Of a DNA stretch of 26,852 nucleotides, positions 1 through 26,852 are shown one piece after another. Positions within the stretch are counted from its first letter, which is position 1. Every line of letters starts with the position of its first letter. Made by a program: the position numbers and the translations under genes. Below the pieces are notes generated by a model, which saw nothing but the letters and a program-made list of their open reading frames with translations, was not told where the DNA came from and made no database searches. The stretch comes from a virus (lineage: Duplodnaviria; Heunggongvirae; Uroviricota; Caudoviricetes): positions 1 through 26,852 of IMG/VR virus record IMGVR_UViG_2778261537_000020; one strand, 5' to 3'.

Positions 1-186
1 TCAGGCTTCCAGCAACGATCTTTCTTCCTCCGTTGCGATTTCCAGATCTACAGCATCCTGCAGTGGCGCAATATACTCACTGAATTCCTGGATGTAGAAC
101 TGTGTGGTGACGGTCTTCCAGCTATTCGGCTCCTGCTGTATTGAAGCATACCAGGCTATTTCAATATCGCTATGCTGCGGCAGCAT
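1..186 (-). pseudogene. tfaX: Tail fibre assembly protein fragment (tfaX-like); C-terminal part matches the Tfa at 2698..3279 but ends in a premature stop at window position 1-3
   Basis: 61-aa ORF containing ...[25 protein letters not shown], closely matching ...[29 protein letters not shown]... of the full Tfa; nt 1-82 align with 2773-2855; TGG to TGA relative to the intact copy; unrelated N-terminus. Confidence 0.5.
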
Positions 187-242
187 TTAACCCCTTGTAA
201 TTCATTGCCATAATTGATTTAATTCACAAATAAAACTATAAC

Positions 243-910
243 ATGGTGAAATTAATGAAAAAAAACACAGATGATGGGGCTAAAATTTACACACCACTTA
301 CCCTAAAGCTTTATGACTGGTGGGTTTTGGGAGTATCAAATCGGCTTGCATGGGGATGTCCTACAAAGGAACACCTTCTTCCACACTTTCTGGAACATTT
401 AGGTAACAACCATCTGGATATTGGTGTTGGAACTGGGTTTTACCTTACTCACGTACCTGAGAGTAGTCTGATATCTTTAATGGATTTGAACGAAGCTAGC
501 CTGAACGCGGCATCTACAAGGGCTGGGGAATCAAAAATTAAACATAAAATTAACCATGATGTTTTTGAACCTTATCCCGCGGCGTTACATGGTCAATTTG
601 ATTCCATTTCCATGTTTTACCTTCTTCACTGCCTGCCTGGAAATATATCTACAAAAAGCTGTGTAATACGCAATGCGGGCAGGCCTTAACTGACGATGGA
701 ACTCTATACGGAGCCACAATTCTTGGCGATGGAATTGTGCACAATAGCTTCGGTCAAAAACTGATGCGCATTTACAATCAGAAAGGCATCTTTTCAAACA
801 CAAAAGATTCCGAAGAAGGCTTAACACATATACTCTCAGAGCATTTCGAGAATGTTAAAACCAAGGTTCAAGGTACTGTAGTAATGTTTTCCGCTTCAGG
901 GAAAAAATAG
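243..910 (+). pseudogene. ybcY: SAM-dependent methyltransferase (ybcY-like), frameshifted near nt 650-690
   Basis: ORF 243..689 carries a DIGVGTGFY glycine-rich SAM-binding motif; the +1 frame continues plausibly (...TDDGTLYGATILGDGIVHNSFGQKLMRIYNQKGIF...SASGKK*) to a stop at 908-910. Confidence 0.55.
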
Positions 911-1275
911 CATCCAACCGCAGCACGTTCTTGCATAAGGCGTGTCTGCGGTTTTTCAACTATTCAGATACATCACTCCCATCACATTCATTCCTCCGCA
1001 TCATAGGCATATAGGCTATATCACCTTGATATTTTTCTTCTTCAGATAAAAACTGTTATCTATGTATACTTTTAAACCCAATCCGTGTAGAGTCTCTGCA
1101 TAAGATAGTTTGCAGTTGACACTTCAGCTTGCGCCATAAACCGCCTGATTTTTGCCGCCACCTGTTAGCATTCCTGTATACCTGAAACGACAATGTTTAT
1201 CTACGAACTTTAAGAACACCCAGGATAAAAATTGTCAACTATATCATATATAACACATTACTAATTCGAGGCTAT

Positions 1276-1389
1276 ATGAACAGCATACTGATAATCACTT
1301 CGCTCCTTATCATATTCAGCATTTTTAGTCATGCTCTAATAAAATTAGGGATTGGCATATCCAATAACCCAGACAAAACCGATGTATAA
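1276..1389 (+). CDS. Small hydrophobic 37-aa ORF ([37 protein letters not shown]), possible small membrane protein
   Basis: GAGG Shine-Dalgarno 5 nt upstream of the ATG; predicted single transmembrane helix; sits in an AT-rich island; not in the supplied ORF track because it is under 60 aa. Confidence 0.25.
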
Positions 1390-1457
1390 GTCAACATATC
1401 CTGAATCAGACATACAATATCGCAATGAAAATCAATAATATTTTAAGGAATATCTTC

Positions 1458-1691
1458 ATGAAATCAAAAGACACCCTAAAGTGGTTCCCTGCGCAGCTTC
1501 CTGAAGTAAGAATTATCCTAGGGGATGCTGTAGTGGAAGTAGCAAAACAGGGAAGACCTATCAATACCAGAACATTGCTTGATTACATTGAAGGAAACAT
1601 AAAGAAAAAGTCATGGCTGGATAACAAAGAATTATTACAAACAGCGATATCAGTTCTTAAAGACAACAAAAATTTAAATGGTAAAATGTAA
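1458..1691 (+). CDS. Hypothetical protein (77 aa from Met-12 with AAGGA RBS; 88 aa if started at 1425)
   Basis: ORF 1425..1691 in the track; AT-rich codon usage; no family recognised. Confidence 0.35.
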   Translation: MKSKDTLKWFPAQLPEVRIILGDAVVEVAKQGRPINTRTLLDYIEGNIKKKSWLDNKELLQTAISVLKDNKNLNGKM

Positions 1692-1920
1692 TATAATAAA
1701 CTTACTTTCTTATCATTTTTCCACTTTAACAACATTTTGCTCCACTTTTCCACGACCAAACAACTTGAAATCTGGTTAAAATAACACGCAACACTATTCT
1801 TCTTCCTTGAGTCCGCCCGGAACTCGAAAAACAAACCGAGTTAAGGCCATTTTTCACAAAATCGATTTTGGGTCTCACCAAAATTACGGGGTTGCATACG
1901 CATTCGTTTATTTTCGAACG

Positions 1921-1940
1921 TGTACATACAAATATGTACA
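1921..1940. promoter_or_regulatory. Perfect 8-bp inverted repeat TGTACATA-caaa-TATGTACA about 70 bp upstream of the serine recombinase; candidate recombinase binding/crossover site or operator
   Basis: Palindrome read directly; an additional ATATGTACA half-site lies at 1976-1984. Confidence 0.35.
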
Positions 1941-2009
1941 AAAATAATCAAAATTATTTTCTGAGATGCATTATGATATGTACACCAATTTCGTATAGAA
2001 GATCTCACT

Positions 2010-2600
2010 ATGTCTCGAATTTATGCTTACTGTCGGGTATCAACTCTGGAAAAGACAACCAAAAATCAACGTCGGGAAATCGAAAGTGCAGGTTTTAACA
2101 TCAAATCTCAGCAAATAATTGAAGAACAAATTAGCGGCTCAGCAGCAACCAGTGAGCGTCCTGGTTTTAACCAGTTGCTTGATCGACTGAAAAGAGGTGA
2201 TGCATTGATTGTCACAAAACTGGATCGCCTCGGTTGTAATCCAATGGATATCAGTAAAACGGTGGAACAACTGACCAAAGCAGGTATCAAAGTGCATTGC
2301 TTAGCATTGGGGGGCGTTGACCTGACCAGTCCACCTGGAAAAATGATGATGCAAGTAATTTCAGCAGTCGCTGAATTTGAGCGAGACCTTTTACTTGAGC
2401 GTACTCATTCAGGGATATTAAGAGCACGGGGCGCAGGAAAGCGATTTGGTCGCCCACCTGTGTTAAATGATGAACAAATACAGAGGGTACTAGAGCAAAT
2501 TAAGTCAGGTATAAATATAAGTGACATTGCCCAAGAATTCAAAACCTCGCGGCAAACCATTTTAAGAGCTAAAGCAAAAAATCAGACACCTGATATATAA
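2010..2600 (+). CDS. Small serine recombinase (resolvase/invertase family) with C-terminal HTH
   Basis: 196 aa; N-terminal YAYCRVST (catalytic Ser), resolvase-like core (...[10 protein letters not shown]...), C-terminal ...[40 protein letters not shown]; occupies the pin-like position next to tfa but is not obviously Pin/Gin-like. Confidence 0.8.
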
Positions 2601-2697
2601 AAATAATCTCGGTGTGAGATTCCTTACGTTTTCCAAGCCCCCCTTCCTAGCCTTAAATGGAAAGATACTTCTAATTATAGAATTTATATATCTTACC

Positions 2698-3279
2698 CTA
2701 CGGTAGGGCTGGCCATTCAATATCCGGTGCAGTTGATGTATCAACACGGTTCAGCAACACCCGATACTTTTTCCAGGCTTCCAGCAACAAGGTTTCTTTC
2801 TCCGTTGCGATCTCCAGATCCACAGCATCCTGAAGCGGCGCTATATGCTCACTGGCTACCTGCATCAGGCTGTTTTTTGTTTCTTCCGCCTCCCGGATCC
2901 GGAACAGTTTTTCTGCTTCCGTATCCTTCACCCAGGCTGTGCCGTTCCACTTCTGAAACTCCCCTTCCGGGGATAACCAGGTGACATTTTCCGGTAATGA
3001 GCCGAGTTCAGAAATAAATAACGCGTCGCCGGAAGCCACGTCATAAACCGTTTTACCCCGATGATCTTCAACGAGATGCCACGATGACTCATCACTGTTG
3101 AAAACAGCCACGAAACCAGCCGGAATATCTGGCGGTGCAATATCGGTACTGTTTGCTGGCAGACCTGTATGAGGCGGAATGTATGCGTCACCTTCACCAA
3201 TAAATTCATTAGTTCCGGCCAGCAGATTATAAATTGTTATGGTCCGTGGTTGTTCACTCATTCTGAAATCCATGTTCAC
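2698..3279 (-). CDS. tfa: Tail fibre assembly protein Tfa (lambda Tfa-like)
   Basis: 193 aa; ...[52 protein letters not shown]... matches remembered lambda Tfa almost residue for residue. Confidence 0.85.
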
Positions 3280-3281
3280 CT

Positions 3282-4184
3282 CTACTTAATATCAGAGACA
3301 GAATATTGTTTATTGAGCGTATGGGTGTGAGCACCAATAACGATGCTACTTCCGTGGCTATGTGCGCCAGAGATGACATTACCTACAGGATTTTCTGGAT
3401 TAATCCGGTGTATATGCGAACCAGGGCGAAACCGGTTATTAGCCTGATGTTGTATCAGTACATCATCAGCCTGATGTTCAGGGTTAATACAGACCTGCCC
3501 GGAACGTGAGCAATACGTCCGATAATCGCCGCATCCAATATATTTAGTATCCGCATAACGGCAAACAGAATTACCCGGACAGTATGCATATGTGCCAAAT
3601 ACTGCCGACTGGCGGGATTGTGCGTATTCCCAGTTAATTGATTCTGTTTTTTTATTAAAGTTATCCCATGCCTGCTTCATCTGCCGGGCAACGCTTTCAA
3701 ACGGCACCTGACCACATCCGGCTCCCATTGCAGGGAATACCACCGTCTTTATTTTCCTGTCTGTCGTTGCGTTTTTATTGTGCTGAAAGATAGCAAGTAG
3801 AGCTGCCCAAGTTGCGTTATATACAGCGTCTGTTCCGTCAATTGTCAACGGAACACGCATTGTTGGCGCATGTACCAGCCAGGGGTGATAATTATGCCCC
3901 GTTTCAATAACAAATGCAGAACCTACAGGCTGCTCGCCGAGATATTCACGAAGAATATGATTCTGAACGCGGGCCTGTAGCTGAGAACCGAAGAATGTGG
4001 TAATGGCGGCATCAACACCGCCATCCATCAGGCCGAAACTATTTGCCGCACTTACCATGCAGTCAAATTCTCTGATTGTTTCAAATGGCTTTCCGACAAT
4101 ATTCACATTATCTGCATTTGCAAATACCCGCTTAAATGCTTCAGCCATTTCGGTTACTGGTGCAGAAAGAATGAGCGTAATCAT
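3282..4184 (-). CDS. Macro-domain protein (ADP-ribose-binding/processing fold) with Cys-rich region and His-x-His tail-fibre-tip-like C-terminus
   Basis: 300 aa; macro signature ...[19 protein letters not shown]...; C-terminus ...[20 protein letters not shown] resembles HxH repeats of Stf tips; start overlaps the stf stop (ATGA) and its stop lies 3 nt before tfa. Confidence 0.6.
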
Positions 4185-5683
4185 GCAAGCCTCACAATAT
4201 AGTTAAATGCGATGTTTTTGACGGTGTTTTCCGCGTTACCAGCAGCGTTAACGGTGATGGTGTGTCCATGTGAGCCAATCGCAACCGAGTGCGTATGAGC
4301 ACCAATACCGACAGTATGTGCGTGAGCACCTGCAGATGCAGCTGTGCCGCTGACACTATGAGTGTGCGCTCCTGCAGCACTTGTATTCACACTGGCCGCA
4401 GACACTACCTTATGTACTGACCCATTTTGTGACCACTGGCTGACTGCTGATGCGCCTGTGACACTATGAGTATGGTTTCCGGCACTTGCGGCTGTACCGC
4501 TCACACTGTGCGTATGCGCCCCGATGTTATTCGTGGATTTAGTGCCGTAATCAAACGACGATGTGGTTTTCGTCCCCAAATCCGTACTGGATGCGCTGGC
4601 GCTGTGGGTGTGCGATTTAATGCCGTCCTGTTCCTGAGACAATACGGCCCGACCACTGGCAGGTTTGCCCTTAATCGTCCAGCCACGCATATCAGGGATC
4701 ACGCCTGACGGATAAGCGGCTGCAAGTTTCGGGTATGCAGATTTGTCAAAAGTCTGCCCCTGCATCAGGACATAACCAGACGGAACGGTATCTGATGGCC
4801 ACGGGATTGGTGCACCGACTGGATAAAACTCTGCAGGAGGATGAGCCGAGGTGTAAAGCTGCGCCCACGGCGACCAGTTTGCGTCGGTCGTATCCCGTCG
4901 TGAACGAATAAATGCCGGAGCATGAGCACCGCTTGTACCACTCCAGCCGATGAGTAACTCACCTTCGCCAACGGCTGTCATCCCTTTCAGGTGAATGATA
5001 TTTCCATACGTTGTTGGATATCCGTTGTTATACACCTCGTATAACTCAAGACCTGCTGCCCCCTGCGTATTGTCTGTCAGCGCGGCTACCCGACCTTTTG
5101 AAGCCAGATTAACTGATGATACTGCTGTTCCACCTGACGGTAGCGCCCCGATCTCTGATGCCGTTGGCTTATTTCTGGAGTTATAGTCCCTTCGCCAGCC
5201 AGGTGAATAATCTGTTCCGTGATTAATATAGGTAAACTGGGCGTTGGTTGTTCCGCCACCGCTGGATGTGGTCGGAGTGGTAATGCGGATCGTCATCGCT
5301 GACTTTATCCCCATTACTTCAATGACAGCTCCGGCGAGATGAATATTACCGCAGCCAGTATCAGTAATGATTTTATTATTGCCATAAGACCAGGAACCCT
5401 TGCACATCCAGTATGGATGGTTAAATGCTCCCTGAGAATCCAGCCACTCGATAAACTGTGCAGTCGTCCAGTTTCCTGTTGTTGTGCTTACTGACCCACC
5501 GAAGGCACGGCAGGCACCAATATTTTTCGTAAAGGTGTCTTTGCCAGGGATATCCGCACCGTTCTGATCTTTCTGCAGACGTTTCTCAGCATTGTCATTG
5601 GCTGCTTTTACTGCCTTTGGCGTTGCCGCCAGCGTTTCAGACGTGCTGTTGGTCGCGCTGCTCACCCTTGCGGGCCATGTCAT
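4181..5683 (-). CDS. stf: Side tail fibre protein Stf, distal portion only (5'-truncated by deletion/fusion to H)
   Basis: 500 aa; begins at the internal conserved ...[19 protein letters not shown]... motif and ends ...[31 protein letters not shown] as in lambda Stf; the N-terminal half of Stf is absent. Confidence 0.8.
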
Positions 5684-8162
5684 ACACTGCCTTCATCATC
5701 TGTGGACCTGGCAGACCATTCGTACCGTCGTTCTGAATCACCACGTGATTGTTCTGATTAAAATTAATGCCTTCAGCCCGCCGCATCTGCGCCGGACTTC
5801 CGGCACCGCCCACATAACCACCTTCCGCATAGCCCCGCATCAGGCGGTACAGGTTGCCGACACCAATCCGGCTGGTTGCCTCCTTCGTGAAGACAAATTC
5901 GCCACGGTGAACAATCCCCGCTGGCTCATATTTGCCGCCGGTTCCCGTAAATCCCCCGGTCGCAAAACGGAATTTCGCCGCAGCGGCCTGAATGGCTGTA
6001 CCGCCTGACGCGGATGCTCCACCACTGGCAGCACCGCCAATGGCGCTGCCGATACTCCCGACAATCCCCACCATTGCCTGCTTAAGCAGAATTTCTGTCA
6101 TCATGGACAGCACGGAACGGGTGAAGCTGCGCCAGTTCTGCTCACTGCCGGTCAGCATCGCCGCCATATTCTGTGCAATACCATCAAAGGTCTGCGTGGC
6201 TGCACTTTTAACCTGCGACATACTGTCCGTGGCGCTCTCTTCCCACTCACTCCAGCCGGACTTCAGGCCTGCCATCCAGCTCCCGCGAAGCTGGTCTTCA
6301 GCCGCCCAGGTCTTTTTCTGCTCTGACATGACGTTATTCAGCGCCAGCGGATTATCGCCATACTGTTCCTTCAGGCGCTGTTCCGTGGCTTCCCGTTCTG
6401 CCTGCCGGTCAGTCAGCCCCCGGCTTTTCGCATCAATGGCGGCCCGTTTTGCCCGTTGCTGCTGTGCGAATTTATCCGCCTGCTGCGCCAGCGCGTTCAG
6501 GCGCTCCTGATACGTAACCTTGTCGCCAAGTGCAGCCAGCTGGCGTTTGTACTCCAGCGTCTCATCTTTATGCGCCAGCAGGGATTTCTCCTGTGCAGAC
6601 AGCTGGCGACGTTGCGCCGCCTCCTCCAGTACCGCGAACTGACTCTCCGCCTTCCACAAATCCCGGCGCTGCTGGCTGATTTTCTCATTCGCTCCGGCAT
6701 GCTTCTCCAGCGTCCGGAGTTCTGCCTGAAGCGTCAGCAGGGCAGCATGAGCACTGTCTTCCTGACGATCGCCCGCAGACACCTTCACGCCGGACTGTTT
6801 CGGCTTTTTCAGCGTCGCTTCATAATCCTTTTTCGCCGCCGCCATCAGCGTGTTGTAATCCGCCTGCAGGATTTTCCCGTCTTTCAGTGCCTTGTTCAGT
6901 TCTTCCTGACGGGCGGTATATTTCTCCAGCGGCGTCTGCAGCCGTTCGTAAGCCTTCTGCGCCTCTTCGGTATATTTCAGCCGTGACGCTTCGGTATCGC
7001 TCTGCTGCTGCGCATTTTTGTCCTGTTGAGTCTGCTGCTCAGCCTTCTTTCGGGCGGCTTCAAGCGCAAGACGGGCCTTTTCACGATCATCCCAGTAACG
7101 CGCCCGCGCTTCATCGTTAACAAAATAATCATCCTTGCGCAGATTCCAGATGTCGTCTGCTTTCTTAAACGCAGCCTCTGCCTTAATCAGCATCTCCTGC
7201 GCGGTATCAGGACGACCAATATCCAGCACCGCATCCCACATGGATTTGAATGCCCGCGCAGTCCTGTCTGCCCAGGTCTCCAGCGTGCCCATGTTCTCTT
7301 TCAGGCGGCGGGTCTGGTCATCAAACCCTTTCGTTGCGGCCTCGTTCGCCGCCTGCAATGCCCCGGCTTCATCGCCGGAACGCTGCAACTGAGCAACATA
7401 CGCAATCTGCTCCGCCGTCACGTTATGGAACTGGCGTGCCATCGCCGTCAGCCCCGACGTCGGGTCTGTGGTCAGCTTCCCGAAGGCTTCAGCGACCTTG
7501 TCCACCTCCACGCCGGATGCAGAGGAGAAACGCGCCACACTCTGGCTGATGGACGCAATCTGAGCCTCACCGCTTACCCCCGCCTTAACCAGTGCGCTGA
7601 GTGACTCGCTGGTCTGGTTAAACGTCAGCCCTGCCGCCTGCCCGGCTCTGGACAGGACCAGCATACGATCTGCCGTCAGTCCCGCCTGATTGCCGGAAAG
7701 GACCAGCGTTTTGTTGAAATCGGACAGGGTTGAGTTGCCCTGATACCAGGCATACGCCAGCGCACCGGTCGCCACCGCCAGCGAGGTGGCCCCCACCATC
7801 GGCAGGGTGATCGCACCGGCAAGCCCCCTGAACATGGGGATCATCCCGCCGAAGGAGTCCTTCACCTGCCCCCCCTGTTGCAGCAGGATCAGCCACGGAC
7901 TTTGCCCGCCTGCAAGCTGCGTGGCCACGTCGGTGAACTGTGCAGGCAGCATACGCATGGCGGCTTTATACTGCCCGACGGAAATCCCCGCTTTCTGTGC
8001 AGCCAGCGCCTGTCGGCTCAGCGACTGTTCAACGACTGCCGCTGTTTTTTTCGCATCACTTTCCGTACCGGAAAAATGACGCCTGACTCTGGCCATCTGC
8101 TCGTCAAATCTGGCCGCATCCAGACTCAAATCAACGACCAGATCGCCTACCGGTTCAGCCAT
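5637..8162 (-). CDS. H: Tail tape measure protein H (lambda gpH-like), diverging over the last ~8 residues
   Basis: 841 aa; [30 protein letters not shown]... essentially collinear with remembered lambda H up to ...[10 protein letters not shown], then EQRDQQHV*. Confidence 0.9.
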
Positions 8163-9045
8163 ACCGGACTCCTCCTGCGATCCCTTCTGATACTGTCATC
8201 AGCATTACGTCATCCTCCGTCATGTCCGCCACATCCGGGGAAGCGGGGACATCCGGCGTCCATTTGAGGCCAAACGGCGTCTCTTTGTCGCCAAATTTAA
8301 GATACTGCTCCTCCCCGCAGTGCGGGCAGGCAACATGAAAACGCATAAAATGCGGGGATTCACTGGCTGCACGCTCAATCTGGCAGGTGCCTCTCACTTT
8401 GGGCGTGGAGCCACGGATGGACTTTGGCCAGACCGAGCCTTCAATACGTTTGTCGCCAAGGAACGTCGGAGAGCCTTCCTGTTCAATATCCTCATCAAAG
8501 GCAGCAAGTTCATCATAACCCGCCACATCCACCGACTTTTCACGGTAGTTTTTTGCCGCTTTACCGCCCAGGCACCAGAAGCCACGACCATTGGAAAAAC
8601 GCTTCATAGTGAGCGTGTTATCCCGGTGCTTTTTGCCATACCACGGAGCCAGCGCCAGCAGCGACGGAATATCGCGGATGGTCGGCTCAACGTGGGTTTT
8701 CATAAAGTTCTCGGCATCACCATCCGTCGGCAACCAGATAAGGGTGTTGCGCTGCTTATGCTCTATAAAGTAGGCATAAACACCCAGCAGCATTTTGGAA
8801 TAACCGACACGGGCAGACTTCACCACATTCACCTCACGGATGTAGTCGCTGCCCATCGCATTCATGATGGCCCGCTGAAAGGGCAGTGTTTCCCAGCGCC
8901 CTTCCTGGTATGCGGATTCTTTTGGGAGATAGTAATTGGCATCCGCCCATTCAACGGCGGTCTGTGGCTCCGGCCTGAACAGTGAGCGAAGCCCGGCGCG
9001 GACAAAATGCCGCAGCCTGTTAACCTGACTGTTCGATATATTCAC
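8155..9045 (-). pseudogene. A: Terminase large subunit A, N-terminal ~265 residues then out-of-frame tail (deletion remnant)
   Basis: MNISNSQVNRLRHFVRAGLRSLFRPEPQTAVEWADANYYLPKE... matches lambda gpA up to ...FGLKWTPD, then unrelated 31 aa and a stop 4 nt before the H start; lambda gpA is ~641 aa. Confidence 0.85.
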
Positions 9046-9565
9046 TCAGCAACCCCGGTATCAGTTCATCCAGCGCGGCTGCTTTGTTCATGGCTTTGAT
9101 GATATCCCGTTTCAGGAAATCAACATGTCGGTTTTCCAGTTCCGGAAAACGCCGCTGCACCGACAGGGGGATCCCGTCGAGAATACTGGCAATTTCACCT
9201 GCGATCCGCGACAGCACGAAAGTACAGAATGCGGTTTCCACCACTTCAGCGGAGTCTCTGGCATTTTTCAGCTCCTGTGCGTCGGCCTGCGCACGCGTAA
9301 GTCGATGGCGTTCGTACTCAATAGTCCCTGGCTGGAGATCTGTCTCGCTGGCCTGCCGCAGTTCTTCAACTTCCCGGCGCAGCTTTTCGTTCTCAATTTC
9401 AGCATCCCTTTCGGCATACCATTTTATGACGGCGGCAGAGTCATAAAGCACCTCATTACCCTTGCCACCGCCTCGCAGAACGGGCATTCCCTGTTCCTGC
9501 CAGTTCTGAATGGTACGGATACTCGCACCGAAAATGTCAGCCAGCTGCTTTTTGTTGACTTCCAT
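9020..9565 (-). CDS. nu1: Terminase small subunit Nu1
   Basis: 181 aa, MEVNKKQLADIFGASIRTIQNWQEQGMPVLRGGGKGNEVLYDSAAVIKWY... matches lambda Nu1; 26-nt overlap with A as in lambda. Confidence 0.9.
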   Translation of the reverse strand: MEVNKKQLADIFGASIRTIQNWQEQGMPVLRGGGKGNEVLYDSAAVIKWYAERDAEIENEKLRREVEELRQASETDLQPGTIEYERHRLTRAQADAQELKNARDSAEVVETAFCTFVLSRIAGEIASILDGIPLSVQRRFPELENRHVDFLKRDIIKAMNKAAALDELIPGLLSEYIEQSG

Positions 9566-9741
9566 TGTTCATTCCACGGACAAAAACAGAGAAAGGAAAC
9601 GACAGAGGCCAAAAAGCTCGCTTTCAGCACCTGTCGTTTCCTTTCTTTTCAGAGGGTATTTTAAATAAAAACATTAAGTTATGACGAAGAAGAACGGAAA
9701 CGCCTTAAACCGGAAAATTTTCATAAATAGCGAAAACCCGC

Positions 9742-9753
9742 GAGGTCGCCGCC
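9742..9753. other. cos: cosN cohesive-end sequence (reverse complement of lambda GGGCGGCGACCT), with cosB-like region between it and the Nu1 start
   Basis: Window 9731-9770 gaaaacccgcgaggtcgccgccccgtaacctgtcggatcg is the reverse complement of the remembered lambda right-end/left-end junction ...CGATCCGACAGGTTACG|GGGCGGCGACCTCGCGGGTTTTC. Confidence 0.7.
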
Positions 9754-9954
9754 CCGTAACCTGTCGGATCGCCGGAAAGGACCCGCAAAAATGATAATAA
9801 TTATCATCTACATGTCACAACGTGCATCTACGCCATCAAACCACGTCAAATAATCAATTATGACGCAGGTATCGTATTAATTGATCTGCATCAACTTAAC
9901 GTAAAAACAACTTCAGACAATACAAATCAGCGACACTGAATACGGGGCAACCTC

Positions 9955-10149
9955 ATGTCAACGAAGAACAGAACCCGCAGAACAACAACCCGCAACATCC
10001 GCTTTCCTAACCAAATGATTGAACAAATTAACATCGCTCTTGAGCAAAAAGGGTCTGGGAATTTCTCAGCCTGGGTCATTGAAGCCTGCCGTCGGAGACT
10101 AACGTCAGAAAAGAGAGCATATACATCAATCCAAAGTGATGATGGATGA
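9955..10149 (+). CDS. ylcI: Small phage right-end ORF, YlcI-like (DUF3950-type)
   Basis: 64-aa ORF MSTKNRTRRTTTRNIRFPNQMIEQINIALEQKGSGNFSAWVIEACRRRL...; lies in sequence matching the lambda right arm adjacent to cos. Confidence 0.5.
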   Translation: MSTKNRTRRTTTRNIRFPNQMIEQINIALEQKGSGNFSAWVIEACRRRLTSEKRAYTSIQSDDG

Positions 10150-10508
10150 ACATCCCGGTTTCTTCCACCATCGCACCGGAAAAGCGACTATGAGGGTAAC
10201 CCTGCGTCTGTCAGCACAGTAAAACCCGGTGTGCATCGTTTTTGATTATTCCCGCACACTCACGCAGAAGGAATTCCCCGTCGGGCTACGGTCATGGTTA
10301 ATGCGGGAATACGGCGACGATACAGCGCAGCTAAAAGGGTAATGGACAGATAGAGCGGTTTATTTCATTCCACAGGATTCTGAGTGCCCCCCTCCTCCAA
10401 TAGGCTGAGCATCCACCTATATAGTTTTAATTTTCATCAATCCATTTAACTATCGTTTAATTGTTGTCACATAGGATTCTGCCGTTTTTAACAATGCAGG
10501 ATAATAAG

Positions 10509-10802
10509 ATGAAAAAAATGTTGTTTTCTGCCGCTCTGGCAATGCTTATTACAGGATGTGCTCAACAGACGTTTACTGTTGGAAACAAACCGACAGCAGT
10601 AACACCAAAGGAAACCATCACCCATCATTTCTTCGTTTCGGGAATTGGACAGGAGAAAACTGTTGATGCAGCCAAAATTTGTGGCGGCGCAGAAAATGTT
10701 GTTAAAACAGAAACCCAGCAAACATTCGTAAATGGATTTCTCGGTTTTATTACTTTAGGCATTTATACTCCGCTGGAAGCGCGTGTGTATTGCTCACAAT
10801 AA
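10509..10802 (+). CDS. bor: Bor outer-membrane lipoprotein (serum-resistance moron)
   Basis: MKKMLFSAALAMLITGC lipobox; 97 aa from Met-17 of the track ORF with AGGA RBS; matches lambda Bor. Confidence 0.85.
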   Translation: MKKMLFSAALAMLITGCAQQTFTVGNKPTAVTPKETITHHFFVSGIGQEKTVDAAKICGGAENVVKTETQQTFVNGFLGFITLGIYTPLEARVYCSQ

Positions 10803-10833
10803 TTGCATGAGTTGCCCATCGATATGGGCAGCT

Positions 10834-11295
10834 CTATCTGCACTGCTCATTAATATACTTCTGGGTTCCTTCCAGTTGTTTTTGCATAGTGATCAGCCTC
10901 TCTCTGAGGGTGAAATAATCCCGTTCAGCGGTGTCTGCCAGTCGGGGGGAGGCTGCATTATCCACGCCGGAGGCGGTGGTGGCTTCACGCACTGACTGAC
11001 AGACTGCTTTGATGTGCAACCGACGACGACCAGCGGCAACATCATCACGCAGAGCATCATTTTCAGCTTTCGCATCAGCTAACTCCTTCGTGTATTTTGC
11101 ATCGAGCGCAGCAACATCACGCTGACGCATCTGCATGTCAGTAATTGCCGCGTTCGCCAGCTTCAGTTCTCTGGCATTTTTGTCGCGCTGGGCTTTGTAG
11201 GTAATGGCGTTATCACGGTAATGATTAACAGCCCATGACAGGCAGACGATGATGCAGATAACCAGAGCGGAGATAATCGCGGTTACTCTGTTCAT
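10834..11295 (-). CDS. Rz: Rz i-spanin
   Basis: ...[59 protein letters not shown]... matches lambda Rz; likely start at Met-5 of the track ORF. Confidence 0.9.
10893..11075 (-). CDS. Rz1: Rz1 o-spanin lipoprotein, embedded in the +1 frame of Rz
   Basis: 60 aa [60 protein letters not shown]; lipobox plus proline-rich region, matches lambda Rz1. Confidence 0.85.
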
Positions 11296-11789
11296 TGCTG
11301 ACCCCACAAACAGATTTCACGCTCAATCTCACGACGAGTCATGAGACCTTTCCATTGCTTACCGCCAGCATATGTCCAGCGACGTAGCTGATCACATGCG
11401 CCTTTGATATCGCCCTGGTTTATTTTGCGAAGAAGCGTCGATGTTCTGAAATTGCCAGCACCCACGTTGTAAACGAATGAGTAAAGAGCGCCGCGCATTG
11501 TTTCCGGTATATCGACTTTGATGTACGGGTTAATTTGTCTGGCGACCGTGGCAAGGTCTTTATTCAGGAGGGCTTTGCATTCTGCTTTGGTATACGTTTT
11601 ACCGAGCATGATGTCTTTTCCTGTATGCCCGTGACATACAGTCCATACACCAACAATATCTTTGTATGGTATGTAGCTGACACCTTCCAGACCATCGTTA
11701 CCACTTGGGCCAGTGATTAACACTGATGCTATAGCAATTGCTCCGCCACCAATAGCAGCAGCAACGGCTTTTCGTAATGATGGAGGCAT
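11292..11789 (-). CDS. R: SAR endolysin (phage 21 R21-type lysozyme)
   Basis: 165 aa; N-terminal Gly/Ala-rich signal-anchor-release segment [20 protein letters not shown] followed by a T4-lysozyme-like domain. Confidence 0.85.
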
Positions 11790-12004
11790 TATTCACCTCT
11801 CGCAGCCTTGCGCTTATCTTCTTTAATCTTGAAATAAAGGTTTGTCAGGTACGTCAGCAGGCCAAATACCAGGCTACCCAGCACACCTATTGCTGCCCAC
11901 TGTGAGGGCGTGACTTTATCGAGCAGCTGTAAAAACCAGTAACCGGCACTACCTGCTGAGGTGCCATAGGCGACACCCGTTGTTAACTTATCCATGGATT
12001 TCAT
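11789..12004 (-). CDS. S: Pinholin (phage 21 S21-type), dual-start motif MKSMDK
   Basis: [71 protein letters not shown]; stop overlaps the R start (TAATG); track ORF carries an extra 15-aa upstream extension. Confidence 0.85.
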
Positions 12005-12130
12005 AACCCCACCTCGCAGACAAAGCGGGTGTAAATTGAGGGAATACAACGTATCGCAAAAAAGCAGAAACGTAACAGACTCGGAGTCAGTGAATAACTC
12101 AGGTATTGGGTTATCAGCTAATATCGAGAC

Positions 12131-12165
12131 TCAAAAAATGGAAAAACCCGCTCGACGGCGGGTTT
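12131..12165 (-). terminator. Intrinsic-terminator-like hairpin on the minus strand about 100 bp upstream of S (candidate tR'-like element)
   Basis: aaacccgc-tcgacg-gcgggttt stem-loop at 12144-12165, followed on the minus strand by a U-rich tract (ttccattttttga). Confidence 0.35.
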
Positions 12166-12593
12166 AAGCTGTGTGACGAAGTAACCACTCTTAACAGCAT
12201 AACCAATTTTTTACGTACGTAAACCACAAAATGATATTTGCGAGAATGCTACCGAGTATTGAAAACACCACTACAAATACATAAGCAAATCTCAACAAAT
12301 AACCAACAAATAATTTCCAGTGTTATTTTTAGCCGATTTAAATTGAACCTTCAAATTACAGAGCACTTATAAATAACAGCCGTTAATATAAATTGGCTAA
12401 TAGATTTATTTTTATTCAGCCAAGATCCATGAATAGGATTCGATAGAAAAAAGTTCAGATAAAAATAGAGATCTACTTCACAAATCAAACGAGAAACCAA
12501 AACTTACATCTTGAAATAATCACATTGATTAGATGAATATTTATCGCGCAGTGACATCATTTTTTAATAATAGTTCAAAAAAAAGGGCTCACG

Positions 12594-13676
12594 ATGAAAA
12601 AATTAACAGTGGCAATTTCTGCTGTAGCTGCATCAGTACTGATGGCGATGTCTGCTCAGGCAGCTGAAATTTATAATAAAGACAGTAACAAGCTGGATCT
12701 ATATGGGAAAGTTAATGCCAAGCACTACTTCTCCTCTAATGATGCAGATGATGGTGATACTACTTATGCCCGTCTTGGCTTCAAAGGTGAAACCCAAATC
12801 AACGATCAACTGACTGGTTTCGGTCAGTGGGAATATGAATTCAAAGGCAACCGCGCTGAATCTCAAGGCTCCTCCAAAGACAAAACCCGTCTTGCATTTG
12901 CAGGCCTGAAATTCGGGGACTACGGCTCAATCGATTACGGCCGTAACTACGGTGTAGCATATGACATCGGTGCGTGGACTGACGTTCTGCCAGAATTCGG
13001 TGGCGATACCTGGACCCAAACAGATGTGTTCATGACTGGTCGCACCACTGGTGTTGCAACTTATCGTAACAACGACTTCTTTGGTCTGGTTGATGGTCTG
13101 AACTTTGCTGCTCAGTATCAGGGTAAAAATGACCGCACTGACGTAACTGAAGCTAATGGTGATGGTTTCGGTTTCTCCACTACTTATGAGTATGAAGGAT
13201 TCGGTGTAGGTGCAACCTATGCTAAATCTGACCGCACTAATAATCAGGTTATCTACGGTAACAACAGCCTGAATGCATCTGGTCAAAATGCTGAAGTATG
13301 GGCAGCTGGTCTGAAATATGATGCGAACAACATCTATCTGGCTACCACCTATTCTGAAACCCAGAACATGACTGTTTTTGGTAATAACCATATTGCCAAC
13401 AAAGCACAAAACTTCGAAGTAGTTGCACAATATCAGTTCGACTTCGGTCTGCGTCCGTCCGTTGCTTACCTGCAATCTAAAGGAAAAGACTTGGGTGCGT
13501 GGGGTGATCAGGACCTGGTTGAATATATTGATGTAGGTGCAACCTATTACTTCAACAAAAATATGTCCACTTTTGTTGATTACAAAATCAACCTGATTGA
13601 TAAGAGCGATTTCACGAAAGCATCTGGCGTTGCTACCGATGATATCGTTGCTGTAGGTATGGTTTACCAGTTCTAA
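12594..13676 (+). CDS. nmpC: Outer-membrane general porin, NmpC/Lc (OmpC/OmpF family), apparently intact
   Basis: 360 aa with signal peptide [30 protein letters not shown]... and C-terminal ...VAVGMVYQF porin signature. Confidence 0.9.
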
Positions 13677-13691
13677 TTTGATTACTAAAAG

Positions 13692-13725
13692 ATATGTTGC
13701 GGGAGGCTTTGCCTCCCCAACATAT
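13692..13725. terminator. Long imperfect palindrome/hairpin immediately downstream of the porin gene
   Basis: atatgttgcgggaggc-ttt-gcctccccaacatat read directly. Confidence 0.3.
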
Positions 13726-13813
13726 AAGTGGCTCCCTCAAGCCACTTCCTTTAGGAGCACAACCTTGCTTCTAACTATATAAACCTTCTGTTATATATTA
13801 CCCTTTATTTTTG

Positions 13814-13847
13814 GGGGCGTTGCAACGCCCCATTTTTAATAATTTTT
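13814..13847 (+). terminator. Rho-independent terminator (perfect 18-bp palindrome followed by a T-run) for the porin transcript
   Basis: ggggcgttgcaacgcccc followed by atttttaataattttt. Confidence 0.45.
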
Positions 13848-13864
13848 AGTAAACAATTGGCATA

Positions 13865-14263
13865 TTAATTAGAGTTATTAACAACGATATCCATCTCTAA
13901 CCGGATATCTAATGCCATTAACATCCCTTCAATTATGCCCTCAGCCTTCTGTAACCTTTTCCCGATATAACCATCAGAGCAGCAATGCTTACCTGCCAGT
14001 GACATGAATGTCATACCGACTACATAATAATCTACTAATAAATCGTGCAAATCGCTGTTGTTCTTTTTCAGACGGGCCATGCACCCGCAAATAATCATCG
14101 CGTCATCGTCACAACATTGCGGGCGAGATTTTACTTTTGAAGTAATTAATCCCTTAAAACCGGCGGCAATGGACGACCAGGTCACATCTTCATGATTATT
14201 AGCCGCCCACGCTCCCCAACGCTCAAGAACCATCTGAATATCACGCATCAACTTACTCCACAA
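13865..14263 (-). CDS. Q: Late-gene antiterminator Q (DLP12 QuuD-like)
   Basis: 132-aa ORF (...[24 protein letters not shown]...[16 protein letters not shown]...), Cys-rich zinc-binding region; sits between rusA/ylcG and the lysis cassette. Confidence 0.8.
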
Positions 14264-14333
14264 AAATCAGACCAGCACGCCAATTACAAGCAAAAATCAA
14301 CAAAACAGTATTAGTTGATTGTTATCTCTGACT

Positions 14334-14471
14334 TCATACTCCTGCTCCTGTCAGGGTTTTGGCGTAATTCTTCAGTATTCGGTAATCGGTCAAAACAGAA
14401 CCGGGGAAACGATATAAGCGCAGATGCCCCCAGCGGTGGCGAAGAAGTTCTGCCATATAAAACTCAAACAT
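14334..14471 (-). CDS. ylcG: Small protein YlcG-like (46 aa)
   Basis: Hand translation [45 protein letters not shown]; ATG overlaps the rusA stop. Confidence 0.4.
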   Translation of the reverse strand: MFEFYMAELLRHRWGHLRLYRFPGSVLTDYRILKNYAKTLTGAGV

Positions 14472-14833
14472 CATTCATTCCCCATTTCGGTGATGGTCAG
14501 TTCCAGCCTCCCACCTTTGGTAACAGGCATCTTCACAACGCGGTAATCAACGACCTGAGCATCATCCAGCCAGAAACCTGCTTTGGTGAGTGCGTCAAAA
14601 GCGGCTTTTTGCAGATTATCCAGGTCACGGCGACGGCGATCCGGCATGTGGCACTCAATGCGGATTTTCACAGGCATAGCCAGGCCGATATCCAGCATTG
14701 CGTTTTTAATGATTCGGGCGACGTTATCGCGGTATGCCTGCCCCTCTGCACTGACGTGCGTGCGCCCGCGATTATGGCGGTAATAGCGATTATTGCTCGG
14801 AGGCCAGGGTAATGTGATACTGTAGGTATTCAC
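14471..14833 (-). CDS. rusA: Holliday junction resolvase RusA
   Basis: 120 aa [97 protein letters not shown]... Confidence 0.9.
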
Positions 14834-15120
14834 GCCTTAATAACCCCCTCTTTCAGCCAGATAACCTGTGTTCTCGCCATACCTTCCAGCGCGCATTCTT
14901 TTGCATATGCAGCATCGACAAAATGTGTGCGGCGGTCGATTTCGTCGTGGCAGGCAGAACATGCAATGGTGGCAATCAGGTCTGGCGGTTTGATACCGGT
15001 ACCGCACAATCCAGCCAGCCGGATATGTGCCAGTACAGACGTTTCAGAATTGCCATTACATACGCCAGGGATTCTTACCTGGCATTCCCGACCACGCGCT
15101 GCTTTTCTCAAATCAGCCAT
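14830..15120 (-). CDS. ybcO: YbcO-like nin-region protein (Cys-rich, putative nuclease, DUF1364-type)
   Basis: [42 protein letters not shown]...; 96 aa from the internal Met of the track ORF. Confidence 0.6.
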
Positions 15121-15283
15121 GATTCCTCCTTGCTGCCAGTCGCAACCATTTTTTATCAACCAGGCTAGCGGTATATCCGAGCAGTGTTGGTATTTCGGAT
15201 GGCTTCAGCTCAGGCTTACGCTTACGACGATTTGATACTCTGTAGATGTGTCCGTTCATGACACGAATAAGCGGTGTAGCCAT
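15113..15283 (-). CDS. ninE: NinE
   Basis: Hand translation [56 protein letters not shown]; overlaps the ybcN stop and the ybcO start; not in the ORF track (under 60 aa). Confidence 0.6.
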   Translation of the reverse strand: MATPLIRVMNGHIYRVSNRRKRKPELKPSEIPTLLGYTASLVDKKWLRLAARRNHG

Positions 15284-15738
15284 TACGCCTCCTGCTTGTC
15301 GCGGAGCAGCTGGAACTCGCAGCTCTGCGGAATAGTCAGGTGGCAGCCAATATTCACCGCCCAGGCTTCAACCTTACACAGGAAGACATACATCTCTCCG
15401 GTATCAAGATCGGAGGTATGGCGTAACGACTGGATAGTGGTGATATCACCGGTTACGACATCAACCAGGTCTTTGGTTTCATAACCGAGATATGTGTGTT
15501 TGAGAGCATCTTTTACCCAAGCTGGAGTGGCGAACGTTTTACCCCTGCTGATGAGGTATTCACTGATTTCGCTGTACCACATGTGGCTGAGTGCATTCTG
15601 GGAAAGACTGCGTTTCTCACGCCACGGTTTAAGCACCATGCGAAAGCATTTGCCCTCCTCCAGATAAGGCTGGATCTGCCGACCGATAGCGGTGAAGTTG
15701 CCGCGATGTAATTTGATGCCGTCTTGTGAGAGGTTCAC
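15283..15738 (-). CDS. ybcN: YbcN-like nin-region protein
   Basis: 151-aa [64 protein letters not shown]... Confidence 0.6.
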
Positions 15739-15952
15739 GCTTCACCTCCGCAGAGGTCAAACGCTAGATGCAAAGAATTGCAGGTGCATTTCTGCATCTG
15801 TGAAGGGAGAAGAGAGTTTGGATTGTATGTGCGCATAAACGTCCCCGTTTAGCGCAGAAGTCACCGGAGTTGTTCAGGCTCCGGTGACATAATTATGCCG
15901 TGTTGATTTCCCAAAATCAAAATCGATAGAATTGCTCCTTCTTAAAACACTT

Positions 15953-16750
15953 TTACTCTCTGGAAGCTTTTCTTATCTCTCTTGGTGTTATATTAAAACG
16001 ATTATGAAATCTTTCAGTAAAACGAGAAGGACACTTATAACCATTTTCTCTGGCAATCTCGCTTATAGGTTTTACCGTCGTTTGTATAGCAGACAACGCA
16101 TTATTTAACCTCACATCGTCCAGTATACTTTGGAAACTTACCCCCTCGCTTGCTAGACGGCGATGTAATGTAGAAACAGAAATGTAGAGATATCGAGCAA
16201 CCTTGTTTGCTGTCCATTTTGTGCCGGGTTCGGATAGCAGCAGGTTATAACAACGACTTATCAATGATTGTTTACTATATGATAAAAGTAAATGATTAAC
16301 ATGATTCACTCCTAACGAAAGTAGAACGCCCATTGCTAAGTGCTCCTGAATTTTAGTTGAGAAGCCTCGGGAAACAGATGTTTTTAGTTGCTCCCAACAA
16401 TATATTAACTCAGGATTCTGAGGTAAAAAGAAACTTGTTTTGTTACGTATTTGATCAGTTACCGTATAAAGTTTTTGGAAACTCTCAATTAAATCAATGG
16501 GTAAGTAAAGCATTTCTGCAAGATAAAGCCCTGCTTCAGGATAATTCTCAATATAAAATTCATAACCACAAGGAAATAATATTATTTGATTATTATCAAC
16601 AGTTAAAGTATGCGTCTCCCAATTGATAACTTTCTTTCCCTGACGGATACGACACAAAGCTGGCATAAGAGGCTTAACCCTATGAATCTCATGATGTTTA
16701 TGCATCCGTATTTCTTCGATCTTTAAGTTAGTCTTACCTCTTGCCAGCAT
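15953..16750 (-). CDS. ybcM: AraC/XylS-family transcriptional regulator (YbcM-like)
   Basis: 265 aa; C-terminal AraC-type HTH (...[45 protein letters not shown]...[32 protein letters not shown]); AT-rich gene. Confidence 0.8.
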
Positions 16751-16759
16751 ACTCTCACC

Positions 16760-17311
16760 CTACTTTATCTCATAAACTGGTGTTATCTCAGCGGTTGCGA
16801 TTTTATTAGCATTAAGCATATAACCAACTAACGCTCCGCTGGAGTTAGAATCTACAGGAATCTTTTCAGTTTTTAGAGCCCATACTTTAAACTGGTAATG
16901 ATGTGGTTTATCTCCTTTAGGAGGACATGCGCCACCAAACCCAGCATAGCCAAAATCATTTCGGCCTTGAACAGCACCAGTCGGCAGTTTTGTTCCATCA
17001 CGTCTCCCTGCATCAACGGGCAAATATGTTACTGTTGCTGGAATATTAACAACAGTCCAATGCCACCAACCACTGCCTGTAGGTGCATCTGGATCATATA
17101 CAGTTACGGCAAAGCTTTTGGTACCTTCAGGAACACCAGACCAGGTTAATGAGGGCGATGTATTACCACCTTCACACCCAAATCCAGAAAAGACATGAGA
17201 CGTTGTAAGTTGCTCTCCTGTTTTTATTTCATTACTAGTGACCTGAAATGCTGCAGCCTGCGCAGAAAATGTTATGAATGCCAATACAGTTGAAACGATA
17301 AGTGTTTTCAT
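16760..17311 (-). CDS. ybcL: Secreted PEBP/RKIP-family protein (YbcL-like)
   Basis: 183 aa with signal peptide MKTLIVSTVLAFITFSAQA; ...FAVTVYDPDAPTGSGWWHWTVVNIP... and ...GFGGACPPKGDKPHHYQFKVWAL... PEBP motifs. Confidence 0.75.
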   Translation of the reverse strand: MKTLIVSTVLAFITFSAQAAAFQVTSNEIKTGEQLTTSHVFSGFGCEGGNTSPSLTWSGVPEGTKSFAVTVYDPDAPTGSGWWHWTVVNIPATVTYLPVDAGRRDGTKLPTGAVQGRNDFGYAGFGGACPPKGDKPHHYQFKVWALKTEKIPVDSNSSGALVGYMLNANKIATAEITPVYEIK

Positions 17312-17775
17312 AAAAACCTCTTTGTTATGACCTATCGTTATTTTATTTGATATTCCTTTATCTCATTATGCATAAAGGCGCAATGTTCATGCAAAAGCAA
17401 TCACAATTGTACCCCCAACCCAATTATTTGCCACAATATACACAAAGCACATTGATACTATCTAAAAACTCTGCTTTATTATTAGTAATACCTACGAAAG
17501 TCGGTGTTATTTTTTAACCTACCATTCAAAATACGTGACATACACCATTTTGCTCATAATAATTTGTCACGTATTTTCAGTATTTGAATCTGCGACCAAG
17601 AGTTCTCACCTAACAAATGATTAAGATTGTATAGCTCATTTACTACCCCAATACAGCCGTACAAAACTCGCTTGTGGGAGCAAACAAAGTAATTACCCAT
17701 TAAGTTTCGTCAAAGATAATTAATTCTGTCTTGCACTTTATCACCATAGCATAACTTAAAATCCGAGATCATTAT

Positions 17776-19302
17776 TTAGAAATAAATCTCACCATCAACC
17801 ATATATTTGAGAGCACTTATCGCCTGCTGGGCGGATATTACTTTCATTAAAGGATAGTGTTTAAAAACAATGCCATTCATAAAATAGATATCACAGGTTT
17901 TATTATCCGTATTAATTATGATTTTTTCGAATGTTTTATAGGCAAGTGTACGGCATAACTCTCGTCCATTTTTACTGGTTAAGTCAATAGCATAAAAATC
18001 ACTGAATGAATTTACACCTTTACTCTTCAAAGTTTTCAATGATACCGAAGCCCTTCGTAATTCCTTATCTAATAGTCTTATTTTCTCTGCTATAGCGGTA
18101 ACTTCAGGCGCGACAGACAATGCAACGATTAAATTATTAATTTTCATCTGAAGCTCAATAATTTTTAACTCTAAAGTTTCATTAGCATCTTTCTTGTTTT
18201 CAACTGGTTGAATTTTGCTACAATTAAAAAGCAATTCATTAATGATATTATAATCAACCAAATCTCTTTTTATTGATGGCCTGTCACATCGATGTAATCT
18301 TCTCATCGGACAAACATAATAGCCATGCAAACTTCCAGATACCGCATGAACAATCATGGTATTACCACAAGCCTCACACTTCATAACTGTTCGAAGTAGA
18401 TTTATTAGCATAGGATTCTTGCTACTATTGCTAATACCAAAAGGTGCCAACCGAATTTCCTGTACAGCGTAAAACAAATCATCTGATATGACTCTGGGAT
18501 AATAGCCAGCGATTTCACTTATCCCTTTCCCTCTTGCACGATATGAAGGTACGCATATACCTATCAGAGCTTTATTCGCTAATAATTTTTCAATTACAGA
18601 AGGTCCCCATGCACTTTCTTTTCCTGAGAAATTCTTTACAGCATGATCATTTAAATACTTGGCTATTGCATTCAATGAGCGCCTTTCCATCCTGAGTTTA
18701 AAAATTAGCTCAATAGTTTTCACCCTGTCGGGGTCTGGAACAAAAGCCGTTCTTTTGTCATCTAAGGAGAGCCATCTCGGACAAGACGCCGTCATAATCG
18801 TACCTGATTCCAGTGCATCCTGCCGTTTTTTCTTCCATGATAATTTAACCCGACTTGACTTTATCTCGCTTTCTTCATTTGCCCTTTGTGCTATAAGTAT
18901 GGCTTTTATTAATGAATATGGCTCATTCAAAGAGTCAATATTATAGACTGTATGGTCGCAAAGAGTTATAACATCAATACCGTGATTCAAAATCAATTTC
19001 AGACGTTCAATCGCTTCACCGACTTTTTCTCTTGAAAGTCTGTCCAGACTTTCAACTAACAATGTAGTTCCTGGCAATATATAACCATGCTCTATAGCAT
19101 CTAAAAATTCCGAAAAAGCTCCTGATTGTGCATGCTTTCCTTTGAATGCACTTAATCCTAAATCTTCATATGTTATGGTATCAAGATAATAATCACTATT
19201 TACCTTTAACCATTCAGCAATAAGTCTTCTCTGTCGGTTTAATGAGTCGCCAGACATCTGACCTGGTGATGAAAATCGCATATATGCTATGGCTTTTTTC
19301 AT
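17776..19302 (-). CDS. ybcK: Large serine recombinase (YbcK-like): resolvase catalytic domain, recombinase domain, Cys-rich zinc ribbon
   Basis: 508 aa; N-terminal AIAYMRFSSPGQ...SLNRQ (catalytic Ser), ...VESLDRLSR...; later ...KCEACGNTM...YYVCPMRRLHRCD; AT-rich. Confidence 0.85.
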   Translation of the reverse strand: MKKAIAYMRFSSPGQMSGDSLNRQRRLIAEWLKVNSDYYLDTITYEDLGLSAFKGKHAQSGAFSEFLDAIEHGYILPGTTLLVESLDRLSREKVGEAIERLKLILNHGIDVITLCDHTVYNIDSLNEPYSLIKAILIAQRANEESEIKSSRVKLSWKKKRQDALESGTIMTASCPRWLSLDDKRTAFVPDPDRVKTIELIFKLRMERRSLNAIAKYLNDHAVKNFSGKESAWGPSVIEKLLANKALIGICVPSYRARGKGISEIAGYYPRVISDDLFYAVQEIRLAPFGISNSSKNPMLINLLRTVMKCEACGNTMIVHAVSGSLHGYYVCPMRRLHRCDRPSIKRDLVDYNIINELLFNCSKIQPVENKKDANETLELKIIELQMKINNLIVALSVAPEVTAIAEKIRLLDKELRRASVSLKTLKSKGVNSFSDFYAIDLTSKNGRELCRTLAYKTFEKIIINTDNKTCDIYFMNGIVFKHYPLMKVISAQQAISALKYMVDGEIYF

Positions 19303-19556
19303 GGTGACACCTGCTAACGTATGCTTTTATAAACCTTAGTGGTGGGATATAATTTTTGTTTAATTTTTATTTAAAAAGACAATTAAGGTCACATTATCTT
19401 GAATATACAACAATAATGGTATTGCATTTTTCTTACGCGATAATCTTGAAATCACAAAAGAATACATAAAAAATAAAGACATTAACAAAAAGCATAAAAC
19501 GAGGCTCATATAAATATAAGAGCCTCCATATTTTAGTCGTTTAGAAACAAATTATT

Positions 19557-19889
19557 TTAATGTGGTGTGCTTCGTGACAATAAATTAATAACCAACACAC
19601 CGGCACAAATCAACATCATGCCTATAATGGCTGGCAGGTCCAGCCGTTGGCCGAAAAATCCCCATGACAGTAAGCTAATCAGGACAATACCGACTCCTGA
19701 CCAGATAGCATAAGCAATCCCTGTAGGAATATAAGCCAGCGTCTGAGCTAATAACCAGAATGATGCACAATAACAAATAATTGTACCAACAGATGGCCAT
19801 AACCGTGTAAAACCTTCTGAAAACTTCATTAAGGTTGTACCAATGACCTCTGCAAGTATTGCACCACCAAGATAAATATAAGGGTTCAT
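19557..19889 (-). CDS. emrE: Small multidrug resistance efflux transporter EmrE
   Basis: MNPYIYLGGAILAEVIGTTLMKFSEGFTRLWPSVGTIICYCASFWLLAQTLAYIPTGIAYAIWSGVGIVLISLLSWGFFGQRLDLPAIIGMMLICAGVL...; 110 aa from the internal Met of the track ORF. Confidence 0.9.
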   Translation of the reverse strand: MNPYIYLGGAILAEVIGTTLMKFSEGFTRLWPSVGTIICYCASFWLLAQTLAYIPTGIAYAIWSGVGIVLISLLSWGFFGQRLDLPAIIGMMLICAGVLVINLLSRSTPH

Positions 19890-19956
19890 AGCATATTCTT
19901 TCCTGTTCAAACTGGAGAGAATTGTACTACAGTTTGAACTCAACTCACCTGTTTCA

Positions 19957-20259
19957 TCATTGTGTTCCCATTGATGTTCTTTTATATACCCTCAGTACCC
20001 GTTTCATCGCGGCACTCTGGCGACACTCCTTAAAAATCAGATTCGTGCTCACCTTTCCTTCCCGTTCTTCTCTGGTAGCGAACCGGTAATACACCGTTCG
20101 CCAGACCTTACCATCAACGACCAGGATTCCTGCCCGCGCCATTTTAGCCGCAGCCTGATTTATGCTGGTTACGGTTGCGCCTGTTACCGCGGCAACGTCC
20201 TGTGCACAGAAGCTCTTATGCGTCCCCAGGTAATGAATAATTGCCTCTTTGCCCGTCAT
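19957..20259 (-). CDS. ren: Ren (Rex-exclusion) protein, lambda-like
   Basis: 100 aa MTGKEAIIHYLGTHKSFCAQDVAAVTGATVTSINQAAAKMARAGILVVDGKVWRTVYYRFATREEREGK...; position immediately after P. Confidence 0.7.
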   Translation of the reverse strand: MTGKEAIIHYLGTHKSFCAQDVAAVTGATVTSINQAAAKMARAGILVVDGKVWRTVYYRFATREEREGKVSTNLIFKECRQSAAMKRVLRVYKRTSMGTQ

Positions 20260-20957
20260 ACACTTGCTCCTTTCAGTCCGAACTTAGCTTTGATTTCTGC
20301 GATCTTCGCCAGAGCCTGTGCACGATTTAGAGGTCTACCGCCCATGACAGGAAGTTGTTTTACTGGTTCAGGTATCGCCTCACCACGGTTAATTCGCGCG
20401 GTCATACAGGACAGTTCATCGGCAGCCTTGCGCCGTAATTCCGCGTCAGTCAACGCATTGGCCCGCATGTTCTGATACAGGTTGGTAACCAGCCAGTAGT
20501 GCGCGTTTGATTTCCACGGATAAGACTCTGCATCCGGATACAGACCACGCTTCCGGCAATACTCGTAAACCATATCAACCAGCTCGCTGACGTTTGGCAG
20601 CCCGGCGGTAACGGATGCTTCTTCCCGGCACCATGCAACAAACTGCCCGGGTGATGGCAGAAATGGTCTATTCTGCCGACGGGCAACACGCATTCCGGCG
20701 CTCACCTGTTCCATCGTGGTGATCCCGTTTTCCCGGAAAGCCAGAACCCACTGGCGGCGGATTTCGTTCAGTTCGTTCTGGTCACGATTAGCCAGGCTCG
20801 CCGGGAAAGTTGCCAGTAACTGGCTGAATACACCGTTGATTATCTGCGCTACCTGCTGTACCTGCGGCTTTTCGTCGTACTGTTCCGGCATGTTGTTGGC
20901 GATCCGACGCATCTGCTCACGGTCAAAGTTAATCATCTGTGCGGCGATGTTTTTCAT
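20256..20957 (-). CDS. P: Replication protein P (DnaB helicase loader)
   Basis: 233 aa MKNIAAQMINFDREQMRRIANNMPEQYDEKPQVQQVAQIINGVFSQLLATF..., near-identical to remembered lambda P. Confidence 0.9.
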   Translation of the reverse strand: MKNIAAQMINFDREQMRRIANNMPEQYDEKPQVQQVAQIINGVFSQLLATFPASLANRDQNELNEIRRQWVLAFRENGITTMEQVSAGMRVARRQNRPFLPSPGQFVAWCREEASVTAGLPNVSELVDMVYEYCRKRGLYPDAESYPWKSNAHYWLVTNLYQNMRANALTDAELRRKAADELSCMTARINRGEAIPEPVKQLPVMGGRPLNRAQALAKIAEIKAKFGLKGASV

Positions 20958-21973
20958 AGATCCACCCCGTAAATCCAGTCTGTGTTTGTCAGGTCGAGTT
21001 TTGGTTTGCTAGCTGTCACGCCTGCCTGTTGCTTGTTACGGTTGATTTCGAGTTGGGTCCACTTGTCGCGGAGTTTGGCCGGACTTAGCACGTTACCGGA
21101 CCAGAAGTTGTCCTGGCATGCCCAGCGGAACAGCACGCACATGTCGCGGTGGTTACGTCCGTCACGTTCACGCATCAGGCGGATATCGTTAGCCCACCCT
21201 GCAAAATTCGGTTTTCTGGCTGATGGCGCGATGGTCTTCACCATGTCAAACATCCACTCTGCGGCGGTCAGGTCTTCTGCTGTCCCCCACTTGCTGCCGC
21301 TCTGAATTGCAGCATCCGGTTTCACCACAGGAAGATCGTTTTCTGGTTGGTCAGAGGATTCGCCAGAATTCTCGGACGAAAAAGGTTTTATATTGTCTTT
21401 TGTTAGTTTGTCTTTTGTGTTTACCTGATTCGGGTAAACGCCTTTACCTGATTTGGGTAAACTTTTTTTACCTGATTCAGGTAAATTTACCTCTTTCAGG
21501 TAAACTTTATTTTTCTTACCTGATTCGGGTAATGTTGACCATTCACTGACCACATTATTAATGCCGGTATTCCGCCCGCTCTGAATAAAAATCCCACGCT
21601 TTACCAGAACACTTTTTGCAGCAGAACACTTGTGCGGCAATATCCCGGTTAATTCGGAAAGTTGCTCGTTGCTAACCCAATCCAGTTTTTTATTAAAGCC
21701 ATATGTTTTGCGCATGACAGCCAGAAAGACCAGAAGCTGGTGCTGTGTTAATCCGGCCAGCATCACAGCTTCCAGCAACTCATTTGCAATGCGCGTATAA
21801 CCATCATCGAGATCTGCCACGCGCGGCTCCTTTTGTGCCGCATCCGGCACTGGAAAATTGAATATCTCAGCAGTGTTTGCCATAATTCCTCCCGCAATGA
21901 GTGTGTTACGATTTGCACCTGAAAGTCGGTTCTGTTCCAGCAGACCGGCTTTCGCCATTTCTGAACCTGTCAT
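20954..21973 (-). CDS. O: Replication initiator O (lambda-O-like C-terminus; divergent iteron-binding N-terminal domain); real start may be the internal Met at ~21883
   Basis: C-terminal ...AGWANDIRLMRERDGRNHRDMCVLFRWACQDNFWSGNVLSPAKLRDKWTQLEINRNKQQAGVTASKPKLDLTNTDWIYGVDL matches lambda O; N-terminal ...VADLDDGY...LTQHQLLVFLAVMRKTYGFNK...; iterons lie inside the gene. Confidence 0.85.
   Translation of the reverse strand: MTGSEMAKAGLLEQNRLSGANRNTLIAGGIMANTAEIFNFPVPDAAQKEPRVADLDDGYTRIANELLEAVMLAGLTQHQLLVFLAVMRKTYGFNKKLDWVSNEQLSELTGILPHKCSAAKSVLVKRGIFIQSGRNTGINNVVSEWSTLPESGKKNKVYLKEVNLPESGKKSLPKSGKGVYPNQVNTKDKLTKDNIKPFSSENSGESSDQPENDLPVVKPDAAIQSGSKWGTAEDLTAAEWMFDMVKTIAPSARKPNFAGWANDIRLMRERDGRNHRDMCVLFRWACQDNFWSGNVLSPAKLRDKWTQLEINRNKQQAGVTASKPKLDLTNTDWIYGVDL
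21421..21534. repeat. ori: Replication-origin iterons: five ~19-bp imperfectly palindromic repeats (consensus ttacctgattcgggtaaac) inside O
   Basis: Copies starting at 21421, 21444, 21468, 21487 and 21516; encode the repeated LPESGKK... peptide of O. Confidence 0.7.
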
Positions 21974-22509
21974 ATCGCCCCCAGCATGGTAGTAACCATC
22001 GCCATCAATGGACCAGCCAGATCTGGGTCCACACGAAACATCGACACAATACCTTCACTAATTTCCTTCAGTTTCTGGTGGCGTGGTGCGTTGAGAATGA
22101 CAGCCTGTTTTGCCTCACTGAGTTCCTTTTCCATTTCAGCCAACCTAGCCATGAAGCTATCCTGCTCAACCAGGTAACCGCGATATTCCAGCGGTAGTAC
22201 CGCCAGAATTGCCGGGGTCAGTTCACGCACGTTATTTCGGTATTTTTCAGAATCGAATTTGTTATCGAGGAAGCGGAACAGCTTCTGGCGTGCACGGCTG
22301 ACATCATCAGGGAAATCGATGGTGCCGCCGCCCTGCTCCCGATACTCATTCACAATGAGTGTGGCAACGACATCCTGATTATCTACAGCCGACCAGGCGC
22401 GGACGGCATCACGGATTTTTTCGTGGCCTGGCACCTGTTTTGTTTGAGAACGATTTATCACCGCAGTCGGGCTAAATCCGCTAGTCTGTTGGTATGTAAG
22501 TGGTTGCAT
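21970..22509 (-). CDS. CII-like/YdaT-like early regulator (hypothetical; family assignment tentative)
   Basis: 179-aa ORF between cro and O in the cII position; stop overlaps the O ORF start (ATGA). Confidence 0.4.
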   Translation of the reverse strand: MQPLTYQQTSGFSPTAVINRSQTKQVPGHEKIRDAVRAWSAVDNQDVVATLIVNEYREQGGGTIDFPDDVSRARQKLFRFLDNKFDSEKYRNNVRELTPAILAVLPLEYRGYLVEQDSFMARLAEMEKELSEAKQAVILNAPRHQKLKEISEGIVSMFRVDPDLAGPLMAMVTTMLGAI

Positions 22510-22578
22510 AATTGACTCCTTTAGTTTGAATTGACTGTTAAGTTGATTGCTTATTGTTAAAGAGCGTGAAATGGAAAT

Positions 22579-22809
22579 TTAAGCTGCGTTCTTTTCGGTG
22601 TGTGGAAACAACTTCGGAAGATCCGGGCGAATCTGGTATGCCTTCACTACTCCACCAGTAGCCGTAACAATGCTGCCGACATGTTCAGGGGATACCTTTG
22701 CTTTGTTGTGAAGCCACTTATAGACGGCCTGCTGTGAAACTTCGCAAGCAGCGCCCAGTTTCTTTTGTGAACCAACGATATTGATCGCTGTTTTGATAGC
22801 TGGGTTCAT
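22579..22809 (-). CDS. cro: Cro-like HTH repressor (YdaS/Cro family)
   Basis: 76 aa; HTH ...GSQKKLGAACEVSQQAVYKW...; divergent from cI; GGAGG RBS. Confidence 0.7.
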   Translation of the reverse strand: MNPAIKTAINIVGSQKKLGAACEVSQQAVYKWLHNKAKVSPEHVGSIVTATGGVVKAYQIRPDLPKLFPHTEKNAA

Positions 22810-22836
22810 AACAACCTCCGTGGTTAATTTGAATCA

Positions 22837-22870
22837 AGATTAAAACTATGGTTGTTTTTAGTCAACAACC
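22837..22870 (-). promoter_or_regulatory. Putative pR (-35 TTGACT, 17-nt spacer, -10 TAATCT on minus strand) overlapping an operator palindrome GGTTGTT-N7-AACAACC
   Basis: Palindrome ggttgtttttagtcaacaacc at 22850-22870; promoter hexamers read from the reverse complement upstream of cro. Confidence 0.4.
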
Positions 22871-22878
22871 ATTTTCGT

Positions 22879-22916
22879 TTGATGGAATAAAACCTTGGTT
22901 GTACATTTGGACTATG
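22879..22916 (+). promoter_or_regulatory. Putative pRM-like promoter giving a leaderless cI mRNA (-35 TTGATG, -10 TACATT, ATG 7 nt downstream)
   Basis: Hexamers at 22879-22884 and 22902-22907 with 17-nt spacing; ATG at 22914 has no obvious Shine-Dalgarno. Confidence 0.3.
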
Positions 22917-23603
22917 AAAACAACACTCTCAGAAAGACTTAAAGAAGCCAGATTAGCGCGAGGCCTTACACAAAAGGCGCTTGGGGATTTGGTCGGGGTT
23001 AGCCAGGCTGCTATTCAGAAAATCGAAACAGGGAAAGCTAATCAAACAACTAAAATCGTGGAGATCGCGAACGCTTTGGGTGTGCGCGCAGAATGGTTAT
23101 CTTCTGGCGTTGGAAATATGTCAGACAGTACAGTGCAACCAATACAATCAACTGTCAGCCATTCCAAATACTTCAAGATTGACGTTCTTGATATAGAAGT
23201 CAGTGCTGGGCCGGGAGTCATCAACCGTGAGTTTGTAGAAGTTCTACGCTCGGTTGAGTACTCGTTTGACGATGCTCGTCACATGTTCGATGGTAGGAAG
23301 GCGGAAAATATCCGCATCATTAACGTGCGTGGTGACAGCATGTCAGGAACGATCGAACCAGGTGATCTGCTGTTCGTTGATATCACAGTTAAATCTTTCG
23401 ACGGTGATGGTATCTATGCGTTTCTGTACGACGACACAGCCCATGTAAAGCGCCTGCAAATGATGAAGGATAAGCTGCTGGTCATCTCTGATAACAAAAG
23501 CTACTCACCGTGGGACCCGATCGAGAAAGACGAGATGAACCGGGTGTTCATCTTCGGTAAGGTTATTGGGAGCATGCCGCAGACATATAGGAAGCATGGG
23601 TAG
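22914..23603 (+). CDS. cI: CI-type prophage repressor (N-terminal HTH, C-terminal LexA/S24-like autocleavage domain)
   Basis: MKTTLSERLKEARLARGLTQKALGDLVGVSQAAIQKIETGK... HTH; C-terminal ...VRGDSMSGTIEPGDLLFVD...VKRL...; track ORF starts 22 codons upstream at 22848. Confidence 0.85.
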   Translation: MKTTLSERLKEARLARGLTQKALGDLVGVSQAAIQKIETGKANQTTKIVEIANALGVRAEWLSSGVGNMSDSTVQPIQSTVSHSKYFKIDVLDIEVSAGPGVINREFVEVLRSVEYSFDDARHMFDGRKAENIRIINVRGDSMSGTIEPGDLLFVDITVKSFDGDGIYAFLYDDTAHVKRLQMMKDKLLVISDNKSYSPWDPIEKDEMNRVFIFGKVIGSMPQTYRKHG

Positions 23604-23724
23604 TACCAATTAAAAATTATCAACTGGGCATTGTGCTCATTCAGTAAAGAACTAATTCCTATCTTTGCTCTAGGTAGTAATATTAAGCCACCGCAATAAT
23701 ATCTTTACCTAACGGCGTAAGAAT

Positions 23725-23751
23725 CCCGGTCACCGTGCCGGGTTTTCTTTT
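23725..23751 (+). terminator. Intrinsic terminator-like hairpin plus T-run downstream of cI
   Basis: cccggtcaccgtgccggg followed by ttttcttttg. Confidence 0.4.
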
Positions 23752-23888
23752 GCCCTCCCCTCATCACACACACCGTTAAAAAAACCACCATAACCTCGCT
23801 TCAGTTATCGCTATGCGATTCAAGTCACAAAATAAATCCATCCTAAATACAACCAGTTATATCTAAAACAACCAATAAAACAACTTTT

Positions 23889-23921
23889 GTTGTTGACGAT
23901 AAAACAACTATAGTTTTAAAT
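23889..23921 (+). promoter_or_regulatory. Putative pL (-35 TTGACG, 17-nt spacer, -10 TTAAAT) overlapping an operator palindrome GTTGTT-N8-AACAAC
   Basis: gttgttgacgataaaacaac at 23889-23908; same architecture and spacer motif (aaaacaac.atagttt) as the putative pR. Confidence 0.4.
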
Positions 23922-24114
23922 AAGTTCATCGCAACAACACAACGATACGGCAACTACCTGATTCACCGTTGCGATGACCGCTTAGATCCGCAGTTTGAAT
24001 TTCAGCAGGCTTCGGGGAGTGCGAGGGGTGAAACGGACGCGTGAACGTCGGTGTGACCAGCTGAAATTAACTCAACATTTCATACCTTAGTCGCTTTAAC
24101 GAGGCGGCTTAGTT

Positions 24115-24405
24115 ATGACAACCGGCGGCCATCCACCGCCTGAATACGCGCAGAAGTCTCTATATGTTCAGCAGCCCAGCTTACGGGCAGGAGTTTTTAT
24201 GGTTCATCAACATTATGGAACGCAGACCGTTAATCGAGGTGCGGTCATGCCAGGAATGCTGGTCAAACACAAAGATGGTACCTGGACTGCATCAGCTAAT
24301 TTACGCGGACGGCTTTATCTGCATCGCGGCATCGAGCGCACTTATACCCGTGATTTGCTCGTGGAAGTTTTTCTCGACGGACGCGGTAACGGCCTGAATC
24401 ACTAA
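24115..24405 (+). CDS. Hypothetical early-left protein in the kil/cIII position (frame uncertain; a 77-aa ORF at 24164..24397 overlaps in another frame)
   Basis: 96-aa ORF immediately upstream of gam; no recognisable family. Confidence 0.3.
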
Positions 24406-24480
24406 TCCCCTTTCCTGTTTTCCTAATCAGCCTGGCATTTCGCGGGCGATATTTTCACAGCTATTTTCAGGAGGTCAGCC

Positions 24481-24777
24481 ATGAACGCTTATTACATTCA
24501 GGATCGTCTTGAGGCTCAGAGCTGGGCGCGTCACTACCAGCAGATCGCCCGTGAAGAGAAAGAGGCAGAACTGGCAGACGACATGGAAAAAGGCCTGCCC
24601 CAGCACCTGTTTGAATCGCTATGCATCGATCATTTGCAACGCCACGGGGCCAGCAAAAAAGCCATTACCCGTGCGTTTGATGACGATGTTGAGTTTCAGG
24701 AGCGCATGGCAGAACACATCCAGTACATGGTTGAAACCATTGCTCACCACCAAGTTGATATTGATTCAGAGGTATAA
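24481..24777 (+). CDS. gam: Gam (RecBCD inhibitor), short 98-aa form
   Basis: [60 protein letters not shown]...[10 protein letters not shown] matches lambda Gam; in-frame stop 57 nt upstream of the ATG. Confidence 0.85.
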
Positions 24778-24782
24778 AACGG

Positions 24783-25568
24783 ATGAGTACAGCACTCGCA
24801 ACGCTGGCAGGGAAGCTGGCTGAACGTGTCGGCATGGATTCTGTCGACCCACAGGAACTGATCACCACTCTTCGCCAGACGGCATTTAAAGGTGATGCCA
24901 GCGATGCGCAGTTCATCGCATTGCTGATCGTCGCCAACCAGTACGGCCTTAATCCGTGGACGAAAGAAATTTACGCCTTCCCTGATAAGCAGAACGGCAT
25001 TGTTCCGGTGGTGGGCGTTGATGGCTGGTCCCGCATCATCAATGAAAACCAGCAGTTTGATGGCATGGACTTTGAGCAGGACAATGAATCCTGTACATGC
25101 CGGATTTACCGCAAGGACCGTAATCATCCGATCTGCGTTACCGAATGGATGGATGAATGCCGCCGCGAACCATTCAAAACCCGCGAAGGCAGAGAAATCA
25201 CGGGGCCGTGGCAGTCGCATCCCAAACGGATGTTACGGCATAAAGCCATGATTCAGTGTGCCCGTCTGGCCTTCGGATTTGCTGGTATCTATGACAAGGA
25301 TGAAGCCGAGCGCATTGTCGAAAATACTGCATACACTGCAGAACGTCAGCCAGAACGCGACATCACTCCGGTTAACAATGAAACCATGCAGGAGATTAAC
25401 ACTCTGCTGATCGCCCTGGATAAAACATGGGATGACGACTTATTGCCGCTCTGTTCCCAGATATTTCGCCGCGACATTCACGCATCGTCAGAACTGACAC
25501 AGGCCGAAGCAGTGAAAGCTCTTGGATTCCTGAAACAGAAAGCCACTGAGCAGAAGGTGGCAGCATGA
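24783..25568 (+). CDS. bet: Bet (Red-beta single-strand annealing recombinase)
   Basis: 261 aa [66 protein letters not shown]..., near-identical to remembered lambda Bet. Confidence 0.95.
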
Positions 25569-26245
25569 TACCGGACATTATCCTGCAGCGTACCGGGATC
25601 GACGTGAGAGCTGTCGAACAGGGGGATGATGCATGGCACAAATTACGGCTCGGCGTCATCACCGCTTCAGAAGTTCACAACGTGATAGCAAAGCCCCGCT
25701 CAGGAAAGAAGTGGCCTGACATGAAAATGTCCTACTTCCACACCCTGCTGGCTGAGGTTTGCACCGGTGTGGCTCCGGAAGTTAATGCTAAGGCGCTGGC
25801 CTGGGGAAAACAGTACGAGAACGACGCCAGAACCCTGTTTGAATTCACTTCCGGCGTGAATATTACTGAATCCCCGATCATCTATCGCGACGAAAGTATG
25901 CGCACCGCCTGCTCCCCCGATGGTTTATGCAGTGACGGCAACGGCCTTGAACTGAAATGCCCGTTTACCTCCCGGGATTTCATGAAATTCCGGCTCGGTG
26001 GTTTCGAGGCAATAAAATCGGCTTACATGGCCCAGGTGCAGTACAGCATGTGGGTGACGCGAAAAGATGCCTGGTACTTTGCCAACTATGACCCGCGCAT
26101 GAAGCGTGAAGGCCTGCATTATGTCGTGATTGAGCGGAATGAAAAGTACATGGCGAGTTTTGACGAGATGGTGCCGGAGTTCATCGAAAAAATGGACGAG
26201 GCACTGGCTGAAATTGGTTTTGTATTTGGGGAGCAATGGCGATGA
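25565..26245 (+). CDS. exo: Exo (lambda 5'-3' exonuclease, Red-alpha)
   Basis: 226 aa [64 protein letters not shown]..., near-identical to remembered lambda Exo. Confidence 0.95.
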
Positions 26246-26424
26246 CGCATCCTCACGATAATATCCGGGTAGGCGCGATCACTTTCGTCTACTCCGTTAC
26301 AAAGCGAGGCTGGGTATTTCCCGGCCTTTCTGTTATCAGAAATCCACTGAAAGCACAGCGGCTGGCTGAGAAGATAAATAATAAACGGGAGGCGGTATGC
26401 ACAAAGCATCTCCTGTTGAGTTAA
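26236..26424 (+). CDS. Small ORF downstream of exo (lambda orf60a-like)
   Basis: 62-aa [65 protein letters not shown] overlapping the exo stop, as remembered for lambda. Confidence 0.35.
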
Positions 26425-26852
26425 GAACGAGTATTGAGATGGCACATACCGCCTGTAAAGTGTTGCGTGATCAAATAGGCAAGCATCACAAATGGGTGTT
26501 TGTACATACCAAGGCGGCTAAGCGAGCAGATGGAACATCAACGCCTGCGGTCAGGAAGATGCGCATCGACAGCAAGACATCATGGCTATCAGCTTGTCGT
26601 CGTGCAGGAATTGAAGATTTCCGTTTCCATGACCTCAGACACACCTGGGCAAGCTGGCTGATTCAGTCAGGCGTCCCATTATCAGTGCTTCAGGAAATGG
26701 GCGGATGGGAGTCCATAGAAATGGTTCGTAGGTATGCTCACCTTGCGCCTAATCATTTGACAGAGCATGCGAGGAAAATAGACGACATTTTTGGTGATAA
26801 TGTCCCAAATATGTCCCACTCTGGAATTATGGAGGATATAAAGAAGGCGTAA
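26397..26852 (+). pseudogene. int: Tyrosine integrase, C-terminal catalytic domain only (about 150 of ~390 residues); first ~17 codons resemble lambda orf63, so probably an orf63'-'int deletion fusion
   Basis: ...[47 protein letters not shown]... (R, H-x-x-R and Y catalytic residues); in-frame stop 15 nt upstream of the ATG, so no N-terminal domains in this frame; ORF ends at the window edge. Confidence 0.7.

Follow-up and report, generated by a model that had tools for sequence, protein, structure and literature searches.

Two small ORFs of an AT-rich phage island as the known ynaM/ynfT–ydfK/ynaE prophage cassette, with a predicted AriR-like fold for YdfK

What do two adjacent small ORFs do, one for an almost wholly hydrophobic 37-aa peptide and the other for a 77-aa protein, when they sit just ahead of a serine recombinase gene in viral DNA? 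The pair lies in a stretch of 26,852 nucleotides (IMGVR_UViG_2778261537_000020:1-26852, hereafter the window), in which the initial annotation had described both ORFs as unannotated, left the 77-aa protein in an unknown family, and suggested that the two might form a small toxin/regulator pair or act as accessory factors of the recombinase. Its description of the setting as an AT-rich island holds: GC content is 0.33–0.35 across positions 1001–2000 (0.354 for 1001–1500 and 0.334 for 1501–2000), as against 0.42–0.63 over most of the window. Both ORFs are indeed upstream of the recombinase gene and on its strand (Table 1).

Table 1 Features of the cassette region in the window
Feature	Position	Strand	Basis and remarks
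Conserved non-coding stretch upstream of ynaM	915..1275	+	~98–99% identity to Qin, Rac and O103:H2 copies
ynaM/ynfT Shine-Dalgarno, GAGG	1268..1271	+	4 nt before ATG 1276; read from the sequence
ynaM/ynfT, 37 aa	1276..1389	+	ATG start; ORF list
ynaM–ydfK spacer, 68 nt	1390..1457	+	Sequence; includes the ydfK Shine-Dalgarno and the rejected 11-codon extension from ATG 1425
ydfK Shine-Dalgarno, AAGGA	1445..1449	+	8 nt before ATG 1458
ydfK/ynaE, 77 aa	1458..1691	+	Internal ATG of an 88-aa ORF, 1425..1691
Serine recombinase (Pin-type)	2010..2600	+	Domain matches, Resolvase and HTH_7
Tail-fibre assembly gene	2698..3279	-	Domain match

Both products fall into named families. The 37-aa peptide matched the Pfam family PF23676 (YnaM) with 96.2 bits (cut-off 27) over residues 1–37 of 37, the NCBIfam YnaM/YnfT family NF041477 with 63.9 bits (cut-off 35) and the PHROG family phrog_35882 with 72.7 bits, and it is 100% identical to YnaM of the Rac prophage and YnfT of the Qin prophage of E. 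coli K-12, that is, to the YnaM and YnfQ sequences printed in PMC6001520 (VanOrsdel et al. 2018), where YnfT is called ynfQ. The 77-aa protein shows 97–99% identity, over 100% of its length, to PF27475 (YnaE) proteins named 'cold shock protein YdfK', and it matched phrog_2718 with 158 bits; Q71K is its sole difference from Qin YdfK, with residue 51 differing in addition from Rac YnaE. At the nucleotide level, the window follows both Qin and Rac at ~98–99% identity from ~915 to the start of pin, and the three substitutions that separate its ynaM from Qin ynfT are all synonymous. A megablast search with positions 1150–1800 against complete E. coli genomes matched the region in 2807 of 5426, and the features 'YnaM/YnfT family protein' and 'cold shock protein YdfK' lie under all 30 of the matches listed. 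The annotation of K-12 MG1655 has the gene order ynfT-ydfK-pinQ-tfaQ-stfQ at the Qin end and ynaM-ynaE-pinR-tfaR-stfR at the Rac end (locus tags b4744 for ynaM and b1375 for ynaE in Rac; b4748 for ynfT and b1544 for ydfK in Qin). Judged by these sequence matches, the region is almost certainly the known prophage cassette ynaM/ynfT–ydfK/ynaE, the one located terminally in the cryptic prophages Rac and Qin. Neither gene is new: E. coli K-12 has both under established names and annotations, and their products have been detected by experiment, so that 'unannotated' is true of the raw window only, and the larger protein has a family, YdfK/YnaE, as the peptide has in YnaM/YnfT.

The start of the larger gene was settled by mass. 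With the initiator Met included, the 77-aa forms have computed monoisotopic masses of 8745.75 and 8772.80 Da, as against 10129.6 Da for an 88-aa product; because the published intact masses of YdfK and YnaE, 8772.78 and 8745.75 Da (PMC5594050), equal those of the 77-aa forms, the 77-aa start is real. The alternative start at ATG 1425 was rejected, the extension being interrupted by an in-frame stop in Salmonella, and of the 77–88-aa range given initially the short form stands and the long one falls. The AAGGA ribosome-binding site described for this start is present, and so is the GAGG motif ahead of the 37-aa ORF, the spacing of which we count as 4 nt rather than the 5 nt stated.

A diverged copy of the cassette in a Salmonella prophage, with ~81–83% nucleotide identity to the window, delimits what is conserved. 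Similarity begins ~60 nt before the ynaM ATG, becomes strong from the Shine-Dalgarno and ends at the ydfK stop; GAGG is conserved and the spacer is partly conserved. Between the two copies, dN/dS is 0.107 for ynaM (13 synonymous and 8 non-synonymous changes) and 0.098 for the 77-aa ydfK (25.5 synonymous and 14.5 non-synonymous). Both ORFs thus evolve under purifying selection across the E. coli–Salmonella divide, and this comparison of synonymous with non-synonymous change, which had been proposed as a check, adds to the family matches of the peptide and to the published detection of the proteins in identifying the two ORFs as real genes.

The cassette is located between the integrase/attachment end and the pin–tfa–stf tail-fibre module of lambdoid phages. 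In the phage collection it occurs in 11 records of E. coli temperate phages and in two records of one Salmonella phage; viable lambdoid phages that carry it include mEp460, 2H10, Tritos and others, and in mEp460, the one E. coli phage record inspected, it lies between int and pin in the att-proximal accessory region. Ahead of the module, the window has a frameshifted SAM methyltransferase gene and a tfa remnant in place of the host junction.

Do the two proteins then serve the recombinase beside them? As accessory factors of the adjacent Pin-type DNA invertase, YnaM and YdfK would act, for example, in directionality or in binding the enhancer. The two genes lie on the same strand directly upstream of pin, in the window as in E. 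coli lambdoid prophages and phages, and older annotations label YdfK a 'predicted DNA-binding transcriptional regulator'. The distribution of the cassette argues otherwise. In Salmonella, its immediate neighbour is the tail-fibre assembly gene of a baseplate-type tail module, with no recombinase gene there, and Pin lies downstream in just 11 of the 66 species-representative loci that encode a YdfK relative, all 11 of them of the Escherichia/Shigella type. Compared with the window's Pin protein, that of O103:H2 12009 shows 99.5% identity and PinQ 84%; because the cassette is ~98–99% identical to Qin but Pin only 84%, a recombination (mosaic) junction lies between ydfK and pin, the Pin allele having been exchanged beside a cassette that stayed nearly the same. 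Inverted repeats that would bracket the cassette as an invertible segment were not found in the window, and the invertases Gin, Hin, Cin and Pin require just host Fis and an enhancer. We consider a role of the cassette in recombination, as suggested initially, extremely unlikely.

The non-coding flanks hold few recognizable signals. The conserved stretch upstream of ynaM presumably contains the cassette promoter and the 5′ leader, and a promoter scan of the cassette region returned only weak sigma-70-like matches, six as against 5.0 expected in shuffled sequence. Scanning for terminator-like sites found none upstream of ynaM or in the ynaM–ydfK spacer. Folding of the leader (1075–1290, z = -0.21) and of ynaM with the spacer (1255–1475, z = -0.15) did not make a thermosensor-like structure evident. 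The cspA cold box was searched for and not found near the cassette, the hexamers that SELEX work has published for ydfK/ynaE had no convincing placement in the sequence, and neither a promoter nor an RNA structure typical of cspA-type cold-shock genes was found at the cassette. An Rfam scan of positions 1–4000 at a permissive E-value gave no plus-strand match over 1000–1700, and Rfam sRNA families had no match on either strand over 1060–2570; beyond this, the scan matched only IS009, in the tfa genes, and CssrB, below threshold and on the minus strand.

The 37-aa product has the hydrophobic single helix and polar tail initially ascribed to it. The helix spans about residues 3–28 (~25 residues; hydropathy over 19 residues peaks at 2.5), and the polar C-terminal tail carries the motif SNN-x-D; this predicted architecture is of the small single-pass inner-membrane protein type. 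By analogy, YnaM resembles proteins of the MgrB, AcrZ, MgtS and SgrT type, which likewise are shorter than 50 aa, cross the membrane with a single helix, carry a short, conserved soluble tail, are detected by SPA tagging and show stress-linked expression; in contrast to these, we know of no partner membrane protein for YnaM.

Equally, YnaM is like Hok, TisB, LdrD, IbsC, ShoB and DinQ, short hydrophobic single-helix inner-membrane peptides that are often encoded by prophages or other mobile DNA, which brings up the toxin/regulator pair. Under this explanation, YnaM would be a type I-like, pore-forming membrane toxin (Hok, TisB, Ldr, Ibs) controlled by YdfK or by an antisense RNA. Its length, its one strongly hydrophobic helix with a short polar tail, its location on a prophage and its tight linkage to a second small gene all fit, and a sigma-70-like match of the minus strand (1467..1440) is a conceivable promoter for an RNA antisense to ynaM. 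Type I toxins, however, are normally kept untranslated. YnaM is readily detectable from its own locus: immunoblots of exponential and stationary-phase cells showed both YnaM and YnfQ when SPA-tagged on the chromosome, tetracycline ribosome profiling was positive for both ORFs (PMC6001520), and the level of tagged YnaM in LB cultures was comparatively high, above that of most newly detected small proteins (PMC6001520; bioRxiv 10.1101/511675). In one ribosome-profiling study, an initiation peak was absent at ynaM. The conserved partner of YnaM, unlike that of the type I toxins, is a protein gene, and an antisense RNA is neither known for it nor found in the Rfam sRNA search of both strands; promoter-like matches, including the one on the minus strand, occur at chance frequency; neither protein had a match in PADLOC; and YdfK homologues occur without YnaM in more than 45 genera, which is unlike an obligate antitoxin. 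The initial reading was thus right about a linked pair, and its toxin half is very unlikely.

A different alternative would move the function of ynaM from the peptide to the RNA. In that case, ynaM would be a regulatory leader ORF only, part of a cold-shock 5′ leader in which its translation controls ydfK by attenuation or translational coupling, with a functionless peptide as the by-product. The ORF lies within the stretch that earlier transcriptome work took for the ynaE/ydfK 5′ leader, and passages of PMC4152368 and PMC5089854, citing Raghavan 2011, describe short, prematurely terminated ynaE/ydfK leader transcripts that bind Hfq and co-precipitate with it; these transcripts map where ynaM/ynfT is now annotated and would largely be ynaM mRNA. 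The gap of 68 nt to ydfK, without a terminator-like site, is likewise in keeping with a leader. Nevertheless, selection has preserved the peptide sequence, SNN-x-D is invariant in four aligned family members and recurs in the Raoultella-type ORF, the tagged peptide is stable enough to accumulate, and an alternative hairpin or terminator was not seen, the folding z-scores being about -0.2. Furthermore, in Raoultella-type loci the YnaM-like ORF is downstream of a YnaE paralogue and cannot be a leader there; because the linkage is kept in both gene orders, a mere leader ORF is disfavoured, and we regard this explanation as improbable. A dual role of ynaM, as peptide and as leader, may apply.

We next consider YdfK. 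The literature describes strong induction of YdfK/YnaE in the cold (cold shock, PMC5594050, PMC10654059), and Polissi et al. 2003 is the source to which a citing paper traces the cold induction of the ydfK/ynaE transcripts. Top-down mass spectrometry identified YdfK and YnaE, with peaks for both after colony refrigeration (Kocurek et al. 2017, PMC5594050). Transcripts of ydfK (5.3-fold) and ynfT (5.7-fold) were up alongside cspI, cspG, cspB and deaD in a single RNA-seq data set. At 16 °C, YdfK also co-purified with NudC; the RNA helicase CsdA was present in these pull-downs too. Such data could make YdfK a nucleic-acid chaperone or a DNA-binding cold-shock regulator, with YnaM as an unrelated passenger, and the computed pI of 9.7 shows the 77-aa protein to be basic, as would suit this role; some sources name it a 'DNA-binding transcriptional regulator'. 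Its sequence, by contrast, contains neither a cold-shock domain (PF00313) nor an HTH family in Pfam; the name 'cold shock protein' describes its regulation and not its fold.

The predicted structure gives no support to the chaperone either. An AlphaFold2 model of YdfK, built from 18 family sequences, is all-helical rather than an OB fold (mean pLDDT 79.6; helices 15–30, 37–47 and 52–75) and has the three-helix fold of YmgB. Foldseek with this model returned 2oxl as top match (probability 1.00, target-normalized TM 0.81, E 0.042), with the next match at E 1.3; sequence identity in the structural alignment is 15%. Profile comparison of the YdfK and YcgZ families by hhalign gave E 7.9e-5 over 61 columns, at a probability of only 61%, single-sequence comparisons of YdfK with YcgZ, YmgA or AriR gave 2–18% probability, and the NCBIfam YcgZ model scored weakly on YdfK (16.5 bits against a cut-off of 80). 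All three proteins align to one segment of YdfK, ILGDAVVEVAKQGRPINTRTLL. The Pfam YmgB family (PF10798) had no match in YdfK at E up to 10, whereas YcgZ and AriR themselves match it, and a PDB sequence search with the YdfK profile produced insignificant matches only (E about 2). We conclude that YdfK is probably, on the strength of the model, a fold-mate and remote relative of YcgZ, YmgA and AriR that falls outside PF10798; convergence is possible among small three-helix bundles, which is a caveat to the AriR link. The homology and structure-prediction check proposed for the 77-aa protein thus led to YdfK/YnaE and to a three-helix, YmgB/AriR-like model. Given also the recurrent YnaM-like neighbourhood described below, which is found in two gene orders and argues against YnaM as a passenger, the combination of chaperone and passenger is unlikely.

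The comparison with YcgZ, YmgA and AriR (YmgB; PF10798, PDB 2OXL) extends beyond the fold. Similar in size to YdfK at 78–90 aa, these too are cytoplasmic proteins with three helices, and the two groups share a motif, LG-x-AV-x-E-x4-G-x2-(I/L/V), located at helix 1 and the loop after it. Low-temperature expression is a further parallel, known for the ycgZ-ymgAB operon from the BluR/BluF literature. The settings differ: whereas ycgZ-ymgABC is a BluR-controlled operon of the chromosome, the gene for YdfK is carried by a prophage and has a membrane-peptide gene as its partner. AriR/YmgB acts by contacting SpoT and the Rcs phosphorelay directly, protein to protein (PMC10704370, PMC11451591); in the literature searched, we found no report of an effect of YdfK on Rcs or SpoT.

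We searched the six-frame ORFs of 79 loci with an HMM for YnaM relatives. Strong matches were confined to the neighbours of close YdfK relatives in Escherichia, Shigella and Salmonella, where YnaM is upstream of YnaE. Just upstream of YdfK homologues of 56–58% identity in Superficieibacter and Pantoea eucrina lie YnaM-like peptides of the same size, with one hydrophobic helix and an SNN-x-D tail. In Raoultella-type chromosomal loci, a YnaM-like ORF ending …WIAVSNNPD(A/N)TDI, and so with the same motif, is found 34 nt downstream of a second YnaE-family paralogue. The four divergent family members in which the motif is invariant represent one arrangement each. Linkage in both gene orders argues for a functional partnership of YnaM and YnaE, as far as gene neighbourhoods can indicate one. 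YdfK homologues in more than 45 other genera are without a YnaM neighbour, and most homologues are also without a recombinase nearby; because of these genera, YdfK-type proteins can act alone.

These observations allow us to propose, tentatively, how the cassette might work. We suggest that ynaM and ydfK would be co-transcribed as one cold-induced prophage accessory ('moron') operon, because of their 68-nt spacing, the lack of a terminator-like site, homology boundaries that co-vary and their joint induction in one RNA-seq table. YnaM would insert into the inner membrane as a single-pass peptide, and YdfK would bind a host regulatory protein, by analogy with AriR and its contacts with the Rcs phosphorelay and SpoT, and so, at low temperature, adjust the lysogen's envelope or stress physiology; binding of DNA, neutralization of a toxin and assistance to the Pin invertase would not be among its activities. 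Taken as a single best explanation, the identity of the cassette blended with this mechanism, the account is one towards which we lean; the specific mechanism, one cold-induced accessory operon of a membrane peptide and an AriR-like connector, is possible and clearly less secure than the identity. In a stronger form, YdfK/YnaE would be a phage-borne connector of the AriR/YcgZ superfamily that works with YnaM to rewire host signalling in cold lysogens, YnaM anchoring YdfK at the inner membrane or gating its action, with Rcs, SpoT/(p)ppGpp and the CsdA/NudC RNA machinery as candidate targets; this we hold to be doubtful. The neighbourhood of YnaM and YnaE in either order and the shared fold are compatible with such a connector.

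What is new here is the selection on both ORFs, the partnership of YnaM with YnaE, the independence of the cassette from Pin and the AriR-like predicted fold of YdfK. As a discovery this is small, the genes being already known, and ynfT is still classed as uncharacterized (PMC11551758). It bears on the contributions of prophages to cold adaptation, and the predicted fold leads to the testable idea that YdfK is a small protein-binding connector and not a nucleic-acid chaperone.

Last, the YdfK family is small and taxonomically narrow. Only 32 representatives were found at E <= 0.001 among 1.84 billion cluster representatives, and all titled loci are from Enterobacterales, besides a few metagenome bins with sequence identical to that of E. 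coli. In 31 loci, a YdfK homologue is divergently paired with a YnfU-like small zinc-ribbon protein.

Comparison of the window region 1700..2600 with the K-12 Qin prophage (L002) and with O103:H2 12009 (L001) shows a mosaic junction. The ynaM-ydfK cassette and the spacer between ydfK and pin, which encodes a Pin-type serine recombinase, share approximately 98-99% identity with the K-12 prophages Qin and Rac, whereas the window Pin protein is only 84% identical to PinQ but 99.5% identical to the Pin of O103:H2 12009. The tail-fibre assembly gene tfa is represented by two copies of its 3′ end in direct orientation (window 2..93 and 2774..2865, 85% identity), and the segment comprising the methyltransferase gene, ynaM, ydfK and pin is therefore flanked by direct tfa repeats. 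Both copies matched Rfam IS009 (RF02111), the full copy with 218.5 bits and the copy truncated by the window edge with 71.6 bits.

Within this segment, the methyltransferase gene is a pseudogene, the frame of which is split into 243..689 and 737..910 by a 1-nt deletion after approximately position 678; its counterpart in O103:H2 12009 is unbroken and encodes 222 aa. This intact copy is assigned to PHROG phrog_2132 (unknown function) and gave a weak PADLOC match to mad2. The conserved non-coding stretch 5′ of ynaM gave a match to Rfam CssrB, a chromosome-encoded Shigella sRNA, on the strand opposite to ynaM (window 919..1056, minus strand), which fell below threshold at 28.5 bits (E 0.005; gathering score 76).

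Features in the window and in the comparison loci (L-numbers)
Feature	Location	Strand	Description
Methyltransferase pseudogene	window 243..910	+	class I, SAM-dependent; upstream of ynaM-ydfK cassette
Macro-domain ORF	window 3282..4184	-	300 aa; PF01661, 68.6 bits
Salmonella region	L008 3143..3765		5′ of ynaM-ynaE pair
Raoultella-type cluster	L068 3001..3859; L083-L086 2057..2890		chromosomal

Among the species-representative loci encoding a YdfK relative, the most frequent homologue (MKSEDTLDWYPAQLPPVK…) is near-identical among many Enterobacterales genera (L011-L013, L025-L067), suggesting that it either is strongly constrained or has recently spread by horizontal transfer. In 31 of 66 loci, this homologue is paired divergently with a YnfU-like zinc-ribbon small protein, and in all four YnfU-paired loci for which gene calls were inspected (L004, L011-L013) it adjoins a GH94 glucan-synthase-like gene (2860 aa). 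In the Raoultella-type cluster, the YnaE homologue is followed by a second YnaE-family paralogue (78 aa, P0227) and then by a 39-aa YnaM-like ORF, reversing the gene order of the E. coli cassette. The Salmonella locus encodes an additional 70-aa YnaE-family paralogue (hhalign probability 97%), overlapped by a predicted lipoprotein of 137 aa with the lipobox ITGCSS.

Extra cassette copies in E. coli ECGI0523 (L075) and Shigella flexneri (L078) are degraded, both ynaM and ydfK carrying frameshifts and stops, and the cassette can therefore decay where more than one copy is present. Copies of ynaM-ydfK-pin identical to those of E. coli also occurred in metagenome-assembled genomes labelled Caldithrix, Alistipes and Draconibacterium (L014, L016 and L019), which belong to unrelated phyla; these most likely represent E. 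coli contigs contaminating the bins.

Last, the Macro-domain ORF, flanked by tfa on one side and the tail-fibre gene (4181..5683) on the other, is unusual cargo for a tail-fibre locus. It gave a faint PADLOC match to DarG and contains His/Gly-rich tandem repeats resembling those at window 4295..4526.

Follow-up and report, generated by a model that had tools for sequence, protein, structure and literature searches.

In this study, we believe that the macrodomain gene lying between the side-tail-fibre gene stf and the fibre assembly gene tfa most likely serves the phage in countering bacterial immunity based on ADP-ribose, and not in the construction of the fibre, a reading that is drawn from sequence comparison and from analogy with known systems. 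At a rough probability of 40%, we propose that its product is a late, fibre-coupled ADP-ribose hydrolase or sponge acting in the cytoplasm, and that the gene is a counter-defence gene hitch-hiking in a host-range cassette. A first-pass annotation of the same DNA had offered three hypotheses, namely a fibre-tip enzyme acting on a surface glycan, an anti-ADP-ribosylation factor and a moron that hijacked the fibre tip. The second appears to be the most plausible of the three. The gene is already annotated in databases, and no study of the function of its product was found in the literature on macrodomains with tail fibres, prophages or Gifsy-1.

The gene, its junctions and its distribution

The window is the whole stretch of viral DNA that was analysed, with a length of 26,852 nt. 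The features of its fibre locus are as follows.

2698..3273, minus strand: tfa, lambda-type tail fibre assembly chaperone (Pfam Caudo_TAP, PF02413, E 3.7e-44; start according to RefSeq)
3274..3281, minus strand: spacer of 8 nt, AGGTGAAC, from the macro stop to the tfa ATG, with the Shine-Dalgarno sequence for tfa
3282..4184, minus strand: macrodomain accessory gene, 300 aa (from the ORF list)
3285..3464, minus strand: variable His-x-His tail, aa 241-300 (SHIH, AHSH, AHTH; homologous to the Stf HxH repeats)
3465..3599, minus strand: Cys-rich module, aa 196-240 (C202-x5-C208 ... C225-x6-C232, H237-Q238)
3600..4184, minus strand: macro core, aa 1-195 (Ymx7/Macro_2-like, with an N-terminal beta-alpha extension)
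4181..4184, minus strand: ATGA in which the stop of stf overlaps the start of the macro gene, read from the sequence (translational coupling)
4181..5659, minus strand: 3' remnant of stf, lambda Stf-type C-terminal half (Pfam Phage_fiber_2, Collar, Phage_fiber)

The 300-aa ORF described in the first-pass annotation is real, and its strand, which had been left unstated, is minus. Its product is identical to RefSeq WP_000631346.1 ('macro domain-containing protein'), and among the matches listed, the DNA of the gene is 100% identical in at least 12 E. coli genomes. The dN/dS ratio was 0.08-0.13 in the macro core across E. coli, Salmonella, Erwinia and Enterobacter lineages, which means purifying selection, and approximately 0.15 in the Cys module. 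The ORF is thus coding and not a chance frame. The stf gene of the window is only a 3' remnant, in which a 9.5-kb deletion fuses the remnant to the tape-measure gene at approximately 5660; compared with strain C5, positions 1-5659 of the window are collinear, after which the alignment jumps to the tape-measure gene.

On the minus strand, the junction of stf and the macro gene reads ...GTGAGGCTTGCATGATTACG, with the macro gene in the -1 frame relative to stf and an overlap of 4 nt. The reported overlap of the ORF start with the stf stop was therefore seen, and with it the translational coupling within the late fibre operon. At the other end, the description of a stop lying 3 nt before tfa was only roughly right: a GTG (3279) does follow 2 nt after the TAG stop (3282-3284), but homology and the RefSeq annotation both place the start of tfa at the ATG of 3273, with 8 nt between it and the stop (MDFRMSEQ, against MAFRMSEQ in lambda-type Tfa).

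Could the macro domain be made as a C-terminal extension of some fibre chains, through frameshifting or readthrough at the ATGA junction? The -1 frame and the 4-nt overlap would allow it, but there is no slippery heptamer at ...CTTGCATGA, the gene keeps its own ATG or GTG start in 79 of 79 loci, and an ATGA overlap is an ordinary arrangement for termination and reinitiation. We consider such a fusion extremely unlikely. In consensus scans, which are crude, promoter-like sites (6 against 6.9 expected) and terminator-like sites (2 against 3.4 expected) showed no excess. Because no promoter or terminator was found above chance and the translational coupling is constant, the macro gene does not look like a classical moron. 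The moron hypothesis is supported in part, by the homology of the HxH tail to Stf.

Inversion of a host-range segment by the neighbouring pin-like invertase was also considered and was rejected, as no inverted repeats were found in positions 1-3400. The sole repeat in this region is a direct repeat of 92 nt derived from tfa.

Among the macro-bearing loci of IMG/VR, the gene occupies this same slot in 79 of 79. In each of them the macro start overlaps the stop of a fibre ending in ...NYIVRLA, the junction is [A/G]TGA, and an HMM match to lambda-type Tfa lies directly downstream of the macro gene. The [A/G]TGA junction is also present in the loci of Chuche, SEN5, Gifsy-1, Erwinia, Citrobacter and Enterobacter, and the fibre C-terminus is common to all macro-bearing fibres. 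The macro/tfa junction of Salmonella, Erwinia and other lineages has an overlap of 4 or 11 nt and no spacer. At least six kinds of phage backbone carry the gene in this slot (lambdoid, N15-like, P1-like, SSU5-like, P2-like and Mu-like), and a survey of IMG/VR for distant macro loci kept 80 loci, all of the close enterobacterial family. The rarity implied by the first-pass annotation does not hold, since the gene belongs to a large and already annotated family (PHROG 2613, E 3e-147; 1702 database hits) whose annotated members include Gifsy-1 STM2588.1n and proteins of SEN4/SEN5. RefSeq names these proteins 'macro domain-containing protein' or 'phage tail protein', and the latter name is likely a transitive annotation.

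There are isolated phages whose stf and tfa are 98% identical but which have no macro gene. Among 5426 E. coli genomes, the direct stf-tfa junction was present in at least 3310, and the macro gene in 128 (approximately 2%). Since near-identical Stf and Tfa occur without it, the macro gene is dispensable for the Stf/Tfa fibre.

The macro core and its predicted pocket

The macro-domain signature that had been noted in the N-terminal 170 or so residues was confirmed both by profile search and by structure prediction. Residues 44-169 matched the full length of the Pfam Macro profile (PF01661; positions 1-118 of 118) with 68.6 bits, where the cut-off is 22, and E 5.9e-19. AlphaFold2 modelled the macro core with a pLDDT of approximately 80-90, and the model together with Foldseek gave the three-layer alpha/beta/alpha macro fold. 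Foldseek matched Ymx7, TTHA0132 and MacroD2 with a probability of 1.0, as well as many solved macrodomains and viral macro proteins. The top match was 1njr (E 1e-10, 209 columns), and the subfamily profile also matched 1njr over its whole length (E 1e-12, positions 2-176). Pfam Macro_2 (PF14519) scored 23.4 bits on the protein of the window, below the gathering threshold of 27.

The best structural and profile match is thus yeast Ymx7 (YMR087W, PDB 1njr), an ADP-ribose-1''-monophosphatase. The profile match takes in the N-terminal beta-alpha extension, and the two proteins have in common the loop ..NS[FY]G.(L/M).GG.D... However, the identity is only approximately 19%, and Ymx7 is a metabolic enzyme of the cell that has no Cys/His tail and comes from neither a phage nor a fibre locus. 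The MacroD-type hydrolases (E. coli YmdB, human MacroD1/2, Oceanobacillus OiMacroD and TTHA0132) have the same fold, the N-x6-G-G-[VLI]-D loop and the adenine-contacting Asp (D41), whereas YmdB-type NCBIfam equivalogs gave the macro protein at most 52 bits against cut-offs of 200-315.

The pocket motifs are D41, N48-x6-G55-G56-V57-D58 and G154-A155-G156, and their residues D41, N48, G55, G56, V57, D58, G154, A155 and G156 are invariant in 39 family sequences. They were aligned to TTHA0132 and macroH2A, and from this alignment and general knowledge of the motifs we take them to occupy ADP-ribose pocket positions. The MacroD-type loop is present and invariant as N48-SFGLMD-G55-G56-V57-D58. The MacroD-type loop-2 motif G-[VIA]-[YF]-G is absent, and G154-A-G-C157-G stands in its place; Cys157 is conserved in at least 90% of the family, and distant relatives vary at this position. 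Because the loop-2 aromatic of the MacroD enzymes is replaced by Cys157 in the catalytic loop, the macro protein may bind rather than hydrolyse, a point that counts against the counter-defence reading. By sequence and by model, the product is a Ymx7/MacroD-like macrodomain whose predicted ADP-ribose pocket is intact.

The wider relatives formed 1297 clusters at E<1e-10, mostly stand-alone macro proteins of approximately 200 aa. Some are instead fused, in eukaryotic proteins, to RRM, WD40, Hpt or DSP-phosphatase domains, and these fusions are taken to be intracellular. The closest tail-less relative is 63% identical and lies in a ParB-methyltransferase accessory region by a phage terminase (locus L007), the one locus for which the genomic context of tail-less relatives was obtained.

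As Ymx7, the nearest relative to have been characterised, is a metabolic Appr-1''-pase, the macro protein could also be an enzyme of ADP-ribose housekeeping, one that processes Appr-1''-p or O-acetyl-ADP-ribose, detoxifies NAD-derived metabolites or supports RNA repair, with no specific link to the fibre or to immunity. Alternatively, the gene could be a selfish or neutral passenger, kept mainly since recombination cannot excise it without breaking the stf-tfa pair. The cassette linkage, the identical junction everywhere with its single origin, the presence of the gene in few E. coli genomes and the commonness of the direct junction are all consistent with these two explanations. However, the low dN/dS of about 0.1 is held across four enterobacterial lineages, the coupling is maintained or re-engineered at both junctions, and clean macro-less junctions exist, so that loss is possible and yet the gene persists. 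The strong purifying selection and the coupling kept at both junctions suggest that the phage truly gains from the gene, and taken jointly we consider the two explanations rather unlikely.

The Cys/His tail and the fibre

The Cys-rich stretch pointed out by the first-pass annotation is conserved, with C202, C225 and C232 invariant and C208 conserved in at least 90%. It is confined to the macro family of this locus, plus a remnant in phage SEN34, and we regard it as a putative Cys4 metal site. When the Cys/His tail alone was searched against Pfam and PHROG profiles, no match was found beyond its own family.

The likeness of the C-terminal His-x-His repeats to Stf was recovered at profile level: the HxH part of the tail matched the Stf C-terminal repeats by hhalign (probability 93.9%, E 1.6e-7, 39 columns), a match which, given how short and low in complexity the repeats are, shows homology or a borrowed segment only. 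At the DNA level, a repeat of 35 nt is 74% identical between the tail (3322-3356) and stf (4290-4324). From these alignments, part of the tail appears to be derived from the Stf HxH repeats. The metal-binding HxH repeats are those of lambda Stf and T4 gp37, and the last 40-50 residues of the macro protein align to the Stf ones; in contrast to Stf, the tail has no fibre shaft, Collar domain or terminal segment, and it is fast-evolving and losable. Its dN/dS was 0.23-0.96, the number of HxH repeats ranged from 0 to 4 across the family, and versions of 253 aa without HxH also occupy the stf-tfa slot. In two loci (L092 and L094) the tail is absent altogether, and proteins of 203 aa lie in the same slot. 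The tail is therefore plastic, varying in repeat number and absent in some loci. Where present, it is probably metal-binding and oligomerising, to judge from its sequence.

The fibre domains Phage_fiber_2, Collar and Phage_fiber gave no Pfam match on the tail even at E<=10, and the conserved C-terminal end of Stf was absent from all macro proteins inspected. Caudo_TAP (PF02413) gave no match on the macro ORF, and the match to this family belongs to the downstream gene. In the AlphaFold2 monomer, the C-terminal 75 residues had a pLDDT below 50 and the Cys module was not confidently modelled, so nothing can be inferred on a trimeric stalk or a zinc ribbon. We also considered whether the tail repeats co-vary with those of the cognate Stf; the pattern was suggestive between E. 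coli and Salmonella and unclear in Erwinia, Citrobacter and Enterobacter, and the idea was dropped.

The main rival to the counter-defence reading is that the Cys/His tail, aided by Tfa, forms a trimeric metal-bound stalk docking on or beside the Stf tip. By analogy with the T2/S16 gp38 adhesins and the tailspike esterases, the virion would then bear three macro domains as a surface enzyme or adhesin. The position of the gene, which is always between the fibre and chaperone genes and coupled to both, speaks for such an arrangement, as do the Stf homology of the repeats and the purifying selection on the Cys module; the 'phage tail protein' names in databases point the same way, with the reservation on transitive annotation given above. 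To our knowledge, ADP-ribose-type ligands are intracellular, and an invariant pocket is hard to reconcile with a place on the virion surface. Furthermore, versions of 203 and 253 aa sit in the same slot, the tail evolves fast, its C-terminus gave no usable model, the protein has neither the fibre C-terminal end nor Collar/Phage_fiber domains nor an N-terminal attachment domain, and most phages have a working Stf and Tfa in its absence. The gp38 adhesin of T2/S16 likewise has its gene immediately downstream of the fibre gene and within one late operon, but it has no sequence or fold relation to the macro protein. Receptor binding depends on adhesins of the gp38 type, whereas most otherwise identical Stf/Tfa cassettes have no macro gene. 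On balance, a fibre-attached accessory seems doubtful to us.

The more specific hypothesis of a glycan deacetylase or esterase at the fibre tip is not favoured by the data. It is the ADP-ribose pocket that supplies the invariant residues, the nearest relatives are stand-alone macro proteins of apparently cytoplasmic location, tail-less forms share the slot, and nearly identical Stf/Tfa pairs work without the gene.

The same position between stf and tfa, coupled to both, and the same Stf-like tail might also suggest a factor of fibre maturation, which would strip an ADP-ribosyl mark from the nascent fibre or serve Stf/Tfa as a co-chaperone. Nevertheless, near-identical Stf/Tfa pairs assemble without the macro protein, tail-less variants exist, and we are aware of no case in which a fibre is reported to be ADP-ribosylated. 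We hold this explanation to be very unlikely.

A proposed counter-defence role in the host-range cassette

Returning to the counter-defence reading, we propose that the macro gene is accessory cargo inside the lambda-Stf-type host-range cassette, which consists of the fibre C-terminal domain and Tfa. The macro protein would be made late through translational coupling to the fibre gene, would act in the cytoplasm of the infected cell, and would not be needed for fibre assembly. Its target there may be an ADP-ribosyl modification or a molecule derived from ADP-ribose, which it would either bind or hydrolyse at the 1'' position, and the outcome would be counter-defence against NAD/ADP-ribose-based immunity. 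Its expression would coincide with that of the late structural proteins, which many systems of this kind sense. The fixed position can be explained by linkage: the fibre tip and Tfa are inherited together, so a gene wedged between them rides every cassette swap, and this would explain why it is found in lambdoid, N15-like, P1-like, SSU5-like, P2-like and Mu-like phages.

Studies have shown that phage macrodomains are established counter-defence enzymes. For example, AdfM (T4 Tk.4 and PhiKZ gp104) removes the ADP-ribosylation of DNA by DarT2 and thus counters DarTG2 (PMC13309987; bioRxiv 10.1101/2025.11.20.689424). Macro genes of phages have also been noted previously amid virion-morphogenesis genes (PMC9503650). 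AdfM is likewise a phage-encoded stand-alone macrodomain, and counter-defence is the functional class that we propose for the macro protein. However, AdfM is DarG/TARG1-like, and membership of the macro protein in the DarG/AdfM group was rejected: NCBIfam antitoxin_DarG scored 12.7 bits against a cut-off of 250, PADLOC DarG scored 14.4 bits over 39 residues, and BLASTP against PhiKZ gp104 gave E 4.7, that is, no similarity. As the macro protein is not DarG/AdfM-like, it has no proven anti-defence homologue. The nucleotide-signal sponges Tad1, Tad2 and Acb2 of phages are not macrodomains, unlike the macro protein, and no partner ADP-ribosyltransferase is annotated in phage SEN5.

A possible target for the macro protein is suggested by type II Thoeris, in which the macro domain of ThsA binds an ADP-ribose conjugate (His-ADPR). 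In this ADP-ribose signalling system, sensitivity was reported to be set by side-tail-fibre/chaperone alleles (bioRxiv 10.64898/2026.06.04.730250). The Thoeris link is drawn from unrelated Pseudomonas N4-like phages, which counts against the counter-defence reading. Two further observations weigh on the same side: late expression is oddly timed against defences of early DNA replication such as DarT, and the fixed position with the fibre-repeat-like tail could mean a physical role with the fibre.

We also speculated on a narrower form of this idea, in which the macro protein would be an antidote linked to the trigger. Host TIR or other NAD-consuming sensors would see the folded side-tail-fibre/chaperone complex, which is what has been reported for type II Thoeris in Pseudomonas phages. 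The macro protein, produced in step with this trigger from the same mRNA, would destroy or sequester the 1''-substituted, His-ADPR-like signal that results, or would undo an ADP-ribosyl mark. The Stf-derived Cys/His tail could then recruit it to the complex of fibre, chaperone and sensor. This version is decidedly unlikely in our estimation; if it were true, the macrodomain class would be new to anti-defence, and the antagonist would be genetically welded to the structure that raises the alarm.

The cassette of Stf tip and Tfa is widely exchanged among enterobacterial phages and is a main target of host-range engineering. In this study, it is shown with an optional third gene under strong selection that encodes a predicted ADP-ribose-directed enzyme, and this gene may travel along when Stf/Tfa modules are transplanted. 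If the protein is instead attached to the fibre, a macrodomain would be displayed on the virion, for which a literature search found no report. Either outcome would give PHROG 2613 a function and correct many 'phage tail protein' annotations. If the counter-defence reading is true, the timing and location of the gene would suggest that fibre proteins are what NAD/ADP-ribose immunity senses.

Position of the macro gene between stf and tfa

The 300-aa ORF that the first-pass annotation had described between the side tail fibre gene stf and the fibre assembly chaperone gene tfa was present in the ORF list:

3282-4184, minus strand: macro ORF, 300 aa

At the stf-macro junction the minus strand reads ...ATT GTG AGG CTT GCA TGA, and the macro ATG begins 1 base earlier (GC-ATG-A); the minus-strand sequence places the reported ATGA overlap of stf stop and macro start, correctly, at 4181-4184. 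There is next to no chance that the ORF is fused to Stf by a frameshift, since a slippery site is absent and the macro gene retains its own start codon. The ORF ends in TAG (3282-3284), with a GTG 2 nt further. The tfa start is the ATG at 3273, which matches lambda-type Tfa and is also the RefSeq choice; the Tfa N-terminus is MDFRMSEQ in the window and MAFRMSEQ in phage SPF_0923. Because this start lies 8 nt from the macro stop, the earlier figure of 3 nt was right about the closeness of the two genes but not about the distance. The spacer, AGGTGAAC, supplies the ribosome-binding site.

The macro gene is a member of PHROG 2613 ('unknown function', E 3e-147). Its 1702 database relatives, named 'macro domain-containing protein' or 'phage tail protein', occur in E. 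coli, E. albertii, E. fergusonii, Salmonella (in very large clusters), Citrobacter, Enterobacter and Erwinia. Annotation exists for the copies in Gifsy-1 (STM2588.1n, 'contains pfam01661') and in isolated phages, namely SEN4/SEN5 and Chuche; of 5426 complete E. coli genomes, 128 carry the gene. The order fibre gene, macro gene, tfa was the same in every backbone examined, and in each the macro start overlapped the fibre stop by 4 nt.

Backbones with the fibre-macro-tfa order
Lambdoid prophages: this window, strain C5, Gifsy-1
Linear SopA-bearing plasmid-prophage, 47.6 kb
IncY plasmid, 96.7 kb, which we take to be P1-like
IncFIB phage-plasmid, 110 kb
P2-like phages
Mu-like Enterobacter prophage
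Other baseplate-J myoviruses of Erwinia and Citrobacter

In an IMG/VR sample of macro loci, the arrangement was the same in 79 of 79 assessable loci: an [A/G]TGA start overlapped the stop codon of a fibre gene whose product ends N[IT][AV][FYL]NYIVRLA, and Tfa lay directly 3' of the macro gene. The macro gene is therefore tied to a single type of fibre tip, namely the C-terminal domain of lambda Stf together with lambda-type Tfa. Six of these loci (L074, L076, L077, L079, L083 and L084) carry GTGA instead of ATGA, so the coupling is retained with a GTG start. Because the junction is identical everywhere, the spread across unrelated backbones looks like the result of one insertion event. The database protein P0018 (463 aa), in which ParM/StbA-like actin domains are joined to macro-protein residues (96% identical, 80% of the query), probably reflects rearrangement of a plasmid or a chimeric assembly.

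The macro gene is optional for the fibre. In SPF_0923 and several PhiR phages, stf and tfa are 96-99% identical to those of the window and meet at a direct junction, GCATAATGGCA, without the macro gene; a 501-nt probe spanning the junction (coverage at least 80%) detected the direct form in at least 3310 of 5426 E. coli genomes. Compared with this form, the macro cassette adds approximately 911 nt as a clean insertion, with one base replaced and its own Shine-Dalgarno sequence for tfa. A role of the macro protein in fibre maturation is very unlikely, since near-identical Stf/Tfa pairs assemble without it.

Macro core, Cys module and tail of the protein

The reported macro-domain signature was borne out by a Pfam Macro match (residues 44-169, E 5.9e-19), by an AlphaFold2 model from 39 homologues (core residues 1-195, pLDDT approximately 80-90) and by Foldseek, which matched the model to solved macrodomains with probability 1.0. 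The top match was yeast Ymx7/YMR087W (1njr), an ADP-ribose-1''-monophosphatase that the core resembles in fold and N-terminal extension (209 columns aligned, including the beta-alpha extension); a profile of the wider subfamily matched 1njr over its whole length (E 1e-12). D41, N48-x6-G55-G56-V57-D58 and G154-A155-G156 were invariant in the family alignment and are presumably ADP-ribose pocket positions, by equivalence with other macrodomains. The predicted binding of ADP-ribose is well supported, and hydrolysis, also predicted, is less so because Cys157 replaces the aromatic residue of the MacroD G-[VIA]-[YF]-G motif.

The Cys module after the core is conserved (C202-x5-C208 ... C225-x6-C232, then H237-Q238) and neither Stf nor Pfam nor any other PHROG gave a match to it. 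The tail consists of G-x-H-x-H repeats in variable number and matched the Stf HxH repeat region in profile-profile comparison (hhalign 93.9%, E 1.6e-7); its DNA shares a 35-nt stretch with stf at 74% identity. The Cys-rich stretch and Stf-like His-x-His C-terminus seen in the first pass thus stand. The C-terminal 75 residues gave no usable AlphaFold2 model as a monomer. The dN/dS was 0.08-0.13 for the core, approximately 0.15 for the Cys module and 0.23-0.96 for the tail.

Two loci, L092 and L094, have a tail-less 203-aa macro protein (5001-5612; core 67% identical) in the fibre-tfa slot, where its gene overlaps the neighbouring genes upstream as ATGA and downstream as TAATG; this form may be ancestral or secondarily shortened. 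Locus L090 has the Cys module but lacks HxH. In locus L093 (2068-2970), the last 100 residues of a 300-aa variant are another Cys/His-rich sequence, CGC...CDCGCG...HNHYIYTGAHTH...HDH...HHH. As these four loci show, the tail is not needed to occupy the slot; it is remodelled repeatedly, yet with metal-ligand residues staying abundant. Salmonella phage SEN34 (locus L006, 5001-5183) has a lone Cys-module remnant without the macro domain (61% identical to aa 184-244), adjoining an acyltransferase downstream of tail fibre and chaperone genes.

A HMMER search of 1.8 billion representatives returned 1297 clusters at E<1e-10, mostly stand-alone macro proteins of approximately 200 aa aligning to residues 1-195. 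In some eukaryotic relatives the macro domain is joined to a WD40, RRM or Hpt domain, or to rhodanese and dual-specificity phosphatase domains, all of which we take for intracellular partners. Among tail-less relatives the nearest one, at 63% identity, is encoded in a phage, flanked by ParB-N/methyltransferase genes on one side and the terminase gene on the other; its setting is an accessory region rather than a fibre locus. The same macro subfamily also occurs in giant viruses and jumbo phages, where the 'tail protein' labels were probably copied from the enterobacterial family. We consider it unlikely that the protein is an enzyme or adhesin attached to the fibre: the invariable gene position and the Stf-like tail favour this, but ADP-ribose-type ligands are, as far as is known, intracellular, tail-less variants exist, the tail evolves fast and the gene is dispensable.

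State of the surrounding prophage

The window prophage is defective, decayed and DLP12-like, and of its stf only the 3' half remains. Positions 1-5659 are collinear with E. coli strain C5 (99.97% identical), followed by a 9.5-kb jump into the tape-measure gene. This deletion took out lom, J, I, K, L and M together with the 5' half of stf and the tape-measure end, joining stf to the tape-measure gene at approximately 5660; the tape-measure ORF (5637-8162, 841 aa) continues out of frame through 23 nt of stf, to a stop at 5637. A second large deletion, with loss of head and proximal tail genes, is indicated by terminase gpA, which comes after Nu1, of which only the N-terminal ATPase part is left (296 aa, 8155-9045) and which directly abuts the tape-measure gene. 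The C5 prophage (locus L001, 19661-24419) is likewise defective because an IS3-family element interrupts J; its stf-macro-tfa region is intact.

2010-2600, plus strand: Pin/Gin-type serine invertase, adjoining tfa
9020-9565: Nu1 small terminase
12594-13676: NmpC-like porin
17776-19302: large serine recombinase

The remainder, 9000-22000, has the look of a DLP12-type prophage, with the porin and recombinase listed above and an Rz spanin, lysozyme, AraC-family regulator, PEBP-family protein and replication protein O homologue. No inverted repeats (crossover sites) were found in window 1-3400, so no invertible host-range segment is evident. A 92-nt direct repeat (85% identical) occupies 2-93 and 2774-2865, and the minus-strand ORF at 1-186 is a C-terminal tfa fragment, part-duplicating the intact tfa (compare tfaX in DLP12). 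The class I SAM methyltransferase gene at 243-910 (plus strand), intact in C5 (222 aa), appears to be split into ORFs of 148 and 57 aa and looks like a frameshifted pseudogene (compare K-12 ybcY).

Proposed role of the macro protein

As the best-supported reading we tentatively propose, with a probability of roughly 0.4, a cytoplasmic, late-expressed, ADP-ribose-directed protein acting in counter-defence; its substrate, location and phenotype are all what we infer. Made late in the cytoplasm of the infected cell, it would act in one of two ways, by hydrolysing a 1''-linked group like its closest characterised relative or by serving as a sponge for an ADP-ribose-type molecule, and either activity would counter NAD/ADP-ribose-based immunity. 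The fixed position would arise because the fibre tip and Tfa must pass on together, the gene between them being carried along in each cassette exchange; its occurrence in unrelated backbones agrees with this. The same linkage logic, with the similarity to Ymx7, would suit a housekeeping enzyme or selfish hitch-hiker, which we find doubtful because strong purifying selection and the repeated maintenance of coupling are less well explained.

Studies have shown that the phage macrodomains AdfM neutralise DarTG2 (PMC13309987; bioRxiv 10.1101/2025.11.20.689424); these are DarG-like, whereas the window protein is unrelated to them in sequence. Phage Macro genes among morphogenesis genes have been reported earlier (PMC9503650). 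In a 2026 preprint on Pseudomonas N4-like phages, side-tail-fibre and chaperone alleles set sensitivity to type II Thoeris, whose signal, His-ADPR, is read by a macro domain (bioRxiv 10.64898/2026.06.04.730250). By analogy with that preprint, the macro gene could be an antidote encoded beside, and co-produced with, the immune trigger, which we regard as decidedly unlikely.

Since databases already list the family and its macro domain, the observation by itself is not a new one. Our literature search found no publication on the strict order of the three genes in at least six kinds of phage backbone, on the association with a single type of fibre tip, on the gene being optional, on the tail as a composite with a part borrowed from Stf, or on the assignment to a Ymx7-like rather than DarG-like macro class. 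The macro gene is a well-defined candidate and is readily testable.

Follow-up and report, generated by a model that had tools for sequence, protein, structure and literature searches.

In bacteriophage lambda, the tail genes lie in the order H-M-L-K-I-J-lom-stf-tfa, and the same order is found in an intact prophage of E. coli SI-NP020. Full-length lambda Stf has 774 aa, and the lambda record used here splits it into orf-401 and orf-314. Lambda PaPa, although viable, carries a frameshift in stf (PMC3945230), a natural inactivation which leaves the distal part of stf (orf-314) and tfa open. DLP12 (qsr') of E. coli K-12, like other cryptic lambdoid prophages, has had its virion genes deleted and has kept its regulatory, lysis, and cargo genes, and Rac and Qin end in an stf/tfa/pin remnant (PMC3945230, and general knowledge). 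That defective prophages of this kind can serve as a recombination reservoir has been described as a general principle (De Paepe 2014).

The DNA analyzed here, called the window, is a stretch of 26,852 nucleotides (positions 1 to 26,852 of IMG/VR virus record IMGVR_UViG_2778261537_000020). It is a lambda-like prophage of E. coli at the DLP12 site, where it adjoins ompT and appY; the minus strand carries its late genes. Compared with lambda, it lacks everything from the C-terminus of H through stf codon 515, and it has a macro gene between stf and tfa, where lambda has none. As in lambda PaPa, stf has been inactivated naturally and its distal part and tfa are open; however, the cause is an 8.2-kb deletion that also took essential tail tip genes, rather than a frameshift. 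DLP12 occupies the same site, with ompT/appY on one side and intD on the other, and it has quuD, the porin gene, essD, rrrD, rzpD, bor/iss, nohD, emrE, ybcK/L/M/N/O, and rusA in common with the window prophage. The fate of the two is the same, although the window prophage is far younger and less eroded: H is almost complete, stf keeps its distal half, and the macro gene and tfa are still present, as are the immunity, replication, and red regions. Relative to its intact relative it has just two clean deletions, the exact junctions of which are in no complete E. coli genome.

The Prophage and Its Intact Relative

The intact prophage of SI-NP020 (L001) aligns with the window at 99.95% identity except for two clean gaps, the differences being 12 mismatches and one 1-bp gap across about 26.4 kb. 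This is the undeleted arrangement that the first-pass annotation had proposed to look for. Three blocks of the window are collinear with it (window 1-5662 with L001 3001-8663, 5663-8249 with 16904-19490, and 8245-26448 with 28431-46634), and the block ends meet at 5662|5663 and at ~8249. In the RefSeq annotation of the SI-NP020 prophage, ompT/appY are found on one side, intD at the opposite end, and DLP12-type cargo in the prophage, as expected of this site. The features around the two joins are listed in Table 1.

Table 1. Features at and near the two deletion junctions (window coordinates)
Feature	Position	Strand	Length	Remarks
Pin-type serine invertase gene	2010..2600	+		Pfam Resolvase and HTH_7; adjoins tfa; no part in the junction
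tfa, tail fibre assembly	2698..3279	-		Pfam Caudo_TAP, E 3.7e-44; intact
Macro-domain ORF	3282..4184	-	300 aa	Pfam Macro, E 5.9e-19; phrog_2613
stf' ORF	4181..5683	-	500 aa	Pfam Phage_fiber_2, Collar, Phage_fiber
H' (truncated tape measure)	5637..8162	-	841 aa	Pfam TMP_2 and Tape_meas_lam_C
Deletion junction 2	5662..5663	-		5662, last stf-derived base; 5663, first H-derived base (plus-strand coordinates)
A'-'T fusion ORF	8155..9045	-	296 aa	Pfam GpA_ATPase; product of deletion 1
Deletion junction 1	8245..8250	-		about 8.94 kb gone; GGGG run at the join

The first-pass annotation had described the join between H and stf as a second scar, and the first scar that this wording presupposed was located by the same alignment at ~8249|8250. 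The sequence lost there begins within terminase A, whose 3' part is gone, and ends within T, which has lost its 5' part. By tblastn, the fusion ORF created in this way combines residues 1-269 of terminase A with residues 103-144 of T, from its C-terminal end.

The Junction between H and stf

At 5662|5663, 8,240 bp (L001 8664-16903) are absent and have no counterpart in the window. The interval comprises the final 20 codons of H, the genes M, L, K, I, J, and lom, and codons 1-515 of the 1,008-codon stf. When M, L, K, I, J, Lom, and Stf residues 1-513 of the intact prophage were searched by tblastn, no trace of them was found in any frame of the window, so that neither the N-terminus of Stf nor the tail tip genes can be concealed in a different frame. 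Nor are H and stf natural neighbors: M-L-K-I-J-lom lie between them in lambda, the SI-NP020 prophage, and the active phage PhiR68_2. The first-pass annotation had put a deletion scar, with H fused to the middle of stf, at 5630-5690 and had listed the same six genes and the 5' half of stf as missing; its range correctly brackets the join, and the loss from stf amounts to 515 codons.

The flanks of the join are thus collinear with an undeleted relative from which only the interval between them has gone, and no repeat, IS, recombinase site, or microhomology is present at the endpoints. Base-by-base comparison of the two parental flanks gave 0 bp in common, so the join is blunt; neither direct nor inverted repeats were found at the endpoints of junction 2, and no repeat family touches them. 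Deletion mediated by repeats or microhomology, as well as IS-mediated deletion, can therefore be ruled out. Matches to promoter and terminator consensus sequences between 2500 and 6200 are at or below the chance level, with zero at the junction.

Another way to produce such a join would be the action of a site-specific recombinase, either a Pin-type invertase or a large serine recombinase of the YbcK type, at a pseudo-site in H. A Pin-type invertase gene does adjoin tfa, and the breakpoint in stf falls in a conserved Phage_fiber_2 repeat; the invertase crossover sites of Mu, P1, and e14 are likewise located inside a fibre gene. However, no gix/hix-like core (AAACCNNGGTTT, with at most one mismatch) occurs within 4.7 kb of the junction. 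The window contains only two matches to it with one mismatch allowed (at 858 and 22890), which is the chance level, and neither is near 5662, so that a crossover core of the AAACCNNGGTTT type is missing from the endpoints. Neither endpoint carries an inverted or direct repeat, and the other two deletions known at this locus are equally featureless. A recombinase origin of the join is therefore highly improbable.

Accordingly, 5662|5663 almost certainly marks the loss of 8,240 bp by illegitimate joining from a lambda-like E. coli prophage at the DLP12 site, and nothing was found that speaks against a deletion. Since the ends share no homology, the event was illegitimate and not a recombination between repeats. 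It must have taken place when the phage was already resident in the chromosome, because the remaining genes cannot build tails. One end of the deletion is situated 20 codons short of the H stop codon and the other at codon 515/516 of stf; the C-terminus of H, the tail genes from M to lom, and the anchor domain and proximal shaft of Stf dropped out between them. The two breaks would then have been joined non-homologously. The molecular route is proposed here, a blunt join being not diagnostic of mechanism. Together with the deletion of ~8.9 kb from terminase A to T, this event leaves a prophage unable to make heads or tails, in which the genes for immunity, replication, Q, and lysis, the cargo, and the stf'-macro-tfa end have been retained intact. 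The scar is an ordinary step in the known decay of a resident virus to a harmless remnant.

Reading Frames across the Junction

H' residues 1-833 (window 8162..5664) are true H. They align without gaps to lambda H at 97% identity and to H of SI-NP020 at 100%, and this collinearity, together with the TMP_2 and Tape_meas_lam_C domains, marks the protein as a lambda-type gpH. The codon at 5663-5661 straddles the join, and the reading frame ends with 8 out-of-frame stf codons (EQRDQQHV) and a stop codon (5662..5637), just as the first-pass annotation had noticed in stating that H departs from lambda and stops 8 codons later. A complete gpH C-terminus is therefore lacking, residues 834-853 (ARDEIQTQMRDGGLFSGGGR) having been swapped for EQRDQQHV. 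As a direct consequence of the deletion, H reads on into stf in the wrong frame and terminates.

The stf' ORF is offset by +1 relative to H' and overlaps it by 47 nt. Its genuine stf part (5662..4181) equals residues 516-1008 of intact Stf, which has 1,008 aa, and its first 7 codons, MTWPARV, are H sequence in another frame. The ATG (5683..5681) is a chance codon within H; the 500-aa ORF that it opens is in reality the last 493 residues of Stf, with the attachment domain missing. It had been pointed out before that the ORF following H lies in another frame and at once enters an internal Stf motif, and this motif matches residues 365-394 of lambda orf-401, the N-terminal half of Stf. The C-terminal part is 69% identical to lambda orf-314, and the match to phrog_295 covers positions 407-794 of 794. 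The ORF has the features of the distal shaft and tip of Stf: a Phage_fiber_2 repeat (cut at profile position 11), HxH fibre repeats, and a Collar domain, with the gene for the Tfa chaperone next in line. On the other hand, the N-terminal attachment domain (Pfam phage_tail_N), which occupies residues 1-134 of intact Stf, is missing from the 500-aa ORF.

H' and stf' are thus probably non-functional remnants, pseudogene fragments of one deletion event. In annotation, neither H' nor the 500-aa "tail fibre" should be labeled as an intact gene. A weak Shine-Dalgarno-like motif, AAGG, is located 6 nt upstream of the stf' ATG, and the ORF itself is oriented like the late operon and situated downstream in it; judging from this arrangement, some expression of stf' upon induction may occur.

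The Retained stf'-macro-tfa End

Downstream of the scar, the frames of stf', macro, and tfa are all open. The macro ORF is situated between stf and tfa, outside the deletion, and is annotated in SI-NP020 as a macro domain-containing protein; it has no counterpart in lambda or in PhiR68_2, the latter giving no match to window 3274-4179. The tfa gene is 94% identical in DNA to that of lambda, and its RefSeq product in the intact relative has 191 aa, corresponding to window 2699-3274. PhiR68_2 is 99% identical across window 4497-5662 and 96% across 1-3273, and these stretches form long homology arms on either side of the variable fibre tip and the macro gene.

The first-pass annotation called this end an intact-looking cassette. 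The intact look is due to the recent date of the deletion and does not testify to selection. With only 12 mismatches and one 1-bp gap relative to the intact prophage, open frames are to be expected without selection. It could still be proposed that stf', macro, and tfa have been kept by selection, either because they donate receptor-binding modules to phages that enter the cell or because a soluble piece of the fibre, or a macro-domain function, is expressed and helps the host. Open frames and the arms of homology to PhiR68_2 are in keeping with this idea, the chance ATG with its AAGG could permit translation of stf', and recombination of lambda with the stf/tfa regions of the defective prophages Rac and Qin has been demonstrated at about 2e-6 (PMC3945230). 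However, with so few differences from the intact relative the frames would be open in any case, and in the sequencing run ERR9804773 the gap takes 574 bp more of stf'. Without an anchor domain stf' cannot be a fibre on its own, and H', stf', and the macro ORF gave zero matches in PADLOC, a search for defence systems. Moreover, a reservoir role serves phages and not the host, which would make it a by-product and not a selected function. Retention by selection is accordingly unlikely. Less likely still, and in our view improbable, is the idea that the fusion is a new expressible gene, encoding an anchorless, Tfa-assisted, receptor-binding Stf fragment that is made together with the macro protein and helps the host (for example by occupying the cell's own receptor and so keeping out related phages), or that the cassette is a donor in real host-range switches of lambdoid phages entering the cell.

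A reservoir role is plausible by analogy with other defective prophages. Since long arms of homology still connect the distal stf-macro-tfa region with active phages, genes could pass from it back into phages in the way demonstrated for Rac and Qin, and the region might serve as a reservoir for host-range recombination, a principle that has already been published.

Occurrence in E. coli Assemblies

In an index of public assemblies, 104 blocks contain this exact H' protein, junction-specific tail included. Of the H'-carrying contigs, 24 were read; their gene neighbors are identical, and the flanks of carrier contigs match those of the DLP12-site prophage. Fourteen stretches fetched from draft assemblies are 99.98-100% identical to the window in DNA, and both junctions are present together, base for base, in each of the 14 aligned stretches that reaches them. 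No contig with only one of the two deletions was seen among the contigs read, each of which carries both. The carriers are all draft assemblies, namely NCBI GCA records and Logan short-read assemblies of SRR/ERR runs from different projects, and some of the contigs exceed 300 kb; GCA_900478675.1 and GCA_014815405.1 are two of the carrier isolates. Neither junction occurs in the complete RefSeq E. coli genomes (0 of 5,426), and an exact 40-mer scan of species-representative genomes gave zero matches for the junction, a result that speaks for the representatives only.

This distribution bears on whether the junction could have arisen during assembly, when a draft genome was mis-joined or collapsed. 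Its absence from every complete RefSeq E. coli genome and its restriction to draft and Logan short-read assemblies would fit such an origin. However, the parental sequences have no common repeat able to cause a collapse, and the same junction recurs base for base in many independent assemblies and projects, contigs of more than 300 kb included. The chance that it is an artefact is negligible. Since both junctions are base-identical in every aligned stretch that reaches them, the scar at junction 2 is natural and common to one E. coli lineage.

One assembly differs from the others. In ERR9804773, a larger gap replaces junction 2, removing the scar and extending 574 bp further into stf', and the endpoints of this third gap are as featureless as those of the other deletions at the locus. 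With two featureless deletions of 8-9 kb and a third, larger gap in one strain, the locus provides a clean, datable case of stepwise prophage grounding, in which each loss can be set against an intact relative at 99.95% identity. The two junctions are markers specific to one E. coli lineage and are thus potential typing targets.

Deletion between H and stf

The undeleted arrangement exists: a megablast search of 5,426 complete E. coli genomes with window positions 1-25000 located it. A prophage of E. coli SI-NP020 (NZ_AP024130.1) gives 100% query cover at 99.9% identity, in three pieces across 42.2 kb. appY and ompT border it at one end and intD at the other, placing it at the site of DLP12, the defective lambdoid prophage of K-12. 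In the RefSeq annotation its late region is complete and lambda-like (nohD, terminase, portal, head genes, Z, U, V, G, T, H, M, L, K, I, J, lom, a 1,008-aa tail fibre, a macro-domain protein, and tfa). Alignment with the fetched prophage stretch (L001) yields three collinear blocks (see table), which place the H-stf junction (junction 2) exactly between 5662 and 5663, with 8,240 bp missing. The last 20 codons of H, the whole of M, L, K, I, J, and lom, and stf codons 1-515 are lost. The first-pass annotation had listed M to lom and the 5' half of stf as absent; all fall within this gap, and tblastn detects no trace of them. When every intact late-region protein is searched by tblastn, the window retains solely Nu1, A 1-269, T 103-144, H 1-833, and Stf 514-1008, with nothing further concealed in another frame. 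An Stf N-terminus in another frame, which might have refuted the deletion, was sought by tblastn over the window and is not present. The observation made from the sequence is thus confirmed and accurately described; the deletion reading is supported, with refinements, and this kind of feature is already known.

Features of the two scars and alignment blocks against the intact prophage stretch L001
Feature	Window position	Strand	Remarks
Alignment block 1	1-5662		L001 3001-8663, >=99.95% identity
Alignment block 2	5663-8249		L001 16904-19490, >=99.95% identity
Alignment block 3	8245-26448		L001 28431-46634, >=99.95% identity
Pin-type invertase gene	2010-2600	plus	downstream of macro-domain ORF and tfa
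tfa, intact			downstream of macro-domain ORF
Macro-domain ORF, 300 aa	3282-4184	minus	downstream of stf'; phrog_2613
stf' ORF, 500 aa	5683..4181	minus	different frame from H', 47-nt overlap with H'
H' tape measure ORF, 841 aa	8162..5637	minus	Pfam TMP_2 and Tape_meas_lam_C
A'-'T fusion ORF, 296 aa	8155-9045	minus	product of deletion 1
Junction 1	about 8249|8250 (8245-8250)		GGGG run at join

The late genes concerned are read from the minus strand. The truncated tape measure protein (H') is 97% identical to lambda H across residues 1-833 without gaps. After residue 833 it ends in EQRDQQHV and a stop, where lambda H continues for 20 residues; this agrees with the divergence and stop 8 codons later that had been read from the sequence. 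The adjoining distal Stf remnant (stf') begins with MTWPARV and, as had also been noticed, enters at once the conserved internal Stf motif, which corresponds to residues 365-394 of lambda orf-401 (the proximal Stf half). Its C-terminal 215 residues are 69% identical to lambda orf-314 (the distal half). The ATG at 5683..5681 and the first seven codons are H sequence in the +1 frame; the fusion thus produced the "gene start" of stf' incidentally, with AAGG 6 nt upstream of this ATG. In Pfam, intact Stf carries phage_tail_N at residues 1-134, which stf' does not have, and the breakpoint falls inside a Phage_fiber_2 repeat (residues 506-546 in intact Stf; in the remnant the match begins at profile position 11). 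In PHROGs, stf' corresponds to no more than positions 407-794 of phrog_295, a tail fibre family of 794 positions.

Side-by-side comparison revealed that the parental flanks share no base at the join: the stf side reads ...GCGCTGCT|TAGC, the H side ...ACGGG|CACCC, and the window ...GCTGCT|CACCC. Neither endpoint is touched by a direct or inverted repeat family. An invertase crossover core (AAACCNNGGTTT) is likewise absent near the junction, the two 1-mismatch matches in the window being distant and at chance frequency. Consensus matches resembling promoters or terminators in 2500-6200 do not exceed shuffle expectation, and none is at the junction. Judged from the sequence, junction 2 is best described as a putative illegitimate, homology-independent joining of two breaks.

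Distribution of the scars

Queries of 201 bp and 1,501 bp centred on junction 2, and of 301 bp on junction 1 (terminase A to T), give alignments broken at the junction in all complete E. coli genomes, with cover always below 80%; the junction 2 40-mer was not found among GTDB species representatives. The exact H' protein can derive from junction 2 alone, because its C-terminal 8 residues are junction-specific. Indexes of public assemblies list it in 104 blocks, with the same neighbours in the 24 contigs read. The A'-'T fusion and the 500-aa ORF, searched as proteins, agree with this picture, both among NCBI drafts and among independent sequencing runs assembled in Logan. The 14 fetched contig stretches are 99.98-100% identical to the window, and the junction is present wherever a stretch reaches one. 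An assembly artefact was rejected, since independent draft and Logan assemblies carry identical junctions; this recurrence indicates that the scar is natural and inherited within one lineage. The lineage is without a complete RefSeq genome.

Junction 1 corresponds to a gap of about 8.94 kb relative to the SI-NP020 prophage, from about terminase A codon 270 to about T codon 103. The two junctions always co-occur in the contigs read, and a relative, Logan contig ERR9804773 (L010), has deletion 1 with a larger gap removing the second scar. There, window 5089-7219 is absent, a further 2,131 bp that includes junction 2 and extends 574 bp further into stf'. The join (3276-3277) has flanks 100% identical to the window and a 2-bp overlap; what remains is 327 aa of H and 306 aa of stf. 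This gap is most simply a third, nested deletion, likewise featureless; it could also be an independent larger deletion in an ancestor with deletion 1 alone. The L010 gap shows ongoing erosion at the H'/stf' site.

Prophage decay and possible exchange at the fibre end

The locus is ordinary decay of a lambda-like prophage at the DLP12 site. Head and tail genes were lost in two clean steps, which spared immunity, replication, Q, lysis, cargo genes, and the distal fibre end. In K-12 this process has produced the older DLP12, Rac, and Qin; of these, Rac and Qin likewise terminate in stf/tfa/pin remnants (PMC3945230), as is also generally known. The 3' cassette had been called intact-looking: the frames of stf', the macro-domain gene, and tfa are indeed open, but this is not evidence of selection. 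Over about 26.4 kb, 12 mismatches and one 1-bp gap are all that separate the element from its intact relative, so decay has had no time to set in.

The cassette was also proposed as a possible reservoir for host-range recombination with infecting phages. Lambda takes up DNA from the stf/tfa regions of Rac or Qin at about 2e-6 per phage, mainly via Red-beta (De Paepe et al. 2014, PMC3945230). The active phage PhiR68_2 is 99% identical to the window at 4497-5662 and 96% at 1-3273. These long homology arms, which lie on either side of the macro gene (missing in PhiR68_2) and the variable tip of HxH repeats, make fibre-end exchange with incoming phages plausible. Such exchange is a by-product of homology, and the general mechanism is published and not new.

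The macro-domain ORF is placed exactly between the stop of stf and the start of tfa and is missing from lambda and from the otherwise near-identical PhiR68_2; it has no PADLOC match. The HxH fibre repeat of the Stf tip recurs in its C-terminal ~30 residues, and positions 3322-3356 have 74% DNA identity to 4290-4324 in the tip, suggesting that the protein may be derived from the fibre or be associated with it. Distal stf (4290-4530) contains a tandem-like array of 40-42-nt units encoding this repeat (family D1). The sole part of distal stf unaligned to PhiR68_2 is 4350-4496, as would fit a varying number of repeats at the fibre tip.

Beyond the Pin-type invertase gene, ydfK and ynaM homologues, and a methyltransferase lies a tfa remnant (2-93, in the minus-strand stretch 1-186), which has the same orientation as intact tfa and is 85% identical to it at 2774-2865. 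The fibre genes contain no gix/hix-like crossover core, so an invertible segment, if the fibre once had one, looks defunct. At the window's end, ~400 bases (26449-26852) are unmatched in the SI-NP020 prophage, the alignment reaching 26448; the early-left (exo-distal) region has a mosaic boundary here.

Follow-up and report, generated by a model that had tools for sequence, protein, structure and literature searches.

A lambda-type cos site and an intact Nu1 gene in a defective DLP12-family prophage of Escherichia coli

The prophage and its deletions

The stretch of DNA under study, 26,852 bp long and referred to throughout as the window, is, by its gene content and surroundings, a defective lambdoid prophage of the Escherichia coli DLP12 family, located at argU and lying in the window in reverse orientation. 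Genes were assigned by Pfam and PHROG scans and by comparison with annotated genomes. Read in minus-strand order, the element starts with Int', exo, bet, gam, kil, the repressor, a cro-like gene, a ydaT-like gene, O, P and ren, continues through emrE-ybcK-ybcL-ybcM-ybcN-ninE-ybcO-rusA-ylcG-quuD to a porin, S, R, Rz, bor/iss and ylcI, and ends with cos, Nu1, a truncated A (A'), H', a tail-fibre C-terminal gene, a macro-domain gene, tfa, a Pin-type invertase and ybcY. In sister contigs and in the related prophage of SI-NP020, appY and ompT follow beyond window position 1, and the tRNA-Arg gene (argU) and fimZ follow beyond the intD stop at the window end. The family assignment is based on this site, between argU/fimZ and appY-ompT, and on the gene order from emrE through nohD, in which nmpC, essD, rrrD, rzpD, bor and ylcI come between quuD and nohD and which annotated relatives share; window positions 13638-20170 are, in addition, 99.3% identical to the DLP12 prophage of K-12. 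With ~60 bp to attL and ~3.0 kb to attR added to the 26,852 bp of the window, both distances being taken from alignment with K-12 and the sister contigs, the size of the element comes to ~29.9 kb. Its main protein-coding features are as follows.

3282-4184, minus: macro-domain gene, 300 aa (Pfam Macro PF01661, E = 5.9e-19; PHROG 2613, function unknown)
5637-8162, minus: tape-measure gene H, 841 aa, retained except for the ~20 C-terminal codons, which are replaced (Pfam TMP_2, Tape_meas_lam_C)
8155-9045, minus: A', truncated terminase large subunit (Pfam GpA_ATPase, 3-216 of 247 only)
9020-9565, minus: nu1/nohD, terminase small subunit, 181 aa, full length (Pfam Phage_Nu1, 1-164 of 164, E = 3.9e-101)
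12594-13676, plus: porin, an intact nmpC/ompC-like moron (Pfam Porin_1; porin annotation in related prophages)
19557-19889, minus: emrE (Pfam Multi_Drug_Res; coordinates from the annotated emrE in SI-NP020)
26397-26852, plus: truncated integrase, 18 aa of a DUF1382 protein in frame with IntD ~254-387 (junction at 26446-26448)

Three recent deletions made this prophage defective, one running from codon 266 of A almost to the end of T, one from the end of H to the middle of the tail-fibre gene, and one from xis to Int codon 253. The first is seen against the full-length prophage of C8, where it joins position 14756 of the C8 sequence (L001) to position 23697, with a loss of ~8.9 kb and a 5-bp overlap at the junction (8245-8249); what is lost comprises codons 266-641 of A, the genes from W to G and the greater part of T. 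This agrees with the initial annotation, which had described A as truncated and W to T as absent: A stops after codon 265 and is joined to the last ~95 nt of T, which remain. The same annotation had held the element incapable of making capsids, and indeed the 26,852-bp window is devoid of genes for portal, protease, decoration or capsid proteins. The second deletion has its break at ~5663, where homology to C8 stops and beyond which lies the tail-fibre C-terminal gene (4181-5683); lost with it are the last part of H, the genes M, L, K, I and J, and the first part of the tail-fibre gene. The third, of 2030 bp, joins position 17449 of the SI-NP020 sequence (L007) to position 19480 and takes the xis region together with the first 253 residues of IntD, among them the first catalytic Arg. 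Because the exact Int-DUF1382 fusion protein is on record in 125 blocks of public assemblies and the A' deletion in 48, the Int deletion is probably the older of the two; they are found on the same contig.

Several observations concern the genes around the tail region. The macro-domain gene is placed between the tail-fibre C-terminal gene and the tail-fibre assembly gene (2698-3279), an unusual place for an ADP-ribose-binding or -removing domain, and its product could have an anti-defence or a tail-associated function. The Pin/Gin-type DNA invertase (2010-2600, plus) adjoins the tail-fibre and assembly genes (2698-5683, minus), an arrangement that, by analogy with e14 and Mu, suggests a host-range inversion switch; a search for inverted repeats around the invertase and tail-fibre genes gave none that was convincing, the one pair noted being 21 nt long with 81% complementarity. 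A match to the Rfam candidate RNA IS009 (2732-2930, minus; 218 bits, gathering threshold 117) lies wholly within the tail-fibre assembly gene. One sister contig (L015, Logan ERR9804773) has a further internal deletion at its positions 2335-4183, with a tape-measure ORF of 327 aa and a tail-fibre ORF of 306 aa, which points to ongoing, stepwise decay of the tail region with cos and Nu1 unaltered.

The terminase genes

The small subunit gene, which the initial annotation had called intact, encodes a protein of full length that differs by 2 aa from lambda Nu1, by 1 from K-12 NohD and by none from the Nu1 of PhiR68_2, a live, plaque-forming phage that has been used in spotting and infection assays (bioRxiv 10.1101/2025.11.03.685801). 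The two residues unlike lambda, 75 and 132, are beyond the N-terminal recognition helix (17-24) and wing (31-39), and the distance from the Nu1 start to cos is that of lambda.

Comparison with lambda A resolves A' into A residues 1-265 followed by 31 unrelated residues. It holds most of the Pfam GpA_ATPase domain, and the nuclease and portal-binding parts are gone; the TerS-binding domain of A sits in its N-terminal part (PMC9026076).

The cos site

Sub-sites were defined after Murialdo & Feiss 2022 (PMC9026076) and two papers of the Feiss laboratory (PMC4669245, PMC4856287), and the window minus strand was aligned to lambda (NC_001416) with the right end of the latter joined to its left end. 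The sub-sites were located as follows.

9590-9605, minus: cosB R1, CTGTCGTTTCCTTTCT (exact match, identical to lambda)
9631-9646, minus: cosB R2, AGAAAGGAAACGACAG, inverted relative to R3 and R1 (exact match, identical to lambda)
9664-9676, plus: I1, the IHF-site core between R3 and R2, WATCAANNNNTTR with 1 mismatch (string match)
9690-9705, minus: cosB R3, lambda bp 50-65, with the TerS contact segment (bp 55-63) at 9692-9700 (exact match; coordinates from PMC9026076)
9705-9737, minus: I2 spacer, lambda bp 18-50, with the critical bp 30-35 at 9720-9725 (identical to lambda; definition from PMC4856287)
9741-9756, minus: cosN, 16 bp, CGGGGCGGCGACCTCG, which is GGGCGGCGACCT with a 2-bp CG flank at each nick (exact match; 16-bp definition from PMC9026076)
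9778-9784, minus: cosQ, GGGTCCT, the signal that terminates packaging (exact string and lambda alignment)

The window contains a single copy of the 12-nt cohesive end of lambda, GGGCGGCGACCT, located at 9743-9754 of the minus strand; with up to one mismatch allowed, 0.06 matches would be expected by chance. The initial annotation had recognised it on the correct strand, with coordinates (9742-9753) that are one base off, and had read the flanking sequence as lambda cos. The latter reading is confirmed at every sub-site and can be extended, since cosQ falls beyond the span of 9566-9770 that had been assigned to it. cosQ, cosN, I2, R3, I1, R2 and R1 are each base-for-base identical to lambda and spaced as in lambda, the R3-R2 interval is identical as a whole, and no mutation is found at the cosN nick positions or in the R-sites.

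Overall, the window follows NC_001416 over the joined ends, between bp 48487 and bp 384, with the exception of one G (lambda bp 138); lambda bp 1-200 is fully matched apart from this base of the reference. In a five-way alignment, the G is also missing from lambda DE3, PhiR68_2, K-12 DLP12 and the full-length C8 prophage, the last of which is identical to the window throughout the compared cos region. The extra G of NC_001416 sits between R2 and R1 (between 9617 and 9618 of the window). That the one-base gap might represent a spacing defect in cosB was considered and ruled out, as the gap is common to lambda DE3 and the other lambdoids aligned; the G is probably a peculiarity of the lambda reference record and not a real polymorphism of functional cos sites. 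All other differences between window and lambda are confined to lambda bp 48427-48486, outside all defined sub-sites, and are mostly common to PhiR68_2, the exception being one extra T in a T-run. Those nearest to cosQ, at 48471 and 48486, also occur in PhiR68_2 and are outside the 7-bp site itself, which we take to be lambda bp 48473-48479 (coordinates after Wieczorek & Feiss 2001).

The lambda segment from 48442 to 178, which suffices for a working cosmid (PMC4856287), corresponds to about 9578-9816 of the window. Those features of a lambda cos that can be tested in sequence are all present, namely a CG-flanked cosN, a cosQ at lambda spacing, a cosB with the order R3-I1-R2-R1, and a cognate Nu1. 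Rfam and promoter/terminator scans of the cos region added nothing to this picture. Judged by its sequence, the site would be a fully competent lambda cos accompanied by its cognate TerS gene, and a terminase of lambda specificity, given in trans, should recognise and cut it, an expectation that is based also on K-12 DLP12 (PMC3945230).

Probable recent inheritance from apparently complete relatives

Over 17.4 kb (window 9000-26448), the element is 99.954% identical to the SI-NP020 prophage, which in the stretch inspected carries a full-length terminase gene A, and over 7.7 kb (window 8245-15920) it is 99.857% identical to the C8 prophage, which has a full set of head and tail genes. At that divergence, ~0.1 substitutions are expected in the 239 bp of cos, and nothing special therefore has to be invoked for the intact state of the site. 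The sister contigs, which share the A' deletion, show 1-4 base differences in 19 kb and an identical cos. In contig AAWKSS010000003.1 of GCA_014815405.1, this cos is located at about 165,292-165,303, oriented for packaging to lower coordinates. The A'-T junction had 0 spanning hits in 5426 complete E. coli genomes and 0 hits in species-representative genomes, and was found, by exact-protein look-up, in draft assemblies and sequencing runs (at least 48 blocks).

We consider it the best explanation, with a probability of roughly 80%, that the complete cos and Nu1 are the inheritance of a recently deleted DLP12-family prophage, which is no self-mobilising cos satellite or cosmid. Both would be intact because they lie outside the deletions and have had almost no time to decay, not because they are kept for a purpose.

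One purpose that they could be thought to serve is to the benefit of the host, with cos, Nu1 and A' acting together as a decoy or interference module that titrates or misdirects the lambda-specificity terminase of an invading phage. Such a module would have its parts in place, as Nu1 is intact and A' keeps the N-terminal part, where the TerS-binding domain is located, as well as most of the ATPase domain; the Rpp proteins of PICIs, moreover, sequester TerS and thereby block lambda packaging (PMC6739421). The succession of cos, Nu1 and a truncated A also recurs in K-12 DLP12 and, with nohA, in Qin, and this recurrence could hint at selection and not chance. Near-zero divergence from full-length relatives, however, explains the retention without selection, and we regard a host-benefit function as extremely improbable. 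Lambda, furthermore, grows normally on K-12, which carries the DLP12 and Qin copies of cos and noh, and this counts against interference.

Limits on mobilisation

What the site could mobilise depends on its orientation and surroundings. Lambda packaging is one-way, the terminase keeping hold of the cosB-bearing end and moving in the direction cosN-cosB-Nu1, and it ends at a downstream cos, where both cosQ and cosN are needed (PMC9026076; PMC4669245). In the element, packaging would head to lower coordinates, that is, to window position 1. The initial annotation had suggested that a helper could mobilise the porin, emrE and the macro-domain gene, which is not supported. The porin and emrE both lie on the cosQ side, behind the start point and opposite to the packaging direction; the macro-domain gene is the only named cargo on the packaged side. 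In one sister assembly (L009, GCA_958429655.1), an MFS sugar transporter and a mannitol dehydrogenase are found at 18375-20891 instead of ybcY, appY and ompT, and as this assembly differs beyond the invertase, the content of the packaged side varies between strains.

Terminases of the cos type need a second cos for the terminal cut, without which protruding DNA blocks the joining of tails (PMC6687093), and cos phages are reportedly without lateral transduction (PMC12829572). We found no second cosN elsewhere in the window, including the 9.7 kb ahead of cos, and none in the sister contigs, which cover 11.6 kb beyond cos and reach ~1.8 kb past the window; the other cos-like site whose distance the initial annotation had wanted to know was thus seen in neither. 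For the chromosome further on, we used the K-12 backbone as a stand-in for the source strain, a second cos 37-51 kb off or a tandem prophage at argU being outside the sequence covered. In the next 50 kb downstream of DLP12, this proxy contains no cosN at 0-1 mismatches, and the number of its two-mismatch matches is at chance level (5 found, 5.55 expected). The only one of these on the same strand is a pseudo-cos in fepG/fepD, ~40.7 kb from the K-12 DLP12 cos, which we rejected as a terminator, given its 2 mismatches and its lack of a cosQ and of CG flanks.

These searches bear on a further possibility, namely that the site acts as the start or stop for the packaging of a chromosomal segment of 37-51 kb bounded by lambda-type cos sites of the same orientation, with the partner cos contributed by a tandem phage at argU or by a neighbouring prophage, as in 'helper packaging' dilysogens. 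In engineered dilysogens, including ones with partial prophages, helpers do package such segments, at ~0.7-2 particles per cell (PMC4669245), and partner sites are plentiful in the species: a lambda-type cos is found in 4592 of the 5426 complete E. coli genomes (85%), in a median of 2 places and in up to 8. With no second cos in the 9.7 kb of window ahead or in the 11.6 kb of the sister contigs, and with a K-12 proxy that lacks a cosN at 0-1 mismatches and has at ~40.7 kb only a hit without cosQ and CG flanks, we consider transduction from cos to cos unlikely. Taken together as one alternative, terminase decoy or interference on the one hand, or a ~45-kb cos-to-cos segment arising after tandem lambdoid lysogeny at argU on the other, appears quite unlikely; if true, the ~45-kb segment would package as a viable hybrid genome with the early region, porin and emrE of the element, and packaging from cos to cos in a tandem lysogen would be the natural counterpart of the 'helper packaging' of laboratory dilysogens.

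The initial annotation had proposed, more broadly, that the element could be packaged in trans by a lambda-like helper, in the manner of a cos satellite or cosmid, by which the porin, emrE and the macro-domain gene would be spread. The part of this proposal that concerns the site itself stands, as cos is complete, Nu1 is intact and both appear competent by sequence. A lambda cos cloned in a non-transferable plasmid is, in addition, sufficient for its transfer by lambda (PMC6739421), and as the repressor, cro-like, O and P genes are retained, some replication may be possible. The part that concerns transfer is not supported. With Int lacking residues 1-253 and the xis region gone, the element should be incapable of self-excision. 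At ~29.9 kb, its monomer has 62% of the length of lambda and its dimer 123%, both outside the packaging range; lambda heads accept roughly 78-105% of lambda length, and the ~30-kb element therefore fits as neither. Packaging in situ would head away from the porin and emrE, there is one cos only in the window and sister contigs, and the element shows no Rpp-type redirection protein and an unaltered cosB. On these predictions the element cannot act as a self-mobilising cos satellite or cosmid, and we consider packaging of the whole element by a helper very unlikely. Possession of a cos is not enough for a defective prophage to be mobilised: direction, a second cos spaced by a head length, excision and size must all fit, and none of them fits for the porin or emrE here.

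Likely consequences of cutting at cos

Encounters with other lambdoid phages may have consequences. The lambda-specificity terminase of a co-resident or superinfecting helper would bind R3, R2 and R1 together with IHF and nick the chromosomal cosN. A first likely outcome would be a double-strand break that stimulates recombination between phage and prophage, through which hybrid phages could gain genes with homology on both sides of cos, such as the interval from bor/iss to ylcI, which separates the lysis genes from Nu1. A second would be abortive packaging in situ toward Nu1, A', H', the macro-domain gene, appY, ompT and the chromosome, which would not be completed because there is no downstream cos. 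If the element, which retains its repressor, O and P genes, replicated in situ after induction, its copies might become locally more numerous and these outcomes be altered.

The region of homology between lambda and DLP12 spans cos (De Paepe et al. 2014, PMC3945230), and about half of the junctions in lambda x DLP12 recombinants are right at cos, for which the authors invoke breaks made by terminase; recombinant lambdas with nu1, R or Rz from DLP12 are viable, and nohD is functional in lambda (PMC3945230). By analogy, a hotspot of breakage and recombination for incoming lambdoid phages would be the best-supported role of the cos described here, and homologous recombination into lambdoid phages, stimulated by terminase cutting, the realistic route by which its cargo genes could spread. 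PhiR68_2 has a porin moron at the same position as the porin of the window, and such genes therefore travel on complete phages. Kotani et al. are said to have found in 1992 that lambda terminase cuts the K-12 chromosome at prophage cos sites; this carries no weight in our argument.

The cos of DLP12 and its functional nohD have been published before (PMC3945230). The finding carries little weight as a discovery, as nearly all E. coli have chromosomal lambda-type cos sites in defective prophages and the case of DLP12 has been partly tested by experiment (PMC3945230); its useful outcome is a correction regarding what a lone cos can mobilise.

Comparison with known systems

Cos-type PICIs (e.g., EcCICFT073) and cosmids share with the element a lambda-like cosQ and cosN, and both of these systems depend on the capsids and terminase of a helper. 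The cos-type PICIs of E. coli excise, replicate, have a cosB that is not that of lambda and encode an Rpp that redirects TerS (PMC6739421), and a cosmid replicates autonomously and forms multimers in which the cos sites are correctly spaced. The element, in contrast, has a standard cosB and Nu1, no Rpp, an apparently dead integrase and an unsuitable size. Set against the PICIs, it is predicted to lack integration and excision functions (with Int ~254-387 only and xis gone), and it lacks an Rpp, an altered cosB and a capsid-compatible size; set against a cosmid-like replicon, it is integrated between argU and ompT, by all appearances with no means of excision.

The passive partial prophages in 'helper packaging' dilysogens of the Feiss type are likewise non-excising chromosomal fragments; their cos is used in situ by the terminase of a helper, in a set direction (PMC4669245). 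They differ in that a second cos is located one genome length downstream, whereas none is seen in the window or sister contigs. Lambda itself has the same defined sub-sites, spacing and Nu1 distance as the element; the difference lies in the context, the cos of the window being a single chromosomal copy and not part of a concatemer, and having after it a truncated A but none of the head genes.

The nearest known counterpart is the DLP12 prophage of K-12, with the same flanks (argU/fimZ on one side, appY/ompT on the other), the same order from emrE to nohD, and a cos that is accompanied by a truncated A as well as an intact Nu1 homologue. The truncation of A is at codon 265 in the window and at about codon 100 in DLP12 (the aaaD pseudogene), and in the window it is Int that has been destroyed, not xis alone. 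The cos of DLP12 (16515-16845 of its sequence, L005) carries 5 substitutions, at lambda bp 48472, 53, 73, 85 and 102, and that of the window none; the change at bp 53 is inside R3 and outside the contact segment 55-63, and the one at 48472 adjoins cosQ. Overall, decay has gone much less far in the element of the window, which still has its repressor, cro, O, P, gam, bet and exo genes, as well as the tape-measure gene, a tail-fibre fragment, the macro-domain gene and the invertase. The nmpC of DLP12 is interrupted by IS5, whereas the porin of the window, between Q and the lysis cassette, is intact.

Follow-up and report, generated by a model that had tools for sequence, protein, structure and literature searches.

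Probable stepwise assembly of the emrE-ybcK-ybcL-ybcM cargo block of a DLP12-type lambdoid phage

Background

The closest described counterpart of the locus considered here is the emrE-ybcK-ybcL-ybcM region (b0543-b0546) of DLP12, the defective cryptic prophage of Escherichia coli K-12. We analysed a stretch of 26,852 nucleotides of viral DNA (Caudoviricetes; IMG/VR record IMGVR_UViG_2778261537_000020), hereafter the window, in which the same genes occur in the same order and between the same flanks, a correspondence already recognized in the initial annotation, with K-12 strains being 99.6-99.7% identical to it. The two differ in that the match in K-12-derived genomes is split by an IS3 of about 1.26 kb, which presumably lies in ren and which is absent from the window region, and in that DNA identical to the window occurs in viable phages. 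Over the block region the window shares 99.9% identity with both strain C5 of E. coli and PhiR34_1, a viable phage, and RefSeq gives an identical gene annotation for the block in these matches.

Genes of foreign composition lodged between conserved backbone genes are familiar from the morons of lambdoid phages, such as bor and lom of lambda and the accessory genes of the nin region. The present genes also resemble morons in being dispensable, in giving way to unrelated cargo in sister phages and probably in having their own regulation, but they differ in forming a composite cargo that includes a complete large serine recombinase (LSR), an unusual moron content. This recombinase, YbcK, shares its domain architecture and its catalytic and zinc-binding residues with the phage large serine integrases (A118/LI, phiC31, TP901-1 and Bxb1), whereas its gene lies inside the prophage; the almost identical prophage found in strain C5 carries a tyrosine integrase, intD, at tRNA-Arg. 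The LSRs TnpX (Tn4451) and TndX (Tn5397) move discrete DNA without long terminal repeats, and their elements measure several kb, carry passenger genes and use multiple insertion sites. The ybcK segment, in contrast, measures about 2 kb, contains one gene and occupies a single site in the E. coli copies examined. The cargo block is thus an already annotated one of the DLP12 type, and what is added here is its assembly history. As the block is textbook K-12 annotation, the main value of the analysis lies in closing the question of its recombinase, which the initial annotation had regarded as the possible integrase of a nested element that brought the drug-efflux and regulator genes into the prophage.

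Results and discussion

Gene content and composition of the block

The block occupies window positions 15923-19956, between ren and ybcN, and according to the ORF list all four of its genes lie on the minus strand. They encode YbcM (AraC family), YbcL (PEBP family), YbcK (a 508-aa LSR) and EmrE. On the ren side the block is followed by ren, P and O, and on the opposite side by ybcN-ninE-ybcO-rusA. The features referred to below are as follows.

15283-15738, minus strand: ybcN (NinB-like), the backbone flank on the Q side (NCBIfam PRK09741, 277 bits)
15739-15922, minus strand: conserved boundary element of 184 bp between ybcN and the cargo, upstream of the former; it forms the slot's invariant left edge
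15953-16750, minus strand: ybcM, regulator of the AraC family, second in the ybcLM operon (Pfam HTH_18)
16760-17311, minus strand: ybcL, PEBP/RKIP-like protein of the periplasm, predicted N-terminal signal peptide (Pfam PBP)
17312-17502, minus strand: ybcLM upstream (promoter) region, part of the ancestral emrE-ybcL spacer
17503-19490, minus strand: single-gene ybcK segment of about 1.99 kb (34.5% GC), which interrupts the emrE-ybcL spacer; ends approximate, within about 10-40 bp
17528-17577, no strand: 50-bp palindrome with perfect 13-bp arms, AAAATACGTGACA and TGTCACGTATTTT, 24 bp apart (repeat I13)
17776-19302, minus strand: ybcK, intact 508-aa LSR (Pfam Resolvase, Recombinase and Zn_ribbon_recom)
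19303-19490, minus strand: ybcK leader, overlapping the annotated ylcJ (19360-19509)
19500-19527, minus strand: hairpin GAGGCTC...GAGCCTC just 3' of emrE, its probable terminator
19557-19889, minus strand: emrE, SMR multidrug/quaternary-cation efflux pump of 110 aa (ATG ORF; NCBIfam SMR_efflux_EmrE)
19957-20259, minus strand: ren, the backbone flank on the replication side (RefSeq annotation of identical DNA)

The depiction of this region in the initial annotation as an AT-rich block of four genes set in the backbone between ren and ybcN is borne out by the ORFs, by the Pfam and NCBIfam matches and by base composition: the GC content is 36.3% in the block (15923-19956), as against 50.2% in ybcN..Q and 50.5% in ren..O. 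This departure from a backbone of about 50% GC, as seen in moron cargo, also agrees with its view of the genes as something other than canonical phage genes. The long AT-rich intergenic regions are likewise real, with 17312-17775 measuring 464 bp (33% GC) and 19303-19556 measuring 254 bp (27% GC). Of the extent originally given, the genes stand, while the end at 19943 proved to be a TTG start belonging to a 128-aa ORF that was extended too far, the real emrE being that listed above.

EmrE matches the NCBIfam model SMR_efflux_EmrE (NF042984) over positions 1-110 of 110 with 240.6 bits (cutoff 226) and Pfam Multi_Drug_Res at 3.4e-35. YbcL matches Pfam PBP at 3.2e-42 and NCBIfam PRK09818 (NF007330) with 400 bits (cutoff 277), and its translation starts with a hydrophobic stretch ending in AQA, a predicted signal sequence. 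A possible difference between UPEC and K-12 YbcL at residue 78 was dropped, T78 (precursor numbering) being present in all three copies compared. YbcM has a C-terminal AraC-type double helix-turn-helix (Pfam HTH_18, 9.5e-17, residues 185-261). Relative to the chromosomal paralogues, dN/dS is 0.01 for emrE, 0.09 for ybcL and 0.12 for ybcM. Autoregulation of ybcLM, seen by ChIP-exo, and an H2O2 survival phenotype have been reported (PMC8464067). A search of 15000-20500 against Rfam gave nothing at E<=1, and none of the four block proteins matched the PADLOC defence-system models. Scanning the block for consensus promoters and terminators did no better than on shuffled sequence, and the terminator scan did not call the hairpin 3' of emrE; a hairpin trails emrE at the equivalent position in E. 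albertii too.

The edges of the slot

The boundary element upstream of ybcN includes a hairpin with a 10-bp stem (15860-15888) and a small annotated ORF of 33 aa. All prophage variants lose homology at 15922, whichever cargo follows, and ybcN adjoins every cargo variant compared. The cargo types sharing this edge comprise ybcLM, a 280-bp remnant, an alpha/beta hydrolase, a P22AR-C gene with a hypothetical gene, a YajG lipoprotein, HEPN, TIR and two small ORFs. On the other side, homology with relics and cargo variants stops at 19965-19997. Unrelated and recombinase-free cargo (TIR, HEPN, the YajG lipoprotein, small ORFs) thus occupies the ren-ybcN slot in relatives, with different genes at the same backbone position in sister phages, as is typical of moron slots. 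The smallest cargo observed is about 750 bp, and a search able to join cargo of up to about 1.1 kb found no empty ren-ybcN junction.

The comparison with relatives, which had been suggested as a way of defining insertion endpoints, accordingly places them at 15922/15923 and at the ren stop, and finds these same junctions under unrelated cargo. The att-like repeats that had been envisaged at the block boundaries did not rise above chance: of random pairs of sequence windows, 49-89% scored at least as high as the best direct or inverted matches for 15922/19965 and 15922/19956. The outer edges of the block are therefore the generic edges of a hypervariable slot, namely the ren stop and the 184-bp element. 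The latter is retained in the relic at fliE described below, partly retained in E. albertii, and duplicated in L008 (5091-5219), where it flanks other cargo.

The recombinase and its segment

YbcK has the full organization of an LSR, with an N-terminal catalytic domain (Resolvase, 1.1e-18) followed by a recombinase domain (2.3e-14) and a zinc ribbon (Zn_ribbon_recom, 8.1e-08) with four cysteines and an embedded coiled coil. The catalytic residues R9, S11, Q15, D87, R88 and R91 and the zinc-ribbon residues C309, C312, C331 and C339 are all present and are invariant in a 22-sequence family alignment. The YbcK sequence on its own returned no match in the PDB, so that a family profile was needed, which places the family at a distance from the characterized integrases; the profile matches the C-terminal domain of the A118 integrase over positions 190-473 (E=2e-15), and also the catalytic domains of phiC31 and TP901-1. 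The gene is under strong purifying selection (dN/dS of about 0.09), implying that YbcK does something.

The untranslated ybcK leader is reported to contain a Rho-dependent terminator, tybcK (PMC4150792). The annotated ylcJ that overlaps it is probably not a real gene, to judge from its pattern of substitution; its variants show 12 nonsynonymous versus 0-1 synonymous changes, and it is frameshifted in L005 and L006. The palindrome at 17528-17577 has 39 matches in viral contigs, and those in the subset checked all lie about 200 bp 3' of ybcK in window-type context. As it belongs to the window-type flank only, with no counterpart found beside nine other YbcK-family genes, it was rejected as an att site. 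At the junctions of the ybcK segment, repeats were at chance level save for one inverted 10-bp match, TTATTTTTTA, close to where the ends are placed; random pairs reach it at an uncorrected frequency of 0.014, which is not significant after 16 tests, and we rejected it as a meaningful signal of the ends, since it is weak and of low complexity. Cognate att sites of an LSR would be expected as imperfect palindromes of about 40-50 bp, beside the gene or where the element ends. We identified no attP, attL, attR or other att sites of YbcK, nor any palindromic or att-like site common to the members of its family.

Distribution and neighbourhood of ybcK

ybcK is present in 1427 of the 5426 E. coli genomes, the median copy number being one, and lies directly downstream of emrE in all copies examined. 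In the viral contigs the upstream context is uniformly ren-emrE-leader-ybcK (80/80), while the 3' side shows just two flank families, which split about 41 bp past the stop codon; phages of the second kind have emrE-ybcK without ybcLM, which is replaced. Exchange of cassettes at this end by YbcK itself was considered and rejected, there being only two flank families even though the gap that follows the gene has nine or more different lengths; the alignment thus points to one junction event.

Homologues of YbcK sit in cargo slots of other enterobacterial prophages, where nucleotide homology within the family is limited to the ORF and about 40-120 bp upstream; for terminal homologues the analysis covered some 8-10 kb of flank. 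The variable side of the LSR gene is 5' in the clade of L019, as opposed to 3' in E. coli. L019 itself has a direct repeat of about 200 bp, derived from the 5' end of a DUF1367 gene, flanking LSR-KGG-DinI. Integration that restores the target was not retained as the explanation for this repeat, as unequal recombination fits equally well; in the relatives L145-L147 the upstream DUF1367 copy is absent and other cargo is found there.

Triads lacking ybcK

The ybcK segment is absent from contiguous emrE-ybcL-ybcM triads in L001, L144 and L027. A triad of this kind adjoins fliE in 2621 of the 5426 E. coli genomes, at 89-92% identity, and in the literature searched we found no description of this second copy. 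The locus also holds scraps of phage DNA, namely a porin upstream region and the 3' end of Q fused directly to the sequence of window position 15736, and K-12 has an integrase pseudogene of a cryptic prophage at the same fliE site. In strain HH45 phage-type triad alleles (97-99.8% identity) occur together with a porin, still without ybcK. A second such relic adjoins sapF in E. albertii and retains 34 bp of ren in addition to part of the boundary element. Here emrE keeps its terminator and ybcL its upstream region; about 7 bases that separate the two do not align, and no remnant of ybcK is left. The ybcLM upstream region aligns to the E. albertii spacer through 17502 and to the E. coli fliE locus through 17466, the emrE-ybcL junction of the latter differing by a further loss of about 100 bp. 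The dS values of 0.23-0.38 suggest that the relic copies of emrE and ybcLM fall outside all ybcK-linked copies. The E. coli collection yielded no intact phage whose nin slot holds a triad lacking ybcK.

Assembly history of the block

Taken together, these distributions make it probable that the block is a mosaic of morons in a DLP12-type lambdoid slot, assembled in at least two steps and not moved by YbcK. As we infer the order of events, an old low-GC triad, consisting of emrE and the ybcLM operon, would already have been cargo in the ren-ybcN slot when, in a single phage lineage, a segment of about 2.0 kb became lodged in the spacer, between the terminator of emrE and the promoter of ybcLM; ybcK was its only gene, accompanied by its leader and 3' flank. 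Sister phages would later have swapped everything beyond about 41 bp 3' of ybcK for other cargo. The direction of the second step, insertion of ybcK as against loss, would follow from parsimony over three lineages. Precise site-specific excision of ybcK would leave the same pattern as this insertion. Cargo exchange may have proceeded mainly by recombination within the conserved DNA that flanks the slot, namely P/ren at one end and ybcN with the boundary element at the other, as we infer from the shared boundaries and the duplicated boundary element of L008, with occasional illegitimate joins adding to it, while site-specific recombination by YbcK would not have been the route. The block would comprise three separate transcription units, emrE, ybcLM and ybcK, serving the lysogen and not the phage cycle, with ybcK probably kept largely silent by the Rho-dependent terminator in its leader. 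As the consensus scans matched shuffled sequence, the independence of these units is argued from the literature and the conserved hairpin. YbcK itself is putatively functional and most likely a captured phage gene kept for some benefit.

The proposal that the whole block of about 4 kb is one nested integrative element, with YbcK as its integrase and emrE, ybcL and ybcM as its passengers, draws on the intact LSR within a compositionally foreign block with sharp boundaries. These boundaries are generic, being used by recombinase-free cargo as well, and neither repeats nor half-site symmetry rise above chance at them. ybcK is internal, between emrE and ybcLM, and not at an end of the supposed element, and instead of moving as a unit the sub-modules are found apart, the passengers together without ybcK in the two relics and emrE-ybcK without ybcLM. 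We regard the proposal as highly improbable. Ordinary junctions in relatives and a lack of repeats, which the initial annotation had named as evidence against it, are largely what was found. LSRs leave only a 2-bp core, so the missing long repeats would by themselves be weak evidence. The evidence from distribution is independent of repeats. The recombinase, in short, very probably did not bring the efflux pump and the regulator into the phage; what survives of the recombinase idea is that the ybcK segment is itself probably a discrete later insertion.

This insertion could itself be read as an autonomous single-gene LSR element, the ybcK-less triads being empty or precisely excised targets. 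The insert is indeed discrete, its recombinase is intact and under purifying selection, the inverted 10-bp match lies near its ends, and members of the family turn up singly in the cargo slots of various unrelated prophages. In E. coli, however, the copies examined (1427 genomes; 80 viral contigs) all share one position, with no sign of repeated insertion over a dS of about 0.12, the inverted match is of the kind noted above, and the family members have no att-like site in common. The opposite variable sides in the L019 clade and in E. coli are more easily reconciled with a passive resident of a variable slot than with an element whose ends are fixed. We know of no described LSR transposon of a single gene, and consider such an element unlikely. 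It is quite unlikely, too, that the four-gene block is ancestral and that ybcK was deleted independently from each triad as the prophages decayed. The two loci with only the triad are indeed decayed relics in which little phage DNA is left, and every intact phage bearing the triad also has ybcK, as this would predict; but two independent clean deletions would be required, the E. albertii join has just its few unaligned bases and no remnant, and the fliE junction differs from it.

Implications

Since roughly one in two of the complete E. coli genomes searched has the relic at fliE, this second, diverged copy matters wherever knockouts or variants of emrE, ybcL or ybcM are interpreted in strains other than K-12. 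The ren-ybcN slot is a hotspot of cargo with sharp bounds, in which the TIR and HEPN genes are candidate defence genes. YbcK represents an intact and strongly conserved LSR family that is worth experiment, and its presence in a quarter of E. coli genomes makes it a cheap experimental target. There is a small chance that the LSRs of this family are autonomous modules of a single gene that colonize the cargo slots of temperate enterobacterial phages, such as the nin region and the tail-fibre-distal end, or recombinases with an unrecognized function at the level of the phage.

Gene content and composition of the block

The block (15923-19956) contains four genes, and domain or family matches uphold the initial annotation of all four with respect to identity and place:

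15953-16750, minus strand: ybcM, AraC-type HTH_18 domain match
16760-17311, minus strand: ybcL, PEBP match, YbcL model exceeded at full length
17776-19302, minus strand: ybcK, Resolvase, Recombinase and Zn_ribbon_recom matches
19557-19889, minus strand: emrE, SMR match, EmrE model exceeded at full length

The end first assigned to the block, 19943, is where an ORF called too long begins; the true emrE is the one listed. The AT-rich character described for the block and its two long intergenic regions was borne out, with a GC content of 36.3% across the block versus ~50% in the backbone on either side, and of 33% and 27% in the two intergenic regions. None of the four proteins EmrE, YbcK, YbcL and YbcM matched the PADLOC defence models, and an RNA family search of the block region returned no match. 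Over this region the window shares 99.9% identity with a prophage in E. coli strain C5 and with PhiR34_1, a viable phage, and 99.6-99.7% with K-12 DLP12, from which the block was already said to be known; the same genes are annotated in all three records, and the entire gene arrangement of the block is present in viable phages. The block is thus real, but already known and already annotated. The window also encodes an OmpC/NmpC-like phage porin as an intact 360-aa ORF (12594-13676); the DLP12 copy of this gene in K-12 is interrupted by an IS element.

The outer boundaries are the edges of a generic cargo slot

In every backbone-sharing prophage compared, homology on the ybcN side ends at window position 15922, whatever cargo follows. 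The types of cargo found past this point are:

ybcLM
a 280-bp remnant (O157-type)
an alpha/beta hydrolase, also in phage 4A7
a P22AR-C gene with a hypothetical gene
a YajG-family lipoprotein
HEPN-containing cargo
a TIR-domain protein
two small ORFs

What stays constant at this edge of the slot is a conserved 184-bp boundary element upstream of ybcN (15739-15922), which contains a strong hairpin with a 10-bp stem (15860-15888) as well as an annotated ORF of 33 aa that overlaps the start of ybcN. We take it to be a possible counterpart of the lambda ninA/tR2 region. A second copy flanks other cargo in another prophage (L008, 5091-5219), and the element may serve as a recombination anchor for cargo exchange. 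On the opposite side, cargo begins at the ren stop codon or within ~40 bp of it. A search with the joined backbone edges, able to bridge sites holding cargo of up to ~1.1 kb, recovered no empty ren-ybcN junction, the smallest slot cargo in this search being ~750 bp.

The comparison with relatives proposed in the initial annotation yielded a sharp limit at 15922, and the same edge bounds unrelated types of cargo. In the search for repeats at the block edges, which the initial annotation had also proposed, direct and inverted repeats at the outer boundaries scored at chance level: 49-89% of random window pairs drawn from this region reached the same scores. The outer boundaries of the block are the edges of a generic cargo slot. 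The foreign GC content and the variable slot, with its different cargo in relatives, bear out the view that the four genes are cargo and not canonical phage genes.

Proteins with TIR, HEPN and SIR2 domains, all candidate defence cargo, were observed in other prophages in the ren-ybcN slot and in the equivalent nin region of another lambdoid contig (L021 941-1753; L008 2961-4665; L019 3755-5695), suggesting that the slot doubles as a hotspot for candidate anti-phage defence genes.

Triads lacking ybcK in prophage relics

Of 5426 complete E. coli genomes, 2621 carry the other three genes of the block as a contiguous emrE-ybcL-ybcM triad, located between yedK and fliE. This triad is 89-92% identical to the window, with homology over 15736-17466 and 19555-19965, and has only 11 bp where the window has 17467-19554. 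The relic is represented by two E. coli loci:

L001 11478-14153 and L144 1881-5739: fliE-type relic, matching window 12256-12634, 13867-13963, 15736-17466 and 19555-19965

The fliE locus can be recognized as a prophage relic because it retains the boundary element, the 3' end of Q (97 bp, window 13867-13963, fused directly to 15736) and the upstream region of the phage porin. An integrase pseudogene at the same site in K-12 is annotated 'cryptic prophage PR-G', and strain HH45 has at this site a complete porin and phage-type alleles (97-99.8% identity) without ybcK. The second, diverged copy of the triad in about half of complete E. coli genomes accordingly lies in a decayed DLP12-like prophage relic. 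Between phage copies and their fliE-locus paralogues, emrE, ybcL and ybcM are all under strong purifying selection, with dN/dS values of 0.01-0.12 at dS 0.23-0.38.

In E. albertii, a triad without ybcK adjoins sapF, and remnants of the backbone survive with it: a 34-bp piece of ren and a portion of the boundary element. Directly upstream is a 409-aa ORF (L027 3403-4632), for which the matching E. coli DNA bears the annotation of a tyrosine-type integrase beside sapF; the triad is followed by an oxidoreductase, an alpha/beta hydrolase and a LysR gene. This locus looks like a further island or relic context of the same cargo. In Plesiomonas, ybcLM is found alone.

Limits and origin of the ybcK segment

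With E. albertii as outgroup, the ybcK segment extends from ~17503 to ~19490. It is bounded by the hairpin just 3' of emrE, which both species have, and by the upstream region of ybcL. Since the sequences are related as ((window, fliE relic), E. albertii), one gain of ybcK is more parsimonious than two clean losses, and by parsimony we infer that the event was a gain. Of the 5426 E. coli genomes, 1427 carry the gene, nearly always in one copy and on the chromosome.

In 80 IMG/VR contigs whose YbcK is 97-100% identical, ybcK is always preceded by (P-)ren-emrE-leader (80/80), and the distances separating it from the boundary element fall into at least nine different lengths. These distances suggested recombinase-linked cassette exchange, an idea that was dropped when alignment showed only two families of 3' flank, the window type and a type starting with a P22AR-C fragment. 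The two part ~41 bp past the ybcK stop codon, and the other variation lies deeper in the cargo, which indicates that a single junction event took place and that ordinary mosaic exchange came after it, as opposed to repeated site-specific events.

The YbcK protein and its relatives

As judged from its residues, YbcK bears every hallmark of a large serine recombinase: the catalytic R9, S11, Q15, D87, R88 and R91 are all present, as are four zinc-ribbon cysteines, and residues 190-473 of the C-terminal region align with the A118 integrase. Variants of ybcK (~3.3% DNA difference) show 13 nonsynonymous versus 36-38 synonymous changes, and no internal stop was found among those compared. The resulting dN/dS of ~0.09 and the absence of internal stops indicate a maintained, functional gene. 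The annotated ylcJ (19360-19509), which overlaps the ybcK leader, behaves in the opposite way: its variants differ by 12 nonsynonymous versus 0-1 synonymous changes, and some genomes carry frameshifts in it. It is probably not protein-coding.

Enterobacterales contain a YbcK family at 40-61% identity. Of the members examined, those at prophage ends, just past the tail-fibre assembly gene, occur in Atlantibacter, Yersinia and Erwinia, and those in the nin region, between the replication genes and Q, in Pantoea and several unassigned lambdoid contigs; both are classic cargo positions. The prophage-end members are:

L011 8001-10432: Atlantibacter, 59% identity, last prophage gene, 540 bp from the 3' end of ssrA (tmRNA)
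L017 8001-10954: Erwinia, 52% identity, last prophage gene, adjoining lepA
Yersinia: abuts a P2-like prophage

A prophage end is, besides, a place suited to an integrase, and the terminal homologues of Atlantibacter and Erwinia could be true integrases. A Citrobacter koseri homologue (L015 6145-9530, 50% identity) lies in a plasmid- or ICE-like context with MobA/MobL and TraD, and a faint Shufflon_N match in the protein beside it raises the possibility that inversion systems make use of some of the family.

Nucleotide homology between contexts covers the YbcK-family ORF and ~40-120 bp upstream, and nothing beyond. One unassigned lambdoid contig (L019) has a recombinase-KGG-DinI segment bounded by ~200-bp direct repeats (7652-7853, 10633-10831) of the 5' end of a DUF1367 gene, spanning its first 60 codons, with 86% nucleotide and 97% amino-acid identity, as an integration might leave; unequal recombination fits as easily, and close relatives lack the upstream copy and have other cargo instead. 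In the L019 clade the variation lies 5' of the recombinase gene, and in E. coli it lies 3' of ybcK, which argues that the YbcK gene sits passively in a variable slot.

The suggestion that the recombinase defines the block and delivered its other genes is contradicted by the generic slot edges, the triads without ybcK and the chance-level boundary repeats; the block is composite and not a unit. Two narrower readings are weakly supported and, even taken together, appear improbable: the 2-kb ybcK segment may be an element of one gene that inserts itself, or YbcK may serve the phage in some way not yet recognised.

Functional implications

The block would most likely comprise three independent units serving the lysogen, namely emrE, ybcLM and ybcK. 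The emrE unit would provide an efflux pump, with the hairpin just downstream probably acting as a terminator. The ybcK unit would be a conserved, mostly silent recombinase; a Rho-dependent terminator in its leader is reported to hold transcription low (PMC4150792), and in one study over-expression of ybcK raised sabinene tolerance, with no mechanism given (PMC7181518). The near-identical prophage of strain C5 has a tyrosine integrase, intD, adjoining tRNA-Arg, so that its integration can be explained without YbcK.

For the ybcLM unit, autoregulation through YbcM and a contribution to H2O2 survival have been reported (PMC8464067). A 50-bp palindrome (17528-17577; perfect 13-bp arms AAAATACGTGACA and TGTCACGTATTTT, 24-bp spacer) lies between the two genes, ~200 bp past the end of ybcK and ~220 bp before ybcL. 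It is limited to the window-type flank, with no counterpart beside the other YbcK-family members checked, and could be a site bound by a regulator such as YbcM. A meeting abstract describes YbcM as repressing motility (PMC9966839), and given this reported role as a repressor of motility genes, the position of the fliE relic inside a flagellar gene region is possibly of note.

Follow-up and report, generated by a model that had tools for sequence, protein, structure and literature searches.

Among described immunity switches, those of phages lambda and 434 and of the cryptic prophage CP-933P come closest to the one considered here. In lambda the operators are 17 bp long and of the TATCACCGC type, the starts of pR and pRM are 82 bp apart, OR2 is at -42 and the -10 hexamer of pRM lies 6 nt before the ATG of cI. 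The S24-type cI repressors and the 434 repressor act as dimers on dyad sites, and the curated record of phage 434 lists six operators, each of 14 bp and of the form ACAA-N6-TTGT. In CP-933P of E. coli O157:H7, which carries PaaR2, YdaS and YdaT, the PR and PRM promoters diverge from a 97-bp spacer, the repressor gene is leaderless and operators that match are found at the PL promoter (PMC8630535; PMC9986795).

The window analysed here is a stretch of 26,852 nucleotides from a virus of the Caudoviricetes (positions 1 to 26,852 of IMG/VR record IMGVR_UViG_2778261537_000020) and is the early region of a lambdoid phage or prophage. The region 22500-24120 within it is an ordinary lysis/lysogeny (immunity) switch of a very common E. 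coli lambda-like prophage. Its arrangement is that of the lambda promoter geometry built with probable 434-type operators. In our reading, which is founded on homology and comparative sequence evidence, a LexA-type cI with a 434-like helix-turn-helix (HTH) domain and a YdaS-type Cro very probably compete for 14-bp operators of the form W-ACAAC-N4-GTT(G/T)T-W.

Genes and proteins of the switch

The neighbours of the switch are of lambda type, with the replication genes O and P, together with ren, leftward of it and the recombination genes gam, bet and exo rightward. cI and cro are divergent, with a spacer of 104 bp between them (22810-22913, read from the sequence); the one encodes a repressor with an HTH domain and an S24 autopeptidase and the other a small HTH Cro. 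The immunity switch claimed by the original prediction from the same DNA is borne out by these domain assignments. Coordinates of the genes and of the predicted sites are collected in Table 1.

Table 1. Genes and predicted regulatory features of the switch region, in order along the window
Feature	Position	Strand	Evidence or remark
YdaT-family protein, 179 aa, in the position of lambda cII	21970..22509	-	Pfam YdaT_toxin E 8.5e-30
cro, 76 aa, YdaS/P22-Cro-type HTH, recognition helix VSQQAVYKW	22579..22809	-	Pfam YdaS_toxin E 4e-17, P22_Cro E 8e-5
cro Shine-Dalgarno sequence, GGAGG on the minus strand	22815..22819	-	sequence; kept in relatives
Predicted pR: -35 TTGACT (22865..22860), 17-bp spacer, -10 TAATCT (22842..22837)	22837..22865	-	sequence
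Putative OR1, ACAACCATAGTTTT (minus strand), inside the pR spacer, touches the -10	22842-22855	-	PWM 21.0 bits, best in window
Palindrome 1: OR1 inner half (GGTTGT), 9-bp gap with most of the pR -35, OR2 inner half (ACAACC)	22850..22870		
Putative OR2, ACAACCATTTTCGT, weaker site	22865-22878	+	PWM 15.5 bits; centre -42.5 from cI ATG
Predicted pRM: -35 TTGATG (22879-22884), 17-bp spacer, -10 TACATT (22902-22907)	22879..22907	+	sequence; predicted +1 at 22914
Putative OR3, ACAACCAAGGTTTT (minus strand), inside the pRM spacer, one base in common with the -10	22889-22902	-	PWM 19.8 bits
cI repressor, 229 aa	22914..23603	+	Pfam HTH_3 and Peptidase_S24
Terminator-like hairpin and T-run downstream of cI, CCCGGTCACCGTGCCGGG TTTTCTTTTG	23725..23752	+	consensus match only
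Possible weak OL3, ACAACCAGTTATAT, one good half-site only	23849-23862	+	PWM 7.6 bits; tentative
Putative OL2, ACAACTTTTGTTGT, perfect 5-bp arms	23880-23893	+	PWM 15.2 bits; the pL -35 begins with the last T of OL2
Palindrome 2: OL2 inner half (GTTGT), 10-bp gap with the pL -35, OL1 inner half (ACAAC)	23889..23908		
Predicted pL: -35 TTGACG (23893-23898), 17-bp spacer, -10 TTAAAT (23916-23921)	23893..23921	+	sequence
Putative OL1, ACAACTATAGTTTT, inside the pL spacer	23904-23917	+	PWM 20.2 bits, second best in window; 24 bp from OL2

The N-terminal domain of cI is a 434-like HTH with the helix VSQAAIQKI. A phmmer search of the PDB with this domain returned dh434 (E 1.7e-9), the 434 repressor (E 4.5e-9) and 434 Cro (E 2.7e-7) and gave no match to lambda cI at E 1e-3, while by BLASTP cI is 37% identical to 434 cI over 65 aa (E 2e-15). 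The domain is homologous to the DNA-binding domain of the 434 repressor, which came out nearest when the HTH of cI was compared and whose operators are 14 bp. The C-terminal part is a LexA-type S24 autopeptidase, in which the Ala-Gly of VSAGPG, the serine of GDSM and the lysine of VKRL are visible; an S24 autocleavage domain in cI is a feature common to lambda. The likeness to 434 has its limits, however. The recognition helix reads SQAAIQK here and TQQSIEQ in 434, and at the four helix positions that we take to be the base-contacting ones in 434 there are three changes (Q29A, S30A, Q33K). With identity at 37% and three of four contact positions different, the homology argues for the geometry of the sites and not for their sequence. 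There is also no DNA similarity, and no nucleotide match, to phage 434.

Cro differs from its 434 counterpart in belonging to another family, the YdaS/P22-Cro type, and a YdaT-type protein replaces CII. The Pfam matches of Cro also include HTH_3, its ATG is at 22809-22807 on the minus strand and the nearest solved structure is that of a Cro protein (3bd1). The recognition helices of cI and Cro begin alike (VSQAAIQKI and VSQQAVYKW, the latter being VSQAAVQKW in Salmonella phage UPF_BP1), as they do in 434 cI and Cro, and this fits a competition of the two proteins for the same sites. Lambda too differs from the locus in these genes, Cro and the CII analogue here coming from other families, and no rexAB follows cI.

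With its YdaS-type Cro and YdaT-type CII analogue the locus resembles CP-933P, whose YdaT was shown to be a functional equivalent of CII (PMC9986795); the YdaT-family ORF of the window is labelled cII in phage records. CP-933P differs in its repressor, PaaR2 being described as part of a toxin-antitoxin operon and not as an SOS-cleavable cI (PMC8630535). The operators of CP-933P were considered as a precedent for the YdaS-type Cro found here and were rejected; they are 18-bp palindromes with the consensus GTTTAGTAA, unrelated to ACAAC-N4-GTTGT (PMC8630535). A search for the CP-933P YdaT site, TTGATT-N6-AATCAA, gave 29 matches with up to three mismatches against 22 expected, which is not significant, and there was no convincing match to a site of this type between cro and ydaT.

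Other elements of a lambdoid early region were looked for around the switch. Apart from one distant match to IS009, which is not in the switch, an Rfam scan of the whole window returned nothing. The pL leader (23928-24114), folded for put- or nut-like RNA, had a z-score of 0.14, no better than shuffles, and no N-like gene was recognised after pL.

Palindromes and probable operators in the window

The original prediction had placed the operators in two palindromes built around GTTGTT and AACAAC, one in the cI-cro spacer and one on the other side of cI. Both are present in the DNA. Within the 26.8-kb window GTTGTT-N6..9-AACAAC has two matches, 22851-22869 and 23889-23908, where the shuffle expectation is 0.01 and 0 of 100 shuffles reach two. 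Palindrome 1 reads GGTTGTT-TTTAGTC-AACAACC and its arms can be extended to 9 bp (ATGGTTGTT...AACAACCAT, 22848-22872).

A terminator scan lists 22848-22872 on both strands, with a 9-bp stem, a 7-nt loop and a T-rich tail, and the palindrome might on this ground be taken for an RNA hairpin or a bidirectional intrinsic terminator instead of a protein site. This is extremely improbable, since the segment lies upstream of both predicted transcription starts and would be transcribed from neither, the stem has only three G-C pairs, and its sequence is the half-site of all the other operator sites, which form no hairpins. In the relatives described below the half-sites are kept, whereas the extension of the arms is not always so.

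The unit that is repeated and conserved appears not to be the palindrome but a 14-bp sequence of the 434 type, ACAAC-N4-GTTKT. Its copies lie over the back-to-back promoters in the spacer, and a second cluster is found at pL beyond cI. The consensus of the putative operators is W-ACAAC-N4-GTTKT-W; the centres of the oR sites are 23 and 24 bp apart and the oL pair is ~1 kb away. ACAAC-N4-GTT[GT]T occurs at four places only in the window, all of them in oR or oL, and the two 200-bp bins of the window that are richest in ACAAC are oL and oR. All five sites begin with ACAA, and the far end is TTGT in OL2, TTTT in OR1, OR3 and OL1, and TCGT in OR2. Judged by sequence they would be dyad operators of the ACAA-N6-TTGT kind, with OR3 and OL2 forming 14-bp palindromes on their own.

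A PWM was trained only on the oR sites of the relatives and then applied to the window. Its top five distinct matches there are OR1, OL1, OR3, OR2 and OL2, in that order (Table 1). In 20 shuffled windows the best score had a mean of 12.8 and a maximum of 16.3, and the scores of OR2 and OL2 are no better than the best matches in some of the shuffled windows. These two scores are not individually significant, and OR2 and OL2 are supported by where they lie and by their conservation. A search for a third strong OL site yielded no more than a weak candidate (23849-23862). Its start is 31 bp ahead of that of OL2, the same offset as the phage 434 annotation gives for OL3 and OL2.

The sites have the 434 plan in several respects. 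They are 14 bp long with ACAA at one end and TTGT or TTTT at the other. The spacer, of ~104 bp, accommodates three OR sites at intervals of 22-24 bp; OR2 borders directly on the pRM -35, and the pRM spacer is occupied by OR3 as far as the -10. In sequence they differ, being ACAAC(C/T)... here and ACAA(G/T/A)... in 434; C is invariant at position 5, and most second halves read GTTTT. Neither the recognition helix nor the operator sequences are thus those of 434, and the specificity would accordingly not be imm434. A further difference is that pR is shifted by one operator unit, its spacer holding OR1 here and OR2 in 434.

Lambda provides the closer parallel for the placing of sites relative to promoters. 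OR1 lies between the -35 and -10 of pR, OR2 is at the pR -35 (it overlaps the first base) and is centred near -42 of pRM, and OR3 lies over pRM. The predicted starts, at ~22830 leftward for pR and at 22914 rightward for pRM, are ~84 bp apart as against 82 in lambda. The operators themselves, at 14 bp and with an unrelated sequence, are not those of lambda, and in this the original prediction of a specificity differing from lambda seems to have been right.

Comparison across relatives

Nine relative loci, representing eight other genera, were compared, from Kosakonia, Enterobacter, Samsonia, Izhakiella, Erwinia (two), a Klebsiella phage, a Providencia phage and Salmonella phage UPF_BP1. They were chosen for a cI helix that is identical to VSQAAIQKI or nearly so, with 53-75% identity in the N-terminal domain by tblastn, and being homologous regions they owe part of their conservation to shared descent. 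A protein search with the N-terminal domain (93 aa) returned mostly truncated entries, which served solely as seeds for the locus scans. Yersinia phage YP3 was excluded because its upstream layout is different, and relatives of the Kluyvera/Citrobacter type (helix VAQPTIWRL), whose operators are different, were not used. The same YdaS-type Cro is present in eight of the nine, where it has been inherited together with the N-terminal domain of cI; no cro ORF was found in the Samsonia locus.

The 14-mers begin at -72/-73 (OR1), -49/-50 (OR2) and -25/-26 (OR3) from the cI ATG in the window and in eight of the nine relatives, and in the Samsonia locus only the -25 site of oR is kept. OR2 reads ACAACCATGTTTGT in Erwinia tracheiphila. 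At the same offset as in the window, four relatives (Izhakiella, Erwinia, the Providencia phage and Samsonia) have an OR3 that forms a perfect ACAAC-N4-GTTGT palindrome. The PWM also finds an OL2/OL1 pair, 23-24 bp apart and beside TTGAC, in seven relatives, whose oL regions had no part in its training. Of the seven relatives whose oL could be read, most have as OL2 a near-perfect palindrome in the position that it has in the window; it is weak in Samsonia and has a GTTTT half in phiEt88. Across 45 sites N4 never varies, and the length of 14 bp and the frame are invariant. Information in these sites is confined to positions 1-5 and 10-14 and a W on each flank, in a profile for which the choice and orientation of sites were set by hand, which inflates the left half-site.

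An alternative, and the model of the original prediction, is that each palindrome of 19-25 bp is one operator for one repressor dimer, with one main operator for each lytic promoter. The palindromes are exact, are unique in the window and overlap the -35 of both pR and pL, and the exact form GTTGT-N9-ACAAC is kept in seven of the nine related oR regions. The 14-bp operators account for that retention, since OR1 and OR2 invariably match the consensus in their inner halves; their outer halves (AAAAC, TTCGT) are invariably degenerate, and the same is true of OL2 and OL1. The spacing within the palindromes, on the other hand, is not constant. It is N7 at oR and N8 at oL in the window (N9 and N10 when counted from 5-mers), and in most relatives as well oL has one base more than oR, whereas in Izhakiella the two are equal at N9 and in phiEt88 the oR spacing is itself one base longer (N10). 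In UPF_BP1, where OR2 is flipped, the oR palindrome is gone and all three 14-bp frames persist. When up to one mismatch per half is allowed, the nine oR regions contain the N4 frame 25 times and GTTGT-N9-ACAAC 7 times. There is, moreover, no copy of the palindrome at pRM or OR3, so that a site is missing where the regulation of pRM needs one, and OR3, the outer halves and the motif common to the pR and pL spacers are left unexplained. Finally, with half-site centres 14-15 bp apart, two HTH domains like those of 434 would, on the evidence of 434 repressor-operator structures, not sit on one face of the helix. We regard this model as unlikely.

As N4 is invariant, the longer spacing varies and the UPF_BP1 oR lacks the palindrome, the two palindromes are most likely composites of adjacent 14-bp operators, in each of which two neighbouring operators would face each other with their inner halves, on either side of the -35 of pR or pL. 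The conserved asymmetry between inner and outer halves is left unexplained by a simple 14-bp model. There is perhaps a slight chance that the composite palindrome serves as a second binding register, in which Cro or a cI tetramer would clamp both inner halves in a state mutually exclusive with occupation of the 14-bp sites, so sharpening the switch. If true, operators would here be used in a way that has not been described for lambda or 434.

It has also to be considered whether the repressor or Cro reads arrays of single ACAAC(C/T) half-sites, direct or inverted, as monomers or flexible oligomers. In most sites one half is much better conserved than the other, and there are additional lone ACAACC half-sites, both upstream of OL2, in the window and all relatives though at varying offsets, and over the cro Shine-Dalgarno sequence (22811-22824). 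Such a mode of binding is quite improbable, however, given that at the fixed N4 distance the other half, GTTKT, retains 0.9-1.8 bits at each position over the 45 sites and that repressors of this kind act on dyads as dimers.

Promoters and the start of cI

The hexamers given in the original prediction for pR, pL and a candidate pRM are all found in the DNA, and the three promoters lie where it had put them. The motif aaaacaac(c/t)atagttt that it noted in both the pR and pL spacers is present as well, and is none other than OR1/OL1. A generic scan for sigma-70 consensus promoters listed none of pR, pL and pRM, because their -10 hexamers match TATAAT at only three to four of six positions. The description of the cro promoter as good can therefore be upheld for its position and its conservation in relatives but not for its consensus score, the -10 being weak. 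In the eight relatives that keep this oR, the aligned segments have a pR -10 of the form TAnnnT at the same position (TATTCT, TATATT, TATAGT, TATTAT, TATAAT). The positions of the pRM hexamers are conserved in 10 loci, and TTGAC stands directly 3' of OL2 in all relatives. For pL there is an alternative -10, TAAATA, with an 18-bp spacer.

In two phage records cI is annotated as a protein of 251 aa with its ATG at 22848, inside palindrome 1, whereas RefSeq PGAP calls the start of the 229-aa protein, with its ATG at 22914-22916. The latter is favoured by the PGAP call itself, by the fact that most cI homologues begin with MKTTL, and by an in-frame stop at most three codons upstream of this ATG in five of 10 loci. 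The start at 22914 adopted in the original prediction is right, and the annotation of 251 aa is over-extended; the correction applies to the cI entries of the phage records.

The pRM -10 ends 6 nt before this ATG, and the seventh base after it is the A of the ATG. All 10 loci have a -10 of the form TAnnnT, at 6 nt from the ATG in nine and 7 nt in one, while the 6 nt between the two are not conserved and no properly spaced Shine-Dalgarno sequence was found there in any of the 10. The -10 is thus placed for a start at the A of the AUG, which supports the prediction of a leaderless cI mRNA beginning at 22914; the earlier claim to this effect fits the comparative data. A leaderless cI, with the -10 at this distance, would be a further likeness to lambda and a difference from 434, in which cI has an 18-nt leader and a ribosome-binding site.

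Probable working of the switch

From the positions of these sites and by analogy with lambda and 434 we infer the binding partners and their order, the cooperativity, the activation of pRM and the starts of transcription. Dimers of cI would occupy OR1, a strong site within the pR spacer, and with it, through cooperative binding, the weak site OR2, so that pR would be shut. Bound at OR2, cI would be expected to stimulate pRM, because the site has its centre at -42.5 and lies immediately next to the pRM -35, and the transcript would start at the A of the cI AUG to give the leaderless mRNA. OR3 overlaps the spacer and the -10 of pRM and would for that reason shut pRM, either at high concentrations of cI or when bound by Cro. 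OL1 and OL2 would shut pL in a like manner. Autocleavage of cI at the Ala-Gly of VSAGPG, induced in the SOS response, would then relieve repression.

Distribution and significance

Of 5426 complete E. coli genomes, 1521 contain the segment made up of oR and the N-terminal part of cI, as do at least 80 IMG/VR viral contigs. In the literature no published characterisation of this specificity and no paper defining its operators was found; the switch is a canonical lambdoid one whose specificity is very common. A correct model of the operators would tell which prophages are homo-immune. The locus also offers a test case for the retargeting of a 434-like DNA-binding domain, from ACAAG/T to ACAAC, and suggests that 434-type operators can be combined with the lambda promoter geometry, with a leaderless cI and with a YdaS/YdaT pair that stands in for Cro and CII. 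The general understanding of such switches is unchanged by these results.

By nucleotide comparison 22500-24120 is 99.9% identical to Escherichia phages PhiR34_1 and Turner. Inducible phages with this immunity type, these two and others, are recent deposits.

Distribution of the switch

The segment carrying oR (the right operator region between cro and cI) and the N-terminal part of cI (22790-23130) is widespread in Escherichia coli, being carried by 1521 of 5426 complete genomes, almost always as a single copy and with an identity of at least 95% in all but one of the carriers. Only six isolates in the phage collection had it, and judged by their accession numbers these look like recent deposits.

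Probable domain exchange and the start of cI

In many other coliphages, among them 4A7, D2 and Perceval, only the C-terminal half of cI is shared. The ~95% DNA identity found there (23565-23603 region), set against N-terminal domains that are only 54% identical, indicates from sequence comparison that recombination has occurred between the DNA-binding and the oligomerisation/cleavage domains of the repressor. The PhiR34_1 and Turner records annotate a cI of 251 aa, whose start ATG lies within the operator region. A 229-aa protein beginning MKTTL is the choice of RefSeq PGAP and of the majority of homologues, and half of the relatives (related switch loci from other genera) have an in-frame stop shortly 5' of that start. 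The 22-codon N-terminal extension (22848-22913) is probably an annotation artefact.

Additional operator-like sites

Beyond the five main operators, a fourth operator-like 14-mer was found beside cro (see table) with counterparts in most relatives, e.g. ACAACCTCCGTAGT and AAAACCTCCGTTGT. Either a weak site that acts on cro or mere conservation of the ribosome-binding site could account for it. Lone ACAACC half-sites 5' of OL2, an operator at pL, were seen in the window (23849-23881) and again in every relative, though their distance from OL2 varies. The outer half-site begins 31 bp ahead of OL2, an offset equal to that of OL3 to OL2 in phage 434, and may be a weak OL3. Within cI itself the 14-mer ACAACTAAAATCGT (23046-23059) scored 12.6 bits and falls on the conserved QTTKIV codons; a better one, ACAACCAAGATTGT, occurs in the Samsonia locus at the same offset (+132). 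Conservation of the protein probably accounts for the site inside cI.

Minor sequence features around the switch
Feature	Sequence	Position	Location
Fourth operator-like 14-mer	ACAACCTCCGTGGT	22811-22824	Covers cro Shine-Dalgarno, adjoins cro ATG; OR1 is 31 bp away
Lone ACAACC half-site	ACAACCAGTTATAT	23849	Upstream of OL2, starting 31 bp before it
Lone ACAACC half-site	ACAACCAATAAAAC	23868	Upstream of OL2
Repeat, two copies	AATTGACT	22510-22517, 22529-22536	69-bp cro-ydaT spacer
Further spacer element	GTTGATTG	22542-22549	69-bp cro-ydaT spacer
Terminator-like hairpin		23725-23742	cI-oL interval

Flanking regions

The place of lambda cII is occupied by a YdaT-family protein (region 21970-22578). 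The elements in the spacer between its gene and cro might be the binding sites of this protein or a pRE-like promoter; the YdaT site of CP-933P, TTGATT-N6-AATCAA, is absent as such. On the other side, ~245 bp without a called gene (23604-23850) separate cI from oL. As PhiR26_1 has an inserted gene in this interval and other relatives have rexA/rexB, it looks, on these comparisons, like a moron insertion site. From pL to gam (23922-24480) neither an N-like antiterminator gene nor a nut/put-like RNA was recognised, and the pL leader folded no better than its shuffles (z 0.14). The sole ORFs there, 24115-24405 (96 aa) and 24164-24397 (77 aa), matched no Pfam family. Distant from the switch, the window also contains a match to Rfam IS009 (RF02111; 218 bits) at 2732-2930 on the minus strand.

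Follow-up and report, generated by a model that had tools for sequence, protein, structure and literature searches.

Early-left operon without a detectable N gene or put element in a DLP12-family lambdoid prophage

Immunity region, early-left operon and lineage

The window, as we call the whole 26,852-nt stretch of viral DNA that was analysed, holds a lambdoid immunity region, with divergent genes for an S24-HTH repressor and a Cro-like protein and with repeated operators that overlap the −35 and −10 elements of both promoters (Table 1). The cI frame is open from 22848; its start in RefSeq relatives is the ATG equivalent to 22914-22917, and the gene is annotated as cI in phage PhiR34_1. Behind cI lies the terminator-like hairpin proposed from the sequence at the outset, CCCGGTCACCGTGCCGGG (23725-23742), running into its T-run, and in 65 of 80 aligned loci the alignment to the window begins at 23719-23725, that is, at this cI terminator. 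The pL candidate also held up: TTGACG (23893-23898), a 17-nt spacer and TTAAAT (23916-23921) lie inside the AAAACAAC operator repeats, although a consensus promoter scanner omitted it because its −10 element has no A at position 2. Two other immunity types carry TTGATA-17-TATTAT and TTGACT-17-TATTGT at the same place. The OL repeats recur at OR, where 22840-22858 is 95% complementary to 23901-23919 (direct repeat D6, inverted repeats I3 and I15). Transcription from pL probably starts near 23928. The OL/pL block is the most variable block among heteroimmune relatives, and promoter-operator regions homologous to that of the window are found in Erwinia phage phiEt88 and Klebsiella phage ST101-KPC2phi6.1.

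Table 1. Positions of the features described in the text, counted from the first nucleotide of the window.
Feature	Position	Strand	Basis or detail
Q-like late antiterminator (quuD type)	13865-14263	−	phrog_79, E 4e-53
rrn-type boxA (CGCUCUUUAACAA)	22554-22566	−	13 nt after cro stop codon, in 69-nt cro-cII spacer
cro-type repressor (YdaS-like), first pR-operon gene	22579-22809	−	phrog_35; Pfam YdaS_toxin, P22_Cro
cI-type repressor, HTH and S24 peptidase domains	22917-23603	+	PHROG phrog_4, E 3e-72; Pfam Peptidase_S24, HTH_3
Intrinsic terminator, lambda tIMM analogue, closing the cI/moron transcript	23725-23751	+	6-bp GC stem and TTTTCTTTTG
OL operator repeats (AAAACAAC motifs, e.g. 23875-23891, 23899-23919), overlapping pL	23859-23921	+	
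Stem-loop at leader 5′ end	23927-23976	+	9-bp stem CAUCGCAAC/GUUGCGAUG, 32-nt loop
Conserved leader core, G-rich	23963-24079	+	Conservation profile
31-codon ORF with N-like RTRERR motif, TTG start, in frame with kil	23995-24090	+	ORF list
3′ part of leader	24080-24198	+	Pieces homologous to kil-proximal DNA of N-bearing prophages L103, L110, L111
kil, FtsZ-inhibitor family, 68 aa	24199-24405	+	phrog_294, E 1.2e-38; RefSeq CDS
gam	24481-24777	+	ORF list; annotation of 99.8% identical PhiR34_1
bet	24783-25568	+	As for gam
exo	25565-26245	+	As for gam

The ORF at 24115-24405, taken in the original prediction as the first of the operon and as unrelated to N, is indeed something else. It encodes Kil: besides the profile match (phrog_294/PF27398), 149 homologues carry PF27398 and homologues lie upstream of gam. 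Kil homologues in Klebsiella, Citrobacter, Enterobacter, Shimwellia and Salmonella are 67-68 aa long, ATG 24199 is preceded by a GGAG Shine-Dalgarno sequence, and the in-frame extension from ATG 24115 is specific to Escherichia. Both in the homologues and in RefSeq the start codon corresponds to ATG 24199, most likely the true beginning of Kil, so the leader measures about 270 nt and not the 190 bp assumed before.

We place the region at the left edge of the immunity region in a lambdoid prophage of the DLP12 family (Bievrevirus type). The window as a whole belongs to that family, with near-identity and synteny to named members and a shared attachment site. The viable phage PhiR34_1 is 99.8% identical to it across the region described here, and shares with the window and with the Bievrevirus phages 4A7 and Perceval an order in which cI, with optional accessory genes after it, precedes pL, the leader and then kil, gam, bet and exo. 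As in the window, DLP12 and its intact relatives (4A7, Perceval, PhiR34_1, Turner) are inserted by tRNA-Arg and intD, and the nin-region cargo of the DLP12 relatives (emrE, ybcK, ybcL, ybcM, ybcN, rusA, quuD and an nmpC-type porin) is shared; the window is, however, missing 2030 bp that these relatives have between exo and the 3′ part of int. Of 5,426 complete E. coli genomes, 2,222 (41%) carry the leader at 90-100% identity; it is unannotated there and falls in a 595-bp gap of the RefSeq annotation. K-12 DLP12 has presumably lost its immunity and replication region, so that the leader is absent from the K-12 reference. The layout without N thus extends across the lineage, viable phages included, and appears to be the normal arrangement of a very common E. 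coli prophage family, not a private deletion of the window.

Search for N, Nun, nut and put

Lambdoid phages are the textbook case of processive antitermination, represented in their early operons by the N protein with its nut sites and by put RNA. That no N gene lies between pL and the recombination genes, the starting point of this work, was sustained: no N family of Pfam or PHROG matches any ORF. The N profiles (N36, PF11438; N_peptide, PF25694) matched none of the ORFs at 23995-24090, 24115-24405 and 24164-24397, no minus-strand ORF and not the 136-aa open form in locus L029, while they detected the N proteins of prophages L111 and L103, used as positive controls, at E 3.8e-18 and 2.3e-22. 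In tblastn against the whole window, the best alignment to N and Nun queries had E 0.12 with stop codons inside it, and HK022 Nun gave no match. Paired nut sites (boxA with boxB) after both pL and pR were not found; a boxA occurs after cro only, with no boxB there, and on the pL strand of leader and operon no E. coli locus has a boxA within one mismatch.

The earlier statement that the interval encodes no Arg-rich N-terminus proved literally wrong, since the 31-codon ORF of the leader encodes ..VKRTRERRCDQLK... This raises the alternative of a very short N-like protein, an Arg-rich peptide from GTG 24028 (MKRTRERRCDQLK...) that would bind an RNA hairpin as N does, either free (20 aa in the window) or, in most relatives, fused to the N-terminus of Kil. 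Its motif R-T-R-E-R-R-C-D resembles the RRRERRAE of lambda-type N (the N proteins of L103 and L111), the possible internal start follows GGGGAG by 8 nt and is changed to ATG in two variants, the two 1-nt indels seen among variants both fall upstream of it, and the frame from it stays open into Kil in most relatives. In the window, however, the frame is stopped by TAG 24088 and TAA 24097, and nonsense alleles occur at 24088 (including the viable PhiR34_1, IdasGreatGrand and PhiR68_2) as well as at 24097. Of 17 substitutions in the ORF, 5 are synonymous (0.29), matching the neutral expectation of 0.30, as against 21 of 23 in Kil (Fisher p 1e-4), and they fall on codon positions 9/3/5. BLASTP, like the Pfam N_peptide and N36 profiles, finds no similarity to N, and the boxB hairpin is absent at both operons. 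Although RTRERR is encoded, no conserved N-type Arg-rich motif was found in a translated protein. The NusA- and RNA polymerase-binding parts of lambda N are not contained in a 20-aa peptide. On these comparisons we judge the ORF to be neither an N homologue nor a conserved gene, and apparently free of coding constraint; the idea of a short N-like protein is already largely refuted and highly improbable.

One paper remarks of an N-less lambdoid phage that it 'may' use put (PMC12315714), an RNA that acts via the beta-prime zinc-binding domain of RNA polymerase (assay in PMC9378689). The resemblance in position is close: HK022 put, like the leader of the window, is an untranslated RNA directly downstream of pL in a lambdoid phage without N, and phiEt88, whose pL/operator module is homologous to that of the window, carries putL and putR. 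Nevertheless, the suggestion of HK022-type RNA antitermination found no support. A put covariance model (R1), built from seven put sequences with 7 of 16 pairs covarying and run with filters off, reached at best 5.6 bits (E 2.9) in the window, with nothing on the plus strand of the leader and nothing after cro that could be putR; the same model scored known putL sites at 96-104 bits, HK022 putR at 61.5 bits and the held-out phiEt88 putR at 58.5 bits. HK022 put is also only about 70 nt long, compared with about 270 nt for the leader, which has neither a copy after cro nor support from covariation.

Composition and constraint of the leader

The inverted repeat described at the 5′ end of the leader is real, CATCGCAAC at 23927-23935 and GTTGCGATG at 23968-23976. 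The stem-loop that it would form shows no covariation, and the O157-type variant (L029, L080) has other sequence in place of the 5′ arm; the stem-loop is therefore no fixed component of the conserved leader. Within the core, 24036-24067 is nearly invariant. Further downstream, a hairpin at 24090-24110 holds in its 3′ arm the GAGG upstream of ATG 24115 and keeps its pairing through U-G to C-G or U-A changes. The stretch 24115-24198 is very conserved, and nucleotide diversity (pi) is 0.005 for the 24080-24198 part in a sample selected on this frame.

Two other readings of short segments were considered and rejected. An 11-mer within the stem-loop, TACCTGATTCA (23955-23965), is also part of the ori iterons in gene O; as an O-protein binding site it fails, being only half of the palindromic iteron and having C as its first base in most relatives. 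A Rho loading site was likewise not convincing: the first 60 nt have only a mild excess of C (C/G 1.6), and a G-rich block comes next.

Diversity in the leader core is 0.023-0.032, compared with 0.071-0.099 at fourfold-degenerate sites of kil, gam and bet; the leader is thus two- to fourfold less diverse than such sites in the adjacent genes. With substitutions that are neutral for its only long ORF, this low diversity places the constraint on nucleotides and not on codons: the leader is constrained at the nucleotide level, not as protein. The constraint probably reflects ordinary 5′-UTR roles rather than processive antitermination, and such roles could include regulating how the toxic kil message is translated or how stable it is, or protecting an untranslated RNA. 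Three properties of the leader, namely its conservation from almost exactly the transcription start in heteroimmune phages, its putL position and the purifying selection on it, are as compatible with a dedicated RNA function as with an ordinary UTR.

A more ambitious interpretation is that the leader of about 270 nt, or its part from 23963 to 24198, acts in cis as a new kind of RNA that takes over from N or put, a putL replacement unrelated in sequence that would modify the elongation complex, block Rho or confer resistance to terminators, or otherwise time kil and Red expression. In its favour are the low diversity, a position downstream of a pL homologous to that of the put-using phiEt88, the sharing of the leader among heteroimmune phages and its very wide distribution. 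Unlike put and nut systems, however, the leader has no second copy or similar element downstream of pR, and only chance-level 9-11-mers were seen when a twin was sought there or elsewhere in the window. Structure prediction, proposed at the outset as a check, gave a fold no more stable than those of shuffles (z = −0.71). Compensatory change affected 0 of 63 predicted pairs among 43 leader variants, whose divergence is too low to decide the matter. A permissive Rfam scan of 21800-24600 returned chance-level matches only (miRNA, ctRNA; E about 1-9), and the operon has no strong terminator that would give a leader RNA a job. Leader homologues were found in Escherichia-type sequences only, so that comparative power is low; in other genera, reached via Kil, the DNA before the gene shares with the leader nothing but 40-60-nt pieces of its 3′ part. 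We regard a new antiterminating RNA as unlikely.

The 3′ part also bears on the origin of the leader. Its 24080-24160 segment is matched by homologous DNA immediately before kil in prophages L103, L110 and L111, where N, accessory genes and a terminator separate that piece from pL, and put phages are the nearest relatives of both the pL and the cro module. The leader could then be debris: an ancestor would have lost N (or put) together with accessory genes through an old deletion or recombination, leaving a sequence with no function of its own. Against this, comparison of the 5′ 150 nt with the N, nut or put regions of relatives (L103, L111 and put phages) gave no significant similarity: six comparisons remained at shuffle background, and the sole alignment above it (fraction of shuffles at least as good, 0.003) covers 21 nt of phiEt88 and lies at the extreme 5′ end of the leader, adjoining the shared pL. 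The leader as a remnant of an N gene was rejected on the same alignments. Furthermore, the leader is less diverse than neutral sites and fixed in a large, viable lineage, and a deletion origin would be compatible with a present function. Functionless debris is therefore a doubtful description. The original suggestion that N had been deleted may hold for an old event in the lineage, but not for the window alone, given that viable phages and 41% of genomes share the layout.

Transcription of the early operons

In two terminator scans from pL to the end of the window, the only candidates were weak (24430-24447, dG −8.5; 26306-26328, with a poor U-tract), although the same scans detected clear terminators elsewhere, at 23725, 13691 and 12145. 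No strong intrinsic terminator is thus predicted between pL and exo, and of the options first put forward the last, no antitermination at all, fits best. The leader follows the cI terminator and the OL operators with pL and runs directly into kil-gam-bet-exo. Once repressor is removed, RNA polymerase from pL would meet no strong intrinsic terminator before exo, and Kil and the Red functions would consequently be expressed by simple read-through. We favour this N-independent expression of the pL operon, in which no early antiterminator of either known kind is present and none is needed, with a probability of roughly 60%; read-through would probably be sufficient. In relatives with put or N, by comparison, the interval from pL to kil contains additional genes together with terminators that are annotated or visible (HK639, L111); the window has none of these. 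A point against plain read-through is that the scans cover intrinsic terminators, whereas an untranslated leader of 270 nt is naturally exposed to Rho.

The only recognizable antiterminator protein in the window is the Q-like protein, just as a Q-like protein is the only antiterminator annotated in the regulatory half of phage 4A7 (26000-49168); it would be used by the late genes only. On the pR side, plausible intrinsic terminators lie after emrE (about 19500) and ybcK (about 17532), so some means of read-through may still be necessary for the phage overall. A rival account of early transcription is rrn-type antitermination by host Nus factors on boxA alone, without a phage protein. The boxA after cro is perfect and occupies the position of lambda nutR; it is the window's single exact match, 100 shuffles giving an expectation of 0. 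All fetched loci of the window's immunity type conserve it, and it lies in an unstructured spacer (fold −4.1 kcal/mol, centroid unpaired) with no boxB hairpin behind it. Such a mechanism would cover the pR operon only, since the pL strand offers no comparable boxA, and in heteroimmune phages with the same N-less pL leader a GC hairpin replaces boxA after cro. Moreover, rrn-type complexes counter mainly Rho, not intrinsic terminators. As an account of early transcription, boxA alone is very unlikely.

Comparison with known systems places simple read-through in context. The window shares with lambda the repressor, OL/pL, the early-left recombination genes, a boxA at the nutR position and an RTRERR motif in the leader, but it has no N gene, no boxB on either side and no boxA on the pL side, and its Arg-rich ORF is interrupted and neutral. 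N-independent lambda derivatives (nin deletions, byp) can dispense with N for early expression because the relevant terminators are missing or bypassed. The pL operon of the window is predicted to lack them too; those derivatives, however, are laboratory mutants of an N-dependent phage, whereas the state of the window is natural, lineage-wide and retains candidate terminators on the pR side. A further parallel is Rac, where a toxic kil-family gene (kilR) also follows a long untranslated leader, beside a YdaS/YdaT-type immunity region and without N. The kilR leader gives rise to an annotated small RNA, KilS, that ends in a hairpin and T-run; the leader of the window has no such end and no sequence similarity to the kilR leader or KilS.

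A literature search on Bievrevirus, GevT/GevA and N-less lambdoids or DLP12 returned no study of early transcription in these phages. The DLP12 family represents a third state, very common in E. coli prophages, in which the early-left operon has neither N nor put and is apparently expressed by plain read-through. If so, this is ordinary biology and mainly useful for annotation, as regards the Kil start, the spurious upstream ORF and the gap in RefSeq. Should elongation instead be the target of the constrained leader or of the boxA near cro, the antitermination repertoire of phages would be extended, with a bearing on how prophage kil toxins are silenced.

Layout of the early-left control region

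On its plus strand the window carries a lambda-type map in reversed orientation. Downstream of cI, the terminator hairpin proposed in the original prediction is present (23725-23742, followed by a T-run). Three operator repeats of the AAAACAAC type lie between cI and the recombination genes and recur at OR; for example, the OL stretch 23901-23919 and the OR stretch 22840-22858 are 95% complementary. The candidate pL (TTGACG-17-TTAAAT, 23893-23921) is missing from the promoter scanner's list because its -10 element lacks A at position 2. It is supported by its overlap with the operators and by counterparts in relatives: good promoters occupy this position in two other immunity types (TTGATA-17-TATTAT and TTGACT-17-TATTGT), and the promoter-operator block is also found in Erwinia phage phiEt88 and a Klebsiella phage. 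The ~110 nt from the cI terminator to the operators (23752-23858) are 83-96% conserved even in heteroimmune phages and contain no recognised ORF or motif.

The first ORF after the leader, 24115-24405, is indeed unrelated to N and is Kil (phrog_294, E = 1.2e-38). Kil homologues from Klebsiella, Citrobacter, Enterobacter, Shimwellia and Salmonella are 67-68 aa long and begin at the Met equivalent to ATG 24199, which is preceded by GGAG; RefSeq places the kil start likewise and leaves the 595-bp cI-kil gap without annotation. This makes the leader about 270 nt long, not ~190 bp as first estimated. Only 4 of the 84 nt in 24115-24198 vary, which makes this the best conserved stretch from cI to bet; the low diversity is partly an artefact, as the sample of relatives was selected on that frame. 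Pieces of it recur ahead of unrelated genes in N-bearing Citrobacter prophages (L103:3646-3708, L110:3524-3584); a role as recombination linker or regulatory site is conceivable.

Features of the window and of compared loci (L005, 4A7 immunity type; L116, phiEt88; L117, Klebsiella phage ST101-KPC2phi6.1)
Feature	Position	Strand	Remarks
cI	ends 23603	plus	kil, gam, bet, exo follow on same strand
pR operon		minus	cro, 179-aa CII-like/YdaT protein, O, P, ren, then nin region
cro	22809-22579	minus	YdaS-like
nin region		minus	pR operon: emrE, ybcK, ybcL, ybcM, ninB, rusA, Q-like gene
SMR transporter, emrE type	19557-19943		nin region
508-aa serine recombinase, ybcK type	17776-19302		nin region
phrog_410 gene	12594-13676	plus	nin region; no assigned function; position and length match 4A7 gene annotated porin OmpC
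Perfect rrn-type boxA (CGCUCUUUAACAA; also written CGCTCTTTAACAA)	22566-22554	minus	unstructured spacer, 13 nt after cro stop codon
Arg-rich ORF	23995-24090	plus	kil frame; TTG start; internal GTG 24028, 8 nt after GGGGAG
Weak terminator candidate	24430-24447		dG -8.5
Weak terminator candidate	26306-26328		poor U-tract
phiEt88 put elements	L116:3067-3149; L116:4370-4446	minus; plus	put covariance model
Post-cro GC hairpins	L005:1738-1767; L117:572-610	minus; minus

Searches for N, Nun and put

No ORF of the region matched the N family in Pfam or PHROG, nor did the Arg-rich ORF in its open 136-aa form; in the same profile search, the N proteins of two related prophages, used as positive controls, scored E = 3.8e-18 (N_peptide) and 2.3e-22 (N36). 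Queries of lambda-type N and HK022 Nun found nothing in the whole window by tblastn. For put, a covariance model was built from seven aligned sequences (putL and putR of HK022, and putL of phiEt88, HK639, CobraSix, S9-5 and PdC23), with compensatory changes in 7 of 16 pairs. It gives 96-104 bits on five putL and ~62 bits on PdC23 putL and HK022 putR, and recovers two copies in Siccibacter prophages as well as phiEt88 putR (58.5 bits), which was not in the training set. Run on the window with filters off, the model scored at best 5.6 bits (E = 2.9) and found nothing on the leader strand; an Rfam search returned no match. With their N and put controls, these searches uphold the absence of N and speak against the HK022-type RNA antitermination that had been offered as an option. 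In phiEt88, whose pL/operator region is homologous to that of the window, putL (103 bits) and putR are both unannotated.

The original prediction had seen no Arg-rich ORF, but one does lie in the leader, encoding ..VKRTRERRCDQLK.., although it does not behave like a gene. Its motif resembles the RRRERRAE of lambda-type N, and GTG 24028 is replaced by ATG in two variants, as might befit a mini-N protein. The window's stops TAG 24088 and TAA 24097 are CAG and CAA in most relatives, giving a 136-codon open frame into Kil; at 24097, the 68 further distinct upstream variants in the comparison all have C and none has T. Viable phages nevertheless carry nonsense alleles of this ORF, and the 17 substitutions among relatives within 24028-24114 fall 9/3/5 on codon positions 1/2/3, with 5 of 17 synonymous, equal to the neutral expectation of 0.30 (kil, 21 of 23; Fisher p = 1e-4). 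BLASTP against N proteins gave nothing meaningful, and a boxB hairpin is absent at both the pL and pR operons. From these sequence comparisons, a mini-N appears untenable, and we reject it.

Leader RNA, read-through and the pR side

Could the leader itself be a functional RNA? Its nucleotide diversity among 66 distinct relatives is low (0.023 for 23963-24027 and 0.032 for 24028-24114, against 0.071-0.099 at fourfold sites of kil, gam and bet), and putL of related phages sits at its position. Heteroimmune phages share it from within 1-2 bases of the inferred start, although this is also expected from a mosaic module boundary. The inverted repeat CATCGCAAC/GTTGCGATG noticed at its 5' end is real, but the predicted fold is no more stable than shuffles (z = -0.71), and the O157-type variant has its first 34 nt replaced, including one arm of that stem. 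Compensatory change was seen in 0 of 63 predicted pairs among 43 variants, a weak result as divergence is low. Neither the DNA downstream of pR nor the rest of the window holds a leader-like sequence. As a Rho-loading site the leader is unconvincing: its first 60 nt show only a mild C excess, and a G-rich block comes next. In the first stem-loop, the loop 11-mer TACCTGATTCA (23955-23965) reads the same as the left half of gene O's ori iterons (21420-21535), probably by chance; its first base is C in most relatives. In the E. coli K-12 Rac prophage, an annotated small RNA, KilS (L115:5406-5503), lies in the kilR leader and has a hairpin and then a T-run at its end. The case is analogous in that an N-less prophage makes an RNA ahead of a kil gene, whereas the two leader sequences are unrelated.

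From pL to the window end, two terminator scans, both of which detect the clear terminators at 23725, 13691 and 12145, returned only two candidates, both weak. Plain read-through from the repressor-controlled promoter would thus be the simplest mechanism for expression of gam, bet and exo, so that, among the options first listed, the absence of any antitermination is best supported.

On the pR side, plausible hairpin-plus-U sites follow emrE (~19500) and ybcK (~17532), and could, as predicted structures, block transcription toward Q. Unique in the window as an exact copy, the boxA after cro is kept in all fetched loci of the same immunity type. It occupies the position of lambda nutR; no boxB hairpin comes after it, and the phage lacks an N gene. 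We regard it as a lead for the pR side only; it leaves pL unexplained. In the 4A7 immunity type a GC hairpin (6 bp, CUAAUCU loop) takes its place; such post-cro hairpins, with CUAAUCU or CUAACCA loops, occur in this type and in ST101-KPC2phi6.1, neither of which has an annotated N. Their loops presumably resemble the boxB loop of phage 21.

Origin and spread of the N-less layout

Upstream of Kil homologues in 27 species of other genera, the DNA is unrelated to the window save for short pieces (40-60 nt) from the 3' leader (24080-24160). These pieces sit just ahead of kil or of an extra gene, and are separated from the repressor/pL side by an N gene and accessory genes (in L111, an N-bearing prophage, also by a clear terminator). 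In HK639 and CobraSix, putL is followed by further genes and then by kil and gam, and HK639 has annotated terminators from pL to kil. One possible route to the compact E. coli layout is that an antiterminator cassette was lost along with its terminators. Compared with N, nut and put regions, the 5' 150 nt of the leader gave a single alignment above shuffles, 21 nt at the leader's extreme 5' end that match phiEt88.

Positions 14000-26852 match E. coli chromosomes at the tRNA-Arg/intD site, where genes are named ybcK, ybcM and intD; the window therefore belongs to the DLP12 family. DLP12 cargo in the nin region (12594-19943) also includes two genes without assigned function. E. coli chromosomes that are otherwise 100% identical have 2030 bp more at 26446-26448, a junction with a 3-nt overlap; the deletion in the window starts within the DUF1317 gene that follows exo and reaches ~757 bp into intD. 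It removes the small early-left genes, the excisionase remnant and the 5' part of int, and a prophage copy with this gene content is not expected to excise.

The region is 99.8% identical to viable phage PhiR34_1 and 98.7% to phage Turner, and from the terminator onward 90-97% identical to ~12 further phages, Bievrevirus 4A7 and Perceval among them. All share the order cI, optional accessory genes, terminator, pL, leader, kil, gam, bet, exo, and within the regulatory half of 4A7 a Q-like antiterminator is the only one annotated. Of 5426 complete E. coli genomes, 2222 carry the leader (23929-24114) with 90-100% identity, nearly always as a single copy and without annotation on it. The original observation was essentially right, and the region is the normal N-less, put-less early-left operon of DLP12-type phages. 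Its shared layout in viable phages and E. coli genomes argues that the lack of N characterises a large viable lineage and is not a lesion of the window.

Follow-up and report, generated by a model that had tools for sequence, protein, structure and literature searches.

The DLP12 prophage of Escherichia coli K-12 lies with argU on one side and with envY, ompT, and appY at its other end, where there is a 47-nt copy of the argU 3′ half (PMC6379469). It encodes an IntD-type integrase and carries emrE, ybcK, ybcL, ybcM, rusA, Q, an nmpC-like porin gene, lysis genes, and nohD/Nu1; intD is full length, the cI-gam-bet region has been lost entirely, and so has most of exo. With its intact intD, DLP12 excises in fewer than 1 in 100,000 K-12 cells, and excision is not detectable for the K-12 prophages Qin and CP4-44, which are without a working integrase (PMC3105296). 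Qin (where intQ is a pseudogene) and CP4-44 are placed in the "grounded" class (PMC6379469). They resemble the prophage described here in having no working integrase and differ from it in site, integrase, and lesion. Bacteriophage lambda has the gene order exo-orf60a-orf63, which is also found here. The argU prophage of E. coli SI-NP020 and phage PhiR34_1 are 99.9% identical to the DNA under study over 7.8 kb, from ybcK to the int stop codon, and have the undeleted parental arrangement.

The window analyzed is the whole 26,852-nt stretch of IMG/VR record IMGVR_UViG_2778261537_000020. Its site and att repeat (both read from sibling contigs) and its gene content (from Pfam matches of the window ORFs and from sibling gene tables) identify it as a lambdoid prophage of the DLP12 type, integrated in E. 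coli at the tRNA-Arg gene argU. The genes include cI, cro, a YdaT-like gene, O, P, ren, emrE, ybcK, ybcL, ybcM, rusA, Q, a porin gene, lysis genes, and Nu1. The window thus has the integrase type and the emrE-to-Nu1 gene set described above for DLP12. Unlike K-12 DLP12, it keeps cI, cro, O, P, gam, bet, and exo and has lost xis and int codons 1–253. Two further losses are evident against PhiR34_1, one of ~8.9 kb of head and tail genes with its junction near 8245–8249 and the other of ~8.1 kb of head and tail genes with its junction at 5662/5663. In all, ~17 kb of head and tail genes carried by the SI-NP020 prophage and PhiR34_1 are missing, and terminase A, of which 296 aa remain, is encoded directly next to the tape-measure gene. 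Counting the int lesion, the prophage has at least three large deletions; it is multiply defective and is grounded by the loss of xis, the int N-terminus, part of terminase A, and head and tail genes.

The right end of the window holds a short ORF composed of the start of orf63 and the end of intD, and its surroundings are laid out as follows.

25565–26245, + strand: exo, a lambda exonuclease homologue of 226 aa (ORF list; annotated as exonuclease in the 99.9%-identical relatives)
26236–26424, + strand: intact orf60a homologue (DUF1317; Pfam PF07026, positions 1–60 of 60, E = 2.5e-38)
26382–26384, + strand: in-frame TAA, 15 nt upstream of the fusion ATG (read from the sequence)
26387–26392, + strand: GGGAGG, the Shine-Dalgarno sequence of orf63, now serving the fusion ORF (the same bases are present in the intact SI-NP020 prophage)
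26397–26852, + strand: orf63′-′intD fusion ORF, 151 aa (ORF list and sequence; the same protein occurs in public assemblies)
26397–26447, + strand: orf63 (DUF1382) codons 1–17 (16 of 17 residues as in lambda, 17 of 17 as in the SI-NP020 homologue; the left arm matches the intact prophage through 26448)
26446–26448, + strand: deletion junction with 3-nt ATA microhomology (orf63 ...CACATA/GCC and intD ...ACGATA/CCGCC)
26448–26852, + strand: intD codons 254–387 and stop, encoding the last ~60% of the catalytic domain together with the C-terminal tail

A first-pass annotation, made from the sequence alone, had proposed an in-frame orf63′-′int fusion at 26397 that opens as lambda orf63 and continues as a DLP12-type integrase, with an in-frame stop 15 nt upstream. 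All of these points held. The first 17 residues match lambda orf63 (J02459, 31005–31196) at 16 positions and the orf63 homologue of SI-NP020 at every one, and the fusion start codon is that of orf63. Residues 18–151, beginning with the threonine that is T254 of IntD, are 100% identical to IntD residues 254–387 and to the integrases of Turner, 2G7b, ev243, PhiR34_1, and strain SI-NP020, all of which are intact. When a 753-nt DNA query was compared with phage records, its first part (query nt 1–349, window 26100–26448) gave 97–99% matches to lambda-like exo/orf60a/orf63 regions, and its second part (query nt 347–753, window 26446–26852) matched the integrases of Turner, 2G7b, ev243, and several PhiR phages at 100%; no phage record contained both halves side by side. 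The ~150 bp said to separate the ORF from exo were also confirmed as a distance, the exo stop at 26243–26245 lying 151 nt from the fusion ATG, but this gap is not empty, as it is occupied by the intact orf60a, which overlaps the start of the fusion ORF. Among the recombination genes, exo is the last to remain intact before the fusion ORF.

Public entries for the exact 151-aa protein (e.g., EEZ6619470.1) are named "DUF1382 family protein". The name covers 11% of the protein. The match spans profile positions 1–18 of 60, at 28.0 bits against a cut-off of 27 bits, and the intact homologue covers positions 1–60. The fusion ORF is not a genuine DUF1382 protein.

Comparison with intact relatives identified the missing DNA. 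The segment 19000–26852 matches the SI-NP020 argU prophage and PhiR34_1 at 99.9% in two pieces that span 9,886 bp there and 7,853 bp in the window, and about a dozen other complete genomes match it in a similar two-piece fashion, also at 99.9%. Relative to SI-NP020 (locus L005), the deletion measures 2,033 bp; the left flank is identical up to 26448 and the right flank from 26446. According to the annotation and Pfam matches of the intact relatives, the deleted interval contains the last 46 codons of orf63, an orf61-like gene, genes for a TraR/DksA zinc-finger protein and a DUF4222 protein, an HTH_17 ORF, and int codons 1–253 (the 5′ 759 nt of the gene). The HTH_17 ORF has 123 codons and overlaps the int start, and it is likely the excisionase (xis-like) gene. 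Neither Int residues 1–253 nor the xis-like protein gave a tblastn match anywhere in the window in any frame, in agreement with the earlier statement that xis and the arm-binding and core-binding domains are absent. The first-pass annotation had set its reading against a full-length integrase recoverable by correcting one frameshift; no single correction restores int because 2,033 bp are missing, and tblastn finds no Int N-terminus. None of the data speak against the deletion itself.

These observations point to a single illegitimate deletion of 2,033 bp in which crossover at the 3-nt ATA fused orf63 codon 17 to intD codon 254. The reading frame happened to be preserved and, because the junction is in frame, the start codon and ribosome-binding site of orf63 head the 151-aa chimera. 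By analogy with lambda, transcription of the chimera would be confined to the leftward early operon once it is derepressed, as the deletion has removed the stretch in which a lambda-like int promoter would be expected. A consensus scan for promoters and terminators near the fusion gave nothing above shuffled expectation. The locus is very probably the product of this one illegitimate event, which would have left a dead in-frame chimera, and thus an ordinary instance of prophage grounding that has become fixed in one E. coli lineage.

The remaining part of the integrase was examined by aligning IntD with solved tyrosine recombinases (HP1 integrase, XerA, an XerC-like protein, and XerD). Three active-site elements persist in the fusion, each assigned from the alignment.

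26628–26639, + strand: H-x-x-R motif (H78 and R81, equivalent to IntD H314 and R317)
26706–26708, + strand: Trp at the His/Trp-III position (W104, equivalent to IntD W340)
26733–26735, + strand: nucleophile Tyr (Y113, equivalent to IntD Y349)

The box-I arginine is R215 of IntD (ATGLRKS), whose counterpart in HP1 integrase and in the XerA/XerC-like structures is the active-site Arg; it lies upstream of the breakpoint and is hence absent from the fusion. K242 (EESKSNR) is the probable catalytic Lys of the β-hairpin, since it aligns with KSKKNR of HP1 integrase, and it too lies upstream of the breakpoint and is missing. In tyrosine recombinases, both Arg-I and Lys-β are required for cleavage. 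The Pfam Phage_integrase profile (PF00589) is covered by the fusion only at positions 69–171 of 172, compared with 1–171 for full-length IntD, so the first 40% of the catalytic-domain fold is gone and ~60% is left. The claim that the ORF retains a catalytic domain with its conserved R, H-x-x-R, and Y residues therefore stands for the H-x-x-R motif and the Tyr and falls for Arg-I and for the completeness of the domain. The arm-binding and core-binding domains of IntD, within residues 1–253, have been deleted, and the ORF does not have the makeup of a lambda-type heterobivalent integrase. Judged by its sequence, the fusion ORF falls outside the active tyrosine recombinases, as it is without Arg-I, the probable Lys-β, the full fold, and the N-terminal domains. 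Because Arg-I, the probable Lys-β, and the DNA-binding domains have been lost, the chimera is predicted to be inactive as a recombinase, unable to bind att sites or cleave DNA, and would be a pseudogene remnant.

The window stops at the int stop codon, and the attachment site was therefore read from sibling contigs. There, tRNA-Arg(UCU) argU begins 15 nt past the int stop and is followed by fimZ, which makes it the DLP12 site. A perfect 47-nt copy of the att core lies between envY and ompT, ~3 kb to the left of window position 1 (contig L007), and both copies are intact in the sibling genome. In the free phages Turner and Kati, the part of attP that is also present in the chromosome consists of the spacer and the argU 3′ half up to the anticodon loop. 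A 47-bp repeat has been described for DLP12 (PMC6379469), and the 47-nt copy matches it. With xis and int codons 1–253 deleted, the prophage should be unable to excise itself. The description of the prophage as locked in the chromosome can be retained for self-excision but is too strong otherwise; both att copies are intact, and therefore helper IntD and Xis supplied by another phage could in principle excise it.

The distribution of the junction was established by exact-protein look-up. The 151-aa protein occurs on 59 contigs (125 index blocks), the longest of 4.79 Mb, and its gene is always followed by argU and then fimZ; GCA_900478675.1 and GCA_049209275.1 are among the assemblies that carry it. 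The junction was present in the three NCBI assemblies examined (L006, L007, and L008). Relative to the window, L007 has 6 differences in 10,456 nt, and L008 has none in 2,087 nt. The window-type junction was in none of 5,426 complete RefSeq E. coli genomes, and the exact junction 39-mer had no match in IMG/VR or in the GTDB representative genomes, so its spread is known mainly from draft assemblies. The junction marks one E. coli lineage. No published account of the fusion or of the breakpoint was found in the literature.

The int side of the junction has a wider distribution than the fusion. The same end, TA/CCGCCTGTAAAG (int nt 757–758), is common to at least five junction types with different left ends, the others having been mapped against the intact phages PhiR29_1, Kati, and PhiR34_1.

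Window type: left end in orf63 codon 17; deletion of 2,033 bp; microhomology ATA
13P484A type: left end in orf60a codon 12; deletion of 2,210 bp against SI-NP020 or 853 bp against K-12; microhomology TA or TACC
L009/L010 type: left end in a yfdQ-like gene; deletion of 2,434 bp; microhomology TAC
L018 type: left end in a yfdP-like gene; deletion of 3,347 bp; microhomology TA
L017 type: left end in the iteron region of O (O/ori); deletion of 7,037 bp; microhomology TACC

The 13P484A type, found in 19 of the 5,426 complete RefSeq genomes, is like the window in its argU site, its int breakpoint (TA/CCGCC), and its 405-nt int 3′ end, and unlike it in having a left end 177 bp further upstream and an out-of-frame junction that yields no fusion protein; its remnant is annotated by PGAP as an integrase pseudogene.

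This recurrence raises the alternative that the deletion arose not by random slippage but through a process that prefers the TA at intD nt 757–758. Examples would be strand transfer by a site-specific recombinase, either abortive or at a pseudo-site, and end joining after a site-specific nick. Five junction types share a single int-side end although they differ in their left ends, and the early regions of the prophages differ as well; two int alleles are represented, that of the L018 type differing from the others by 4 SNPs. Three of the five types were met without any search for that position, and the other two were found by a pattern anchored on this site, which weakens the count. In a survey of about 120 IMG/VR loci with an int 3′ end, aimed at no single position, int was full length at 109, and nt 759 was the only breakpoint to be repeated (4 loci, 2 junction types); nt 151 (an IS5-like end), 161, 285, and 882 were each seen once. 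The microhomologies also favor a preference for TA. The nt 161 junction joins exo codon 9 to int at TACC, the nt 285 junction has TA, and the exo′-int deletion of K-12 DLP12 has TA as well, so that, with the five types at nt 759, eight junctions in this region all cross at TA. The shared bases start with TA in each of them except the window's ATA, and at nt 759 they begin at the T of the hot-spot TA in every type but that one. The two head and tail deletions of the same window do not cross at TA.

Against a directed process, the events are few, the sites share no recognizable motif apart from TA and a weak preference for CC, resemblance to the att core is slight, the nearby hairpin is unexceptional (z about −1), no reciprocal junction was found, and other int truncations are IS-associated or lie elsewhere. 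Such a process is a tentative explanation for the deletion in the window, short of even chances. The broader proposition, that this TA is a preferred crossover at which a TA-specific process has repeatedly and independently removed xis and the 5′ part of int, is a shade less probable and must be regarded as doubtful.

Several specific causes of the TA breakpoint were considered and rejected. Hairpin-driven slippage was suggested by GCGCCA...TGGCGC 9 nt upstream, but the fold is no better than that of shuffled sequences on either strand. An IntD pseudo-core site has only a 4-nt likeness (ACGA) to the att core beside the anticodon-loop TA. For a Din-family invertase (gix/pix-like) site, one half-site resembles CCTGTAAA by eye, but the crossover position does not fit. 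An IS-mediated origin was discarded, with no IS sequence at any TA junction; elsewhere, IS-associated int truncations include IS1 at nt 833, ISEc8 at nt 421, and the IS5-like end at nt 151, and an IS3-family end lies ~14 nt downstream of the hot spot in another truncation. Selection for a retained element as the cause of the exact breakpoint was rejected because both shorter and longer int remnants exist. The motif comparison covered 11 sites; no reciprocal junction, with the int 5′ part joined elsewhere at the same TA, occurred in IMG/VR, and a scan of a single metagenome for junctions other than the intact one at the hot spot found nothing.

A selected function for the fusion is much harder to sustain. 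The protein might be maintained as a minimal integrase with a complete catalytic domain or as a dominant-negative blocker of related integrases, and the in-frame junction with a native start codon and ribosome-binding site, the retained Tyr, H-x-x-R, Trp, and C-terminal tail, and the presence of the allele on many contigs are all compatible with this. Against it stands the loss of Arg-I, the probable Lys-β, and all DNA-binding domains. Chance alone places about one-third of junctions in frame, and sister deletions at the same int nucleotide (the 13P484A, L009, and L017 types) are out of frame or antisense, with equivalent remnants annotated as pseudogenes by PGAP; the many contigs are explicable by clonal descent because they are near-identical. 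A selected working protein is consequently very improbable, although the fragment may have some noncatalytic role, such as interference with a related Int. The last reading, that an error of sequencing or assembly or else a simple frameshift hides a recoverable full-length integrase, is refuted: the artificial-looking end of the window exactly at the int stop codon is due to trimming in the manner of a provirus at gene boundaries (the final base is common to many IMG/VR loci), and independent NCBI assemblies carry the junction, the protein is on 59 contigs, and 2,033 bp rather than one base are absent, with no tblastn match to the Int N-terminus in any frame.

A single illegitimate deletion thus remains the preferred account of the locus, and the fusion is a new allele of a well-known lesion, prophage grounding through xis-int loss. 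The orf63′-′int junction provides a precise, PCR-testable marker of one E. coli lineage, and the fusion flags "DUF1382 family protein" as a database name that hides an integrase remnant. Were the dominant-negative version true, the fragment would stabilize the prophage or exclude phages that use the same site. Loss of int is one more route by which a DLP12-type prophage becomes a fixed part of the chromosome, and taken alone it matters little. Of all the features described, only the recurrent TA breakpoint might justify more work. If a directed process does act there, grounding of the argU-site prophage family would be recurrent and mechanistically directed rather than random decay, and the breakpoint would bear on prophage domestication and on why integrase remnants of one length are common beside argU.

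At least five different deletions end at a single int-side point, the TA immediately preceding CCGCCTGTAAAG at nt 757-758 of intD (numbered on the full-length integrase gene). The prophage backgrounds that carry them differ and two int alleles are represented, and the left ends lie in different genes:

window 26446-26448: left end in orf63
L002 (a further locus) 4171: left end in orf60a
L009 (strain with another deletion) 6036: left end in a yfdQ-like gene
L018 (strain with another deletion) 6514: left end in a yfdP-like gene
L017 (strain with another deletion) 11039, minus strand: left end in O/ori

Three more deletions of the exo-to-int segment likewise have a TA crossover:

L003 (K-12 DLP12 locus) 3172: exo'-int junction, microhomology TA
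L128 (a further locus): exo codon 9 joined to int nt 161, microhomology TACC
L098 (a further locus): deletion junction at int nt 285, microhomology TA

TA was present in the microhomology of all eight mapped int-side junctions (the five at nt 757-758 and these three), forming its first bases in seven of the eight. Comparison with phage PhiR34_1, an intact relative, revealed two further large deletions in the window, and the TA crossover is absent from both of these head/tail junctions:

window 8245-8249: ~8.9 kb deletion from terminase A to the tail T/H region, leaving terminase A with 296 aa
window 5662-5663: ~8.1 kb deletion from the 3' end of tape-measure gene H to the side tail fibre gene

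Insertion sequences interrupt intD in other strains (L011 1-70, L026 790-1500, L028 1-1500, and L107). One is an IS3-family element, probably IS629, whose end lies ~14 nt downstream from the TA hot spot. IS1 cuts the gene at nt 833 and ISEc8 does so at nt 421, while at nt 151 there is an IS5-like end.

Elsewhere in the window, two serine recombinase genes are intact, and an uninterrupted porin gene occupies the position of nmpC; the nmpC of K-12 is disrupted by IS5.

window 17776-19302, minus strand: ybcK, 508 aa, with Resolvase, Recombinase, and zinc-ribbon domains
window 2010-2600, plus strand: Pin-type invertase, 196 aa, adjoining the tail-fibre genes
window 12594-13676, plus strand: porin gene (Porin_1), 360 aa, between Q and the lysis genes

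Both window ends are gene boundaries: position 1 is the start of a tail-fibre-assembly remnant called in another locus (L023), and position 26852 is the int stop codon, the common terminus of many IMG/VR loci. The window thus has the appearance of a provirus call whose ends were trimmed to gene limits, a step that would have removed the att site. At the left margin, the deposited PhiR34_1 genome stops at the base corresponding to window 944 (region 944-1140), and the argU-derived att core is absent from both of its ends. A methyltransferase-like ORF (window 243-689, within 1-943) appears truncated or frameshifted; it falls within the att-bounded element, as do appY and ompT further left (L022, which covers that side).

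The NCBI name for the product of window 26397-26852 is "DUF1382 family protein," even though 134 of its 151 residues belong to integrase; the DUF1382 match spans 18 residues and exceeds the Pfam cut-off by 1 bit. Where other strains carry an equivalent remnant, its annotation is that of an integrase pseudogene. In intact relatives, the int start is overlapped by a 123-codon HTH_17 ORF (9996-10367 in L005, the intact argU-site prophage of E. coli SI-NP020). At this locus, the PGAP call is limited to a 63-nt partial HTH pseudogene, and phage records carry a 56-aa ORF in a different frame. The 123-codon ORF is likely the excisionase of the intact relatives, and it falls within the interval that the window has lost.
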